Positions 1-55,411 of a stretch of 55,411 nt of DNA are shown piece after piece. The notes under the pieces were generated by a model. It searched no databases, was not told the DNA's origin, and saw only the letters and a list, made by a program, of their open reading frames with translations. Origin of the DNA: a virus. Lineage: Duplodnaviria; Heunggongvirae; Uroviricota; Caudoviricetes. Numbering within the stretch: position 1 is the stretch's first letter; each line of letters starts with the position of its first letter. The stretch spans positions 64,001-119,411 of IMG/VR virus record IMGVR_UViG_3300009551_000002; one strand, 5' to 3'. A program made the position numbers and the translations under genes.

Positions 1-26
1 GGTGAAGATATCGTACAGGAGAAGAA

Positions 27-368
27 ATGAACAAGTACCCAGACGCGTCAAAAGAGCCCCTCGACATCATCGAAGCGAACGAGGCGCAGACATGTCACGG
101 ATCGCTCGTCACAGCCAGATTCCAGGCGCTCTTCAATAAGATCCACGAACAAGAGCAAGCTCTCACACCGATTCGGAAGATCGTCGACATATACTTCATG
201 CCGTGGGGCGCGGCGAAGGCTGCGATGTGGGGGGAGATCGCGGGGGATGGACCGTTCAACGATGGGAGAGCGATGGAGCTAATCCATGCCGCTCTGCATC
301 CTGCCCCAGCAAGCTCGCCGGAGGCAACGCAGCAGCGACAGACTGCGCCAAGTGAGAGTGAGGAATAG
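27..368 (+). CDS. Hypothetical phage protein (113 aa)
   Basis: ORF with AGGAGA Shine-Dalgarno (SD) just upstream; abuts the next ORF. Confidence 0.7.
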   Translation: MNKYPDASKEPLDIIEANEAQTCHGSLVTARFQALFNKIHEQEQALTPIRKIVDIYFMPWGAAKAAMWGEIAGDGPFNDGRAMELIHAALHPAPASSPEATQQRQTAPSESEE

Positions 369-692
369 ATGTTTTCTAATAAGTCGACACTAGCGGCGTA
401 CCAGTTAAGCGAATTGCGTATCGAGAATGATGAGTTGCGGAGCCAACTGGCCGAGACACGGGGGATCGCGGGGGAACTGGCGGAAGCGCTGGAGAAAGTA
501 GACAAAACACTTAATACTCTTCGCCAACTTTACGAATGGAACTCCATCGACGCGGAGATTAGAGATTCAGTGCGAAAAGTTCATAAGGATTTGTTCGCCG
601 CACTCGCCAAATGGAAGGCCGCTGGTATCTCGCCGGAGCCGAAAGATGGCTACGACTATGCTCGTAACAATCGTTCTCTAGCGGAGGGATGA
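369..692 (+). CDS. Hypothetical coiled-coil protein (107 aa)
   Basis: ATG directly after the previous stop, GAGGA upstream, heptad-like sequence. Confidence 0.7.
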   Translation: MFSNKSTLAAYQLSELRIENDELRSQLAETRGIAGELAEALEKVDKTLNTLRQLYEWNSIDAEIRDSVRKVHKDLFAALAKWKAAGISPEPKDGYDYARNNRSLAEG

Positions 693-782
693 TCAACAAA
701 AAAGCCCGACGCTAAAGTGAAAGGCAAATGGCTAAAAATGGCAATCACTCAGCGCCGGGCGATCGAAAGGAAACACTAACTC

Positions 783-995
783 ATGAACACCGAACGAACA
801 CGAACAACACGAGAACATACTACCATGGAAGGGAAAGATATGGTAATCGCAGAGCGGAAGATCATTTGCGACGGGTGCCTGTTCTGCCAGGAGCACTGCG
901 AATGCGGGCCGCGAGGAACTCCAGCGCCGTGCGATCTGAAGTTCTCCCCGCCCTATGCTCCGTGCGCGAAGTGCCCTAAGCAGCCAGCTTCTTGA
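783..995 (+). CDS. Small Cys-rich (possible Zn-binding) protein
   Basis: CDGCLFCQEHCEC and CAKC motifs; AAGGA upstream; stop overlaps the convergent PadR gene end. Confidence 0.55.
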   Translation: MNTERTRTTREHTTMEGKDMVIAERKIICDGCLFCQEHCECGPRGTPAPCDLKFSPPYAPCAKCPKQPAS

Positions 996-1389
996 TCGCC
1001 GTCACCGACTTGTCCATGGCCTTCTCGCCCGCCGCAGTCAGCACGTAGAACTTCTTCGCTCGTCCCCCACGAACCGACGTCGATTCGCCCATCTTGGACC
1101 TGATCAGCTTTTTCTCGATCATCCGGGACAGGCTTGTGTAGACGGCTCCGATCTTCGTCTTCACATTGGCATTCTTATGGATGGACTGGACGATGCTGGC
1201 ACCGTAGGCTTTGTCTTTCAGTCGGGACACGGCGAGCAGCACCATAAGTTCCAGGCTGCCCAGATGCAGCCGGGGGGCGCGCTCCGTCGATTTCTTCGCT
1301 TTCGTCGTCTTCGCTGGCTTCGCGGCCTTCGCGGTCTTCGTATTATTTTTGATTAGCGGCATTGTAGTTTTCGAGAGCACGGTTCCCAT
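976..1389 (-). CDS. PadR-family winged-helix transcriptional regulator with a Lys/Ala-rich N-terminal tail
   Basis: LGSLELMVLLAV...AYG...IGAVYTSLSRM..K...GGRAKKFYVLTAAG matches the PadR pattern; start could be 1362. Confidence 0.85.
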   Translation of the reverse strand: MGTVLSKTTMPLIKNNTKTAKAAKPAKTTKAKKSTERAPRLHLGSLELMVLLAVSRLKDKAYGASIVQSIHKNANVKTKIGAVYTSLSRMIEKKLIRSKMGESTSVRGGRAKKFYVLTAAGEKAMDKSVTAIKKLAA

Positions 1390-1438
1390 GTACCCGCTGC
1401 TCTTCTTCGTGGATCATCATACCACTTTTGGAGAGTAT

Positions 1439-1777
1439 ATGTTATGCTCTTCTGGAATGTCCGTGACGATCCGTTGGCCTAGATCATGTGGATTCCCCGC
1501 TGAGGTATTTCGTGACTTCATGCAACGTCAGGCGAATCGACTGACGGTCGGCCATTTCCAGTACGGTGCGCCGAATCGACGCAAGAAGTACATGAGTCGC
1601 CTAGAAACCGAACTGGACGCTTATAAGGATACCGGCAATCGCGAGCACCTCATCAACATTGCCAATTATGCGATCCTCGAATCCGTCGCGCCCGAGCACC
1701 CGCAGGCGCACTTCGATAACATGGTCGCGAGTGCGACCCGGCATCGATTCGGTGGTGAGAGAAGAGAAGGTGACTAG
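1439..1777 (+). CDS. Hypothetical protein, possibly an all-alpha NTP-pyrophosphatase-like fold
   Basis: GGAGAG SD before ATG 1439 (ORF track over-extends to 1211); QYG...DTGNREHLINIANYAILE recalls phage MazG/dNTP-diphosphohydrolase-like proteins; function is low confidence. Confidence 0.6.
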   Translation: MLCSSGMSVTIRWPRSCGFPAEVFRDFMQRQANRLTVGHFQYGAPNRRKKYMSRLETELDAYKDTGNREHLINIANYAILESVAPEHPQAHFDNMVASATRHRFGGERREGD

Positions 1778-2072
1778 TCGCGAGAAGATCCTCAAAGCGA
1801 TCACGCGATGTGAGATCGAGATCCAGAAAATAGCAGACTACAAGCAACCGCTCGCTTGGTATAACGCGCTCGGCGAGGCGGACTGGCACGCAGAACGTAA
1901 TCTTCTCGAAAGAGAACTATCGGATCTTTCGCAGGTCATCTGCCGGACCCCGCGCGGCAGACCATTAGCCTGGGTATCGTCTGATGGCACGATCGTCCAA
2001 GTCTCCGGCCCTAAGATCGAATGGGCCGACTATGAGGACTGGGTCCAGCTATCATTTGATTTCATTTTGTGA
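1770..2072 (+). CDS. Hypothetical protein
   Basis: GTG 1770 overlapping the previous gene end, GAGAAGG upstream. Confidence 0.6.
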   Translation: MTSREKILKAITRCEIEIQKIADYKQPLAWYNALGEADWHAERNLLERELSDLSQVICRTPRGRPLAWVSSDGTIVQVSGPKIEWADYEDWVQLSFDFIL

Positions 2073-2084
2073 GAATATCATAGT

Positions 2085-2255
2085 ATGCTGGTCGTGCCGT
2101 ATTATCTCGAATTAGTAAGTGATGAGCAGTTGCAGCGAGTCGAGAAGGCGTTACGTGAAATGAATGTTTGTTTCTTCACTGACGACAAAATCGAAGGTAT
2201 GGAATTGGCTGAAGTCCAACGTCTCGTAGAAGGCGCGAAATCACTGGATATTTAG
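2085..2255 (+). CDS. Small hypothetical protein (56 aa, below ORF-track cutoff)
   Basis: Open frame MLVVPYYLELVSDEQLQRVEKAL...LDI fills the gap between genes. Confidence 0.45.
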   Translation: MLVVPYYLELVSDEQLQRVEKALREMNVCFFTDDKIEGMELAEVQRLVEGAKSLDI

Positions 2256-2264
2256 GAGACGACC

Positions 2265-2450
2265 GTGTATCTACTGCAATTCTTCAAATATGAGCACTTG
2301 CCAGAGCATCTCCAGAACGTGAGTAGACCGTTCGGTGAACTGGCGAAGGAGATCGTGGACACGTTGCCTGACAACCCAGAGCGCACCACTGCTCTCAGGA
2401 AGCTCCTCGAAGCGAAGGATTGTGCGGTGAGGGCGCTCCTCTTCAAATGA
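2265..2450 (+). CDS. Small helical-hairpin protein, Acb2/Tad1-hairpin-like (putative anti-defence)
   Basis: AGGAGA SD plus GTG; F.YEHLP...F.ELA..I...P.NPE...ALRKLLEAKD.AVRA pattern; function inferred. Confidence 0.7.
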   Translation: MYLLQFFKYEHLPEHLQNVSRPFGELAKEIVDTLPDNPERTTALRKLLEAKDCAVRALLFK

Positions 2451-2710
2451 GCGTCATGGATCTGGTTTTCCGGTCAAATAACACACCGTCTGTAAGTATT
2501 GACGACTGGTGCTCTCAGGAGAGCCACGACGCGAAGTTCAGCAAGATCCCCACACACAAGAACATCGATGGATTCGAGTGCTGCCTAACCTGTTACCACA
2601 ACGGCAACTTCGTCCTCGCTCGTGGATTGGGTGTGTATACCGCCAATGCGTTCCTGGAAGCACTCAAGCAGATAGAAATGACGATCGGAACAGCGTGGAG
2701 AAGTAAATGA
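2447..2710 (+). CDS. Hypothetical protein
   Basis: ATGA overlap with the upstream stop. Confidence 0.65.
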   Translation: MSVMDLVFRSNNTPSVSIDDWCSQESHDAKFSKIPTHKNIDGFECCLTCYHNGNFVLARGLGVYTANAFLEALKQIEMTIGTAWRSK

Positions 2711-2880
2711 AGGTCTGGGTCCGTCTCAACACGCATGTTCACGAGGGAGTCGGCCCCGGATTCCCGGATCAGTCGGTTATTGAAAGCGTAGATGTATTTG
2801 ATCATCCTGTACCTCGTGGGATCGAATGCGAAGTACAGAGTCTAGGAGAACACACATGGCAGCCGCAGCAATCAACATAA
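2707..2880 (+). CDS. Small hypothetical protein (57 aa, below cutoff)
   Basis: ATG 2707 overlaps the upstream stop; frame MKVWVRLNTHVHEG...QST fills the gap. Confidence 0.5.
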   Translation: MKVWVRLNTHVHEGVGPGFPDQSVIESVDVFDHPVPRGIECEVQSLGEHTWQPQQST

Positions 2881-3263
2881 AAATCCCCGAGATCGCACTC
2901 ACCATCGAAGATCTCGCGGCCCTAACCACCATCCAGAACAGCGTCACAGAAGGCACCTACTGCGCGATCAAATCTCGCGTCGAGAATCGCCTCATCTTCC
3001 TCGGTCTCGCGATGCACGGCGTCATCCCACCGTGCGCCAAGAAACTGAAGGAATACGAAGACGAGCGCCCGAAGCTGATCGAACGGGCAGAGAAGGCTCT
3101 GAAGAAGCGTGATTGGGTGGAACTCGATAACGTCGCGAGCGATCTCAGACACGATAAGAAACCGGAGTCGCGCAAGGGTCTGATCCTCACCGAAGCCGGG
3201 ACTGCATTGCTCAAGACTGGCCGTGCACAGAGCCGTACTGTCAAAGGGAAGGGCTGCCTGTGA
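2856..3263 (+). CDS. Hypothetical protein
   Basis: AGGAGA SD before ATG 2856; GTGA overlap with thyX. Confidence 0.7.
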   Translation: MAAAAINIKIPEIALTIEDLAALTTIQNSVTEGTYCAIKSRVENRLIFLGLAMHGVIPPCAKKLKEYEDERPKLIERAEKALKKRDWVELDNVASDLRHDKKPESRKGLILTEAGTALLKTGRAQSRTVKGKGCL

Positions 3264-4138
3264 TCGTCGTCGAGCCGAAAGTCTTCTTCCTCGCCGAGCC
3301 GGTACTGAATGAGGGGACCGAGGAAGACCCTGGCGTTACTCAGTGGCTCGAACACATCGGTGGCGACGAGGCTCTAGCGTGCCTCGATCACGTCGAAGGC
3401 GCGGACATCGAACAACTGATCGAATTGCTCGCCCGGCGTTGCTATAAGTCGTATGCGCCCGGCCTGAATCCCAACGTGACGAGAATCCGCACCAACAGTG
3501 ACGAATATCACGCGAATATCCAAAAGAGTCGTCACGGTTCAGTTGTCGCGAACGGCGGTATGGTCACTTACGCGTTCGAGGACGTCAGCAGAGTCTTCAC
3601 GCACGAGATTGTTCGTAATTGGGTAGGAAATGAGCGGTCTCAGGAGTCTCTGCGGTATGTGCGGCTGACGGATATTCGATTTTGGATTCCGCCGATCATA
3701 AAAAAGGACCAGATCCAGAAGCAAATTGAGAACTCGCCTTATCTTCGTGAACGTGGCCTCATAACCGGCGGCTGGAACCCCGAACAGATCATGCAAGAGG
3801 TCGTTCGGACCTGTGAATGGGCGCAGCGTGCTCTCGCCGAATACTACGACATCGATAACATCAAAGATTTCGAGACCAAGAAGAAGCTAACCTCCGCATT
3901 CCGCCGCGTCGCTCCCATCGGACTCGCGACCGGCATCGGCATGAGCTTCAACCTTCGCGCGCTCCGCTGGATCGTCGAGCAGCGCACCAGCCGTCATGCC
4001 GAAGAAGAGATCCGCTTGGTATTCGGCATGGTCGCTGAAGACGCAATGAAGCGCTGGCCGAAGATCTTCCAGGACGTCAAAAAAGTCGATACCGGCGACG
4101 GGCTGTTCGAGTACGTTCCCGAGCACAGCAAGATATGA
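3260..4138 (+). CDS. thyX: Flavin-dependent thymidylate synthase ThyX family, with divergent motif
   Basis: ARRCYKS, HGSV, SRVFTHEIVR..SQESLRYV, NLRAL...QR..HAEEEIR; RHR is replaced by RNW. Confidence 0.85.
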   Translation: MIVVEPKVFFLAEPVLNEGTEEDPGVTQWLEHIGGDEALACLDHVEGADIEQLIELLARRCYKSYAPGLNPNVTRIRTNSDEYHANIQKSRHGSVVANGGMVTYAFEDVSRVFTHEIVRNWVGNERSQESLRYVRLTDIRFWIPPIIKKDQIQKQIENSPYLRERGLITGGWNPEQIMQEVVRTCEWAQRALAEYYDIDNIKDFETKKKLTSAFRRVAPIGLATGIGMSFNLRALRWIVEQRTSRHAEEEIRLVFGMVAEDAMKRWPKIFQDVKKVDTGDGLFEYVPEHSKI

Positions 4139-4401
4139 AACTCACATTATTACTGCTTGCCGTTCTTTGTCTGTCTGCGTGCGAGAAGAATCCGGTGTCG
4201 ACGCACGCGACCGACAATACAGAGATCGCCGTGTCTAAATTATTCACGCTCGAAGACTGCACGGTTTACCGTTTCGAGGATGACGGTTGGGATCATTACT
4301 ATGTAGTCTGCGGCGGCTCGCATACTGCTTCCGTTACAGACAAGTATGGTTGCGGCAAGGGTTGTGTGAGGCAAGACGAAATCCCCACGATCGTCAAATA
4401 A
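4135..4401 (+). CDS. Lipoprotein (DUF4884-like)
   Basis: MKLTLLLLAVLCLSAC lipobox; KLFTLEDCTVYRFEDDG pattern. Confidence 0.7.
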   Translation: MKLTLLLLAVLCLSACEKNPVSTHATDNTEIAVSKLFTLEDCTVYRFEDDGWDHYYVVCGGSHTASVTDKYGCGKGCVRQDEIPTIVK

Positions 4402-4405
4402 CTCT

Positions 4406-4780
4406 ATGATGTTCCGTTCCTATCAACGTACCTGTGCTGAATGGGCGAAGAAGTGCTTCGGCCCCGATGTCACCCAGGATCGGGCTCAGCGCAACTATCG
4501 TTTCATGGAAGAAGCGCTCGAACTCGCCCAATCTCATGGCGTCACCAAAGAAGAAGTGCTCAAGCTCGTCGATTACACGTTCAGTCGACCGCCCGGTGAT
4601 CCGTTGCAGGAAGTCGGCGGCGTGATGACGACGATATCGACGATGTGCCACGTCTATGGCTACGACCTAGAGACGTGTGCTCTCGTGGAACTCGAACGCT
4701 GCGAGAAAAATATCGATAAGATCCGTGAGAAGTGGAAAAGTAAGCCGCAAGGTTCACCGTTGTCCGGAGTTAGCGCGTGA
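4406..4780 (+). CDS. MazG-like nucleotide pyrophosphohydrolase family protein
   Basis: RFMEEALEL...QEVGGVM acidic helical motifs of all-alpha NTP-PPases. Confidence 0.65.
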   Translation: MMFRSYQRTCAEWAKKCFGPDVTQDRAQRNYRFMEEALELAQSHGVTKEEVLKLVDYTFSRPPGDPLQEVGGVMTTISTMCHVYGYDLETCALVELERCEKNIDKIREKWKSKPQGSPLSGVSA

Positions 4781-6567
4781 AGAAGATTCCTGATCCTATT
4801 CTCGGCACCACAATCGACGACGACGGCGAATGTATCGTCACTATCGACGTGGATCGTCTCGTCGAGACGCGTCTCGTGCTCACTGCGATCTCCGGTGGCG
4901 GCAAGTCTCACGCGATCCGCCGTATCCTCGAACAGACTCACGGCAAAATCCAACACATCGTCCTCGACCCGGAAGGTGAATTCTACACATTAAGAGAGAA
5001 ATTCCCCTACGTCCTGGCTGGGAAAGGCGGTGACTGTCCGGCTGAACCGCGCTCTGCTGCCCTACTTGCTCAAAAGTTACTCGAACTCCGCGTCTCGGCA
5101 ATCGTGGATCTCTATGAATTACGTCCCGACGAGCGAACGCAGTTCGTAAAGCTCTTCATCGACTCGTTACTCAACGCTCCTAAGTCTCTTCGTCATCCTT
5201 GTTTAGTCGTCGTCGACGAAGCTCACACGTTTGCACCGGAAAAAGGCGAAGGTGAGGCCGTTTCCCGCAATTCCGTGATCGCATTGATGGCGCAAGGGCG
5301 AAAACGCCTGCTTTGCCCCATTCTAGCCACCCAACGTCTCTCCAAACTCGACAAAAACGCGATTTCTGAAGCGCACAATATGATGATCGGGAAATCGATC
5401 CTCGACATCGATGTTGCACGTGCGATGCGCTATCTCGGCTTCCAAAAACAGTCCGAAGAGAAGGTCCGGCGCATGAAACGGGGCCATTTTTGGACATTCG
5501 GTCCTGCTTTTAACGATGAAGTCATCGACGTCATGGTCGGAGCTACGATGACCGAGACTCCCAAGCTCGGCTCGCGCGTGAAAGCTCCTGCTCCACCGTC
5601 AAAGGACATCCAGAAGATCCTCGGCAAGCTCGCCGATCTCCCCGAGGAAGCTCTCAAGCGCGAGCAGACTGAGAAGGATCTCCGCGCCGAGATCGCAGAG
5701 TTGAAGAAATCGCTACGAGAAGTACCGCGTATCAGTCACGCGCAGCCGCTCCCTGTCGAGAAGACCGTCACGAAGCTCATCGAAAAGTGGGCGATCAGTG
5801 CCCAACAGATGAAAGCGCTCGAAAGATACTCGAATCGCTTCGAGAAATTCATGGCGTCGTTCCACAAAATATCCGAACCATTGGTTTCTACCGGTAAAGA
5901 TGTGCGCGATAGCATCCAGGCTTCGATGAAGTTGATTACGGCGAAGGCTCCAGCGGTCGATGCGACGCCTACCGCGCTTATACGCGATACTCTCAAACGT
6001 GATCAATCCGTGCGAGAGACAAATAAGCGCGTCCAGACGGCGGCCTTTGAGAAAGAAAAGGCAGCCGTCGTCAATAACGGCAAGCTCGGCCCGTGCGAGC
6101 GCAAAATCCTCAGCGTTCTCGCCCAATATGCCGACGAGGGCTGCGACAAGGGGAAGCTGGCTCTCCTTTCTGGTTACCGCTACAGCGGTGGTTTCCGAAA
6201 TTCTCTTTCTAGGCTTCGCACCAATGGCCTCATGACCGGCGATAACGATAAAACGATGACGATCACTGAGATTGGCAAAGAAGCTGCTGGTCCTCTACAA
6301 CCTTTGCCTACCGGCGAGGAACTTTTTGCTTACTGGCGCGATCAGTCTGTGCTCGGTCCTTGTGAACGGGCAATCATGGATGTTCTCCGTACTCGGCCCG
6401 GCCTTACTGGCCCTGAGATCGCTCCTTATACAGTCGACTCTTCGGGAAATCCCTACGAATATAGTGGAGGGTTCCGGAACGCTCTCTCTAGGCTCCGCGT
6501 CGCTGGTGTGATTACCGGCACATCGAATACTGCTCCTATCAGGCTAAACGACAATTTGTTGAAATAG
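4777..6567 (+). CDS. HerA/FtsK-superfamily ATPase (DUF87-like) with tandem C-terminal winged-helix repeats
   Basis: Walker A AISGGGKS, Walker B VVVDEAH, ATQR motif, coiled coil, duplicated LGPCER...YSGGFRN.LSRLR. Confidence 0.8.
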   Translation: MKKIPDPILGTTIDDDGECIVTIDVDRLVETRLVLTAISGGGKSHAIRRILEQTHGKIQHIVLDPEGEFYTLREKFPYVLAGKGGDCPAEPRSAALLAQKLLELRVSAIVDLYELRPDERTQFVKLFIDSLLNAPKSLRHPCLVVVDEAHTFAPEKGEGEAVSRNSVIALMAQGRKRLLCPILATQRLSKLDKNAISEAHNMMIGKSILDIDVARAMRYLGFQKQSEEKVRRMKRGHFWTFGPAFNDEVIDVMVGATMTETPKLGSRVKAPAPPSKDIQKILGKLADLPEEALKREQTEKDLRAEIAELKKSLREVPRISHAQPLPVEKTVTKLIEKWAISAQQMKALERYSNRFEKFMASFHKISEPLVSTGKDVRDSIQASMKLITAKAPAVDATPTALIRDTLKRDQSVRETNKRVQTAAFEKEKAAVVNNGKLGPCERKILSVLAQYADEGCDKGKLALLSGYRYSGGFRNSLSRLRTNGLMTGDNDKTMTITEIGKEAAGPLQPLPTGEELFAYWRDQSVLGPCERAIMDVLRTRPGLTGPEIAPYTVDSSGNPYEYSGGFRNALSRLRVAGVITGTSNTAPIRLNDNLLK

Positions 6568-6593
6568 TGTTCGTTTGACAGGCGGGTTAAAAT
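6565..6593 (+). promoter_or_regulatory. Putative promoter TAGTGT-N17-TAAAAT, probably leaderless into the endolysin
   Basis: Matches the TTGTGT-N17-TACAAT elements at 8170 and 52693; ATG 5 nt after the -10; no SD. Confidence 0.45.
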
Positions 6594-6598
6594 GATTC

Positions 6599-7222
6599 AT
6601 GTCAGACGCTGCCGCCATAACCCTGCCCAAACTCCCCGGCATTGACGTCAGTAGCTACCAGGGCCACATCGACTGGAAGGCATTAGGACCTCACATCCGG
6701 TTCGCATTCATTAAGGCCACAGACGGCCCGCGCATCATCGATTCGCGCGTCCTGGAGAATATTAAAGGCGCAACCGACAACGGTGTCCCGTTCGGCCTCT
6801 ATCATTTCTACCGAAATGGCGGCAAAGAAGAGGCCGACCACTTCCTGGAAATCTTCAATAAGTACTCTTCGCAATTGCCGCCCGTGCTCGACCTGGAGAC
6901 GCATCCGACCTCGGATATTCTGCCGTCATTCGCGCCCGGCGCGCTCACTTTTCTCGAAGCCGTAAGTTCTCACGCGCGCCCGATGGTGTACACGTCACCG
7001 TCCTTCGCTTCGACGTATCTCAATCCTGACTTCTCCGAATATCCTCTATGGATCGCGCATTACACGCGCGCTGAGCGCCCGAATACCACGACCTTATGGA
7101 GCAGTTGGGATTTCTGGCAATGGTCGAGTGCCGGGAAATTACCCGGTATTGACGACCCTGTTGATCTCGATTGGTGTTTGGACGAACCGACGCTCGACGC
7201 CGTCATGCGCATACCGACATGA
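6599..7222 (+). CDS. Endolysin, GH25 muramidase
   Basis: GIDVSSYQG, FIKAT, GLYHF, VLDLE, LWIAHY, WQWSS, DLD motifs. Confidence 0.92.
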   Translation: MSDAAAITLPKLPGIDVSSYQGHIDWKALGPHIRFAFIKATDGPRIIDSRVLENIKGATDNGVPFGLYHFYRNGGKEEADHFLEIFNKYSSQLPPVLDLETHPTSDILPSFAPGALTFLEAVSSHARPMVYTSPSFASTYLNPDFSEYPLWIAHYTRAERPNTTTLWSSWDFWQWSSAGKLPGIDDPVDLDWCLDEPTLDAVMRIPT

Positions 7223-7316
7223 TCGTTACTCGCATACCGACACGACAGCATGTTTTTGTTTAAAGGGAATCATATAAGATGCTAATAGCGCCCACTTTAA
7301 TTTTCATGGAGAAGCC

Positions 7317-7646
7317 ATGCCAGACCAACCCACCCCAGATCGCTGGGAACGCGACATGCTTATCAAGCTCGGCGAACAGGTCAGTGGGCTACGGCGTGAC
7401 GTAAACCATCACGCGGAATACGACGAGGAGATTTACCGGAAGATTGAGGCTAGTCTTAGAGGAATCCGTACCGATTTGGCGACTAGTCTTAAAGAACAAC
7501 GTGCCGACCTGGAAAAGAAGTATGTGACCAAAGTCGAGTTTAGCCCGACGCGGATGATATCCTACGGGTTAGTAGCGCTGATCGTGATGTCTGTAGTCAC
7601 GGCACTCATCAGCATTGTTGTGAGCGGGAAGGTTCACACACCATGA
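7317..7646 (+). CDS. Membrane protein, putative holin
   Basis: Coiled coil then a C-terminal TM helix (MISYGLVALIVMSVVTALISIVV); next to the endolysin; GGAGA SD. Confidence 0.55.
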   Translation: MPDQPTPDRWERDMLIKLGEQVSGLRRDVNHHAEYDEEIYRKIEASLRGIRTDLATSLKEQRADLEKKYVTKVEFSPTRMISYGLVALIVMSVVTALISIVVSGKVHTP

Positions 7647-8155
7647 CTTCTTCGGCTGCATTCATTCATAAGGCCGCAGTAGTGGGCCTAATGTTCTGTG
7701 CGATCTTCGTGCTGCAATTGGGCTATTGGATGACATGGCCTTATCACATAATAGACGTCAAGGGCCTGAAAGTACTCGACACGGAAATCGAGGTGGGGGA
7801 ATACTTAGAGTACAGCCTCGATTACTGCAAAGATAAGCAATACGAGTTCCTCCGCGCCCAAGTGCAGCTATCTTTCAGGGATGGGGTGATCTATAACCTC
7901 CCTTTGGAGAGCGGGCCGCTCGTGTCGGGCTGCACCCAGGCGCTATTTGTGCTGCGCGTCCCCGCCGTTCCAGAAGGCAAGTATCACCTGGAAATGGTGC
8001 GGGAATACTCCGTGAATCCTCTCCGTAAGGTCGAGGTCCGTGCCGTCAGCAACGTGTTCAAGGTATCCAATGCACGCCGCTTCAAGGAAATGCTGAAACA
8101 GCAGCTACCTCCGGTCATCCATGAAGTGGCTCCCAAGATCCCGGAACTCCGCTGA
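7643..8155 (+). CDS. N-terminally membrane-anchored protein (lysis-associated?)
   Basis: TM segment AAVVGLMFCAIFVLQLGYW; ATGA overlap. Confidence 0.6.
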   Translation: MTSSAAFIHKAAVVGLMFCAIFVLQLGYWMTWPYHIIDVKGLKVLDTEIEVGEYLEYSLDYCKDKQYEFLRAQVQLSFRDGVIYNLPLESGPLVSGCTQALFVLRVPAVPEGKYHLEMVREYSVNPLRKVEVRAVSNVFKVSNARRFKEMLKQQLPPVIHEVAPKIPELR

Positions 8156-8169
8156 AATCCCCTTTTTTG

Positions 8170-8198
8170 TTGTGTAGGGTACAGTGTAGCGCTACAAT
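8170..8198 (+). promoter_or_regulatory. Putative promoter TTGTGT-N17-TACAAT
   Basis: Intergenic; identical hexamers and spacing at 52693; ATG 8 nt downstream with no SD. Confidence 0.6.
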
Positions 8199-8206
8199 CT
8201 GTTCTT

Positions 8207-8452
8207 ATGATTAAATCTGACCCGGTACTCTATCGAGCAGTGTGCGACGTCTGCGATAAGGTATCGAAGATGGTTGGCATGTCTCCCGGCAAGGCCGAGG
8301 GTGCGGTGCTCGACCTCACGCACAGTCAAGTAGGTCGTCCGTGGGTCAAGAATGATGACAAGCTTTACTGCGACGACTGTGCTGTCAAGCTACTCGGCAC
8401 CGAAGGTTACTTCGCCGCCACCGACAAACGCGTGCTCGCTGCTACAAAGTAG
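8207..8452 (+). CDS. Hypothetical protein with two CxxC motifs
   Basis: CDVC and CDDC. Confidence 0.65.
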   Translation: MIKSDPVLYRAVCDVCDKVSKMVGMSPGKAEGAVLDLTHSQVGRPWVKNDDKLYCDDCAVKLLGTEGYFAATDKRVLAATK

Positions 8453-8457
8453 AAGAT

Positions 8458-8658
8458 ATGCGATTGACTCCAGAAGATGTCCTGACCCGCAAGCAGCAGG
8501 AAGCTCTGGACGTACAGGACCCTAGTCGTCATCGTGGCAATATCGAAGCGGCTCGCCGGGCTGGAATCACAGTCACCGCTTTGAAGCTACGCCGTAGACG
8601 TGCTCGTTGTATACTGATCACAATCGGACTGGACCCGCAGTGGAGGAAGGAAGCATGA
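8458..8658 (+). CDS. Small basic HTH-like protein
   Basis: LTRKQQEAL...AARRAGITVTALKLRRRRA resembles a sigma region 4/LuxR-like HTH. Confidence 0.5.
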   Translation: MRLTPEDVLTRKQQEALDVQDPSRHRGNIEAARRAGITVTALKLRRRRARCILITIGLDPQWRKEA

Positions 8659-8888
8659 ATGTGTCGGAGGAGCCTCTCTATAAGATTGGAGAAGAAGTCC
8701 TTGTAAAGGAGATTTTCGGCACCTTCGACCCAGCAACTAGTATTTTCACATACGCAGTGACGCCTGGGAGTTATATCTTACCCGGTGATCGTCTCGTGCT
8801 CGCTACGGCTGCGTTTGACAAAAAGCGTCGAGTACTCCAGGTCTGGCGAAAATTCTTCCCAGCTTCGCAGCGTGAGGTAAAAATATGA
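8655..8888 (+). CDS. Hypothetical protein
   Basis: GGAGGAAGG upstream of ATG 8655, ATGA overlap. Confidence 0.6.
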   Translation: MNVSEEPLYKIGEEVLVKEIFGTFDPATSIFTYAVTPGSYILPGDRLVLATAAFDKKRRVLQVWRKFFPASQREVKI

Positions 8889-9628
8889 TTCAGCCTATCC
8901 GTATTTATGGCGATCCGGTCCTCGAACAGGTATGCGCTGAAGTCAAAGACTTCGCGGCACCGGAAGTAAAGAGCGTGATTCAGGATTTACTCGATACCTG
9001 TCAGGCTACCGAGAACAGTGCCGGGCTGGCCGCTCCACAGATCGGTGTCCTCCTGCGTGTCGCCGTCGTACGCACGTCGTTCAACAAAAACAAGAATGAC
9101 TTCCTCGTTCTGATCAATCCGCGTGTCGTTTCCCAATCCGGTCGATCTGAGGAACAGGAAGGCTGTCTCTCCATCCCAGGCCACCGGGACAAAATGACAC
9201 GCGCTGACTCAGTCACCGTCCAATATCAGGACCAGTTCAGTGAGGTGCAGTCCGTAAAGGGAACCGGTTTCTTTGCCCGCGCCCTGGTACACGAGATCGA
9301 TCATTTGGATGGACGCCTGTTCATCCATTACTTCGGCGGCGCTTACTGTGCAGCCGTCAAAGAGTGGCTAGGCCGTCAATCAGGAGTCGTCCACTATACC
9401 GAAAATTGGCAGGAAACGGAGAAGCCCATTGAGAAATCAAGCGAGCCGACGCCCGGCAGTGCCTTTCCGGCAGTTTCTGGTGTTAGTCCCCAGGAAATAC
9501 GGGCTCTCCCTGATACCGAGGAGATACCTGCTCTCCCAGAAGCGTCCTTCGTCCAAGCGACGCGGGAGGAGGACGACCTCCTGATCGATGATGACATTAG
9601 CGGCGAAATGGCAGACCGGGAACAATAA
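8885..9628 (+). CDS. def: Peptide deformylase with an acidic C-terminal extension
   Basis: All three PDF motifs present: GLAAPQIG, EGCLS, HEIDHLDG. Confidence 0.95.
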   Translation: MIQPIRIYGDPVLEQVCAEVKDFAAPEVKSVIQDLLDTCQATENSAGLAAPQIGVLLRVAVVRTSFNKNKNDFLVLINPRVVSQSGRSEEQEGCLSIPGHRDKMTRADSVTVQYQDQFSEVQSVKGTGFFARALVHEIDHLDGRLFIHYFGGAYCAAVKEWLGRQSGVVHYTENWQETEKPIEKSSEPTPGSAFPAVSGVSPQEIRALPDTEEIPALPEASFVQATREEDDLLIDDDISGEMADREQ

Positions 9629-9664
9629 TAATCAACAATTTACGAGCATATTTCGTATATTCGT

Positions 9665-9693
9665 TTGACACGATTTCCCAGTGGGCATAACCT
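9665..9693 (+). promoter_or_regulatory. Sigma70-like promoter TTGACA-N17-TAACCT
   Basis: Consensus -35 with 17-nt spacer in the intergenic region upstream of the packaging operon. Confidence 0.55.
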
Positions 9694-9807
9694 ACGCAAT
9701 CAGATAACCACCGCACTGTCCCAGGATACGTGTAGGTTATCGACGGTAGCCTGATCGGACATTCCACAACCCGATGGAGGTCAGGCGATTGGGAGGAATC
9801 GACCGCA

Positions 9808-10215
9808 GTGTTAGTCTCGTTACCGTCGTATCTCACTAGTAAGCACGTTTCGATCCCTCAAGACGTTTTCGGAGACTATTCCTTTCGGCTGATCGACGAT
9901 CGTGTGCGTGCGTTCAATGTTCGGGGCCTACCCATCAGGGGCGGGATCGCTCTTTTCGACCTGGACGCGACGGCGCGGACCCGCAGTTGCTTCACTGGCT
10001 GGGTCCTGACGCGGACCATTGATTTCGTTCAGCTAACGCTAAAAGAGGAAGCCTGGAGCGCCCTTTTAGCGTCCACCGGGCTGCGCTCCTATCCACGAGG
10101 AGCGCGGCCTTTCTGTCATCGCTGCATGAAGCCTTACACAGGCTTTCAATCCTGCCCGCGATGCTTTGGTATTCGCACGGAATCGATCGAGGAGTTAGCA
10201 AAGCGTCTTTTATGA
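9808..10215 (+). CDS. Hypothetical protein with a C-terminal Zn finger
   Basis: GGGAGG SD plus GTG; CHRC-x9-CPRC. Confidence 0.65.
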   Translation: MLVSLPSYLTSKHVSIPQDVFGDYSFRLIDDRVRAFNVRGLPIRGGIALFDLDATARTRSCFTGWVLTRTIDFVQLTLKEEAWSALLASTGLRSYPRGARPFCHRCMKPYTGFQSCPRCFGIRTESIEELAKRLL

Positions 10216-10559
10216 TCATTTCTGCGAAGCGCATCCCGAAATACCTTCACGGACTGAAATTTCCGGTCGACGTCCTCGAAGAAAAGAGCAAACGCGTCGC
10301 TTTCGTGTTGATGAACCGTGAGGAACTCCTCGCGATGTGCGACGTCGAGGCGTTGACGGCCAACGGCACCTGGAACAAGATCAAGTACATTCGAGTGAAC
10401 CGTCCGATGCGGGAAATCGAAGCTCTGCGAATGAAGTTAAGAGCAGTGCTCCCTGTGGCTGAAGATTCCCGTACGGTACAGCGCGACCATAACACGTACT
10501 TGTTTCACCCGCGCCGGTCGCGAGCCTTTTCACCTAGGAATCGAGAGCGAGAACAGTGA
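10212..10559 (+). CDS. Hypothetical protein
   Basis: ATGA overlap at both ends. Confidence 0.6.
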   Translation: MIISAKRIPKYLHGLKFPVDVLEEKSKRVAFVLMNREELLAMCDVEALTANGTWNKIKYIRVNRPMREIEALRMKLRAVLPVAEDSRTVQRDHNTYLFHPRRSRAFSPRNREREQ

Positions 10560-11344
10560 CGAAAGCAGCCCGTGATAAAAAAGCTGAGAATGAGCGCCGC
10601 CAGAAGATCCTGGACGAAGAAGCCGGTCTCGCGCGTTCCGCACAGCGTCAAATCAACGATCGTATGGCGCAGTCCAAGCCTTCGAGCGTGATCGCCAAGG
10701 TAGGCGCACCCGGCACGCGGTTCCCGTTGGGTTCCGACGTCGCCGTCGCCGAAGAAGACCGCGACGACCTCGAAATTCGTACTGGTCTGCGACTTCACAA
10801 CAACCCCACGACGCCGATCGATACTTTCGTCTCTTCTCTGTTGGACCGGCAGTTCGAGTGGGATGACGTCGCGGATAAGGCTGCCCGATGTGCTGCCGAG
10901 GGGATGCCGCCGACGCTCATCTGCCAGAATTTGGGCCTGCATCCTCACGTTTTCGAGTCGTGGATGACGAACACGGAGTTTCGTCTTCGCATCCGGCAGT
11001 ATCTCGAAGCTCTGAGTGAACACGTGATGCTGTCGGGGTTGGCCAATCGCGCGCATCGTCTGATTGCCGCGAACGAACGATGGGCTGCACAGAAGACCAT
11101 CGTCGCGCAGCGTGCGAAACGCGCCAAGGAGAATCCGGAACTCGAAAAGGTCCCCGGCGCTACGACCGGTTGGGTAACCGACAAAGGCGAATACGACGTC
11201 GCGCTCGCCAAGGAAATGCGCGACACCGAAAAGCAGGGCGCGATCGAAGTCGGCCAGTGGCAAGAAGGTGGAGCGCCTGCCTCCAAGATCGAAATCGTTT
11301 ACGCTGACAAGCAATTGATCATCAATCACAACGAACAGCAATGA
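10556..11344 (+). CDS. terS: Terminase small subunit
   Basis: Directly upstream of and overlapping terL; HTH-like middle region; EMRDTEKQGAIEVGQW C-terminal pattern. Confidence 0.7.
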   Translation: MTKAARDKKAENERRQKILDEEAGLARSAQRQINDRMAQSKPSSVIAKVGAPGTRFPLGSDVAVAEEDRDDLEIRTGLRLHNNPTTPIDTFVSSLLDRQFEWDDVADKAARCAAEGMPPTLICQNLGLHPHVFESWMTNTEFRLRIRQYLEALSEHVMLSGLANRAHRLIAANERWAAQKTIVAQRAKRAKENPELEKVPGATTGWVTDKGEYDVALAKEMRDTEKQGAIEVGQWQEGGAPASKIEIVYADKQLIINHNEQQ

Positions 11345-12858
11345 CCGCGCCTCCAAAAGTTCCGGTATCGGGACGTGAGGGCAATAAGCTCACCGTCGTA
11401 TTCCCGCGACCGCATTCTGCTCAACAGAAGATCATCGCGGAAGCCAAGCGTTTCAATGTTCTCTGCTGCGGCGCGCGTTTTGGTAAGACGACTCTTGGCA
11501 TCGATCGTATCGCGCATCCTGCCATCCAGGGTTACCCCTGTTCGTGGTTCGCGCCGACGTATAAACTCCTCGCCGAGCCTTGGCGCGAGATGCAGACGTC
11601 GAATTGGCTCGGACCTCTGATCTCGCGCAAAGACGAGACTGAGCATCGTCTCGAACTCGTCACAGGCGGCTCGATCGATTGTTGGAGTCTCGAAGATGCC
11701 GACGACAATACGGCTCGTGGACGTCGTTACAAAGTCGCCGTCGTCGACGAAGCTGCCGGTGTCAAGAACCTCATTTCTGTCTGGCAGCGCCTAATTCGTA
11801 CTCGCCTTGCTGACTATCGCGGCGATGCTTGGTTTCTGTCGACCCCCCGTGGCATGGGCGGGTTCAAGACACTCTTCGATTACGGCCAGGACCCACGGTT
11901 CGCCGAATGGAATTCCTGGCGGATGCCGACAGCGTCGAATCCCCATATTCACCCGGACGAAATTGAGTCCGCACGTTTGGAGTTGACGGACGCGCGGTTC
12001 CGCCAGGAGTATTTAGCTGAGTTCGTCAACTGGGAAGGCGCGGTATTTCGCAAGATTCGCGACGCGATCGTCGCGGATTGCCTCCAAAAAGGCCCTATCG
12101 CCGGTCACCAGTACGTAATCGGCGTCGATTGGGGCCGATCGATCGATTTCACCGTATTTGTAGTTATCGACGTTACGATGCGCCGCGTGGTGGCGATCGA
12201 CCGTTCCAATCAGGTCGATTACACTCTGCAACGTGGTCGTCTTCAGGCTCTCCGTGATCTCTGGCAGCCGATTTCTATCACGGTAGAAGCCAATTCTATC
12301 GGTGAGCCGATCATCGAGCAGTTGGAGCGTGATGGCGTCCGTGTGACGCCGTTCATGACGTCGAATGCTTCTAAAACCGAAGCCGTCGAAGCACTGGCCC
12401 TGGCTTTTGAGCGGGAGCAGATCGGTATCCCCGACGATGCAGCGATGATCAGCGAGCTTGAGTCCTTTACGGGCACCGTGCTCCCCTCGGGCATGATTCG
12501 TTATTCTGCTCCGACTGGCCAGCATGACGACATCGCGATGGCACTGGTCATCGGCTGGTACGCCGCGTTCGCCGGTATCCAGGTTCTTGGTCTCGTCGAG
12601 TATGTCCGCGAACTAAAAGAGCAGGGCGTTCCGATCTTGGGTAGCGCGCCTGTTATGACTATGGCGCGGGCTCAAGAGATAGAGACGATCAAGCGCCGGG
12701 TCAGCGAGATTGTCAAAGAGTGTTGCATGGCTTGTGGCGCAACCTGCATCGTGCGTATCGGAGCGATGATCCAGTGCAACCAATGTGGGCATCGCGTCGA
12801 TCACACGAAATTCGATGCTGCTCCGTCACGTGGCGAGTGGCTCAAGAGAGCATCATGA
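11341..12858 (+). CDS. terL: Terminase large subunit with a C-terminal Zn-ribbon extension
   Basis: Walker A CGARFGKT, Walker B VVDEAA, STPRG, nuclease GVDWG..DFT, HDDIAMAL. Confidence 0.93.
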   Translation: MTAPPKVPVSGREGNKLTVVFPRPHSAQQKIIAEAKRFNVLCCGARFGKTTLGIDRIAHPAIQGYPCSWFAPTYKLLAEPWREMQTSNWLGPLISRKDETEHRLELVTGGSIDCWSLEDADDNTARGRRYKVAVVDEAAGVKNLISVWQRLIRTRLADYRGDAWFLSTPRGMGGFKTLFDYGQDPRFAEWNSWRMPTASNPHIHPDEIESARLELTDARFRQEYLAEFVNWEGAVFRKIRDAIVADCLQKGPIAGHQYVIGVDWGRSIDFTVFVVIDVTMRRVVAIDRSNQVDYTLQRGRLQALRDLWQPISITVEANSIGEPIIEQLERDGVRVTPFMTSNASKTEAVEALALAFEREQIGIPDDAAMISELESFTGTVLPSGMIRYSAPTGQHDDIAMALVIGWYAAFAGIQVLGLVEYVRELKEQGVPILGSAPVMTMARAQEIETIKRRVSEIVKECCMACGATCIVRIGAMIQCNQCGHRVDHTKFDAAPSRGEWLKRAS

Positions 12859-13121
12859 CACCAAATTCCTTGCAGGGAGTCCTGAACGGGGCGGAAGCGT
12901 CCTCCTCCGAGCGTAACCGCCCCTACGGGATCGATACTACGACAGCCGGTACGCTCCAGGAGCGCTATTTCATGATTCTGGCCGGGCTACTCGAAAAGAA
13001 CCTCGCCGTGCAGATCGAGATCCGCGATATGCTGACGGCTCTGAATAAGCCTACAGTCGTACCCGAAACTCCTGCCCAGCAGACCCAGCAAAGAAAGAAG
13101 GATCGTGATGAAAAGAAATAA
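12855..13121 (+). CDS. Hypothetical protein
   Basis: ATGA overlap with the terL stop. Confidence 0.6.
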   Translation: MTPNSLQGVLNGAEASSSERNRPYGIDTTTAGTLQERYFMILAGLLEKNLAVQIEIRDMLTALNKPTVVPETPAQQTQQRKKDRDEKK

Positions 13122-13542
13122 AGTGGCCTATACCCTCTCGATCGTGATCGCGGTCATCTTCGCTGCGATGCTTACGATGCCGGATAGCACGCATGCGCAG
13201 AACGGCTATCCGCAACTGACCAATTTCGTCGTCGTTCGTCCGCAGGCAATCCCGACTTCGGCCACTGATGTCATCAAGCAGAATGCCTACGTGTGTTATG
13301 CCGACTTCACGGCGACTGGCCAGACTATCTCTGTACAGGATCGGCAGGCGACTCCGGTGGTGTGGCTCAATAATGCATTGGGGGCTTCAGGGAGCGCCAG
13401 CACTTGGTTCTTCACGCCGATCATTCCGAATGCGTGTCGCCCCATGCCGAATGGGATTACGGTGCAGGCTGGTGGTGCTGGCGTCACAGGCACGATGGTC
13501 ATCGGCTGCCCGACACGTTGCGTATTGACCTGGGGTTTCTAA
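13108..13542 (+). CDS. Secreted protein (signal peptide, mature Gln, 4 Cys)
   Basis: MKRNK + hydrophobic core + THA/QNGY cleavage pattern; start may be GTG 13105. Confidence 0.65.
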   Translation: MKRNKVAYTLSIVIAVIFAAMLTMPDSTHAQNGYPQLTNFVVVRPQAIPTSATDVIKQNAYVCYADFTATGQTISVQDRQATPVVWLNNALGASGSASTWFFTPIIPNACRPMPNGITVQAGGAGVTGTMVIGCPTRCVLTWGF

Positions 13543-13543
13543 C

Positions 13544-13849
13544 GTGCTTTGGGTCTGGATCAAGAAATCTCTCTGGGACGCGTGGTTAGCGCTCTATTGG
13601 CTGTTTGTTCCGCCGCCGCCTTCTTATAAGCCCCCCGTGCCGCACCGGGTAATCAGCCCTAACACTGATTGCCCGGCTTGCGGCAACGCATCCGGCAAGA
13701 TCGAATGTGTTCCGATGATTGAGGCGACTGCCCCTGGCGTAGTAATCCGGCACACGTGTAACATCTGCGGTGCGAATTGGCACGAAGCAACTGTCATTAA
13801 GGGCGATGATCCTTCAGTGCTCTTTCCGTCATTGAATTCTCTCACTTAA
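13544..13849 (+). CDS. Zn-ribbon protein with a Trp-rich N-terminal membrane segment
   Basis: LWDAWLALYWLFV; CPAC...CNIC. Confidence 0.6.
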   Translation: MLWVWIKKSLWDAWLALYWLFVPPPPSYKPPVPHRVISPNTDCPACGNASGKIECVPMIEATAPGVVIRHTCNICGANWHEATVIKGDDPSVLFPSLNSLT

Positions 13850-13862
13850 ACCGTCACCTATC

Positions 13863-15380
13863 ATGGCTGGTAATCGCGTTCTCAACCTCGGTACGATGGC
13901 TCGTATGCTCACCGATAGAGCCCAACAGGCGCTCTATCCTTCGAGCAATCAGACTCCATCTATCGCGTCCATTCCAGCGTCTGCGTGGCCGAATCCTTTA
14001 CAGCCGGTCAAGCCATTCGGACCTCCCGGATCGAAGCCGCTCAACTTTCCATTCTTCGAGGGGCAGAACCTCAATTTCACGGCTCGCCCGGACGCCGAGT
14101 ATACGGCCTCAGAACTTCGTTCTCTCGCGACTTATCCTCTCGCTCGTATCTGTATCGATAACGTAAAGGACATCGTCTGTCAGACCGAATGGACGGTCGG
14201 CCTCAAGGCGATCCCCGGCGAAACGCAGCGAGAACGCGCCAAGCGCCAAAAGGGCGACGAGAATATCGTCAATCTCTCTCGTTTCTTCGAGTATCCGGAT
14301 CGTGTTACCGACTGGGCGACATGGTCACGTGGTCTCATCGAGAACTTGCTCACGATCGACGCTGGGTCTTGTCTCATTGAGCGTTCCGGACGCGGCAAAG
14401 TTGCTGCCGTTCGTACGGTCGACGGCGCTTCCATCTCGCGTTACATCGACGAACGCGGTCTGACTCCTCTACCGCCCGGCAAAGCCTACACGCAACTTTG
14501 GTACGGGCAGCCGCGCGTCGACTTCACGACCGACGAATTACTCTACGGCGTGCGCAATATCGTCCCGCGTGACACGATTTCCTCATATCTGTATGGAATG
14601 TCCCCCACGGAATCGATCGCGCCTGAGATCAAAATCGGCATCGAGCGTCTGAACTTCACACTGGCGTATTACACGTCCGGCTCGATTCCTGACGTGATCC
14701 AGATTGCCCCTCCCGGCATCAATCCGGATCAGATCAAAGAAGCGATGACGGCGAATAACGCGGTTCTCGCTGGTAACTTAGCCCGTCGCCGTCAATGGAC
14801 GATCCTGCAAGGCTTTCAGAAAGAGGGTAAGCCTGATCAGATTCTGTTCCCCAAAGAACAGTTGCTCGCCGACCCGTTCGACGACGTGCATATCCGCAAA
14901 GTCGCCTATGCTTATGGTGATTCTCCGCAGCGCCTGCAAAAGATGATGAACCGCGCCAGTTCGGAGTCGAATCAAACCGCTTCAGAAGAAGAGGGCATCA
15001 CTCCTTGGGTGATCTGGCTCCAGTCTATCCTCAATCGCATCATCCAGCAGTACATGATGATGACCGACTACGAGATCACCTTCAAGCAGGAACGCGAGTC
15101 CGACATCAAGAAGCTCATGGAAACCGATGTCGGCTACGTCAAGAACGGCGGCTACTCTTGGAACGAACGCCGTGAGCTTCGTGGTGACGATCCGCGTCCG
15201 GAGCCCGAAGCCGACGAACTCGGCATCATTACCGCGAATGGCTGGATGCAAATCGGCAAGACGTTCCAGGCGACTCCTGGCGGCGGTGACTCCGGCGATC
15301 ATGGCTCGCCGTCATCTCCTGTCGGCACTCCCGGCGAGAAAGCTCTTCGTCTCGTCGAGCGCGGTGCGGTAACCGCATAA
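13863..15380 (+). CDS. Portal protein
   Basis: 505 aa between terL and the protease; YGMSP..., YYTSGSIP, KVAYAYGDSPQRL, SWNERRE patterns of HK97-like portals. Confidence 0.88.
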   Translation: MAGNRVLNLGTMARMLTDRAQQALYPSSNQTPSIASIPASAWPNPLQPVKPFGPPGSKPLNFPFFEGQNLNFTARPDAEYTASELRSLATYPLARICIDNVKDIVCQTEWTVGLKAIPGETQRERAKRQKGDENIVNLSRFFEYPDRVTDWATWSRGLIENLLTIDAGSCLIERSGRGKVAAVRTVDGASISRYIDERGLTPLPPGKAYTQLWYGQPRVDFTTDELLYGVRNIVPRDTISSYLYGMSPTESIAPEIKIGIERLNFTLAYYTSGSIPDVIQIAPPGINPDQIKEAMTANNAVLAGNLARRRQWTILQGFQKEGKPDQILFPKEQLLADPFDDVHIRKVAYAYGDSPQRLQKMMNRASSESNQTASEEEGITPWVIWLQSILNRIIQQYMMMTDYEITFKQERESDIKKLMETDVGYVKNGGYSWNERRELRGDDPRPEPEADELGIITANGWMQIGKTFQATPGGGDSGDHGSPSSPVGTPGEKALRLVERGAVTA

Positions 15381-15410
15381 TCTCAAACTCTTCGTATTTC
15401 CTCAACTCTT

Positions 15411-17390
15411 ATGACACCTTCTCTGGTGGCACCTGGATCGTCTGCCCTTCCACAGCATCTCTTCGTCGGCTCGCCGATCAAGAAGAACTTCCGTTTGGTC
15501 AAGGTCGACGAAGCGACACATAAAGTTTATGGTCTCGCTACTTCTGAGGCCGTCGACTGCGACGATCAGATCGCCGACTACGAGGGTTCTAAGCAGACGT
15601 TCACTCAATGGTCGGAAGACTTCATGAAGCGGACGCAGGCTGCTGGTCAATCCGTCTCTCTCGGTAACATTCGTATCCAGCACAATGTCGGCGATGTTGG
15701 CGGCAAAGCGACCCGTATTGACTTCCGCGATGAGACGAAGGAAGTCTACCTCGAATCAGAGCCCATCAACGACGAAGTGTGGGACATGCTCCAGGGCTGC
15801 TTCCTTACCGGTTACTCGATCGGCGGTCGTGTCACCAAAGTCAAAAAGGAAGGCAAATACGAGCGCTATTGGTTCACGCTCTCCGAGGTTTCCTATGTCG
15901 ATAACCCGGCGAATCCTGACGCGACATTTGCTTACGTGAAGGCCAACGGCTCCGTCGAACTCCGTAAGTTCCGCCGCAGTCCGGAAACTGTCCTTGACGA
16001 TATCGCAGCGAATGCCAAGAAGACCGCACAGGAGTTCGCGGCGGCTGCTCATCCAGAAGGAGATTCATCTATGGCCTTATTTACTCAAGATCAGTTAGAT
16101 CAGATCAAGTCCGTCATCCTTCTCAAGGACGCCAAGACCAAGCGTGTTGCTGGCGAAGACCTCCCCGCAAGCGCATTCGCTTATGTAGGAGATAAGGATG
16201 ATCCTTCGACCTGGAAGTTACCGATCCACTTTTCTAGCGAGGAGAAATCCAAGCGGCACGTGCGTAATGCCCTGGCCCGCTTCAACCAGACCAAGGGTAT
16301 TCCGGAGGACGAGAAGGAATCGGTCCACGCGAAGATCGTGGCTGCCGCCAAGAAGTATGGCATCGACGTAGAAAGTGAGAAAGCTGCCGCCTCCGCGTTC
16401 TGCGATCTCGTCAAAGCTGCTCTCAAGAAGTCCTACGACGGCGACGAAGTCAAAAAGGCCATGTGGGACATCGGCATCCTCGCCGAAACTCTCTCCACTC
16501 TCTCTTACCTTTATTACAACTGCCTGATGGAGGCTACGTGGGAGGAAGACGATCGCGACGACGCTTTAGCTGTCGAACTCGCCGCAGCGATCGAACATCT
16601 GGTTGTAATCCTCAAGGACATGGTTGAGGAAGAATCGTCCGAACTAATTCCTACTCTCAAGGCAGCGCAAGAAGAACTTAAATTACTCAAAGGAGAAAAC
16701 GCAATGGAAGATGAAGTCCTCGATATCGCGGCAGAACTTGCTGACCTTGCAAAAGCAGGGCACACGATGAAAGCGCATTTCCACAAGATGGCCGCAAAGC
16801 ACGAGAAATTGGCGGCGCATCACGAGAAAATCGCCGCTCACCATGAAAAGATCGCCGAAGCCCACAAGGACATGGAAGAGGCTCACAAGGCTCACAAGGC
16901 TGCCGGGGCTGGGCATGGCGGTCTGCACAAGGAGCACATGAAGCTCCACGAGTGCCACAAAGCGATGGCCGAGCACTGCAAAGCCATGGCCGACAACTGT
17001 GACAACGATGCCGACGATAAGGACGGCAAGAAAGCTGCCGACGCTGCCGCTAAAGCAGCCGCTGACGCAACTGCGGACGCTGCCGCAAAAGCCGCTGCTG
17101 CTGCACCCGCGAGTCCTGCGGCTGCTGCCGCTGCTGCCGTTCCCGCCGTCGATCCGACTTTGGCCGGTGTTCTGGCCGATCTGAAGAAGTCGATCGATAC
17201 CAGCAACGAGAATTCCGCCAAGCTGCAAAAGAGCGTCGAGGACATGCTCGCTGCTCCTCGTACTTCCGGCACCCCGGCTCCCGGCACGGCTGCCGCTCCA
17301 GCCAAGAGTGCCGGTCTGGAGTTGGTCAATCGTGGCCCGGCTCCCGCCGCTACTCTCACGAAGACTGCGACTGCCGACGTCGGCATCTAA
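15411..17390 (+). CDS. Prohead protease-scaffold polyprotein
   Basis: VYGLATSEAVD, IRIQH (His), GYSIGG (Ser), LSEVSYVDNPANP; followed by helical scaffold-like regions. Confidence 0.85.
   Translation: MTPSLVAPGSSALPQHLFVGSPIKKNFRLVKVDEATHKVYGLATSEAVDCDDQIADYEGSKQTFTQWSEDFMKRTQAAGQSVSLGNIRIQHNVGDVGGKATRIDFRDETKEVYLESEPINDEVWDMLQGCFLTGYSIGGRVTKVKKEGKYERYWFTLSEVSYVDNPANPDATFAYVKANGSVELRKFRRSPETVLDDIAANAKKTAQEFAAAAHPEGDSSMALFTQDQLDQIKSVILLKDAKTKRVAGEDLPASAFAYVGDKDDPSTWKLPIHFSSEEKSKRHVRNALARFNQTKGIPEDEKESVHAKIVAAAKKYGIDVESEKAAASAFCDLVKAALKKSYDGDEVKKAMWDIGILAETLSTLSYLYYNCLMEATWEEDDRDDALAVELAAAIEHLVVILKDMVEEESSELIPTLKAAQEELKLLKGENAMEDEVLDIAAELADLAKAGHTMKAHFHKMAAKHEKLAAHHEKIAAHHEKIAEAHKDMEEAHKAHKAAGAGHGGLHKEHMKLHECHKAMAEHCKAMADNCDNDADDKDGKKAADAAAKAAADATADAAAKAAAAAPASPAAAAAAAVPAVDPTLAGVLADLKKSIDTSNENSAKLQKSVEDMLAAPRTSGTPAPGTAAAPAKSAGLELVNRGPAPAATLTKTATADVGI
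16071..17390 (+). CDS. Predicted nested in-frame product 1 (from Met221)
   Basis: GAAGGAG SD 8 nt before an in-frame ATG at a domain boundary. Confidence 0.55.
   Translation: MALFTQDQLDQIKSVILLKDAKTKRVAGEDLPASAFAYVGDKDDPSTWKLPIHFSSEEKSKRHVRNALARFNQTKGIPEDEKESVHAKIVAAAKKYGIDVESEKAAASAFCDLVKAALKKSYDGDEVKKAMWDIGILAETLSTLSYLYYNCLMEATWEEDDRDDALAVELAAAIEHLVVILKDMVEEESSELIPTLKAAQEELKLLKGENAMEDEVLDIAAELADLAKAGHTMKAHFHKMAAKHEKLAAHHEKIAAHHEKIAEAHKDMEEAHKAHKAAGAGHGGLHKEHMKLHECHKAMAEHCKAMADNCDNDADDKDGKKAADAAAKAAADATADAAAKAAAAAPASPAAAAAAAVPAVDPTLAGVLADLKKSIDTSNENSAKLQKSVEDMLAAPRTSGTPAPGTAAAPAKSAGLELVNRGPAPAATLTKTATADVGI
16704..17390 (+). CDS. Predicted nested in-frame scaffold (from Met432)
   Basis: AAAGGAG SD 8 nt before an in-frame ATG in a locally A-rich stretch. 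Confidence 0.6.
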   Translation: MEDEVLDIAAELADLAKAGHTMKAHFHKMAAKHEKLAAHHEKIAAHHEKIAEAHKDMEEAHKAHKAAGAGHGGLHKEHMKLHECHKAMAEHCKAMADNCDNDADDKDGKKAADAAAKAAADATADAAAKAAAAAPASPAAAAAAAVPAVDPTLAGVLADLKKSIDTSNENSAKLQKSVEDMLAAPRTSGTPAPGTAAAPAKSAGLELVNRGPAPAATLTKTATADVGI

Positions 17391-17433
17391 TCTTTCGTCT
17401 CGCCCTAGGCTACGCGCCAACCCCTCGTTCTTC

Positions 17434-17469
17434 GTGGCCGGTCTCGGTAACCATCCCCTTACCGGCCAC
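17434..17469 (+). other. Stem-loop in the capsid-gene leader
   Basis: GTGGCCGGT / ACCGGCCAC perfect 9-bp inverted repeat. Confidence 0.5.
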
Positions 17470-17522
17470 TGCATTTCTTCATTCCTTCAGTAGTAATCAT
17501 TCCAATTTCACGGAGAATTAAA

Positions 17523-19415
17523 ATGTCAACGTATCAATACAGTGGACGTGGTGCTCTCAACAACATCCTGCCGGACAATCGGTATCAGATTGTCCGTAAC
17601 AATGTCGGTGAGATGCGCAAAGCCTGGAATGCCTCGCTCGAAAACGGCGAGAAGACCCGGCTCGAAACTTTCAAAGCCTCTCCTCCGGTTTTGCCGCAGG
17701 GGAATCCGAGTACTCCTGGGTTTGAGGAGCGGATGGGCCGGTTCATGGGCGAAGTGGCGGAACGCGAAGCCATCGCGAAATCCTTCATCAAAGCTCAGGT
17801 GGAAGCAATTCACGGCGATTCGTTGCAGAAGGCCGGTGTCTTTTCGACGCTCGGCTTCAACTTCTACGATCTCCGTGGACCGGCGTATTTGATCTACCCG
17901 GTCAACGTGCATTTCCGCAACACCGTTCCTCGTATTCCGAAGGTCAACGACGGATACGGCACGATGGCGCATTGGAAGGCGACCACCAATCCTGGTGTCC
18001 TGTACGCAGGCGTTCCGGAAGGCCAGCGCGCGCCGGTTGCGACTCCCAACGAAGTCGACTACTACGCCGCGTACAAAGAGCAGGGATCGGAAGGCAGCGT
18101 GACGTATACCGCTGAGTTTGCCGGTGAAGGTTACACGGACAACTTGGCGGACGAGCATCTGCGCGATCTGCATCGCGTGTTCCTGGCCGAAGAGGGCATG
18201 ATCCTCAACGGTAACTCCGGTTTGGCTGGCAGCACTTTTACCGGCTTCAAACTGGGGACCTGCCCGACTCCCGTCAACACGGGAACCGTCGCTGGCGGAA
18301 CCAATGGCGTCGTGGCGACTCACACGGTTGGCGCTGCGGGCAACCTGGGAACTCCCGGCAACGCGGATCTTCCCTACACCACGGCCCTGACCACGTCCAA
18401 TTTCGTGTCCGTGGCCTGCGTGCTGCTGACCGCGATGGGCAATCCCAACAACAATCAGTACGGCTACGGTCTGTTGCCCACGATCGCTTCCGGTCTGACT
18501 CCGCAGTATGTTTCGACCGGCGCGGACGGCAGCAACATCACCGTCAACGGCGGCATGTCGGCTGTCAGCGCGATCTCCACTCCGCTGCAAGCAACCACCA
18601 ACAACCTGACGATTCGCGTCTCCATTCCTGCCGCCAGCTTGCCCATCAAAGGCGTGTACGGCTATGCGTGGTTCGTCGACGTCGAGTCGTCCTCGACCGG
18701 CTCCCTGGCAAACGCCAAACTGGCTGGTATCACCACTTGCCCGTTCGCATTCATTTCCGGTACTGCTACCGGCACGCAAACCGCGAACATGGTTGGGTTG
18801 GCCAACGATAACAGCTTCAACTCGCTGGACTTCGATGGCTATTTGACCTACGGAGCGAACACGCCCGGCGCGTATTACGCCGATCTGTATGGCGGTTCGC
18901 TGACCTCCCAGAAGAACGGGCGCGTCACCGAGATCGAAACTCTGCTCCAGTACGTTTGGCAGAACTATCAGACCACGGTGGACGAGATCTGGGGTGACGC
19001 CTACGCCGTAGCCGTTCTCGATCAGGCAATCCGCTGGTCCGGAACAAGCTCTGCCGCGTTCCAGTTCTGGTATCAGCGTGACAGCCAGAACAACATTCTC
19101 GGCGGTTATGTGGTGAGCGCCTATCAGTCCCGCTACGCATTCAATAGCGAGACCGGTTCGGCAGCGATCCCGATCCGCATCCACCCGATGGTGCCCGCTG
19201 GCACGTTGTACTTCCACAAGAAGGTCAACCCGTATCCGCAGAGCCGTATTCCCTACGTCTCCGGCATGCTGGTGCAGCGCGACTACTACTCGATCGAGTG
19301 GCCGCAGACTTCCCGCAAGTGGCCCTTCGGCACCTACGTGCATGAAGTGCTCGCCCACACCGTCCCCTGGCTGATCGGTATCATCACCGGCATCGGCTCG
19401 TTCGTACAGAACTAA
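17523..19415 (+). CDS. Major capsid protein, large (630 aa), with a probable inserted beta domain
   Basis: Position after the scaffold, GGAGA SD, strong codon bias, Gly/Thr-rich central insert. Confidence 0.75.
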   Translation: MSTYQYSGRGALNNILPDNRYQIVRNNVGEMRKAWNASLENGEKTRLETFKASPPVLPQGNPSTPGFEERMGRFMGEVAEREAIAKSFIKAQVEAIHGDSLQKAGVFSTLGFNFYDLRGPAYLIYPVNVHFRNTVPRIPKVNDGYGTMAHWKATTNPGVLYAGVPEGQRAPVATPNEVDYYAAYKEQGSEGSVTYTAEFAGEGYTDNLADEHLRDLHRVFLAEEGMILNGNSGLAGSTFTGFKLGTCPTPVNTGTVAGGTNGVVATHTVGAAGNLGTPGNADLPYTTALTTSNFVSVACVLLTAMGNPNNNQYGYGLLPTIASGLTPQYVSTGADGSNITVNGGMSAVSAISTPLQATTNNLTIRVSIPAASLPIKGVYGYAWFVDVESSSTGSLANAKLAGITTCPFAFISGTATGTQTANMVGLANDNSFNSLDFDGYLTYGANTPGAYYADLYGGSLTSQKNGRVTEIETLLQYVWQNYQTTVDEIWGDAYAVAVLDQAIRWSGTSSAAFQFWYQRDSQNNILGGYVVSAYQSRYAFNSETGSAAIPIRIHPMVPAGTLYFHKKVNPYPQSRIPYVSGMLVQRDYYSIEWPQTSRKWPFGTYVHEVLAHTVPWLIGIITGIGSFVQN

Positions 19416-19432
19416 GCTTCGCCAAAAACGGA

Positions 19433-19462
19433 GAGCAGTGTCCTTTACGCGAGGCGCTGCTC
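19433..19462 (+). other. Stem-loop downstream of the capsid gene
   Basis: GAGCAGTGTC / GGCGCTGCTC pairing with G-U pairs; no clear U tract. Confidence 0.4.
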
Positions 19463-19501
19463 TTCACGGCCTTTATAAATTTCTTTCAGGAGATTCCATC
19501 A

Positions 19502-20032
19502 ATGACCCTCGAACTTCTCGGTGTCCCTTATCAGACTTATATCACTCGCGGTGCCAATTACACTGCGAACTCGCTGGGTATCGTCACGGTCACCAATCCG
19601 TCCAATTTCGATATCCAGGATCTCATCAACAATGGTTGTGTGTTCAACATGGGCACGGCGGGCGTTCTTCTCGGACGCTTGATCGGCGCAAACATGAACA
19701 TCACGACCGATCAACCGTTCATCATGACCAAGTTCTCGACCTTGGTTCCGTTCCGCATCGCCAAGATCACTGCGGGCAACGGCTCTGTTTCGTTGACCAC
19801 GGCAGCAGGCGGCATCTATCCTGCGGCTTCCAAGGGCGGCACCGCCGTCGTTGCGAACTCGCAGGTATACAGCGGAGTGACGGGCGCGTCGTTGATCGTG
19901 TCACTCACGATCGCGGCGACTCCCGGCAACACGATTTACGCCCCGAGCACGCAATTGTATCTCAGCTTGACTACCGGTCAAGGTGCTCCGGCGACCGCAG
20001 ACCTTTACGTCTGGGGCGATTTGCTCGACTAA
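19502..20032 (+). CDS. Putative virion structural (capsid decoration-like) protein
   Basis: AGGAGA SD; Thr/Ala/Gly-rich beta composition; follows the capsid gene. Confidence 0.65.
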   Translation: MTLELLGVPYQTYITRGANYTANSLGIVTVTNPSNFDIQDLINNGCVFNMGTAGVLLGRLIGANMNITTDQPFIMTKFSTLVPFRIAKITAGNGSVSLTTAAGGIYPAASKGGTAVVANSQVYSGVTGASLIVSLTIAATPGNTIYAPSTQLYLSLTTGQGAPATADLYVWGDLLD

Positions 20033-20056
20033 GCGACTATCCTCCGTCGCGAGCAT

Positions 20057-20092
20057 GAGGCAGCCGGTGTCGTTCTCGGCTGCCTCTTTTTT
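20057..20092 (+). terminator. Rho-independent terminator
   Basis: GAGGCAGCCG / CGGCTGCCTC 10-bp stem followed by T6. Confidence 0.85.
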
Positions 20093-20122
20093 CGACATCC
20101 TCTTTTTTAAGGACATCGTCAT

Positions 20123-21046
20123 ATGCACTTTGCAGGTCAAATCCAATTCTCGGCTGAAGTTCAGCATACACTGATACGCGCGGATGGCAGTCGGCAGGTA
20201 TTTGCCCCGCAGACGCGCATCGTCTCCCGCCCTGTGACGTGGTGGTACAACGTTTGGGCGCAAATGCGAAAGTTGAAGAAATGGCTCGCGGCCATGACTT
20301 TCGCCACGTTTCTTCTTTGGATCGAAGCTAACCCGCAAGCAGCACTTCATATTCTGCGAGCGGTCGGCACCAGTCCGCTGGGAATCGTGACGTCGGCGGG
20401 AATCAACTATCTCGCGACTACTTTCGTCAACAATACGAACCCGCTGATCAACTTCAATTTCCATACTTATGGAACTGGAGATGTTCACGGATCGACCTCT
20501 TCGCCGACTAACGCGACGGCGGCGACTCCGATCGTAGTGACCCAGGCCGGTCATCCTTTCTTCACGAACGATATCATCAAGCTCACCGGCATCACTGGCA
20601 TTACGGGCATCAATGGAATCTGGGAAATCATCTCCCTCTCGTCGTCGACCTATTCGCTCGATGGGTCGGTAGGCGGTGGCTCCTCCTTCGGCGGCGGCAC
20701 CAATGCGGCTCAATTGCTCAATGGACAAGCCGACACTGCACTCACGACCGAAGTTGCCAGCATCACGCGCGTCGCTGGTACGCAATCTAATCCGTCCTCG
20801 AACCAATATCGTTCGGTGGCGACGGTTGTCTTTACTGGCACGACTCCTCCGCTGACGATTATCGAATGGGGACTGTTGAGCGCTGCGTCTACCGGCACTC
20901 TCTGGGATCGTCGTTGGATGAACACCGGCAACGCTCCGTCGACGGTCGGTGCTGCCGCTCTGGTGGCTGCGCCGATTACGATCACGAGTACGGGTGATTC
21001 AATCCAGACCACTTATACTCTGACCTGCACTGCTGGCGGCACGTAA
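20123..21046 (+). CDS. Putative virion structural protein
   Basis: IVTSAGINYL tail-protein-like start, small beta-barrel insert (ATPIVVT..H.F..ND.IKL.G), amphipathic Trp-rich helix near the N terminus. Confidence 0.7.
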   Translation: MHFAGQIQFSAEVQHTLIRADGSRQVFAPQTRIVSRPVTWWYNVWAQMRKLKKWLAAMTFATFLLWIEANPQAALHILRAVGTSPLGIVTSAGINYLATTFVNNTNPLINFNFHTYGTGDVHGSTSSPTNATAATPIVVTQAGHPFFTNDIIKLTGITGITGINGIWEIISLSSSTYSLDGSVGGGSSFGGGTNAAQLLNGQADTALTTEVASITRVAGTQSNPSSNQYRSVATVVFTGTTPPLTIIEWGLLSAASTGTLWDRRWMNTGNAPSTVGAAALVAAPITITSTGDSIQTTYTLTCTAGGT

Positions 21047-21068
21047 ACACAATTTAGGAATAAATGGT

Positions 21069-21117
21069 GGGTGCGTCGGTCCTAATTCGACGCACCCTCT
21101 AATTCTGAAATTAGAGG
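21069..21117 (+). promoter_or_regulatory. Two overlapping hairpins, the second sequestering the SD of gene 21123
   Basis: GGGTGCGTCG/CGACGCACCC (10 bp) and CCTCTAATT/AATTAGAGG (9 bp). Confidence 0.55.
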
Positions 21118-21122
21118 AAGAA

Positions 21123-21632
21123 ATGATCTATCTTTTCAGCAACGGTGCGATGCAGACGACAGCGGCTCCGGTTGTTGTCACTACGGGTGCCGTTATTAAG
21201 ACCCTCTTACAGGTCAAACCTGGAACTACACAGTTCCTCAAGATTATTGCCTGGGGGATATCATTCGACGGTAGTGCTGCTGCCACCCCAGGCAAGGTAG
21301 AACTCATCGAGACCGACGTCGCGGCCACTGTTACTGCTGCCGCTGCCGCTGACATCACGAAGATCGACGCCGAAGCTCTCAATGCAGGTGACCCCACGAC
21401 CAATATTTTTGCTGTAGGGACCACAAGCACCGGCTACACATCATCCAATGAAGGTTCTATCACAGCAGTTCGCAATTTAGATGCCCCACAGTTGCTTGCT
21501 CCGACCGGCAGTTACTATTTCCAGATTCCTCTCGGGCAGGAGGCCGTCATCCAACCAAGCAAATTCGGACGTATACGCGTTACCTTCGGCGCGGCCATAA
21601 ACGCTTATTGCTGGATGAAGCTGGCAGCGTAG
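21123..21632 (+). CDS. Putative structural protein
   Basis: AGAGGA SD; beta-rich; inside the morphogenesis operon. Confidence 0.7.
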   Translation: MIYLFSNGAMQTTAAPVVVTTGAVIKTLLQVKPGTTQFLKIIAWGISFDGSAAATPGKVELIETDVAATVTAAAAADITKIDAEALNAGDPTTNIFAVGTTSTGYTSSNEGSITAVRNLDAPQLLAPTGSYYFQIPLGQEAVIQPSKFGRIRVTFGAAINAYCWMKLAA

Positions 21633-21657
21633 TATTAAGCCTGTCTTAGGAGACTAT

Positions 21658-22836
21658 ATGGGTCTTAGTTTTATGACCGGTTTTGAATACCGGATTGCAG
21701 GCGAAGGTACACAGCTTGGTACAGGTACTAATTCATTTTCTACAACTGTATTCCGCAGTGGTTCTGCTTCTTGGCGTGCTAACCCGACTGCTACAAACGT
21801 ATCAATGTCGTTTGAGATACGTCGGTCTGGTGCTCAAGTTAATTTCGCTCAGTCAGTGCGCTTCTATATGCGCCTTGATGTAGCCACCAATCAGAATTCA
21901 ACAACTTTATTACAAACAGGACCGTCAGGTAACACAGGTTCCCGACTCTCTATTGATATTGCTGGTACTTTGAGAATAGCGTATGGCGATGGCTCTAGCT
22001 CCGTCGCCGGAAAAAGCATAACCGCAGGTGATGGGGTTTGGCATCGTATCGATATTGATGCTAACGGTACTAACCGAGATTTATATTTAGATGGTGTTTT
22101 GATTGCAAGTGCCACGGGAGCAGTTGCTGCAACAGTTCAGCCTTCATTTGCTATAGGCCCTACAGGCACAAATCCAACAATTGATGTATATTTCGATGAC
22201 GTCTCTGTCTTCGATTCAAATATCGGTGCTCCCGCCTCAGGTGCTAACAATCAAGTTGTCCTGCTTATACCAACAGCAGGCACTAGCGCTGGGGGTTGGA
22301 CCGATGGTGCGGGTGGCACAGGCGACATTCACGGATCAGTAGATAACATTCCACCAGCCGGTGTAGCAGCAGGAACGGCAGCAGCTAAGATTAAGAATGC
22401 AACTAGCACTACAACGGGCGATTACGTTGCTACCATGCAGAGTTATATTGCTGCTGGTATTCCACCTGGGTCAACTATAAATGCTGCCTACGCAGTCGCC
22501 GCACATGGCGAAGAAATCACAACAGGTAATCCTAAACCCGGCGCTGTGTGGATATCTGCTAATCCTTCACAAACAGCCGGGACCGGACCATTTGAGTATG
22601 GAAACAATGTAGTCGAAGGAACTTATCCTACAGGTTGGCCTAGCAATCCTGGAGTTGTTGCTTTGGCTCCGTCTGTTACGCTCTCTACTGCGCCGACTGC
22701 TACTATTCGTAAGAACCTAGCATCAACGCGCGTAGTCGGATGTTGCTTCTTAGGCATCTACGTTGACTACACTCCACCGCCGATTGCTCGACCCGTCACT
22801 GTACTGCAAGCCGTAAATCGCGCATCACGCTGGTAA
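21658..22836 (+). CDS. Putative fibre/lectin-like structural protein (ConA/LamG-like N-terminal domain)
   Basis: AGGAGA SD; WHRIDI..LYLDG..YFDDV beta-sandwich pattern; visibly more AT-rich than neighbours. Confidence 0.7.
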   Translation: MGLSFMTGFEYRIAGEGTQLGTGTNSFSTTVFRSGSASWRANPTATNVSMSFEIRRSGAQVNFAQSVRFYMRLDVATNQNSTTLLQTGPSGNTGSRLSIDIAGTLRIAYGDGSSSVAGKSITAGDGVWHRIDIDANGTNRDLYLDGVLIASATGAVAATVQPSFAIGPTGTNPTIDVYFDDVSVFDSNIGAPASGANNQVVLLIPTAGTSAGGWTDGAGGTGDIHGSVDNIPPAGVAAGTAAAKIKNATSTTTGDYVATMQSYIAAGIPPGSTINAAYAVAAHGEEITTGNPKPGAVWISANPSQTAGTGPFEYGNNVVEGTYPTGWPSNPGVVALAPSVTLSTAPTATIRKNLASTRVVGCCFLGIYVDYTPPPIARPVTVLQAVNRASRW

Positions 22837-22839
22837 TTC

Positions 22840-25332
22840 ATGGCACGTTTTGGCCGTTCCTTTCCTATTCCACACAAGACTCGCTATATCCTTTCGTCTT
22901 CGGGTACGGCTTATGTACAGTCATTTAATGCGACGATGCTGCCGTTCTTCGATCAACGCTCGATACAGACAGGTAAGGTTTCGAGTGCTGCTACTGTCGC
23001 TTTAGCTGCCGTCAATACAGGTCGTACTACCAGCCGTTCTACTAATGCAACACGAGCGACGTTCACGTCTTCGATCACAAAATCTATTGCTCGCAACGCA
23101 AGCTCTGCGGCAGCGTCGATGCAGCTTTTTGCGGGCGTAGTTACTCGGCAGACGCAACACCTCTACACGGCAGTTTTAATGGTCATCACCGCTACTTGGA
23201 ATCGTAGTATCAATCCAGTCAAGAACGCTGCCACTGTGGCCTTCTCGACTGTTAGCACGCGAGCGATCGTGCGCAGTGGGACGAGTGCGTCCATTCCGAC
23301 ATTCGCCGCGACCGTGCCCCACTCGATCGCCAAATCAATATCGGCAGCGATGCTCGTGATCAATGGCGTGTGCAGTAAGGTTGCTGGCAAAGTCTCTTCT
23401 GCGAAGACGGTAACATTCGCCGGACTTACTTCCGGACACGTTGTCAGCCGGAGCATATCCGCAGCGACGGCTCTGTTCTCTACTCTGACGACACGTGCGA
23501 TCACTCGTAATAGCACAGCAGCGTCTATGCCTACGTTTGCTGGAGCATCGACCCGCAGCGTCTCTCGGTCAGCGATTTTAGCTGCCATGCGGATGTTTGC
23601 AGCAACGTCTCTGCGGACTACCAGGAAAGCGACGAGCGCGACGATGATCGCGATCACGACAGCTTTTAGTGGGCGTGCCATTACTCGTTCTAGCGTGCAC
23701 GGCGCGACGCTGCCAGCTTTCGGGGCAGGCTCCACGCGATCGATTACACGATCCGCTACTCTCGCATCGATGCGGACATTTGCCGGGACTGTGACGCGAA
23801 CGATCACGCATTCGATCTCTGCGACGACGTTATCTTGTGTCGGTACGGCCTCAAAGATTATTGGCAAGGTAGGCTCGGCGGCCAACGTAGCTTTCGCGGC
23901 AGTCTCTCAAAAGGTGATTAGTCGAAGCACTTCAGCGTCAACCGCCACGTTCTCGACGACCTCTATGCGTTCCACGGTCGCTACGGCTATCTCGGCGACG
24001 ATGAGCACTTTCGGTTCAACGTCTACTCGTCTTATCTCGCGATCTACGACAGCTACGACAGTAGCGTTCTCGGGTCTTCTTTCCGCCGTCAAAGGTGCCG
24101 TCACCTACACGTTTACGGTTGCCGCCTCCATGGTGGTTATGACAGCGACTAGTCTACGAAGTACCGCAAAGACAGAGACTGCGACGACGTCTACATTCTC
24201 TGTCAGTAGCACGCGCATCACCGCGCGATCGATTGGATCTTCTGCGGTGTCCTTCGCCGCTACTGCGACACGTTCTACTTTGCATGTAGTCTCGGCGACG
24301 CTGCTGGCGACTACTGCGACCTGCTCTAAGGTCGCTGGCAGGTCTGTGAGTGCGGTCTCAAAAGTCTTTGCTGCTACGAGACTCCAAAGCACCACACGTT
24401 CCATTTCTGCCGCGACTGTGGTCTTCGCCGCGTCTTCCGCCCGCAATATTTCTCATAGCGTGAGCGCCGTCACTGCCGCGTTTACGGCGACGACTACGCG
24501 CATGATCTCTCGTTCGATTGCAGCAACGACGATTGCTTTCTCGGGCCTATTCTCTGGCGTTAAAGGAGCAGTCACTTATATCCTGTCGTTCGCAGCCAGT
24601 ACGGTGACCATGTCGGCAAGTAGCACGCGCGAGATCATGAAACCGTCGTCTGCAAGTACTTCCCCGTTTAGTACGACGTCAGCACGTCGTACTTCGCGTA
24701 GCTTCTCTGCGGCGCAAGCTGCGTTCTCAGCAGCAACGTCCCGCATGATCTCCCGTTCCGTGTCGGCTACGGCTGCGGCTTTCTCCGGATTGTTCTCTGG
24801 AGTAAAGGGCGGTGTCCTGTACGTAATCTCGTTTGCCGCGTCGTTGGTCACGTTTTCTGGAACATCGACGCGGACGACGACTTCATCCAAGACTGCAACG
24901 ACGACTCCAATGGCAGTGACGACCTCTAAGTCAATGTCTCGCAGCGTGTCCGCGCATACGGTCGTCTTATCAGGCATCGCCACCAAAGCGATTGCGCGTA
25001 GCATCACGGCGGTTGCTCCGGGATTCTCAGCGTCTTGCAGCAAGCAGATCAATCGTGCCGTAGCGGCAACTATGGTGGCTTTTGATGGCCTACCGTCTTG
25101 GTTACACGGCATTCTCGTCCCTGGTCTTGCGATAGTTGCGAGTGCTCTCGCATGGCTGGGTATCCAGTTCAACGCCGGTCCTTCGGCTGGCGTCTCTAGC
25201 GGTTCGGCTACCGGTGGAATTTCCAATGCCGGTGGTAAGGCGGATGTCTCTAGCGGTTCGGCTACCGGTGGAATTTCCAATGCCGGTGGTAAGGCGGATG
25301 TCTCCAATAAGTTCGAGGGGAGTGGTCAATAG
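22840..25332 (+). CDS. 830-aa basic Ser/Thr/Ala repeat protein
   Basis: About 19-20-aa repeats F-x5-R-x3-RS-x-SAAT; only 7 Asp/Glu; hydrophobic segment near the C terminus. Confidence 0.75.
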   Translation: MARFGRSFPIPHKTRYILSSSGTAYVQSFNATMLPFFDQRSIQTGKVSSAATVALAAVNTGRTTSRSTNATRATFTSSITKSIARNASSAAASMQLFAGVVTRQTQHLYTAVLMVITATWNRSINPVKNAATVAFSTVSTRAIVRSGTSASIPTFAATVPHSIAKSISAAMLVINGVCSKVAGKVSSAKTVTFAGLTSGHVVSRSISAATALFSTLTTRAITRNSTAASMPTFAGASTRSVSRSAILAAMRMFAATSLRTTRKATSATMIAITTAFSGRAITRSSVHGATLPAFGAGSTRSITRSATLASMRTFAGTVTRTITHSISATTLSCVGTASKIIGKVGSAANVAFAAVSQKVISRSTSASTATFSTTSMRSTVATAISATMSTFGSTSTRLISRSTTATTVAFSGLLSAVKGAVTYTFTVAASMVVMTATSLRSTAKTETATTSTFSVSSTRITARSIGSSAVSFAATATRSTLHVVSATLLATTATCSKVAGRSVSAVSKVFAATRLQSTTRSISAATVVFAASSARNISHSVSAVTAAFTATTTRMISRSIAATTIAFSGLFSGVKGAVTYILSFAASTVTMSASSTREIMKPSSASTSPFSTTSARRTSRSFSAAQAAFSAATSRMISRSVSATAAAFSGLFSGVKGGVLYVISFAASLVTFSGTSTRTTTSSKTATTTPMAVTTSKSMSRSVSAHTVVLSGIATKAIARSITAVAPGFSASCSKQINRAVAATMVAFDGLPSWLHGILVPGLAIVASALAWLGIQFNAGPSAGVSSGSATGGISNAGGKADVSSGSATGGISNAGGKADVSNKFEGSGQ
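25192..25304 (+). repeat. Perfect 54-bp tandem duplication (2.1 copies)
   Basis: 25192-25245 identical to 25246-25299; encodes VSSGSATGGISNAGGKAD twice. Confidence 0.95.
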
Positions 25333-25335
25333 CGA

Positions 25336-26265
25336 ATGCCCTACTACATTGGAAGCCTATCCACGTTGAAGGTGACGTTCACGAACCTCGCCGGGGTGCC
25401 GACCGATCCGACTGCGGTTTCCGTGGTTGTGACTGCTCCTGACGGTACAGTGACGACCTATTCTTCTCCGATACACGTGAGCACCGGAGTGTATACGCAA
25501 GACGTTCCGGTCACGCAGGTCGGGTCCTATAACTTTGAGTGGTACGGCACCGGCACGGTCGTCGCCGTCAAGCCGAGCACCTTCCAGTCCTATGCGACGC
25601 CACTTGCTCCGGCCAATCCGATTGATTTCGTGACGCTCCCGCAATTGAAGTCGTGGATCGAGAGCATGAACTTGGATACCACTACCGACGACGGCATCCT
25701 GCAATCGATTATCACCGGCACGAGTCAGGACATCTTGTCGATGATGAGCCGGAGCACGATCTTCAGTACTGATTATCCAGAGTGGTACGACGGCAGCGGA
25801 TCGGCGACTTTGGCCCTCGATCAATGGCCGATCAATTCTGTGACCACACTGAAGATCAATGGCGTCGTGATCAGCCCTTCTGTCGATCATATGCAGAACG
25901 GTTATGTGATCAGCCGTGACAAGAAATTCATTCAACTCGTCGGTGGTGGCGTGGGAATCGTTCCCGGCTTCGGATTCGGTGGAGGCGGCCTCACGTCGGC
26001 TTATTCCCGCCATTGCGGCAACGTCTTCACACAAGGGATCAGCAACGTTTACGTCGATTATAATTCTGGATTCGCTACCGTTCCCGCCGATCTCGCCGAG
26101 GCGTGCCTGATGATCATCGATCAGGACTATAAGCGCCGTGGCTGGGTAGATCGAGCACAGATTGCTATTCCTCAGGGTGGCGGCACGACGACGTACCGCT
26201 CGTGGTCGATTCCGCCTCGGGCGCAAGAGATTATCAATCGTTACACCAGGACGTACCACCCGTAA
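25336..26265 (+). CDS. Head-tail connector/adaptor (gp6-like) with an N-terminal Ig-like domain
   Basis: FVTLPQLK..DDGILQ, YDGSG..L.LDQWPI.SV, YNSGFATVPADLAEAC. Confidence 0.8.
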   Translation: MPYYIGSLSTLKVTFTNLAGVPTDPTAVSVVVTAPDGTVTTYSSPIHVSTGVYTQDVPVTQVGSYNFEWYGTGTVVAVKPSTFQSYATPLAPANPIDFVTLPQLKSWIESMNLDTTTDDGILQSIITGTSQDILSMMSRSTIFSTDYPEWYDGSGSATLALDQWPINSVTTLKINGVVISPSVDHMQNGYVISRDKKFIQLVGGGVGIVPGFGFGGGGLTSAYSRHCGNVFTQGISNVYVDYNSGFATVPADLAEACLMIIDQDYKRRGWVDRAQIAIPQGGGTTTYRSWSIPPRAQEIINRYTRTYHP

Positions 26266-26738
26266 TGCCTCTCTTTGATTCTGTCCTAGAAGGGGGTGAT
26301 CAACTCCAGGCTGGCTTGGAGAATGCCTCGGATCGCGTCACGCTACGGCTACGCGAGAAGGTCGAGCTTCTTCAGCATCTTCTCGCCGACAAGATCCGCG
26401 CGAATCTCTCCGGTCAGATCCTTCAAGTTCGTTCCGGCAAATTGCTCGCTTCGGTGAAAGAACTCCCGCTCGAAGTCAATGGTCTCGTCGTCGAAGGTCC
26501 TGTACAAGTTGGCGGTCCTGATATCCCCTACGGTGCAGTATTGGAGAAAGGCGGCACCCACAATTACGACATCGTGCCGGTCAACAAACAGTATCTAGCG
26601 TTCGTGGTTGGCGGCAAACAGATATTCACCAAGCTCGTGCATCGGACGCCACTCCTAGCCCGGCAGTACGTCGGTCTCGCAGTTGAAGAAACCAGCCCTG
26701 AAGTACAACGCCATTTCGAGTCACTTGATCTCTCATGA
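26265..26738 (+). CDS. Tail completion/neck protein (HK97 gp10-like)
   Basis: TAATG coupling; RSGKL..S, YGAVLEKGG pattern; position. Confidence 0.65.
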   Translation: MPLFDSVLEGGDQLQAGLENASDRVTLRLREKVELLQHLLADKIRANLSGQILQVRSGKLLASVKELPLEVNGLVVEGPVQVGGPDIPYGAVLEKGGTHNYDIVPVNKQYLAFVVGGKQIFTKLVHRTPLLARQYVGLAVEETSPEVQRHFESLDLS

Positions 26739-27193
26739 ATGTTCCCCGCGAAACCATCCTTGAAGCTCTGCTCGGCGTGATCGCTACGGCGACGATCGAC
26801 AGTCAGCCTGCGTTCGTCACGATCTCGCGCAAGTTCCAGATGTGGGATGCCGTGCCCGGCATACAGCAGCCTGCTTGTTACCTGCGGCAGACTCCAGGCC
26901 GTGTCGATCAGAATGAAGACTTCGGACTCAATCGCTGGACTCTCCGATGCGGCATTTGGATCTACGCGAAATACTCACCGACATCCGATACTATCCCTGC
27001 TGTCTTGCTCAATAACTTAATCGATGCTGTAGAACGCGCAATTCTTCCGTCGCCCGCTTTCCCGATGCAGACTCTCGGTGGTCTGGTGGTCAATTGTTGG
27101 CTTGACGGCGACGTCATCATCGACGAAGGCAATCTCCCCAATGACGATCAGGCGATCGCCGTGCTACCCGTATCCATCCGGACTGGAGTGTGA
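26735..27193 (+). CDS. Tail terminator-like protein
   Basis: Size and position just before the tail tube gene; ATGA overlap. Confidence 0.65.
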   Translation: MNVPRETILEALLGVIATATIDSQPAFVTISRKFQMWDAVPGIQQPACYLRQTPGRVDQNEDFGLNRWTLRCGIWIYAKYSPTSDTIPAVLLNNLIDAVERAILPSPAFPMQTLGGLVVNCWLDGDVIIDEGNLPNDDQAIAVLPVSIRTGV

Positions 27194-27196
27194 CCC

Positions 27197-27547
27197 GTGG
27201 CTAAAATGACTATCCCCCAGATCAAAAGCACGGCTCTCACGATGCTGGCGATCTTCCTGCTGGCCCCACTCTTTACAGCATGGCAACTCCATGAGATGGG
27301 CGAACTCCACATCACGAATCTCCAGGGGTTCAAGGACTTCTGTATCCACGCCGCGACGTCCAGCGGCTGGTTAGCGCTCGGGTGGTTATTTCTCAAGAGC
27401 CCCTTCGCCAGTAAGATCACGGAGCTATTGACGTCAGCACACTCTGTTGCGCCAGACGGCACTGAAACTGACAAGACCACAAAGTTGAAGATTACCGAGC
27501 CGGTGTTACCGGATCTTGCTCCAAAGTCACCACAAGGTAAGAAGTAA
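27197..27547 (+). CDS. Two-TM membrane protein (holin-like) inside the tail operon
   Basis: GGAG SD plus GTG; TM segments ALTMLAIFLLAPLFTAW and AATSSGWLALGWLFL. Confidence 0.6.
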   Translation: MAKMTIPQIKSTALTMLAIFLLAPLFTAWQLHEMGELHITNLQGFKDFCIHAATSSGWLALGWLFLKSPFASKITELLTSAHSVAPDGTETDKTTKLKITEPVLPDLAPKSPQGKK

Positions 27548-27606
27548 CAGAGTTTCGTTTTCATCCAGTACAGCATTTCAATCCAATCCAAACAGGAGAA
27601 ATCATC

Positions 27607-28389
27607 ATGGCAGCTTATATTCAGATCGGTTCTGGCCGGTTGTTTGTTCGTCCGACCGCAGGCAACTTGGCCACGAATCCTACGCCTCTCCAAGGCTTCA
27701 CCGTCCAGGATGTTTCGATCGACATCGCTGGCGAAATCAAGGAACTGCGCGGTCAGAATCAATTCCCCGACGACACCGCGACGGTCGACAAGAAACTGTC
27801 CGGCAAGTTCGGTATTGGCCGCAAGGATCTGACGATGTTCAACCAGATCTTCTCTGCGGACGTCATCTCGACGAGCGGTCAATCGGTGTATCCGAACTTC
27901 CAGACTGCGGTGCCTGCGACTCCGTATACGGTGACGATCGCGCCGCCCGCCACCGGCACCTTCCAGTTCGATCTCGGTGTGTACTACACTGGCACGGGCG
28001 TCGAGTTCATTCGAGTGGCGTCGTCTCCCGTCACCGGCCAATACTCGGTCAACGAAGGGACCGGCGTGTACACCTTCGCCGCGCTCGACACGTTGGCGAA
28101 CGTGACCATCTCGTATTCGTACACTCTCACTGGTCACGGTGCGACGTACCAGATCAATAACCAGACCATCGGTTATGGTCCGCAGATCGAGATCTGGATC
28201 GTCGACACTTATCAGTCGCTGACGGTCTCCTCGAATCAGGTCTACAACGTGATCCGTGTTTATGCCGCAAAGGTGAACAAAATCACCATTGGTAACAAGC
28301 GCGGAGATTACTCGATTCCCGAAGTCGACTGGGCCGCGTTCGCATCCGCCAGCGGGCGCGTGCTCGATATGTACAGCGTGAACGGATAA
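27607..28389 (+). CDS. Major tail (tube) protein
   Basis: AGGAGA SD; IQIGSGRLF, QDVSIDIAGEIKELRGQNQFP; precedes chaperone and tape measure. Confidence 0.85.
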   Translation: MAAYIQIGSGRLFVRPTAGNLATNPTPLQGFTVQDVSIDIAGEIKELRGQNQFPDDTATVDKKLSGKFGIGRKDLTMFNQIFSADVISTSGQSVYPNFQTAVPATPYTVTIAPPATGTFQFDLGVYYTGTGVEFIRVASSPVTGQYSVNEGTGVYTFAALDTLANVTISYSYTLTGHGATYQINNQTIGYGPQIEIWIVDTYQSLTVSSNQVYNVIRVYAAKVNKITIGNKRGDYSIPEVDWAAFASASGRVLDMYSVNG

Positions 28390-28439
28390 TTCCGTTTTCT
28401 TACTAGCATAAGCCTCGCGATTAGGCTAAGCTGTTACCC

Positions 28440-28778
28440 ATGGCTCGTACCAAAACAATCAACATCGATGGGGAGCAATTCGTAATTGCTCCCCTCACGA
28501 TCGACCAAGTCGAAGAATATCTGGGCAGTACTCCCGCCGAAGACGCCCCAGCCACGGCATGGCGTGACATCACGCTGACCGTCATCATGAACAGCATCAA
28601 CAATGCTGCCAAGGATGGCCCCAAGCTGACGCTGGCGGATATGAAGAAGCGCATGGATCTCCTGATGATGAATCAACTCCACACCGCAGTCCTGGAAATC
28701 AGTGGTCTCCAGGTAGCCGGTAAGGGTGCTGACGCGGGGGAATCCCAGGCGGTTCAGAAGACGGTAGCAGCAGACTAG
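28440..28778 (+). CDS. Tail assembly chaperone (G)
   Basis: Between tail tube and tape measure; slippery site near the 3' end. Confidence 0.8.
   Translation: MARTKTINIDGEQFVIAPLTIDQVEEYLGSTPAEDAPATAWRDITLTVIMNSINNAAKDGPKLTLADMKKRMDLLMMNQLHTAVLEISGLQVAGKGADAGESQAVQKTVAAD
28736..28742 (+). other. Programmed -1 frameshift site G GGG GAA giving a G-T fusion ending at 29116 (about 225 aa)
   Basis: GGGGGAA in the codon phase GCG GGG GAA; the -1 frame is open from here (GIPGGSEDGSSRLDFPYF...) into ORF 28829-29116. Confidence 0.85.
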
Positions 28779-28828
28779 ACTTCCCGTACTTCCGCAATCG
28801 CCTGATCACAGCCGGAGCCGCAACTCTG

Positions 28829-29116
28829 TTGAGCGTCGGGGACATTCCGTTCCCCGACGCGACAGCGTTGTTCACATATTGGGCGGACTATCCTCCCCCT
28901 TCCGAATCTATCCTTATATTGCTGACTGCTTTCACGACATTCAAATTGCCGTCGAATGCCGGGGGCGGTCGTGTACGGAAAATTAGAGAAGAAGACGAAG
29001 TCCGTGACTTACCTGGATTAGCTCAACAATTAGGAACCCGCGCAATATCAGGTTCGTCTCTGCCTGACTACATGAAAGAGACGATGAACAAAGAGTTTGG
29101 CCTAAACATTCAGTAA
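28829..29116 (+). CDS. Tail assembly chaperone, T part (reached by frameshift)
   Basis: Lies in the -1 frame relative to G; no independent SD before its TTG. Confidence 0.75.
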   Translation: MSVGDIPFPDATALFTYWADYPPPSESILILLTAFTTFKLPSNAGGGRVRKIREEDEVRDLPGLAQQLGTRAISGSSLPDYMKETMNKEFGLNIQ

Positions 29117-29121
29117 CCATC

Positions 29122-32100
29122 ATGGCAGACGATTATTCAATCCGAGCTAAGATCACTGGCGACGCGTCCGAGTTTAAGGTCGCGATGGAGACTGCTGCTG
29201 CGTCCGCAGAGCAGAATACTGCGCGGATCAAAGCAGAACTCGCAGAGGTCAAAGCTCAATCCGCTATCCTGGCACAGGCGCTCAAGAACGATAGGGATAT
29301 CCTCGCGGCCATAGGTGAACCTAAAGCCGGTACAGGTGCGGCGGATTTCTTGCCGGGCCTAAAAGAACGGCTCGCTGAGACCGAAAAGAGCTTAGAGGAG
29401 ACGCAGAAGAAGGCCGCTGCACTCAAAGCAGAGTTAGCTGGTGTGCCTTCGATCGCTGCGGCTGGTGGCGGTGCTGGTCCTCCTAACGGCCCTAATGGCC
29501 CCGAACTTACTAAGAAACAACTCGATCTTCTAGCGCAAGCTGCGCAGTCAGCGGCGCGTCAACTCCAGACTCTCCCAGCGATCCAAGAGGAGGTTGCTGC
29601 TAAAGTTAATGCCTCCGTAATTGAGATGGCTGCGATCCGCAAACGCGCGGATGCGGAAGTAGCCGAGTCTGCCAAGATTCTCGCCGCAATTCAAGTATCG
29701 GGGCTCGCTGAGTCTGGCGACATCAGAGGACAGTTAGCGCTTACTGGGGCCACAGAAGCACATATCCTAGCGCTAAAGACACAGCAGCAGGTTCAGGCTA
29801 GACAAGCCGAGGTTACTGCCGAGGCTGCTGCTCGCGAGGAACTCCTCGCACGTGCGACTGCTCAGTCGACGGCTGCGACCGAGGCTGACATTCAAGCTAA
29901 GGTCCAGGACGCTATCACCAGTGCGGGTTCTGCGACTGCCGCGCTCCAGATAGCAGACGCACAAGAGGCTACTCTCTCAGGCGCGCGTAAACAAGCTGCC
30001 GCGATTGAGCAGGCCAACCAAATCATTCAGCGCTCGTCGACGACTGTCGCTCAAATTCAAGCCGAGGTTGCAAGTCAGACCGGCATCTCTGCCGAGAAGA
30101 TGGCGACGTACGTCAAGCGTGCGTCTACTGAAGTCAATGAAGCTAATAAGGCTATCGGAGCAAGCCAACTCGCACTTAGTGAATCAATCGCCGCTGGTGA
30201 CCAAGCCGCGATTGATTCTATGGCAGCGCTTCAGAATACTGCTGCCGGTCTTGCTTCTGGGCTCGCTGCTCTAAAGAGTCAGTATGCCGACATTACTACC
30301 TCGCAGCAGGCTGCTGCCGACGCTGCTGCTCAACAGGCATCCGCGCTCGATGTCGTCACTGAAGTCACCACGGCAGCAGCCGAACGTGGCCAGAACTTCG
30401 CAGCCATCCAGCAGGAAATCGCAGCAGGTGTCGGCAAGACCTCTGTAGAGTTAGGGGCTACTTATGTCCGTGCAACTGCCGCTGCGCGAGAAGCCACGAA
30501 TGCTCTCGTCCATGACGCAGAACGTCTCGGTCCAGCGATCCAACAGAAACTTCCCGGCGCAGACGCTGCCTTGGCTACCCTGCGTGCGCAGATGCAGCAG
30601 ACTCGTCTTGCTGCCGCTGAACTCGCAGCGACGATCAAACTCGTCGAACTCGCCGAGGCTGAATCCACGCCCGCAGCACAGGCTGCCGCATTAGCTCAGT
30701 TCCAGAATGCGATCGCAGAAAAGGGGTCTGCGGTTGCGGCGCTCGAAGCTGAAGTCGCTGCTAGGAAACTCGCTGCGGCTCAAGATCAAGTTGCGACGTC
30801 GTCAAACGTCGCTCGTGTCGCTGAAGCTGAACTCGTAGGTTCTACGCAGGGCATGATCTTCGCCCTATCGCGTGTCCTTGCTTCCATACCGGCAATCCAG
30901 GAAGGGTTAAAACTTCTATTCCCGATTATTACTGCTGTAGCGTTCGCCGAGATCCTTGATCAGACGATCAACAAAGTAGGTGAATTAGCGGACGCGTTCG
31001 AGGGATTCGGTAAAGAGGAGAAGGCTCGTCTCGAAGATAATATTCGTGTAGCGCAGAATTCATTCGACACGTATTTCAATCTTCGCGAGAAGCTCAATCA
31101 GAATCGTGGGATTGGGTACACCGGAATCCCCAAGTTATCGATTGAGTCCAAGGCCGCCGAAGGAGATCTGAAGCAACTCCAAGGGGAAATGACCCGTTTG
31201 GAGACGCAGGCGCAGACTTTACAGAAAGCGCTGGACGCTACCGATTACAGTAAGCTATCGAAGAAGCCTTCGCCGGAATCCGGGGCGAGCGATCCGTTCT
31301 TCACGTTACTCGCGCCGAACGTCACTAAGTTCAGTGCTCCGGCTGCGGAGGCGATCAATCGTTTCCAGGGCAGGGAAATTAATCCACAAGTAGGAACTCA
31401 CGACGAGGTCGAGAAGAACCTTACTGATAACCAAAAGGCACGGGAAGCGCTTCAGGCCAAGATCGATATCGCCAAGAACGCAGAAGCTCCGCGTATCCAG
31501 GCTGAAATAGCTGATACTGCCTTTAAGCAAAGCATCGAACTCGAAGAACGACGGATCGCGAAGATCAAGGAGTTCGGAGTCGCCGAGGCAGCCGAGCTAC
31601 GGAAGCGTGCGCAAGACGAGTTCGTCAACGGCCAGATCGATGCCGATCAGAAGGCTGCCCTTCTCACTAAGGCTGCGGAAGACCAATTCCAAATTGAGCA
31701 GACGTACGCGAAGAAACATGATGCGCTGCAAGAGCAACTTAAAGCAAAGGGTGCGACCCCGTCGTTCATAAACGAAGAGATCGATCAGCAGCGTCGTCAG
31801 ATCGATCTCCAACGCGGACTTGATCAGGTCGACATCCAACGTGCCAAAGATCACAAAGCCGAACTAAATAAGATCAACGAAGAGCATCTCAAGCAGATCA
31901 CCGACAAACTCCCCGAGGTCGAGGAAGCCGCGCCTGAGGGCCACGGCAAACAGGCCGGGCTCGCCTTCCTCCAGGAACAGCAGGCAGCGATCCAGAAGCT
32001 CCCTAAGAGTGACCTGGAAGAGTACCAAAAAGCCGTCGAATACCTCGCGAAGGCGATCCCTCGCCTCATGGGTGCAGCTTCTAAAGAAGCTGAGGAAGCC

Positions 32101-33915
32101 GTCAAGCGTTCTGTCGATGAACAGTACCGTGCTTGGGAGCGTGGCGGCGAACGGACTACCGTACAGATCATCCAGTTTTGGAGTGCTGTCCGTGCGATCA
32201 ATGCCGACAACATCGCTGTCGTCAAGGAAGCCGACGAAAAGATCACCCAGTCGACCGAGAAGTTCCGGGAGAACACTCGTAAGGTCAACGAAGAGATCGA
32301 AAAACAAAACGAGCTACGTCGTGAGGGCGTGCTCATCGCTGAAAAAGCGAACATCGAACAGAAGTACATCACCACACCTCCTGCATCTCTTAGCCCATTC
32401 GCGCCTACGCCGGAGCAGCAGCAGAAGCAAGAGGTCGGCAAAATCGATCTCAGCGCGATCCAATCGAAGATTGCCGCTGTTAATGAAGAATTAAGGATCG
32501 AAGAGGAAGCCAATCGTACTGCTACAGACAACTACGCGAAGCTCCAAAGCAAGAAGCTCGCACTAGAGAACGAGTTCCTTGCCAAGAGTAGGGCTCTCGA
32601 AAACGAAGCTCTCAAGGATCAACTCCAGAATTACCTCCAGTACATTCAGCAGATCGACCAAGCTTTCCTCAAAGGCATAAACGAGTGGGTCTTTAGCCAG
32701 AAGCGGTTCAGCGTGGCGATGATGGATGCCTGGAAAGGCATCGTCACCAGTGTCGTCCAGGACATTGAGAAGATCACGATCAAGTGGATCGAAGCCCACT
32801 TGATCATGAGGGCGCTCAACAAAATAGTCGGCCCGCAGCCTCAGTTCAATCCCGGTGCCGGGCCGGGTCACGGATATGGGCCACCTACTCCTCTTGGAGT
32901 TCCTGGCACTGTGCCGACACCGGTCACTATCGTTGGTGGAGGTGGTATCCTCTCCGGCAATGGCGGTTTGTTAGGCACTGGCGGCATCCCCAGAATCGGG
33001 ACTGGACCGTTGGGCGGTAGCGACCAGCAACCAAAAGAGTACGACGAGTATGGCTTCCGAAAGCGTCCGAGTTCGGCATTAGGTGTTGCCGGTGAGGCTC
33101 TAGGGGCACTGGGTGGTTCAAAGGGAACGGGTGCCGGAGCGGGCGACGACGCCTCTTTGCAAATCGGAGTCGCGGCAACCCAAAAAGCAGCCGCTGAGGA
33201 ACAGACGATTTGGCAGCAATCTATCCAAAAGTATCTCGGATTTAATCAACAAAAGTTAGTCTCCGATCAGGTCACAGCGAGTCGGCAGATTGCAATCGAT
33301 ACTTCCGAGAATACACAGAAGGAGGTGATGTCTGCTAGGTCTTCTGCGATCGAAGCACAACAAGCCACATTCTCGGTAACACGCTATGAGGCGATGAAAG
33401 AGACCGAGGTCGGTGTCACTGCCGCGACCGAAGCTCAGAAGACGGCGTTGACGGCTGCCGGGGCATCGGCGAGCGCTGCTGCGGAGAAGACCGCAAACTC
33501 TACCAGTATCCTTGGATCTGCCAAGAAAGCCTACGCTGCCGTTAGCGCGAACGAGGGCATCAACTCGATTCCCTTCATTGGCCCGGCGTTAGCGCAGGCT
33601 GCTGGCGTCGCGGCCTTCGGAGCGATCCTGGCCTTTGGCGCTTACGAAAAGGGCGGTATAGTTGGTGCTGCTCCGACTCTAGCTTTGCTCCATCCTCACG
33701 AGATGGTTCTCCCTAAGAATATTAGCCAGAGTGTGCAGTCTATGGCTGAAAACGGTGGAGGGCAGGGAGGGCAGGGAGGCAGCGAAGTACACGTTCATTT
33801 CCACAACACGATACACGCGCTCGATCACCAGGGCATGGACCGTGTGCTGGACAAACACGGTAAAACACTCGTCCGTTACGTCAAGTCTGAGATGCGCGCC
33901 GGGAGATTCGCTTAA
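29122..33915 (+). CDS. Tape measure protein (1597 aa)
   Basis: Long Ala/Gln/Glu helical protein after the chaperones; C-terminal YEKGGIV...LLHPHEMVLP motif. Confidence 0.92.
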   Translation: MADDYSIRAKITGDASEFKVAMETAAASAEQNTARIKAELAEVKAQSAILAQALKNDRDILAAIGEPKAGTGAADFLPGLKERLAETEKSLEETQKKAAALKAELAGVPSIAAAGGGAGPPNGPNGPELTKKQLDLLAQAAQSAARQLQTLPAIQEEVAAKVNASVIEMAAIRKRADAEVAESAKILAAIQVSGLAESGDIRGQLALTGATEAHILALKTQQQVQARQAEVTAEAAAREELLARATAQSTAATEADIQAKVQDAITSAGSATAALQIADAQEATLSGARKQAAAIEQANQIIQRSSTTVAQIQAEVASQTGISAEKMATYVKRASTEVNEANKAIGASQLALSESIAAGDQAAIDSMAALQNTAAGLASGLAALKSQYADITTSQQAAADAAAQQASALDVVTEVTTAAAERGQNFAAIQQEIAAGVGKTSVELGATYVRATAAAREATNALVHDAERLGPAIQQKLPGADAALATLRAQMQQTRLAAAELAATIKLVELAEAESTPAAQAAALAQFQNAIAEKGSAVAALEAEVAARKLAAAQDQVATSSNVARVAEAELVGSTQGMIFALSRVLASIPAIQEGLKLLFPIITAVAFAEILDQTINKVGELADAFEGFGKEEKARLEDNIRVAQNSFDTYFNLREKLNQNRGIGYTGIPKLSIESKAAEGDLKQLQGEMTRLETQAQTLQKALDATDYSKLSKKPSPESGASDPFFTLLAPNVTKFSAPAAEAINRFQGREINPQVGTHDEVEKNLTDNQKAREALQAKIDIAKNAEAPRIQAEIADTAFKQSIELEERRIAKIKEFGVAEAAELRKRAQDEFVNGQIDADQKAALLTKAAEDQFQIEQTYAKKHDALQEQLKAKGATPSFINEEIDQQRRQIDLQRGLDQVDIQRAKDHKAELNKINEEHLKQITDKLPEVEEAAPEGHGKQAGLAFLQEQQAAIQKLPKSDLEEYQKAVEYLAKAIPRLMGAASKEAEEAVKRSVDEQYRAWERGGERTTVQIIQFWSAVRAINADNIAVVKEADEKITQSTEKFRENTRKVNEEIEKQNELRREGVLIAEKANIEQKYITTPPASLSPFAPTPEQQQKQEVGKIDLSAIQSKIAAVNEELRIEEEANRTATDNYAKLQSKKLALENEFLAKSRALENEALKDQLQNYLQYIQQIDQAFLKGINEWVFSQKRFSVAMMDAWKGIVTSVVQDIEKITIKWIEAHLIMRALNKIVGPQPQFNPGAGPGHGYGPPTPLGVPGTVPTPVTIVGGGGILSGNGGLLGTGGIPRIGTGPLGGSDQQPKEYDEYGFRKRPSSALGVAGEALGALGGSKGTGAGAGDDASLQIGVAATQKAAAEEQTIWQQSIQKYLGFNQQKLVSDQVTASRQIAIDTSENTQKEVMSARSSAIEAQQATFSVTRYEAMKETEVGVTAATEAQKTALTAAGASASAAAEKTANSTSILGSAKKAYAAVSANEGINSIPFIGPALAQAAGVAAFGAILAFGAYEKGGIVGAAPTLALLHPHEMVLPKNISQSVQSMAENGGGQGGQGGSEVHVHFHNTIHALDHQGMDRVLDKHGKTLVRYVKSEMRAGRFA

Positions 33916-34529
33916 TGCTTCCTATCTTTCCCCAGGCTGGTAGACCCGGTCTCGGCTATCCCGTGGTACGTCGTCCGTATTTCTCTACAATTGTGACTAC
34001 GGCTTCGAGTGGTACGGAAGTCCGCATCGGGAATTATCTTTATCCACTGTCGGAGTGGGATTTATTGTTCGAGGGGCTCAAGGCCGATCAGTTGAATCAG
34101 ACCTTGCAGACACTTTACGGCTTCTACGTCAGTAACTACGGCAAGTTTGGTGCGTTTCTTTTTGAAGACTTGACTGACAATACCACTAGTCCTGACCCTA
34201 CGAATCCTACCCCTTCTATCATCATCGCGGACGGAGTAACGCAGAAGTACCAGATCGGGCGCTGCTGGCCAAACGGCGGATCGACCGGCTTTGAGCCTCT
34301 GTTCGATCTGAATGGAACTCCCACGGTGACTCCGACTCCGTCTTCGATTAGCACCAATGGCTTGATGGATTTCGGTGGAGCCTTGCCGGTCGGCACGCAA
34401 ATCAAGATGGACTTCAAGTATTACTGGCGAGTGCGTTTCGCCGACGATGACTTAGAGTTCAGCAATTTCGGCCAATATTTGTGGGAAATGAAGAAGCTTA
34501 CTCTCCGTCAGGTGCGCACGTCATTATGA
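33915..34529 (+). CDS. Distal tail protein, DUF2460 / GTA g12-like
   Basis: RPYFSTIVTTASSGTEVR, FY...G....FLFED, YYWRVRFADD. Confidence 0.8.
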   Translation: MLPIFPQAGRPGLGYPVVRRPYFSTIVTTASSGTEVRIGNYLYPLSEWDLLFEGLKADQLNQTLQTLYGFYVSNYGKFGAFLFEDLTDNTTSPDPTNPTPSIIIADGVTQKYQIGRCWPNGGSTGFEPLFDLNGTPTVTPTPSSISTNGLMDFGGALPVGTQIKMDFKYYWRVRFADDDLEFSNFGQYLWEMKKLTLRQVRTSL

Positions 34530-34530
34530 C

Positions 34531-34731
34531 CTACCACTCTATCTCTTGGAGTTCAGGCTTCTCGTCTAAGAGACATATCTGGACGCATAGTCTTCCTGGA
34601 CAGGACTGGTCTGTATGCCGATAGTATCTCCTGATCGAATCGACGATCGGCCAGCCTTCCTGGCGATAACACGGCATCTCTCCCCCACAGAGTTTGCAGG
34701 GGAGAGTCGCCGGGTAAGTAGACGTGCTCAT
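34531..34731 (-). CDS. Small antisense Cys-rich protein inserted in the tail operon
   Basis: Fits the gap between two + genes; CKLC and H..SC motifs; no + strand gene covers the gap convincingly. Confidence 0.5.
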   Translation of the reverse strand: MSTSTYPATLPCKLCGGEMPCYRQEGWPIVDSIRRYYRHTDQSCPGRLCVQICLLDEKPELQEIEW

Positions 34732-34763
34732 GGATCAATAGTACTACAAATGAGTAAGAAATC

Positions 34764-36323
34764 ATGAAAGCCGCCAGCCAACAGTTGATCGACTTCCTCG
34801 CCAACCTGTCAGAGAACGAACCTGACGCGGCAGTGTGGATCGTCGACCTGTACACGTTCACCTTGACGAACGGTCTCGTCCTCAACTGGTGCTCGTGGGA
34901 TCAGCCCATTACTCTTCGGCAGGGCTCCATCACCGGAGCGCAGTTATCGGCAGGAGGAGTTGGCTCGCGTGTTGGCGATACCTACGTCTTGAATGCTGGA
35001 AACAACGATGCCATCATCGAAGCCCAAGCGGTCGACGGCATCGGCGCGATCACGCAGTTCACCTACAACGCGCTCTCTACCGATTCCGCCAACAGTCCCG
35101 GCACCGGCTATCAGATCTGGAATAACGTCACCGTCTATCCTGGCGGTTCGCAGCCCGGTCAAGGCTCTGGAATCCTCATCAACATCACAGCCGTCAGCGG
35201 AACAGTCACCTACGAAGTCCTCTCTCCGGCCACTCCCGACGTGCCTGCTATCGAGCGTTCCAAGATCAATAGCACGGTCGGCCTATCTGTCGATGACCTG
35301 ACTGTGACGATCGCGTCGACGCCGACCGTGCAGATCCCAGCAGGCAGCGGCAATAGTCTCCTGTCTGCTTTGCAATCCGGCACGTTTGACGGCGCTCAAG
35401 TTTCCGTGCAGCGCCTGACGATGCCTCGACCGGGCGATACGAGCCTCGGCACCGTCATGTGGTTCCGAGGCACAGTAGGCGATATCCAGGACATCACGAA
35501 GATTGGTGCCAAGATCATCGTCAAAGCATTGACGGAATATCTGAACATCAACATGCCCAAGAACCTGTTCCAGCCTGGGTGTCGACACACGTTATTCGAC
35601 GTGGGCTGTACTCTGAATCCACAGAATTTCACAACGGCTGGGAGCGTTCAAAGCAATCCGGCACCGACCGTCATTTCCTTTGCAACGAGCTTGACGGCTC
35701 CCGGCCCCATTCCAGGCCCGACTGCCAGTGTAGGACTTTCTCAGACCGGCATTACTGGAGTGAATCTCGCGACAACGACCTATTACGTGGTCGTCACTTA
35801 CGTTACCGGTGTAGGCGAGACTGGCCCGTCACCAGAAAGCTCAAGGACGATCGGTTCTGGAAACAGCAATACGCAGAATCAAGTGCTCATCGTCGACTCG
35901 CCGCCTCCCGCAGCCGGAGTGCTCGGCTATAACGTCTACATTGGCGAACAATCCGGCCAATGGCAATTGCAGAACGGCGGCCCTATCCCTATCGGCCAAA
36001 GTTTTACGATGGACGGTGATGGGCTGGTACAGGGCGTGCCTCCACCGAGCGACACCACCGGCTATTACACGCAAGGAGTCATCCTCTTCACTAACGGGGC
36101 GAACGCTGGAGAGAGCCGCTTCATCGTACGCTACGGCGACGACACCACTGGTCGTGGAGTCGTGACGATCATTGATGCACTGCCGGTCACGCCCAATCCC
36201 GGCGATACCTTCATCATCCGTCCTGGCTGCGACAAGCACAGTTCGACTTGTCAGAATAAGTTTAATAATCTTATCCACTTCGGTGGCATGCCGTTTACGC
36301 CTTCGCCGGAGACCTCGTTCTGA
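34764..36323 (+). CDS. Baseplate hub/tail tip protein, DUF2163-BR0599 (GTA g13/lambda L-like) with two inserted domains
   Basis: DLYTFTLTNG..W, PGCRHTLFD.GC, GCDKHSSTCQNKFNN..FGG.PF.P. Confidence 0.85.
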   Translation: MKAASQQLIDFLANLSENEPDAAVWIVDLYTFTLTNGLVLNWCSWDQPITLRQGSITGAQLSAGGVGSRVGDTYVLNAGNNDAIIEAQAVDGIGAITQFTYNALSTDSANSPGTGYQIWNNVTVYPGGSQPGQGSGILINITAVSGTVTYEVLSPATPDVPAIERSKINSTVGLSVDDLTVTIASTPTVQIPAGSGNSLLSALQSGTFDGAQVSVQRLTMPRPGDTSLGTVMWFRGTVGDIQDITKIGAKIIVKALTEYLNINMPKNLFQPGCRHTLFDVGCTLNPQNFTTAGSVQSNPAPTVISFATSLTAPGPIPGPTASVGLSQTGITGVNLATTTYYVVVTYVTGVGETGPSPESSRTIGSGNSNTQNQVLIVDSPPPAAGVLGYNVYIGEQSGQWQLQNGGPIPIGQSFTMDGDGLVQGVPPPSDTTGYYTQGVILFTNGANAGESRFIVRYGDDTTGRGVVTIIDALPVTPNPGDTFIIRPGCDKHSSTCQNKFNNLIHFGGMPFTPSPETSF

Positions 36324-36324
36324 T

Positions 36325-36762
36325 ATGTTTCCCGACTCTCCATCGATTCGTCAGCAGGTCATCGAAGAGGCCGAACGCTGGAAGGGCACCCCCTTCCTCC
36401 ACAACGCCATGGTTCGCGGCTGCGGTGTCGGCTGCGGGACTCTGCTCATGGGCGTCTATGGCGCGCTAGGCGTCCCTGTGCCGACTCTCGACGAGTTAGG
36501 ACATTTCCCTCGTGACTGGCACCAGCATACAGACGAGGAACGCTATCTGAACATCCTCCTCAAGTACTCAAAGATCGTCGCAGCGCCTCAGCCGGGCGAT
36601 ATGGTGCTCTTCAAGATGAAGCGGGTCTACGGTCACTCTGGCCTTATCACTACGTGGCCTCACCTGATTCATGTCCTCTGGGGCAGCACCGTGCAGGGCG
36701 CGAATGCCGATCAGATGCCCTTGCAGAAATATCCAAGAATATTCCTCAGTCCGTTTGTGTAA
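36325..36762 (+). CDS. NlpC/P60 tail-associated peptidase (GTA g14/lambda K-like)
   Basis: AERWKGTPF.H, GVGC (Cys), GHSG (His), LIH. Confidence 0.85.
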   Translation: MFPDSPSIRQQVIEEAERWKGTPFLHNAMVRGCGVGCGTLLMGVYGALGVPVPTLDELGHFPRDWHQHTDEERYLNILLKYSKIVAAPQPGDMVLFKMKRVYGHSGLITTWPHLIHVLWGSTVQGANADQMPLQKYPRIFLSPFV

Positions 36763-36804
36763 TCGACCTAAATCCCTTAATCTCTCTGTACCGATTCCCT
36801 TCTC

Positions 36805-39800
36805 ATGTTTGGCTCTCCTAATCAAGCGGCTCCACATATCTTCCTCGGGTATCAACTCCAAAGCTCGATCTTTGGATTGCCGATCCCGATCATCTATGGT
36901 CAGCAACGAATGGCTGGCAACGTCATTTGGACCGGGAACTGGCAAGCGAATCCGTATTCCGGTTCTGGCGGCAAAGGCAGCAAGGGAGGCAAGGCAGGCA
37001 AGTCAGGAGCCGGTGGACAGATCTACACCTACTCCAGTGCCATTATCATCGCACTGTGCGGCGGTCCTGTACGTGGGATCGGATACGTGTGGGTCAACAA
37101 GGTTCGGCTTGCTGTTAGCTCGGCGAGCGAGCCGATTCTCATCCCGTCAGACGGCAGTCCAGTGGTCCCAGGCAATGCTGGGATACAGACCGCAACCGAT
37201 ACCGGAGTGACCGATATCACGACTGGACTATCATTTGCTTTATTTACTCCTACTGGCGTAAACCCCAATCTAGGTAAAGGACAATATTCTTACAACAACG
37301 GGACTTATACTTTTAGTCTTCTGGATGGCGGGACGACGGTCCTTATCAACTCGACGGGACAAACCTTCGCGATCCCGAATCCTAACCCTGGAGCCTTCAT
37401 TCCGAATCAGACCGCTTCGTTTACGGCAGCGACGACGACCAGCAATCTGATCACCGACAGCGGAGTCTATCAGGCAGTCACGTATAACGCGACGGCGACG
37501 GATTACGGCAACCCTGCCGGAGCGGTCTCGCTGATCGGCAATCAGCAGATCAAGTTCCGTAGAGTTCCGTCCAATCCACAGAGCGGTCAGTACACCTTTG
37601 ACCCGACCGTTGGATACGTCTTCAGTCCATTCGATGCCGGTCAACTCATCAGCATCAACTACACCTGGAACGATCCCAATTACCTGACGGACGGCAATCC
37701 AGTGCAGAGTTTGAACCTGACTCTCTTCGGAGGTGAAGAGGGACAAGCTCCTTGGGATTACCTCGAAACCAACTTCCCCTCACAGGCATTAGGCTATTCC
37801 GGCCTCTCTTACCTAGCCAGCAACAAAATGGATTTAGGTTTTAGCGGGGCGCTCGATAATTATGGTTTTGAAGTATTAGGACTGTTCCCATTCGGTGGAG
37901 GCATCATCGATGCGGCGATCCCCGACGTTATCCAACATTTTCTTAGCGATCCTTTTGTTGGTGCTGGTTTTCCTGCTGGTGCTATTGGCGATCTATCCGA
38001 ACTTCGCAACTACACGATCGCCAGCAACATCTTCATCTCGTGCGTGGTTGATAGCCAGCGTACCGCAGCCGACTGGTTATCCGATTGGATGACGATCGCC
38101 AACTGTGAAGCTGTGTGGTCGAATGGCGTTCTGAAGTTCCGTGCCTACGGTGATAAAACCGTCATCGGCAACGGCGTCACGTTCACGCCGGTCACTTCCC
38201 CGATCTACGATCTCGACGACGACGACTTTACTGGCGACGCCGAAACTGCATTACTTAGCGTGACGCGTCCGACGATTCGCGACGCTTACAACTCTGTCAG
38301 CGTCGAGTGGACGAATCGCGCGAACAATTATTCTGCCGAGCCTGTAGAAGAACGCGACGACTGGAGCATCTCCCAATACGGCTTACGTCCTGCTCCTGTG
38401 CAGCAGCTACACTCGATCACCACTAGCACTGTCGGTCAGATGGTGGCGAACACAGCCCTGCAACGCAGCGTATACATTCGCAACCAATATAAGTTCAAGT
38501 TGTCCGCAGTTAAGTATCAGTTGCTCGAACCAATGGACATGGTCACGTTGACCGAGCCGGAGATGGGTCTGTTGAAGACTCCGGTTCGCATCAAGTCCAT
38601 CAGCGAAGACGACAAGTTAGAGCTAGAGTTCGAGTGTGAAGAATTCCCGTGGGGCACGGCTACTCCTACTCTCTTTCCTAAACAGAACATCGGCCCGTTC
38701 GGCCCGGTCTATTATCAGAATCCCGGTAACACGCTTCCGGTATTGTTCTACGAGCCTGATCCACCGGCAGTCATCTCTGGTGGCGTCGTCAATACTCTCT
38801 ACATCGGTCTGGCGGGTGCACAGAACTGGGGCGGCTGCCACGTCTACGCCTCAACTGACGGTGGGAAGAGCTACGTCCATGTCGGTAAGCAGACAGGGAC
38901 TTCGACTGTCGGCTACCTTACCGCTCCGTTGCCCCCGGTGACTTCACCCGACGACACCAGCACTTTGTCGTTGGATATGTCCATCAGTCAAGCAGAATTG
39001 CTGTCTTACACGCAATCTCAAGAGAACAATCTGGTCCCGCTTTGTGTCATTGACCAGGAACTGATTTCTTACAGAACTGCAAAACTAACCGGAAATAATC
39101 AGTGGGATCTGACGCACATGCAGCGCGCGGCTTACGAGAGCCCGCTCTCGCAACACAGTGTCGGCTCTCCTTTCGGTTTCTTCGACGACGCAATGTTCGT
39201 TTGGGAGTTCGACGAGTCCAACGTCAACACTACAGTCTATTTCAAATTCCTCAGTTTCAACAAAGCCGGGCTGATGCCGCAGACTCTGGATAAGGTTCCG
39301 GCGTATCCATACTTCATTCACGGGCGGCGTCCTCCGTACCCCTGGTCAACTCACGACCCGTTCACCGAAAACGCACCGAACGATCTCTATCGTAGCCCGA
39401 ACTTCGGTCTATGGGAGAAGCTCCTCACCGACGTCAACGGCAACATTACTCCGCAATTCACGATCGCCGGATTCGGTACGGTCAACGTATTTTCCAAAGC
39501 GACCGTCGCTCCTTCTTTCGGAGCGGTCACGGTCTCTCCGACTGGTGGCACTATCAAAGGGAATCAGGTCGTGGTTCTCGGAGTGTTCGCGCAGGCCAGC
39601 GATAACCTCTTCACGCGCATGGCTCTGATGTCGGTGGAAGTTCCTGCCGGATCGGATACCAACAGAATCGACTTTACTGTTTCTTTCGCCAATCCTACCG
39701 ACCAGGGATGGATCGCGATCACGACCGATCCGGAAGCTGGGTGGTTCGGCCCCGGCATCGTAGCGGTTCCGACGAACTCGACGGCATCGCTGACTCCGCA

Positions 39801-41763
39801 AATGACCGCCATGGCGAACGCGTATCTGGCTTCGTCGCATGCCGCAGGAGTCGATGTCGACCACTGGCTATTCTTCTATCAGCAGATCACCGGAGTGAAC
39901 ATCTCGCCGGTTCAGGCAGAAGCGGTAATCGTAGCTCTGGGAGAAACGGACGCTACCCGCACGACTCCTATCGCGTTGAGTACATTCTTGACCGTACTGC
40001 CGACCGTGATTGAAGTCGCCAGTTACACCTTCACCGAGATTGGAGAACTTGATACTCCGGTTCCCGACGAGCAGTTCGACCATTACGTCGTACAAGCGCG
40101 CGTCGGCTACGTGCTCGGCGCTACTGGACAGGCGATCACCAGTATCAATTATCAGACCGGTGAGATCTCCATGGTTTCGGGCGCGAATGCTCCGGCAGGA
40201 ACGCAGGCTTGGGTAGGACGAACTGTAACCTGTTACGCGATGCAGGACGCGACGAATCCATTGGTCATATTTGATGAACCAATCGTTGCCCAAACGGATA
40301 CCACTATCTCGGTCGACCCGGCATCCTTGATCGATAGTAGTCCAAACGCATCGATCATCAGTACTCCGCTGACGTCTGCACAAGAAGCGAGCCTCATCGC
40401 GCAGGCCAGCCTGGACGCTAGTTACCCTAACTTCGGAGTCGATAAGTGGCTGTTCTACTGGACGCTGGTTACCGGCGTGAGTCTGGCGGGTGGTCAGGTC
40501 GAGAAGATCATTTTAAGTCTTGGTCTGACTGATGCTACTCGTGCGACGGTCATTACCGTAGATCAGTTCCTGACTGCTCTGCCTGCCGCAGCTTCCTTCC
40601 TTGGTGTCGGAGATCACCTGCTAGTCCGGCTGACCTGCACGGGATTCGCTCCGGGAAGAGTCGAAGACAACACGCTTCTGTTCTGGAAGAACGATCAGTT
40701 GCCCAATGGTCCTTCTATTTTCGGAATGACTCCGAACGCCTACGTGGGCAAAGTGGTCTTCCTCACGAGGGGGACCGGAGCCGGTCAGTTCTCTAACGTG
40801 GTCAGCAACGACTCCATCGGATTCAACGTCAGTCCGGCATTTGAAATCGTACCCGATGCGACCACGGAATTCGTAGTCATCAATTCGAGCGTCGACTACG
40901 AAACCGATACCAGCCCGCTAACCTTTAGTTCACTGGAGTCTGGTGTCAGCAGCGGGGCTCTCACTTCCGAACTCTCACAAGCTGCGACGCAGTACCTACT
41001 AAACACTGGAGTCGCGGGGGTCGACGTCGATCATTGGATGTTCTTCTACCAGCAGATCACCGGCATCCCGATCAGTCCTGTACAAGCCGAAGCGATCATC
41101 ATCGCCTGTGGTCTGAGCGATGCAACGCGGACGAGCTTTGTTCCTCTGGGGACTTTCCTTGAGGCTCTCCCTGGCGCGGGCACTCCGATCTTCCTGACGC
41201 TCAATGTCGATAACAGTTGGCAGCATTACTTCATCCAGGTGCTGACGGTAAACAACGAGAATATCCGTTCGCTTCCGCAGTTCTCGCCTTATCGGATGAT
41301 CTTCCAGCCTGGATTCTCTGGGCCGAACAACTTCGGTACTCCGCAGGATACGTTCTATATTGGCTACCTGCCTGGAGGCTTACCGGGACCGATCCCCGCA
41401 GGAGGAACCAGCACACTCTCGGTAGAGACCGTGCCCGGCATTCTGTTCGGTTGGGATGCCGTTGCAGAGATCAACAACGGAACTGCGGATACGGTCTTCG
41501 ACATCCTACGTACTCGCACGGAGGGTGGAGTCACCACGACCGTCAGCATCTTCAACGATCCTTCGCAGTACATCACGATCCCTGGTGGAAGTACGTTGAT
41601 CGCTTCGGGGACGGCTTTCAGCACGACCTCCAATGACATTCGTCAGGGAGACATCTTGCAGTTGGTTGTGATCAGCGTCGATGGTTCTTCTCCGGCAGAG
41701 CGAGCCACGGTGAACCTGTTCTGGAAAAACAATCCGCTGCCGGGCGGGGTGGTTGGTCAATAG
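36805..41763 (+). CDS. Central tail tip/host-specificity protein (J/GTA g15-like, 1652 aa)
   Basis: PIPIIYGQQRMAGNVIW, YSGLSY, phage-tail_3-type core (YNSVSVEW.NRANNY, LLEPMD.VTL); three dispersed helical inserts. Confidence 0.88.
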   Translation: MFGSPNQAAPHIFLGYQLQSSIFGLPIPIIYGQQRMAGNVIWTGNWQANPYSGSGGKGSKGGKAGKSGAGGQIYTYSSAIIIALCGGPVRGIGYVWVNKVRLAVSSASEPILIPSDGSPVVPGNAGIQTATDTGVTDITTGLSFALFTPTGVNPNLGKGQYSYNNGTYTFSLLDGGTTVLINSTGQTFAIPNPNPGAFIPNQTASFTAATTTSNLITDSGVYQAVTYNATATDYGNPAGAVSLIGNQQIKFRRVPSNPQSGQYTFDPTVGYVFSPFDAGQLISINYTWNDPNYLTDGNPVQSLNLTLFGGEEGQAPWDYLETNFPSQALGYSGLSYLASNKMDLGFSGALDNYGFEVLGLFPFGGGIIDAAIPDVIQHFLSDPFVGAGFPAGAIGDLSELRNYTIASNIFISCVVDSQRTAADWLSDWMTIANCEAVWSNGVLKFRAYGDKTVIGNGVTFTPVTSPIYDLDDDDFTGDAETALLSVTRPTIRDAYNSVSVEWTNRANNYSAEPVEERDDWSISQYGLRPAPVQQLHSITTSTVGQMVANTALQRSVYIRNQYKFKLSAVKYQLLEPMDMVTLTEPEMGLLKTPVRIKSISEDDKLELEFECEEFPWGTATPTLFPKQNIGPFGPVYYQNPGNTLPVLFYEPDPPAVISGGVVNTLYIGLAGAQNWGGCHVYASTDGGKSYVHVGKQTGTSTVGYLTAPLPPVTSPDDTSTLSLDMSISQAELLSYTQSQENNLVPLCVIDQELISYRTAKLTGNNQWDLTHMQRAAYESPLSQHSVGSPFGFFDDAMFVWEFDESNVNTTVYFKFLSFNKAGLMPQTLDKVPAYPYFIHGRRPPYPWSTHDPFTENAPNDLYRSPNFGLWEKLLTDVNGNITPQFTIAGFGTVNVFSKATVAPSFGAVTVSPTGGTIKGNQVVVLGVFAQASDNLFTRMALMSVEVPAGSDTNRIDFTVSFANPTDQGWIAITTDPEAGWFGPGIVAVPTNSTASLTPQMTAMANAYLASSHAAGVDVDHWLFFYQQITGVNISPVQAEAVIVALGETDATRTTPIALSTFLTVLPTVIEVASYTFTEIGELDTPVPDEQFDHYVVQARVGYVLGATGQAITSINYQTGEISMVSGANAPAGTQAWVGRTVTCYAMQDATNPLVIFDEPIVAQTDTTISVDPASLIDSSPNASIISTPLTSAQEASLIAQASLDASYPNFGVDKWLFYWTLVTGVSLAGGQVEKIILSLGLTDATRATVITVDQFLTALPAAASFLGVGDHLLVRLTCTGFAPGRVEDNTLLFWKNDQLPNGPSIFGMTPNAYVGKVVFLTRGTGAGQFSNVVSNDSIGFNVSPAFEIVPDATTEFVVINSSVDYETDTSPLTFSSLESGVSSGALTSELSQAATQYLLNTGVAGVDVDHWMFFYQQITGIPISPVQAEAIIIACGLSDATRTSFVPLGTFLEALPGAGTPIFLTLNVDNSWQHYFIQVLTVNNENIRSLPQFSPYRMIFQPGFSGPNNFGTPQDTFYIGYLPGGLPGPIPAGGTSTLSVETVPGILFGWDAVAEINNGTADTVFDILRTRTEGGVTTTVSIFNDPSQYITIPGGSTLIASGTAFSTTSNDIRQGDILQLVVISVDGSSPAERATVNLFWKNNPLPGGVVGQ

Positions 41764-41798
41764 TTCGTCTTTTCAAAAAACTTTAAGGGAGAATATTC

Positions 41799-42530
41799 AT
41801 GCCTATCGATAGCGTCCAGAGAGGACAAAATACTTGCAACACTACGGTGGTCGTCGATCCAGCCAACACCGTAGCCAATCAGAATATCGTTCAGCCTGCT
41901 GCCGGTGACGGTGTCCTGTACAGCAGCACTTACGGGCCGTTGGTAGGAGCTTTCGGGCTACTGCTCAACGCGGGCGGAAACACGGATCGCCAACGGGCGG
42001 CTGTGGGAACTGTCGGTATCCCTGCCGTTAACACGGAAGGCACCAAGCCTACGTATTCGTGCGCAGTGTTCGCGTTCGCTCCCGTGGCGACGCCGACTGA
42101 CTTCTGGCAGATCATCGGCAGTGTCAGCAAGACGATTCGAGTTCTGCGGATTAGCGTCAGTGGTCTATCGACCAGTGGTGGGACTGTCCCACTGATCCTT
42201 TACAAACGAAGCACTGCGAACACCAGCGGCACGCTGAATCCGCAGACGGCGATTCCGCACAACAGCGGCAGTTCTCCGGCGACGGCTGTAGTCAATACTT
42301 ACAGTGCCTCGAATCCTACGCCCGGCACCGGATCTCCGGTACGCGCCTCGGAGTTGGTCATGGCCGCCAGCGGGACTTTCGGCGGTTCGGTGGTCTGGGA
42401 GTTCTCTACCCGCAACGATCAGGCGATGGTGCTGAGTGGTACTGCTCAGTCGCTTGATCTGAATCTGAACGGCACGGCGGTTCCTGGCGGCGGCGTGCTG
42501 ACGATCGACGTCGAGTGGACAGAGGAATAA
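41799..42530 (+). CDS. Putative tail-associated structural protein
   Basis: GGGAGA SD; beta-rich; after the tail tip gene. Confidence 0.7.
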   Translation: MPIDSVQRGQNTCNTTVVVDPANTVANQNIVQPAAGDGVLYSSTYGPLVGAFGLLLNAGGNTDRQRAAVGTVGIPAVNTEGTKPTYSCAVFAFAPVATPTDFWQIIGSVSKTIRVLRISVSGLSTSGGTVPLILYKRSTANTSGTLNPQTAIPHNSGSSPATAVVNTYSASNPTPGTGSPVRASELVMAASGTFGGSVVWEFSTRNDQAMVLSGTAQSLDLNLNGTAVPGGGVLTIDVEWTEE

Positions 42531-42543
42531 TCGGAGAACAACT

Positions 42544-43083
42544 ATGACTGGTGGAAGATGTCTCAGCGCTATCGTAAAGATGGATTGTTTCAAGGATCGG
42601 CTCGCCTTTGAACGGGGCGAGCTACTTTGGACAGTCCAGAATAGAAACATCGTCCCTAACCTGGGGCTGGATAATGCCCTTGGTCTCTTCGTCACTCCGT
42701 ATACGCCGGTCGCAAACTGGTATATCGGATTGGTGGATAACGCGGGATTTTCTTCCTACCAGTACACTGATTCTGCCGCACAGATCAATGGCTCTAACGG
42801 TTGGGACGAATGGACGTCGTATTCGGAAGCGAATCGGCAAGCCTATGTTGGAGTCGCAACCCCTTCCAGCTTTGGGTTCGGACAAGTTAGTAACAGCGCT
42901 TCTCAGGCTGTTTTCACCATGAGTGCTGGAGGCGCTCTTCGGGGCGCTTTCATGGTCTCGTCGAATGTAAAGGGAGGGACGAGCGGTATCCTCACCAGTG
43001 AAGTTAATTTCGACAGCGGCACGACGACTGTCGTCAACCTCAATATCATCCAGGTCACGTACATCATGCAGGGTTTCTCGTAA
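42544..43083 (+). CDS. Putative tail structural protein
   Basis: GGAGA SD; NIVPNLGLDNAL..WYIGLV, VFTM..GAF pattern seen in tail proteins. Confidence 0.7.
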   Translation: MTGGRCLSAIVKMDCFKDRLAFERGELLWTVQNRNIVPNLGLDNALGLFVTPYTPVANWYIGLVDNAGFSSYQYTDSAAQINGSNGWDEWTSYSEANRQAYVGVATPSSFGFGQVSNSASQAVFTMSAGGALRGAFMVSSNVKGGTSGILTSEVNFDSGTTTVVNLNIIQVTYIMQGFS

Positions 43084-43092
43084 GGAGGGTCG

Positions 43093-43266
43093 ATGGATCA
43101 AAAAGTAATTACAACAGACGCGATGAATACTTTTTTGGACGCGGTTGGGATTCCGCGAGGAACCAAACTCGTTGTCATAAAGTATGACGAGAGTGCGAGT
43201 CAATCAAAGGCCGGATTATTGGAGGTCGTCGATCGTCATCTAGGTTGTCTGATCGTCTCTGCATAG
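43093..43266 (+). CDS. Small hypothetical protein (57 aa, below cutoff)
   Basis: Perfect AAGGAGG SD; frame MDQKVITTDAMN...LIVSA. Confidence 0.65.
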   Translation: MDQKVITTDAMNTFLDAVGIPRGTKLVVIKYDESASQSKAGLLEVVDRHLGCLIVSA

Positions 43267-43267
43267 C

Positions 43268-45250
43268 GTGCCGCCAATCAATCTAACAGCAACGGAGAAC
43301 GGGGGATTCTTCCTTGAAGAGGAAGCCGATTATATCGGCCCCGTTCTAGGGACTGAATTCATCAGTTATCGAGATAAGGCGCAAGGGCCGAGTCTCGATA
43401 ACAAAATTCGTCTCGGCGATCACGCCACGATAGCGGTCATCCCGCCACAGCCGTATTTGATATCCGGCCCGACTCAGGTCAATTCCACGCAGGTCATTAG
43501 ATCGTTTGCCGGACCTTTTACGCAAGCTTCTAACTTACTACGTTCAGCGATATTAGCGGTGGTTTCTGACACGACGGATGATGTGGCGACACCAATGTCT
43601 CATCTCTCGGCTTTTGTGACGACCGATGGTGGTTTGACTTGGTCAGAAGTTGTCGGCCCCTATATATTCCAGTGGGATTATACGATGTGGCAGGCGACTT
43701 ACGGCAGCGGATGGACACCGTCTGATACACAAGTACACTTAGCTGGATTCTGCCAGCCTCCTTGGCCAGCCGGAAACAACTTCGGAACATTACCACCAGG
43801 ATATGATCTCGCGTTGGGATTTGGCGGGATTCCCATTTGTGCTGGGAGGGAAGGTTCTTCGGACGACATCTTCACGATCAATACTCCGCGAGGCATTACC
43901 ATCGTTCCCGAACAGATGCCCTTCGGTCTACAACAAACGGGGGGAAGTTGGCCGTTCAACATGGGGTCTCCTTCCTTCTTCGATTACGGCTACGTTAGCC
44001 AGTCGAATGCGGCCTCGATGGAATTGTGGCTATATAGTTTCAACCTCGCGTCTTTTTCGTGGTCAGTGCGCGGTAAGTGTGGCGAGTATTTGATGATTGG
44101 GCCGGGAGGTTCCTACGCACACGGCGGCGGTAGTTTCGGGGGACTTCTCTGCGCGCCGGACATTATTGCTATCAAGAACGGGCGCGGCATTGCGATGACG
44201 CACTTTGGCGGTCAGTGGTTTAACGGTGTCGGCAATGGCTCACATATAGGTTTCCCTCCCGTTCCAGGTTCTATCTTTCCAGTCAATGCTGGGCCGGGAG
44301 GCGGGGCTGAAATGATTATGAATTTCAGTACGACGGGAGGCTCGCATAATTGGAGCTACGTCACGGACCCGGACTCAAATTCTACTGCTAACCCGTCTAA
44401 TCCGCCGAATAATTCCTGGCGACCAGGATTAAGATCTGATTTTCAAACGAGAGGCATTCTATCCAATGGGGATATAGTCCTCGGAGGTAACCAAGTCGAC
44501 ATTGCAGTACAATACTCGCGGTATCGCGTCATGCGATGGCCAAGTGGAAGCTCTTCGGAAATACCGATATTTGAGAATGCTGTGGGGCCTATCTTTACCG
44601 GTGGAAGTTTTATTCTCTATCCTCCAGACGGCACTCCTCCAGTTACTCCATTCAACGGATCTAACTTAATTGATTTTCAAGGAAACCTTGATTCTTATCG
44701 TCAGGACATGACTGCTGGTAAGGTTCTAGCCATACAACCCCTTACTGCTGAGGGAGATTACTTCGGGATCTTGTACTCCGATAACAAAGTGATCGTCAAC
44801 AATGCCTCACAGGCATGGGTGGCGGCACTCGGCATTCTAGGAAATCAGCCGCAGACTCCAAATTACACGACACGGCTACGAGTGAGACTTAGCTGGATTC
44901 CATTCTCCATGCCGTTTTTGCGGCCTGAACCGCTCCTTTATTCTGATGCGATCCCGCCGCCGAGTGGTCATGAGGCGAGTGGATCTAAAGTTTTTCATCA
45001 ACCTCTTCCGCCGTTCTATAACGCGCAACCGATCGGGCATACGCTAGGGCCGGATAAAACACTCGGCATCTGTACTGTGCAGCCTGTCTTGAATCCATAC
45101 ACTGGAGATTTCTGCACTGCTAATCCACCGGGAGGACCACAATATGAGGGCGGAATATATAACATTTACTACAGTCGTGCTTGGATTCCATGGCCCGCCG
45201 GAGTGTCAGGGGCCTACATCTCAGGGAAGGGAAACTTCCTACTCGGCTAG
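43268..45250 (+). CDS. Pro/Gly/aromatic-rich 660-aa protein, possible receptor-binding beta-propeller
   Basis: GTG right after the upstream stop; Asp-box TTDGGLTW. Confidence 0.65.
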   Translation: MPPINLTATENGGFFLEEEADYIGPVLGTEFISYRDKAQGPSLDNKIRLGDHATIAVIPPQPYLISGPTQVNSTQVIRSFAGPFTQASNLLRSAILAVVSDTTDDVATPMSHLSAFVTTDGGLTWSEVVGPYIFQWDYTMWQATYGSGWTPSDTQVHLAGFCQPPWPAGNNFGTLPPGYDLALGFGGIPICAGREGSSDDIFTINTPRGITIVPEQMPFGLQQTGGSWPFNMGSPSFFDYGYVSQSNAASMELWLYSFNLASFSWSVRGKCGEYLMIGPGGSYAHGGGSFGGLLCAPDIIAIKNGRGIAMTHFGGQWFNGVGNGSHIGFPPVPGSIFPVNAGPGGGAEMIMNFSTTGGSHNWSYVTDPDSNSTANPSNPPNNSWRPGLRSDFQTRGILSNGDIVLGGNQVDIAVQYSRYRVMRWPSGSSSEIPIFENAVGPIFTGGSFILYPPDGTPPVTPFNGSNLIDFQGNLDSYRQDMTAGKVLAIQPLTAEGDYFGILYSDNKVIVNNASQAWVAALGILGNQPQTPNYTTRLRVRLSWIPFSMPFLRPEPLLYSDAIPPPSGHEASGSKVFHQPLPPFYNAQPIGHTLGPDKTLGICTVQPVLNPYTGDFCTANPPGGPQYEGGIYNIYYSRAWIPWPAGVSGAYISGKGNFLLG

Positions 45251-45298
45251 TAGCACAGCTTCCAGAAATACAGTAACCTGATCCAAACCGGAGAACAA

Positions 45299-45592
45299 TT
45301 GATGATACGTACGATTTCACCAGCGGAGAACTATATCGTCTGTGGCCGAGTAGGCATGACCGAAGTCGTGCCCGGCTCTGTAAAGGAACGATGCTTCTCT
45401 TGTCATCACGACGTCGTCATCTTCCCGAACTCTCAGAAGATGCTCCACGAGCGTCCTGAGTTGAAGCTCAAGATCGTTTGTACGTCCTGTTACATGGCTG
45501 CTCCTGACAAGGACCGCATCCAACCGAAAATACTGACCCGGTCGAATTCGCCCGAGGGTCTGATCGATGTGCTTAGAAAGGGTCCGCGATGA
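45299..45592 (+). CDS. Small Zn-finger protein
   Basis: GGAGA SD; CFSC...CTSC. Confidence 0.65.
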   Translation: MMIRTISPAENYIVCGRVGMTEVVPGSVKERCFSCHHDVVIFPNSQKMLHERPELKLKIVCTSCYMAAPDKDRIQPKILTRSNSPEGLIDVLRKGPR

Positions 45593-47577
45593 ATAAATTC
45601 ATTTCTACTACAATTCTTTTAATAGTGATGCTTTTTGTCAGTGTCACTGTGCAGGCGCAGACGTCGCCGTTTCCTCCGTCCGGTGGTGGTGCCGGAGCAG
45701 GCGCGATCGCTTGCTCAGGCACCCCTGGCAATACGACTGGCTCTTACCGGCAACAGTGTCAGACAGGCACCGGCGCTGTGTTCGCCTGCAACAATGCCAG
45801 TGGATGTACCGTAGCAGCGGATTGGGTTGCGGCGGTCGCTGGGACCGTGCGCGCCGGTCTGATCAGTGGCTTACCTGCTACCTGCAATGTCGGTGACGTC
45901 TACTTCGCGACCGATGCAGCGGCGGGCGCGAACATTTATCAATGTACGGCGACGGACATCTGGTCTCCTCCGGTCAGCGGCAGCGGTTCCACGAGCTACA
46001 GTCAGTCCTTTACTTCGCAGACCAGTGTCACCTTGACGCATAATCTAGGCACTGTCGCGGTAGAGGTCCAATGCTTCGATAGCGGCTCTCCTCCGCAGAA
46101 GATCGAAACGAACACTGAGCAGGCGTCGACGACCAATAGCTATACGGTCACCTTCTCGGTTGCTCAGAGTGGAAGCTGTGTGGTGCTTTCCGGTAGCGGT
46201 GGAGTCGGTCCAACCGGTCCAGCCGGTGCTCCTGGCGGCACCCCGCCCGGTGCCTTGTACAACACGCCTCTGACTGGGCTAGGGCTCGAATACGTCTCAG
46301 GCTTGACGTACACAGTAGGCGCAGGAACCTATCTGATCGGAGGAACACAGTATGCGAGCGCACAGACTCCCATCACGTTGGCGACTGCTGACCCTACCAA
46401 TCCTCGCATTGACGTCATCTACGTCGACAACAATAGCTCCGTGCAGGTGCTCACCGGGACACCTGCTGCAACGCCGTCTCAACCGTCAGTCGACTACTCA
46501 ACAGAATTGCCGTTGAACGTCGCACTAATTCCTGCTGGTGGAAGTGCTCCGACTGGAGTCTCCACCACACTGATCTATGACGAGAACGTAGAGTGGACTT
46601 GTTCTTCGACGACCCACATCAATTGCGCTTCGACGAACAATCCATATCACGGGACCAAAGACATTGAAGCGACAGCGGCAGTTCTAGGCAACAGCTTCAC
46701 GTTGGTTAAGCCTGCCAGCGGTACGACCGATCTCTCGACTCTCAACTCACTCGTTTGCTATATCGACCCTAAAGCAAAGTGGCCTAGCGGCAGCGGCACT
46801 GGGTCGAGCGCTCTGCGCACACTCTCTTTGTTCTGGTTGAACGGAGCAACACAAGTCGGACTCCAGGTCGTCATCCGCGATGGCGCATTCAATTTCAACT
46901 CAGCTACTCCGAGTTATCAGCAGATCAGTATCCCGCTAGGGCCGACAGGTCCTTTCGGTACTGGATCGAATCTCGTTACTTCCCTCAAAGGACAGATCAC
47001 CGGCAACGGTGGAACCTCCAGCATTGGGTTCTATGTCGATCAGTGTAGCCTACAGGGCGGCACTGGAGCCGTCACCCTGCCTATCACCTCGATGAACTTC
47101 AAGGGGAATTGGGCGAGCACGGCCAGCTATAACACTAACGACGTAGTGATTAGCAGTAACTGCGGCTATGTGGCGTTGACGAACAACACCAATGTGAATC
47201 CAAGCAATACTTCTACATGGCAGAACCTCTGCTCTGGAGTTGTGCCTATCACGACCGGCACGACTTCGATCACGCTCTCAGGGCCAACAGCCATTGGTAT
47301 CTGCCCTGGCGGCGGGGCATGCAATGTCGCGGTTCCGGTTCCTGTTAAGGGTGCCATGTACTGTGCCTGGAATGACGACAACGTGTCGACGACGATCACA
47401 TTCACGGCGCTAGGCTCGTCCGCACGCTATGAGAATCAGGCAAGGACAGCTTATGGGACGGCAGGTACAGGGACGCTTAGCTCAGCCGGAGCCGTGGGCG
47501 ACAAAGCCTGCATTGTAGGCATCGACAGTACGCACTATCAAACGATCAACGCTAGTGGGACTTGGACGGCCAGCTAA
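45589..47577 (+). CDS. Secreted multidomain fibre/adhesin-like protein (662 aa, 18 Cys)
   Basis: Signal peptide ..VTVQA/QTSP; short collagen-like GPTGPAGAPGG; GNW...Y..NDVV carbohydrate-binding-like motif. Confidence 0.75.
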   Translation: MNKFISTTILLIVMLFVSVTVQAQTSPFPPSGGGAGAGAIACSGTPGNTTGSYRQQCQTGTGAVFACNNASGCTVAADWVAAVAGTVRAGLISGLPATCNVGDVYFATDAAAGANIYQCTATDIWSPPVSGSGSTSYSQSFTSQTSVTLTHNLGTVAVEVQCFDSGSPPQKIETNTEQASTTNSYTVTFSVAQSGSCVVLSGSGGVGPTGPAGAPGGTPPGALYNTPLTGLGLEYVSGLTYTVGAGTYLIGGTQYASAQTPITLATADPTNPRIDVIYVDNNSSVQVLTGTPAATPSQPSVDYSTELPLNVALIPAGGSAPTGVSTTLIYDENVEWTCSSTTHINCASTNNPYHGTKDIEATAAVLGNSFTLVKPASGTTDLSTLNSLVCYIDPKAKWPSGSGTGSSALRTLSLFWLNGATQVGLQVVIRDGAFNFNSATPSYQQISIPLGPTGPFGTGSNLVTSLKGQITGNGGTSSIGFYVDQCSLQGGTGAVTLPITSMNFKGNWASTASYNTNDVVISSNCGYVALTNNTNVNPSNTSTWQNLCSGVVPITTGTTSITLSGPTAIGICPGGGACNVAVPVPVKGAMYCAWNDDNVSTTITFTALGSSARYENQARTAYGTAGTGTLSSAGAVGDKACIVGIDSTHYQTINASGTWTAS

Positions 47578-47578
47578 C

Positions 47579-48718
47579 ATGAAGCTCGTAATCTTACTCT
47601 TATCTGCGTTGTTCGCTAACGGTCAGATCCCCTTCCCGATTCTAATGGGCGGGTCGTCTGCTCCGAACCACAACGGCTTCGCGCACTATCGCGTGATCAC
47701 CATCAATCATACGCTCGTTCCAAATACTGACCAGACGAATTTCCCTGTGTTGGTGAATGGGACGATCTCGGCGACAGTCGGCAACGGTGGAAGTATTCAG
47801 CATACGGTCACCCAATCCGGAGGGTACGGACTGACGATCCCAGCGGACGCGATCGTCACCACTGATGTCGGGTGTACCACGAAAGTCGCAGGTTGGGAGT
47901 TTGAGGCTTACTCCGTTACAACGGGAGCTTCGTTGATTTGGTTCAATGCAAATACGGTTTCTCATCTCGTGGATAGCAAGTATTATCTCTGCTACGGGAA
48001 GCCTTCGATCTCGACTCAGCAAATGACAGTGTCGAGTACGTACGATGCTAATACTGGCGGCGCATGGCACTGGCCGAACGGGACAACCATTCAGAATGCT
48101 GACTCAACTGTAAATGGAAACACGACGAACGCGACCGTTGCAGTTACCGGCGAGATTGACGGCGGTACCGGCAACCCAGCATTTAATCTTGCAGTTTGTT
48201 GTGCAGGTACGAATTTGAGCCCGGCTTCTACAGTCACCTACGAAGGTTGGGCAAACTTCACTAATCTGTCCAATAGCCTGAACACGATCGGTGCTTGGGA
48301 CAATAATCGCGTCATTGGCACGGGCGGCGGCTACACTCTCAGCGTCAATAGTTCCGGCCACGTCACAGCGGGGATTGTGATCGCAGGGACGCAACTTACG
48401 ACTCTTGGAACACAGACGCTCGTTCCCGGTACTTGGTATCATCTGGCCTTGACGTACTCCAACGCTACCGGATTGATCTCCTATGTTAATGGGGTGCAGG
48501 ACGGAATAGTTGCTGGAGCAGGCACTTCAATTGATTATTCCGGCAACGCGTCTCTTCCCGGTATGAGATTTCTAACTTCTTTGACAGCGGGCGGTATGAC
48601 TGGCAGCATTGATGAACACCGAGTCTCGACCAGCGTCAGGTCAGCGGATTGGCTCAGGGCCGAATACAACAACCAGTCTAATCCGACGACATTCGCTCCG
48701 TTGGGCTCGGAGAATTAA
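47579..48718 (+). CDS. Secreted DUF2341-like plus LamG/ConA-like lectin protein
   Basis: MKLVILLLSALFANG/Q; TNFPVLV, WYHLALTY, YVNG, IDE.RVS..RSADWLRAEYNNQ. Confidence 0.8.
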   Translation: MKLVILLLSALFANGQIPFPILMGGSSAPNHNGFAHYRVITINHTLVPNTDQTNFPVLVNGTISATVGNGGSIQHTVTQSGGYGLTIPADAIVTTDVGCTTKVAGWEFEAYSVTTGASLIWFNANTVSHLVDSKYYLCYGKPSISTQQMTVSSTYDANTGGAWHWPNGTTIQNADSTVNGNTTNATVAVTGEIDGGTGNPAFNLAVCCAGTNLSPASTVTYEGWANFTNLSNSLNTIGAWDNNRVIGTGGGYTLSVNSSGHVTAGIVIAGTQLTTLGTQTLVPGTWYHLALTYSNATGLISYVNGVQDGIVAGAGTSIDYSGNASLPGMRFLTSLTAGGMTGSIDEHRVSTSVRSADWLRAEYNNQSNPTTFAPLGSEN

Positions 48719-48723
48719 CTATT

Positions 48724-49842
48724 ATGAAGACAAAATTGTTATTTCTACCATTTGTACTATTGTTTAGCCTGAATGCACAGACGAAGATCAACGGGAGGCG
48801 CGCTGTCACCGGCAGCGTGAATCCTCAGACTTCTACCTATCAAGTCTTGGCCTCCGACTTTAATAGTCCTTGCGGGGTCATCTCTGTCGCGTCTGGCACG
48901 TTCACAGTCACGCTCGTCGCTTCTGGTTCGCAACCTCCGGCTGGACAGTGCGTGACGATTATCAACTACGGCATAGGTGTATTGACTCTCGCGAGGAGCG
49001 GGCAGAACATCAACGGTGCTGCATCAAACATCGTCGGATCAGCGGGCACGGCGCTCAGTCCCACGGGTTGGACCGTGACGTCGGACGGCACGAACTATAT
49101 CGCAGCGCCTATCGGCGGCAGTGGTGGAGTGTCGATTACTTCCGGCCCCATCGCCTCTCGTCCTGGGTCGCCAGGGAACGCAGGCTCTATGTACTACTGC
49201 ACGGACTCTCCATATACTTACTTGTCTAACGGCTCAACGTGGGACGCTTATATCTTTGGCTATAAAGTCGTCGAGCCTGTAATGGCTAATTTCACACAGG
49301 TAAACGTCGGCCTCAGTACTTTCGACACGACTCACGGAGGCATCCTCTGGTCGGCAGGAACCGCAGGCGGGCATAATGTTCAAGTCCTGACGCAAACAGC
49401 AGGTATCCCTGCGTCCGGCGCTTATTATGTAGATGCTGCTTTTATTGCCTCATTCGGTGCTGGTAATGGAGCCTTCGGTGCCGGTCTAGCTGGCGGACTG
49501 CTCGCGTCAAGTTCATTTGCTTTTGCTGATTGGGGTGGTGAGAATAACTCTCAGTTCGGCATGGCTGCTAAGTTCTATAACACTACCACAAGCTATAACG
49601 GATCTGGTGGTTTTATAAATATGTGGCCCTTAGCTGCCCCACTTGCATGGTTCCGAATGTTTGACGATAGAGTCACAACGAGGACATATTATTACAGCAA
49701 TAACGGGTATCAGTGGTATCAGATCTACTCTGAGCCTAGGACGACACTTTTTACACCCGCATTCGGCACTGTAGCAATAACCAACTTCTCGACAAGCGCT
49801 AAACTGCTGCTACACTTTGTCCATTTTTCTATTCATACCTAA
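48724..49842 (+). CDS. Secreted tail-fibre-like protein, paralogue A
   Basis: MKTKLLFLPFVLLFSLNA/Q; YQVLASD..TVTL..IINYG.G.LT...SGQNING fibre domain. Confidence 0.78.
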   Translation: MKTKLLFLPFVLLFSLNAQTKINGRRAVTGSVNPQTSTYQVLASDFNSPCGVISVASGTFTVTLVASGSQPPAGQCVTIINYGIGVLTLARSGQNINGAASNIVGSAGTALSPTGWTVTSDGTNYIAAPIGGSGGVSITSGPIASRPGSPGNAGSMYYCTDSPYTYLSNGSTWDAYIFGYKVVEPVMANFTQVNVGLSTFDTTHGGILWSAGTAGGHNVQVLTQTAGIPASGAYYVDAAFIASFGAGNGAFGAGLAGGLLASSSFAFADWGGENNSQFGMAAKFYNTTTSYNGSGGFINMWPLAAPLAWFRMFDDRVTTRTYYYSNNGYQWYQIYSEPRTTLFTPAFGTVAITNFSTSAKLLLHFVHFSIHT

Positions 49843-49873
49843 AATCCCGCTCGGTGAACAATTAAAGGAGCCT

Positions 49874-50971
49874 ATGAAAAAGATACCTAGCCTACTGCTT
49901 ATGTTATCCGTCTCTTTGCTCGCTCAGCAAAGAACAGTAGTCGGCAGACGTGCCTATAGTGGGAGCGTCAATCCACAGACCACAACATATCAAGTTCTCG
50001 CATCGGACTTCAATGCACCGTGTGGTACGATACCAGTTGCTTCCGGGACGTTCACAATTACACTTGTGGCGAGCGTGTCACAACCTCCGGCAGGTCAATG
50101 CCTCGACATCATCAACTATGGTCCGGGAGTGTTGACGGTCGCGAGGAGCGGCCAGAACATCAATGGTGGGACAGCTTCGCTGTCTATTATTGCGGGATCG
50201 GCTACTGCTCCAACCGGCGTTCACATCTTGTCGAACGGCGTCGATTATATTGCCAGTGGTTGGGGAGCCCCGCCCGCCAATTCCATACTTCCCCCAGTAG
50301 CGTTTGCCAGTATTCCATCGGCCTTGACTGCTGGACGTTTGCAGATGTTCACGGATTCTCCCTACTTTGCCTACGACACCGGGTCTTCCTGGACGTACAT
50401 ACTTAATGGGAGCGGGCAGTTCAACCCATTCGTGCTGGGGAATTTTACAGCAGTGAACCTTAGTACTTCGACGACCACCAATATCGGTGGCGTTATCAAC
50501 ATGCAGGACTCGGAGAGCAATACCCAGTTCCATGGCTACTGCATTGCAGCGCCTGCGACCCCATATACGATCTTTGTTCCGATCACCTACACAATCCAGA
50601 ACGCATCCTTCCCTTCGTTGACGCTTGGTTTTTCGGATGGCACAAAATTTGAAAATATCCGTGTTACAAACATCTCCGGCGGTATTCAAGTTACCGGAGA
50701 CACGTGGAGCACTTCGACGACTGGTGAGGGCAACCTCGGTTCGTTTTTACCTCTCATTGGAGGTATGGTTTCTGGGCTGTCTGTAACCGATAACGGCACC
50801 AATAAAATCTTCAAATGGTACACGGACCCGCATCTTAGTTCTCCGACGACGTATCTGACGGAGACCAGAACTACGTTTTTGACAGCAACTCAGTGGTGTA
50901 TAGGCATCACAAGTAATGGAAATGGAGCATCGCTCGTTAATGCGACCTTCCTGGGTTATCAGCAGCAATAG
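49874..50971 (+). CDS. Secreted tail-fibre-like protein, paralogue B
   Basis: AAAGGAG SD; MKKIPSLLLMLSVSLLA/QQ; N-terminal domain 63/75 identical to paralogue A. Confidence 0.8.
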   Translation: MKKIPSLLLMLSVSLLAQQRTVVGRRAYSGSVNPQTTTYQVLASDFNAPCGTIPVASGTFTITLVASVSQPPAGQCLDIINYGPGVLTVARSGQNINGGTASLSIIAGSATAPTGVHILSNGVDYIASGWGAPPANSILPPVAFASIPSALTAGRLQMFTDSPYFAYDTGSSWTYILNGSGQFNPFVLGNFTAVNLSTSTTTNIGGVINMQDSESNTQFHGYCIAAPATPYTIFVPITYTIQNASFPSLTLGFSDGTKFENIRVTNISGGIQVTGDTWSTSTTGEGNLGSFLPLIGGMVSGLSVTDNGTNKIFKWYTDPHLSSPTTYLTETRTTFLTATQWCIGITSNGNGASLVNATFLGYQQQ

Positions 50972-51035
50972 GCGGCCCGAGGTATAGGCGACGATGTCGT
51001 CTTTTATGACATAATGGAACGGACTCAGGTATCCC

Positions 51036-51500
51036 ATGAATCACAAACTCCTCCTCCTCCTTTTGACGATCGTTGGTTGTTCCGGCCAGCAGGTCTTTCA
51101 GGTGACAGCCAATAACGGCGACGGCACCACCTGTACCGGCGTGCAGAACTCCGGCACCAACGTCAACTTTACCTTGACTTGCGTGGCTATGTTCCAAGGC
51201 AAGCCCACCGGGGTCTACCACATCTATGAAGGCGGTAGCGCGCAGGTGAAGGTCCCCGGCGCTCATACGGTCAGCTTGGGCGACGTGCTCTGTTTGTTCG
51301 GATCTAACCCGACGAACTTCGCGGTCACCTTCCCTCTGCTACCTCCCACCCCTGCCCATAGTCTTGCCTACGACTGTGCAGTGAATCTCAGGAACGCTAA
51401 CGTGGTGGTTGGGAATGCTCCCGGAGTGAGCGGCGTGGTAACATGGACCGCGCTTACCCAACGTAGCTTTCTCTATCGTCTATTTCATCCACGTTCGTAG
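51036..51500 (+). CDS. Secreted protein or lipoprotein
   Basis: MNHKLLLLLLTIVGCSG/QQ: either an SPI site before Gln or an IVGC lipobox; 4 further Cys. Confidence 0.7.
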   Translation: MNHKLLLLLLTIVGCSGQQVFQVTANNGDGTTCTGVQNSGTNVNFTLTCVAMFQGKPTGVYHIYEGGSAQVKVPGAHTVSLGDVLCLFGSNPTNFAVTFPLLPPTPAHSLAYDCAVNLRNANVVVGNAPGVSGVVTWTALTQRSFLYRLFHPRS

Positions 51501-51523
51501 GGCATATAAGCGTCTCTTCTAAG

Positions 51524-51558
51524 GCGGGTCAGCTTCGGCTGGCCCGCTATTTTTATTT
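51524..51558 (+). terminator. Rho-independent terminator ending the late operon
   Basis: GCGGGTCAGC-TTCG-GCTGGCCCGC stem-loop plus T-rich tail. Confidence 0.88.
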
Positions 51559-51559
51559 A

Positions 51560-51588
51560 TTGACATACGTATTCGCGTCGTGTAAGAT
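51560..51588 (+). promoter_or_regulatory. Sigma70-like promoter TTGACA-N17-TAAGAT
   Basis: Near-consensus hexamers, AT-rich upstream, precedes the ParB-like gene. Confidence 0.75.
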
Positions 51589-51670
51589 TTCATTTACCCG
51601 CCGTTCGTGCAGAGTTTTACCAATAAGTAGTCTTTGTAGTAGATATCGTCGGAATAAGGAGCCCACACCT

Positions 51671-52678
51671 ATGTCCAGACAGATTGTGGCGGAGCACGTC
51701 CGTAGATCGGACCTGCCCACCCTACCTGCTGACCAGATTGTAGTCGTACACAACGAGAACACACGTCTCTATGAACCAGACGTCAGCGATCTCGTAGAAT
51801 CCTTCCTAAAGAACGGCCAACTGATGCCGTGTCTTGTCCGTCCACTCCCAGATGGACGAATCCAACTCGTGGCTGGTTACCGGCGCTGGCTGGCAGCCAT
51901 GGCGATTTCCAAGATGCAGGAGACGGACGGCATCCCTCCCGAGGATCGGTTCAAGCTCGCCGTCGTCGTCCAGAAGATGTCGGCGGTCGAGGCACTAGAT
52001 CGCAACATTATTGAGAACGACCAGCGCAAGAACCTGTCTCCCGTCGAGTACGCGCACGCTATAAGACGCTTACGCATAGCTCATGGATGGCAGGATACCG
52101 AAGGTACACAGAAGCTCGCTCATCTCTTCCGTGGCCCTACCGGCAAACCGCGATCAGCAGCGTGGATTACTTCCATGGAAGATCTACTGTCATTGTCGGA
52201 AGGCGAGCAGTTCGAGGTGCATAAGCACTTCATCACGAGCGGCGAGGAAGGCATCTCCCAGACAGTCGCACAGGTCCTCGCCAAAGTCCCCGAGGGCGAC
52301 CGTGAGAAGACACTCACCGAGGCCCGCGCGGCATCCATGAAGGGCAAGGGCAACCAACCAAGTGCGACCAAAAGTGCATCAGCCGGTAACGCCAGGATCA
52401 GGGTCCGCGATATCTCCACGGCTGCCGGGAAAATCAAAGGCAAGCAGATCAAAGACGTGATCGAGTTCGTCGACGGTTACTTCGACGGCAGCATGGTCAA
52501 CATGCCTCTTCATCAGATGAGCGAAGAGTTTCTCACCCGTATCAAGGCTTACCTGAAAGGTGAAGTTACCGAACTCCAACTCGATAATACGATCATGAAA
52601 ATCGACGGGTGCCTGCACAAGTATTATGCCCGTTACCTCCAGGAAAAGGCGCAGGAAAAGAAGACCGGAAAGCGTTAA
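51671..52678 (+). CDS. ParB/Spo0J-like protein
   Basis: LVESF..NGQLMPCLVR, LVAGYRRW.AA, EN.QRKNLSPVE.A; ATG 51671 after AAGGAG. Confidence 0.85.
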   Translation: MSRQIVAEHVRRSDLPTLPADQIVVVHNENTRLYEPDVSDLVESFLKNGQLMPCLVRPLPDGRIQLVAGYRRWLAAMAISKMQETDGIPPEDRFKLAVVVQKMSAVEALDRNIIENDQRKNLSPVEYAHAIRRLRIAHGWQDTEGTQKLAHLFRGPTGKPRSAAWITSMEDLLSLSEGEQFEVHKHFITSGEEGISQTVAQVLAKVPEGDREKTLTEARAASMKGKGNQPSATKSASAGNARIRVRDISTAAGKIKGKQIKDVIEFVDGYFDGSMVNMPLHQMSEEFLTRIKAYLKGEVTELQLDNTIMKIDGCLHKYYARYLQEKAQEKKTGKR

Positions 52679-52692
52679 AACGCAAGCTGGGC

Positions 52693-52736
52693 TTGTGTTG
52701 GAATAGACGTACCCATACAATCGAGGGTACGACTAT
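52693..52736 (+). promoter_or_regulatory. Promoter TTGTGT-N17-TACAAT overlapped by a 12-bp imperfect inverted repeat
   Basis: Hexamers at 52693-52698 and 52716-52721; arms ATAGACGTACCC / GGGTACGACTAT. Confidence 0.6.
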
Positions 52737-52863
52737 TTAAGTCTAGCGTTGAGGCGGCTCGTTGTGGAGCGATGCTCGCGGAGGCTGTGCGGCCTGCCGT
52801 TAGTCTATCTTTCCTCGTCAGTCACAGTCAACTAAATAATCGATGAGCTAGGAGTGTGTCTGT

Positions 52864-53031
52864 ATGGATGGAGAACCATCTGAAATCCTCGAAGCGTTCT
52901 GGAGAGACTTCTCGTTTCCTAAAGCTACTCGTGCTGACGTTGGGGAACAGTCGGTGACCCTCTACAACGAAGACGGCAGTCTGCATTCCATGATGACGCG
53001 CAGCACGTGGGACAGGATGCTGAATGACTAA
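52864..53031 (+). CDS. Small hypothetical protein (55 aa, below cutoff)
   Basis: AGGAG SD; frame MDGEPSEILEAFW...MLND overlaps the next start. Confidence 0.55.
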   Translation: MDGEPSEILEAFWRDFSFPKATRADVGEQSVTLYNEDGSLHSMMTRSTWDRMLND

Positions 53032-53407
53032 ACCGAGGATGTTCTACTTCGGCCCGTGGGATCAGGCCGGTCATCACATGCGCTCTGCTGATCGCCCAAC
53101 GGATCGCTCCATGGAACTCGAAGAGCGCCGCGCGGAATCGAACTTCACAAGAACGAATCCGTGGGGCTGTCACGTCGATGGGCAACTCTGCTCTAAGAAC
53201 ACCACGGAAGGCTTGGCGTTGATCTATCACAAAGGTGGTTGGACAGCGATGTCGTTCTGGGATTACACCATCGATACTCGGCCCGGCTCCCACAGCACCT
53301 ACCTTGCCGAGGGCACCTTTACCTTCGAGGAGATGGTCGAGATGGCTAAGTCCAGGTTCGCCGAGCGGTGGTCGAAAATGGCGTTCAAGGTCGAACTCGT
53401 TTCCTAA
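53024..53407 (+). CDS. Hypothetical phage protein
   Basis: Coupled ORF; GWTAMSFWD...D.RPGS.S motif. Confidence 0.7.
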   Translation: MTKPRMFYFGPWDQAGHHMRSADRPTDRSMELEERRAESNFTRTNPWGCHVDGQLCSKNTTEGLALIYHKGGWTAMSFWDYTIDTRPGSHSTYLAEGTFTFEEMVEMAKSRFAERWSKMAFKVELVS

Positions 53408-53562
53408 ATCGCAGGTAGTATATAACTATGCCATTGAAAACAAACACATTTGAGGCATACTACCTGCAAACAGGGAAACGAGTTAGACGTTTTGAACTTG
53501 TTACCCAAATCGCAGAAGGTATCTATTTATATATATTAAATATATACTTCCTGCGATTTAGG
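53403..53562. repeat. 22-bp inverted repeat (21/22) flanking related sites and an AT-rich tract; candidate origin
   Basis: 53403-53424 versus 53541-53562; partial copies at 53457-53467 and 53507-53525. Confidence 0.75.
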
Positions 53563-53593
53563 CAACGAGTTGGTTTCGGGGGGTGTTATCACC

Positions 53594-54796
53594 GTGGCTT
53601 ATAAGCCCGACCTGGACCGAATCGTCGATGCTTTCGGGAACCTGTGCATGCCGGACCCTATGGCTGTCCTGGTCACTTACGGGGCAGTCGCGGGGAGTAT
53701 GTTCGAGGGATTCCCGGTTCATCTGTTCTTGATCGCGCCACCGGCATCGGGGAAGAACGAGATCCTCGAACCGCTCTTCGACTTGTACAAGACCTTCCAC
53801 ATATCGACGTTCAACGAGTCTTCTCTGCTTAGCGGCACGCGCCACAAGGAGCGCGCAGCGAATGCTACGGGCGGTCTCCTCAAACAGATTGGCGACGGCG
53901 GCTTCGGGCGCTTCATCCTGACCGAGTTCAATAGCGTGCTGGCGATGAACCCGGATAAGCGTAGGGAGGCGCTGGCAGCGCTCCAGAACGTCTGTACCGG
54001 GTTCCTGGACCGTCCGGTCGGCGCAGACGGCGGCGGCGGCCTACACTGGCACGGCAAGGTACAAGTGCTCGCAGCTTGCACGGAATCGATCGAAGAACAT
54101 TTCACAGCACTAGGGAGTGTGGGTGAGCGCTTCATCTATTGCCGCCTGCCAAAGATTGATCGCAAGGGGCATCTCAAGGCAGCAGTCCACAATTCCAGGA
54201 ATGGCTCATCGGCATATTGGAAGAGAGAACGCAAGAACCTCGTGACAGAGATGTTCAATCGTCTCGAAGTTCCGAAGTGTCCTGAAGATCTAATTACGCC
54301 GTCAGACGAGAGCGCGCTCTCAGCCATGGCTGATTTTTCAAGTTCAGCGCGATCTTCGGTGTCACGCAACTGGAAGAGAGAGATCGAGTACGTGAACGCG
54401 GCGGAAGGCCCTGCGCGTATCTATCAGGCGCTACAACGAACGCTCTGTGGAATGCGTGTAATTGGAGTATCGAACGAAATGTCGTTGCGCTATACGGCTC
54501 GCGTCGCGTTAGGGTCTCTTCCGGGGTTACGGAGAACGATCGTAGCATTGGTTGCCGATGCTGTCTGTCATGATATTGCTGTTACGGTCCCGCTACTCCA
54601 GCAGAAGATCCCATACTATTCTGACTCCACGATTCGCCGGGCACTTGAGGAATTGGAAGTCCACGGCATAATGGAGCGCGTCAATGGCTATCGTGATTAC
54701 TGGGCATTTACGGGGGACTCCTTAGACAATTGGTGTGCCGGATTCGATTTAGAAGACATTGAAGAGATTATCAAAAATCACCGTGGGGCGGTATAA
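53594..54796 (+). CDS. AAA+ (MCM-like) replication ATPase/helicase with a C-terminal winged helix
   Basis: APPASGKN Walker A, GGLL, ILTEF Walker B variant, GERF, STIRRALEELEVHG; GTG 53594 after GGGGGG (track start 53570). Confidence 0.7.
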   Translation: MAYKPDLDRIVDAFGNLCMPDPMAVLVTYGAVAGSMFEGFPVHLFLIAPPASGKNEILEPLFDLYKTFHISTFNESSLLSGTRHKERAANATGGLLKQIGDGGFGRFILTEFNSVLAMNPDKRREALAALQNVCTGFLDRPVGADGGGGLHWHGKVQVLAACTESIEEHFTALGSVGERFIYCRLPKIDRKGHLKAAVHNSRNGSSAYWKRERKNLVTEMFNRLEVPKCPEDLITPSDESALSAMADFSSSARSSVSRNWKREIEYVNAAEGPARIYQALQRTLCGMRVIGVSNEMSLRYTARVALGSLPGLRRTIVALVADAVCHDIAVTVPLLQQKIPYYSDSTIRRALEELEVHGIMERVNGYRDYWAFTGDSLDNWCAGFDLEDIEEIIKNHRGAV

Positions 54797-54805
54797 TAAA
54801 TAGGC

Positions 54806-55411
54806 ATGTCTACTCTTGTAGAAGAAATCGTCCCCCAGGAATTGGGCATAGATCCGATACGCTTCCCCGGATGGCGTCCCGGCCAATACCAAATCTTCAT
54901 GGACACGATGGATTGCCAGACGCGGTTCAGTGGTCATTGCGCGCCGTGCGGTTTCGGCAAGTCACTCTGCATGATCTGCTACGCACTAACGACCGGATCG
55001 CGAACATTGATCCTCACGCCGTTCAAGGGACTGCAAGATCAGTTAGGCAAAGAGTTCCCCGACACTGTCACGGACCTCAAAGGCAAAGCCAACTACTACT
55101 GCATGACGATGCAGACCAACTGCGAGATGGGCGCTCCACGGTGCGATGTGCGGAACTCGATCATGGGTGCCGGGCTATGCGATCACAAAGCAGCTACCAA
55201 TCGCGCAATACACGCTGACATCGTCGTCACCAACTATTCGTGTTGGTTCCATCAGATGTACGGCCAGGGCATCGGCGAGTTTGACACGATCATCATGGAC
55301 GAGGCGGATGCGGCAGAGAGCGCGTTGAGCGAGTTCCTGTCGTTCTCTCTATCATCCAAGGAAGCGTTAGGAGACTCCGGCAAGAATCGCGCGCCGCATT
55401 GGAATGATCCC
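54806..55411 (+). CDS. DinG/XPD-like SF2 helicase, truncated by the window edge (absent from the ORF track)
   Basis: Read manually: WRPGQ Q-motif, APCGFGKS, LQDQL, KGKANYYC plus three more Cys (Fe-S-like), IVVTNY, IIMDEAD. Confidence 0.85.
   Translation, partial: MSTLVEEIVPQELGIDPIRFPGWRPGQYQIFMDTMDCQTRFSGHCAPCGFGKSLCMICYALTTGSRTLILTPFKGLQDQLGKEFPDTVTDLKGKANYYCMTMQTNCEMGAPRCDVRNSIMGAGLCDHKAATNRAIHADIVVTNYSCWFHQMYGQGIGEFDTIIMDEADAAESALSEFLSFSLSSKEALGDSGKNRAPHWNDP

Follow-up and report, generated by a model that had tools for sequence, protein, structure and literature searches.

Why should the place in a tail operon that is classically taken by tail fibres hold five consecutive genes whose products all begin with what reads as an export leader, when textbook tailed-phage assembly is a wholly cytoplasmic affair? 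The genes in question (O1–O5, positions 45589–51500, all on the plus strand; Table 1) are the last ones of the tail operon within the 55,411-nucleotide stretch of DNA analysed here (hereafter the window; positions 64,001 to 119,411 of IMG/VR record IMGVR_UViG_3300009551_000002), and sit directly 3' of the tail-tip genes. The phage genome is complete (119 kb), has direct terminal repeats, is devoid of an integrase and is apparently virulent. By every sequence criterion, we infer, its fibre slot holds proteins that would leave the cytoplasm, and fibre-like proteins of this phage are thus apparently made outside of it.

An earlier note on this DNA had described five adjacent ORFs closing the tail operon ahead of a terminator, which the gene structure and an 11-pair terminator confirmed. 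The gaps from O1 through O5 are 1, 5, 31 and 64 nt, no promoter of their own was found above chance, and the single terminator lies after O5. O1 is translationally coupled with the leaderless gene upstream of it by an ATGA overlap, and a ParB-domain gene is found just 3' of O1–O5. The stretch was also recovered from four other rhizosphere metagenome runs, the contigs of which span most of it and differ by a single letter (at 45537); since these runs otherwise agree, an assembly error is ruled out wherever they provide coverage.

Table 1. Features of the O1–O5 locus and related elements (coordinates are those of the window).
Feature	Coordinates	Strand	Details
O1	45589..47577	+	662 aa; ORF read from the sequence
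O2	47579..48718	+	379 aa; ATG at 47579, 1 nt past the O1 stop
O3	48724..49842	+	372 aa
O4	49874..50971	+	365 aa; ATG at 49874, AAAGGAG upstream (strong Shine-Dalgarno)
O5	51036..51500	+	154 aa
Intrinsic terminator (operon end)	51523..51548	+	11-pair stem, 8 GC pairs, T run
Small leaderless Cys4 ORF (CxxC...CxxC), context	45299..45592	+	stop overlaps the O1 start (ATGA)
Sixth exported-type protein	13105..13542	+	THA then QNGY; terminase gene on one side, portal gene on the other; heuristic scan

All five ORFs, as read directly from their translations, start with a canonical n/h/c export leader followed by Gln, and the likely cleavage sites named beforehand are present in every one of them: the leader of O1 (residues 1–23) ends with VQA, Gln24 opening the mature QTSP; that of O2 (1–15) with ANG, before Gln16 (QIPF); that of O3 (1–18) with LNA, before Gln19 (QTK); that of O4 (1–17) with LLA, before Gln18-Gln19 (QQR); and that of O5 with CSG, before QQV. 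A leader was called by a positive n-region, an uncharged hydrophobic h-region of 8–16 residues and, at both -3 and -1, a small residue; a lipobox in O5 was defined as a [LVI][ASTVI][GAS]C motif closing the h-region. As the O5 leader also contains such a lipobox (IVGC), this protein could alternatively be cut by signal peptidase II; the lipobox recurs in one homologue (P0332) and is absent from the nearest one (P0331) and from 15 others showing signal-peptidase-I-type leaders followed by Gln, so that the O5 homologues favour the CSG/QQ site.

A crude n/h/c-region scorer flagged 19 of the 180 ORFs genome-wide, O1–O5 included, and none of the 21 virion-module proteins (terminase through the 660-aa protein), a rate at which only about 0.002 runs of five leader ORFs would be expected by chance. 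Homologues lacking the leaders had been named in advance as something that would speak against export: most homologues of O1 (93/120) and O3 (91/118) keep them, as do all 18 O5 homologues read (signal-peptidase-I-type, nearly always followed by Gln), whereas those of O2 do so in just 49 of 90 cases, the nearest ones retaining both leader and Gln. The leader sequences themselves diverge among homologues even though a leader is retained, and hundreds of relatives combine small residues at -1 and -3 with a Gln right after them; judging by these patterns, the leaders are not a product of chance. Leaderless relatives are nevertheless present in all three large families (O1, O2 and O3). The gene callers behind the source annotation began O2 at Met23 and O3 at Val77, and it is because leaders were trimmed in two of the five genes that the pattern is easily missed; the long, leader-containing starts are the ones conserved among homologues, and no internal start with a Shine-Dalgarno sequence that would yield a leaderless isoform was found in O1–O5.

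The cysteine counts of 18, 4, 3, 4 and 5 (the fifth Cys of O5 falling within its leader) are as had been claimed, and Cys content amounts to 1.76% in O1–O5 versus 0.62% in the leaderless virion proteins of the same phage. An even number of mature cysteines is seen in 80 of the 91 exported O3 homologues, 80 of the 93 exported O1 homologues and 37 of the 49 exported O2 homologues. In the O1 core, the median Cys number is 3.5–4 for exported members versus 0–1 for leaderless ones (p = 3.5e-6), and, of the 85 exported members, 45 have C338 and 53 have C346, as against none of the 16 leaderless ones. The O3 C-domain family, however, showed no such link between cysteines and export, its leaderless members being equally Cys-rich, and in the O2 family the link is weak (p = 0.12). 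Export with oxidative folding, as proposed in the note, is supported only indirectly, by the retained leaders, the Gln that follows the predicted site in about 60% of homologues, the even Cys numbers, the Cys-poor leaderless O1-core relatives and a glutaminyl cyclase in MAGs of the presumed host type.

Gln at +1 is found in 5/5 of O1–O5 and in the sixth gene at 13105, and follows the predicted cleavage site in 54/91 O3 and 58/93 O1 homologues. Genome hits were Acidobacteriota metagenome-assembled genomes (MAGs) in 10/10 cases, and the phage probably infects Acidobacteriota; for this putative host phylum, Glu_cyclase_2 was encoded in 3 of 5 homologue-carrying MAGs, and Gln was enriched at +1 of heuristic leaders in one MAG (14/59). 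The “Q-rule” was formulated for Bacteroidetes (Bochtler et al. 2018, PMC5837995), Acidobacteria being outside that study, and the leaders of O1–O5 suggest that it extends beyond Bacteroidota. Genes of Porphyromonas gingivalis phages likewise have leaders exposing Gln at +1, read as an adaptation to the host secretion system and as belonging to envelope modifiers (Matrishin et al. 2023, PMC10367356); the likeness to O1–O5 lies in that residue, whereas the host phylum is different, and the published genes are without assigned function, with no tail-fibre-like or lectin proteins named among them.

As to what would be exported, O1 runs from its leader through a Gly-rich linker, a Cys-rich N module, an Ig-like sandwich, a short G-X-Y linker and a conserved core (residues 222–500) of CBM-like jelly rolls to a C-terminal sandwich. 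Its monomer model has a pLDDT of 76 (> 90 in the core) and shows fold matches of the CBM8/16/22 type, while the “collagen-like GPT repeat” previously ascribed to it comes down to three to four G-X-Y triplets in a low-confidence linker (residues 203–221). Partial PHROG matches of O1 point to a virion structural protein (1.4e-8), a tail fibre (2.2e-6 over ~100 residues) and a head family too. O2, from a family of proteins of about 370 aa, combines a DUF2341-like N domain with a concanavalin-A-like LamG C domain; of the DUF2341 and LamG assignment made before, the latter holds at 52.5 bits against Laminin_G_3 (PF13385; cut-off 27.6; 8e-14; residues 213–360, numbered from 47573, two residues ahead of the true start), whereas the former, at 15.7 bits against PF10102, stays under the 23.4 cut-off. 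Many O2 homologues carry a precomputed DUF2341 domain, and a relationship is likely.

In O3, the leader is followed by a beta domain of ~95 aa that is conserved (“YQVLASDF...GQNING...SDGTNY”); the C domain is a concanavalin-A-like lectin domain, for which the model (monomer, pLDDT 87) returned the GH43 C-terminal domain, legume lectins and DUF1349 as matches in fold only (Foldseek probability 1.0, TM by target 0.46–0.67); its PHROG match is phrog_19068. O4 is an O3 paralogue with a like N domain and a divergent C domain, and mature O3 and O4 both begin directly with the mobile ~95-aa domain, whose mean column identity of 67% (alignment A1) is far above that of the rest of the protein, and which was found at any position, mid-protein and in tandem included. 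O5 is a four-Cys beta protein from a family of ~150 aa in which the four cysteines are conserved. All structure models were of monomers; those of O1 and O3 confidently give monomeric strings of lectin/CBM-type beta-sandwiches rather than intertwined fibres, and, because these models are confident, the predicted folds do not need intertwining. Pfam and PHROG searches of O1–O5 revealed no virion-anchor domain, so that the label “fibre” used in the earlier note seems only partly apt.

A look at synteny showed O1-O2-O3 recurring together (54–77% identity) in another complete phage, of 62 kb and unrelated, where neither the capsid nor the tail-tip protein of our phage has a detectable homologue. 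There, the cassette lies 3' of the structural array, a glycosyltransferase island between them, and a separate leaderless tail-fibre gene is present. That phage is apparently short-tailed, and the one analysed here siphovirus-type; as mature O2 and O3 are conserved over their full length between the two, no tail-specific anchor is apparent. Elsewhere, same-slot genes follow a J-like central fibre (L054) or a 1433-aa terminal tail-operon protein (L039). Related modules also occur in Acidobacteriota chromosomal genes amid housekeeping genes, in a chromosomal two-gene cassette (a leader-collagen-YQVLASDF-domain protein, then a leader-DUF2341 protein) of six Acidobacteriota MAGs and, for O1-like genes, inside small integrase islands. 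Dozens of contigs from uncultured soil phages show the pattern as well. Among 50,697 deposited phage genomes, a single weak match was the only relative.

The reading we tentatively favour, as one that may quite possibly be right, is that O1–O5 are exported, disulfide-stabilised glycan-binding accessory proteins acting on the host envelope or matrix and freed at lysis. Being late genes co-transcribed with the tail genes, they would deliver their products, via the Sec translocon, to the host periplasm, where the leader would be removed, the new N-terminal Gln probably cyclised by the host glutaminyl cyclase and the cysteines paired. The mature proteins would be strings of CBM-like, LamG and concanavalin-A-like beta-sandwiches joined to small conserved domains, i.e., accessory, horizontally mobile glycan binders and not tail parts built in the cytoplasm, whose action on envelope or matrix polysaccharide would most likely take place outside the virion (periplasmic late in infection, free after lysis), the likely roles being the masking or occupying of receptors on dying cells and their debris, the exclusion of other phages and the binding of the exopolysaccharide matrix. 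Several observations count against it. Sec delivers only to the periplasm in a diderm cell, and neither a route to the surface nor lysis genes were identified for this phage; O3 and O4, in the classical tail-fibre slot, have a constant N and a variable C part, the typical layout of a receptor-binding protein; some leaderless proteins, with N termini that are fibre-like by eye, carry the O3 C domain as well; and the coupling of O1 to a leaderless gene and the uneven link between cysteines and export point the same way.

A rather unlikely, yet serious, rival is that O1–O4 are side fibres or receptor-binding proteins which acquire their disulfide-containing fold in the periplasm and dock on finished tails only after the inner membrane has been opened by the holin, or in the lysate. 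The fibre slot at the tail-operon end is shared by several unrelated phages or prophages, the PHROG tail-fibre and virion structural matches are joined by viral fold matches to tail-fibre-type proteins, and a constant N domain with variable lectin tips, its conservation being what is expected of a docking or shaft module, would fit as well. Furthermore, 34 of the 40 viral contigs having the ~95-aa domain bear it on a leader ORF, in runs of 2–7 such genes; in one contig (L045), the gene two places past that of the tape measure protein bears a leader and then Gln; and some relatives have long collagen repeats, which must form trimers. Set against this are the missing N-terminal anchor, a supposed docking domain that turns up anywhere and in tandem, the confident monomer models, a cassette common to a siphovirus-type phage and an apparently short-tailed one already having a leaderless fibre, and homologues in non-phage chromosomal contexts; the topological problem remains, and no precedent was found in the published literature. 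The broader version, in which phages infecting Acidobacteriota, and probably those of other soil bacteria too, would run an extracytoplasmic branch of virion assembly for Sec-exported, pyroglutamate-capped, Dsb-cross-linked side fibres or receptor-binding proteins, joining the cytoplasm-built tail only in the seconds between holin triggering and outer-membrane rupture or in the lysate, is unlikely.

Host display had been put forward beforehand as the other fate besides attachment to virions at lysis, and surface-displayed “moron”-type adhesins or exclusion factors benefiting the carrier cell, expressed in a carrier or plasmid-prophage state, would resemble the collagen-like fibres that the host itself secretes and be in keeping with the chromosomal cassettes, the integrase islands and the ParB-domain gene downstream. 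Their architecture would also parallel the mosaic adhesive trimer (MAT) fibres of Bdellovibrio bacteriovorus, which are exported, extracytoplasmic and in some cases disulfide-containing (Caulton et al. 2024, PMC10769870): a signal peptide, a conserved beta-rich N domain and a variable adhesive tip are common to these and O3/O4, in design only. MATs, however, are chromosomal proteins of a predatory bacterium that form intertwined beta-helical trimers, often with an S74 chaperone-protease end, whereas O1–O5 belong to the late operon of a phage, were modelled as monomeric strings of beta-sandwiches and have no Pfam match to S74. With the genome being complete, terminally repeated and without an integrase, display by a lysogen is unlikely, and, given the placement of the genes within a late structural operon, with no promoter of their own above chance and a single terminator past O5, and no outer-membrane targeting signal recognised, surface display as a whole is improbable. 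That the leaders are non-functional as cleaved export signals, O1–O5 being ordinary cytoplasmic tail fibres or uncleaved membrane anchors, draws on the skipped leaders, the leaderless relatives and the heuristic nature of leader prediction, and is very improbable against the conserved long starts, the want of internal Shine-Dalgarno starts, the recurrent -1/-3 residues with Gln and the even Cys numbers.

Leader-bearing phage genes beside tail or receptor-binding genes are not new as such: Llp of T5, Cor of phi80/N15/HK022, and Lom and Bor of lambda have Sec or lipoprotein leaders, are encoded at or after the tail-fibre genes and have the host envelope as their target, with Llp and Cor blocking the receptor of their own phage. 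These, in contrast to O1–O5 (five late genes, products of up to 662 aa, lectin/CBM modules), are single small proteins, mostly early or prophage-expressed, and no sequence match to them was found for O1–O5 in Pfam or PHROGs. Leaderless fibres or receptor-binding proteins from metagenomes (e.g., P0011-P0013, P0019, P0020, P0202-P0225) have the O3 C domain and the O1 core in common with our proteins at 35–51% identity, as well as the same lectin-type tips, and the receptor-binding protein of lactococcal phage 1358 is alike by fold; such conventional fibres differ in having no leaders, N termini that are ordinary for fibres by eye and, in the O1 core family, almost no cysteines.

No published description of exported lectin-type proteins ending a phage tail operon was found, and either fate, virion part or free lectin, is undescribed. 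On virions, the proteins would represent an unrecognised assembly route, and would explain why such fibres would fail under cytoplasmic expression for host-range engineering; off virions, phages of a dominant soil phylum would release stable disulfide-bonded lectins with each burst, which, by masking receptors or binding to the exopolysaccharide matrix, could shape adsorption and superinfection in soil. Exported-type genes are also seen at a second place, the sixth one lying far upstream of O1–O5 (Table 1), and in a relative (L003) the equivalent place, upstream of the portal gene, is occupied by three ORFs with leaders (621, 157 and 135 aa).

The earlier note had described, from the sequence, five adjacent ORFs at the end of the tail operon, each with an N-terminal export signal (leader), a Gln right after the predicted cleavage site (Gln at +1) and a given number of cysteines, and all of this was borne out for O1–O5, with the starts of O2 and O4 corrected to the ATGs at 47579 and 49874, respectively. 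The five genes are separated by 1, 5, 31 and 64 nt, and the leader scorer employed, a crude n/h/c-region heuristic, flagged 19 of the 180 ORFs genome-wide, including all five of these and none of the 21 upstream virion proteins. Four further rhizosphere metagenome runs have contigs that span most of the stretch; these differ from it by a single letter, in one run, and leave some short gaps, so that the sequence is reliable where covered. Public gene calls place the O2 start at Met23 and that of O3 at Val77, thereby losing both leaders; as the long N termini are retained in homologues, and as leaderless isoforms from internal starts were rejected for want of any post-leader ATG, GTG or TTG with a Shine-Dalgarno sequence, the long forms are the real ones. 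Automated annotation, given such calls, will under-report the pattern of leader-bearing genes. Both O4 and O5 end in TAG; with the amber suppressor tRNA of this phage, reading through these stops would extend O4 by 47 aa, reaching the O5 start region, and O5 by 2 aa, the former extension showing no recognisable feature.

The best test of leader function at hand was conservation, judged with the same scorer. A leader is present in 91 of 118 O3 homologues (with Gln at +1 in 54 of the 91), in 93 of 120 O1 homologues (Gln at +1 in 58 of the 93), in 49 of 90 O2 homologues and in all 18 O5 homologues examined, several of the 27 leaderless O3 homologues being truncated or mis-started calls. In a related cassette (L002), the O1, O2 and O3 orthologues and an adjoining 1086-aa protein, which by eye has the look of a beta-helix depolymerase, all bear leaders whose sequences are unlike those seen here; going by these comparisons, the conserved feature is the presence of a leader, not its sequence. 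O1–O5 are very probably exported and cleaved.

The window forms the final 55.4 kb of a single virus record of 119,411 bp, which is rated complete, carries direct terminal repeats and yielded no integrase match. On the plus strand, the late operon leads from terminase (11341) past portal, protease/scaffold, capsid and adaptor genes to an RcGTA/phiJL001-type tail tip, and four ORFs without leaders (243, 179, 660 and 97 aa) separate the last tail-tip protein from O1. The third of these may be a conventional cytoplasmic tailspike of this phage, while the 97-aa ORF, whose stop overlaps the O1 start (ATGA) and which has no family match, might be an O1 partner, an O1 chaperone or an over-called ORF. 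Three common endolysin families (Amidase_2, Phage_lysozyme and SLT) had no match in the genome, viral-contig searches with whole O3 and with the 660-aa protein gave no matches, no RNA sequencing run containing the phage was found, and the 50,697 deposited phage genomes held no cultured relative save one weak match.

Coordinates of the genes and loci discussed (window coordinates unless another locus or genome is named)
Feature	Position	Strand	Remark
Sixth exported protein	13105-13542	+	Gln at +1; between terminase and portal
DUF2460	33915-34529	+	tail-tip gene
Gp84_N + BR0599 hub	34764-36323	+	tail-tip gene
1652-aa protein	36805-41763	+	tail-tip gene; Phage-tail_3 + Rcc01698_C
660-aa leaderless protein	43268-45250	+	weak BNR/Asp-box and sialidase-like leads
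97-aa leaderless ORF	45299-45592	+	CxxC...CxxC, zinc-ribbon-like; TTG start
O1	45589-47577	+	662 aa
O2	47579-48718	+	379 aa
O3	48724-49842	+	372 aa
O4	49874-50971	+	365 aa
TAG read-through	50969-51112	+	O4 extension
O5	51036-51500	+	154 aa
Terminator	51523-51548	+	strong; after O5
L003, related phage (328-kb contig)	1859-4666		three leader-bearing ORFs (621, 157, 135 aa) and a small Cys-rich ORF
L045	9024-9488		holin-like multi-pass membrane gene
L054	5925-6800		patatin-like (GGGIRG) gene
L054	9089-9661		holin-like multi-pass membrane gene
G006 island (L106-L109)	29942-36410	opposite	nine ORFs; glycosyltransferases and methyltransferases in the source annotation
L005	4643-12673		Acidobacteriota MAG cassette
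L009	8558-12681		Acidobacteriota MAG cassette
L006-L008, L013			Acidobacteriota MAG cassettes

As to what is being exported, the O1 model resembles beads on a string, with a core (residues 222-500) at a pLDDT above 90 that, together with its flanking sandwiches, resembles CBM8, CBM16 and CBM22 modules and Bacteroides surface glycan-binding proteins; the collagen-like GPT repeat previously claimed for it turned out to be just a short linker. O2 joins a DUF2341-like N domain to a LamG (concanavalin-A-like) domain. The O3 model (pLDDT 87) has two globular beta domains, the C-terminal one matching in fold the concanavalin-A-like C-terminal domain of GH43 xylosidases, legume lectins, the Aap lectin domain and DUF1349 proteins and, among viral models, uncultured tail-fibre-type proteins. 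The O3 N domain (~95 aa), which has no Pfam match and no relative in a profile search of PDB sequences (E = 0.61), shows 67% mean column identity across 32 otherwise different proteins, in which it may occupy any position, sometimes in tandem, its two cysteines being mostly both present or both absent; O4, an O3 paralogue, has the same N domain and a different tip. Overall, the four large proteins O1–O4 are predicted carbohydrate binders, and intertwining into a trimer would not be required by the predicted folds, although trimers are obligatory for relatives that have long collagen repeats. The family of O5 comprises secreted proteins of ~150 aa that share four conserved cysteines, a module also repeated within giant proteins, and the family favours the proposed CSG/QQ cleavage site over the lipobox alternative. 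For O5 the Atlas gave weak Ig-like leads, and the possibility that it is a spanin or an exclusion lipoprotein of the Cor/Llp type was rejected, there being no family match and no C-terminal membrane segment, and its homologues being secreted in the manner of signal peptidase I substrates.

Even numbers of mature cysteines, which would be expected if every cysteine were paired, are found in 80 of 91 exported O3 homologues, 80 of 93 for O1 and 37 of 49 for O2, and within this phage the Cys content of O1–O5 is 1.76%, versus 0.62% for leaderless virion proteins. In the O1 core, exported homologues have a median of 3.5-4 cysteines versus 0-1 in leaderless ones (Mann-Whitney p = 3.5e-6), with C338 and C346 present in 45 and 53 of 85 exported members, respectively, and in none of the 16 leaderless ones, a contrast to which lineage effects may contribute, since the leaderless members are the more distant ones. 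The same contrast is weak in the O2 family (p = 0.12) and absent in the O3 C-domain family, so that the idea of exported forms being generally marked by Cys enrichment was rejected; it holds in the O1 core only. A small two-Cys module (C-x2-G ... aromatic-x-C-x2-9-W; O1 residues 99-125) also recurs in 31 of the 245 proteins collected; these are otherwise dissimilar exported proteins, and the module lies among their first 200 residues, often between the leader and a poly-Gly linker.

Among IMG/VR ORFs strongly matching the O3 N domain, 34 of 40 have a leader and mostly belong to stretches of 2-7 leader-bearing genes in a row (stretch lengths slightly inflated, as the scorer also flags holins), and the nameable neighbours of these stretches are tail genes: in one locus (L045) a tape measure protein is followed two genes later by a protein with a leader and Gln, and in another (L054) the exported genes come after a J-like central fibre, a few genes without leaders and a holin-like gene, in that order. 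Holin-like genes lie directly upstream of exported domain-bearing genes in both, and the latter also has a patatin-like gene between the tail tip and the exported genes. At the end of a Terriglobia prophage (L039), a 1433-aa operon-terminal protein precedes three leaderless genes and two exported proteins, one with 18 Cys and then one of DUF2341-LamG type, beyond which lie host genes. The O1-O2-O3 cassette is also present, at 71, 77 and 54% identity, respectively, in a complete phage of 62 kb (G006) that has no detectable homologue of the capsid or tail-tip protein of the phage studied here and that encodes a portal, a capsid protein and a leaderless tail fibre of its own. Mapping of that genome led to the rejection of the idea that its cassette is detached from tail genes, as it lies on the same strand, downstream of the structural array, beyond a 6.5-kb glycosyltransferase island. 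Another LamG pair (in the context of P0304) adjoins a sugar-biosynthesis cluster, which together with this island suggests a link of phage glycan modification with these lectins.

Outside phages, six MAGs have a two-gene chromosomal cassette amid housekeeping genes, encoding a secreted protein with a leader, long collagen repeats and a C-terminal O3 N-type domain, and a second secreted, DUF2341-like protein with a leader (~596 aa, 10-12 Cys); this conserved pair may represent a surface fibre of the host that is related to the phage genes. An O2-O3-type pairing is found in six MAG loci, but is kept in only one of 41 viral loci. O1-like genes also occur in small integrase islands.

The possible fates after export were ranked by the points for and against a role in the virion. 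Tentatively placed first is that O1–O5 are lectins acting freely or on the envelope. That they are virion fibres matured in the periplasm seems unlikely, and comes second: the fibre slot is occupied repeatedly, and there is translational coupling to tail genes, but the cassette moves whole between unrelated tails, each of which has candidates of its own for a leaderless fibre or tip; likewise, the tips are common to conventional fibres and the N domain is extremely conserved within a constant-N, variable-C design, whereas the models are monomer-like, homologues exist outside phages and no anchor domain was found in O1–O5. Surface display for the carrier cell, ranked third on the same points, is improbable, and leaders that are non-functional are the least probable of all.

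Phage genes with leaders beside tail genes are known, as exemplified by Llp, Cor, Lom and Bor. Porphyromonas phages have Q-rule leaders on genes without known function (Matrishin et al. 2023, PMC10367356), and Bdellovibrio has Sec-exported adhesins resembling phage fibres (Caulton et al. 2024, PMC10769870), while in the full-text literature no paper was found on Sec-exported tail fibres of tailed phages, and no description of large exported lectin/fibre-like blocks of late proteins in their fibre slot.

When species-representative genomes were searched for the conserved O3 domain, all ten matches fell in MAGs of Acidobacteriota (Bryobacterales, Acidiferrales, Acidobacteriaceae, Solibacteraceae and Sulfotelmatobacter), and a glutaminyl cyclase of the Glu_cyclase_2 family (E about 1e-90) is encoded by three out of five such MAGs. 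In 400 kb of a Solibacteraceae MAG (G004), 14 of 59 heuristic leaders expose Gln, several more having it 1-2 residues further on. Acidobacteria were not covered by the Bacteroidetes Q-rule paper (Bochtler et al. 2018, PMC5837995). These data make it plausible for this host group that the exposed Gln would be a substrate of glutaminyl cyclase, as suggested, and a partial “Q-rule” may exist outside Bacteroidota.

Finally, the terminase–portal interval, where a sixth exported protein is encoded here, appears to be a second location conserved for genes of exported proteins; in a related phage (L003), the leader-bearing ORFs adjoin, upstream, a portal gene homologous to the one in this phage.
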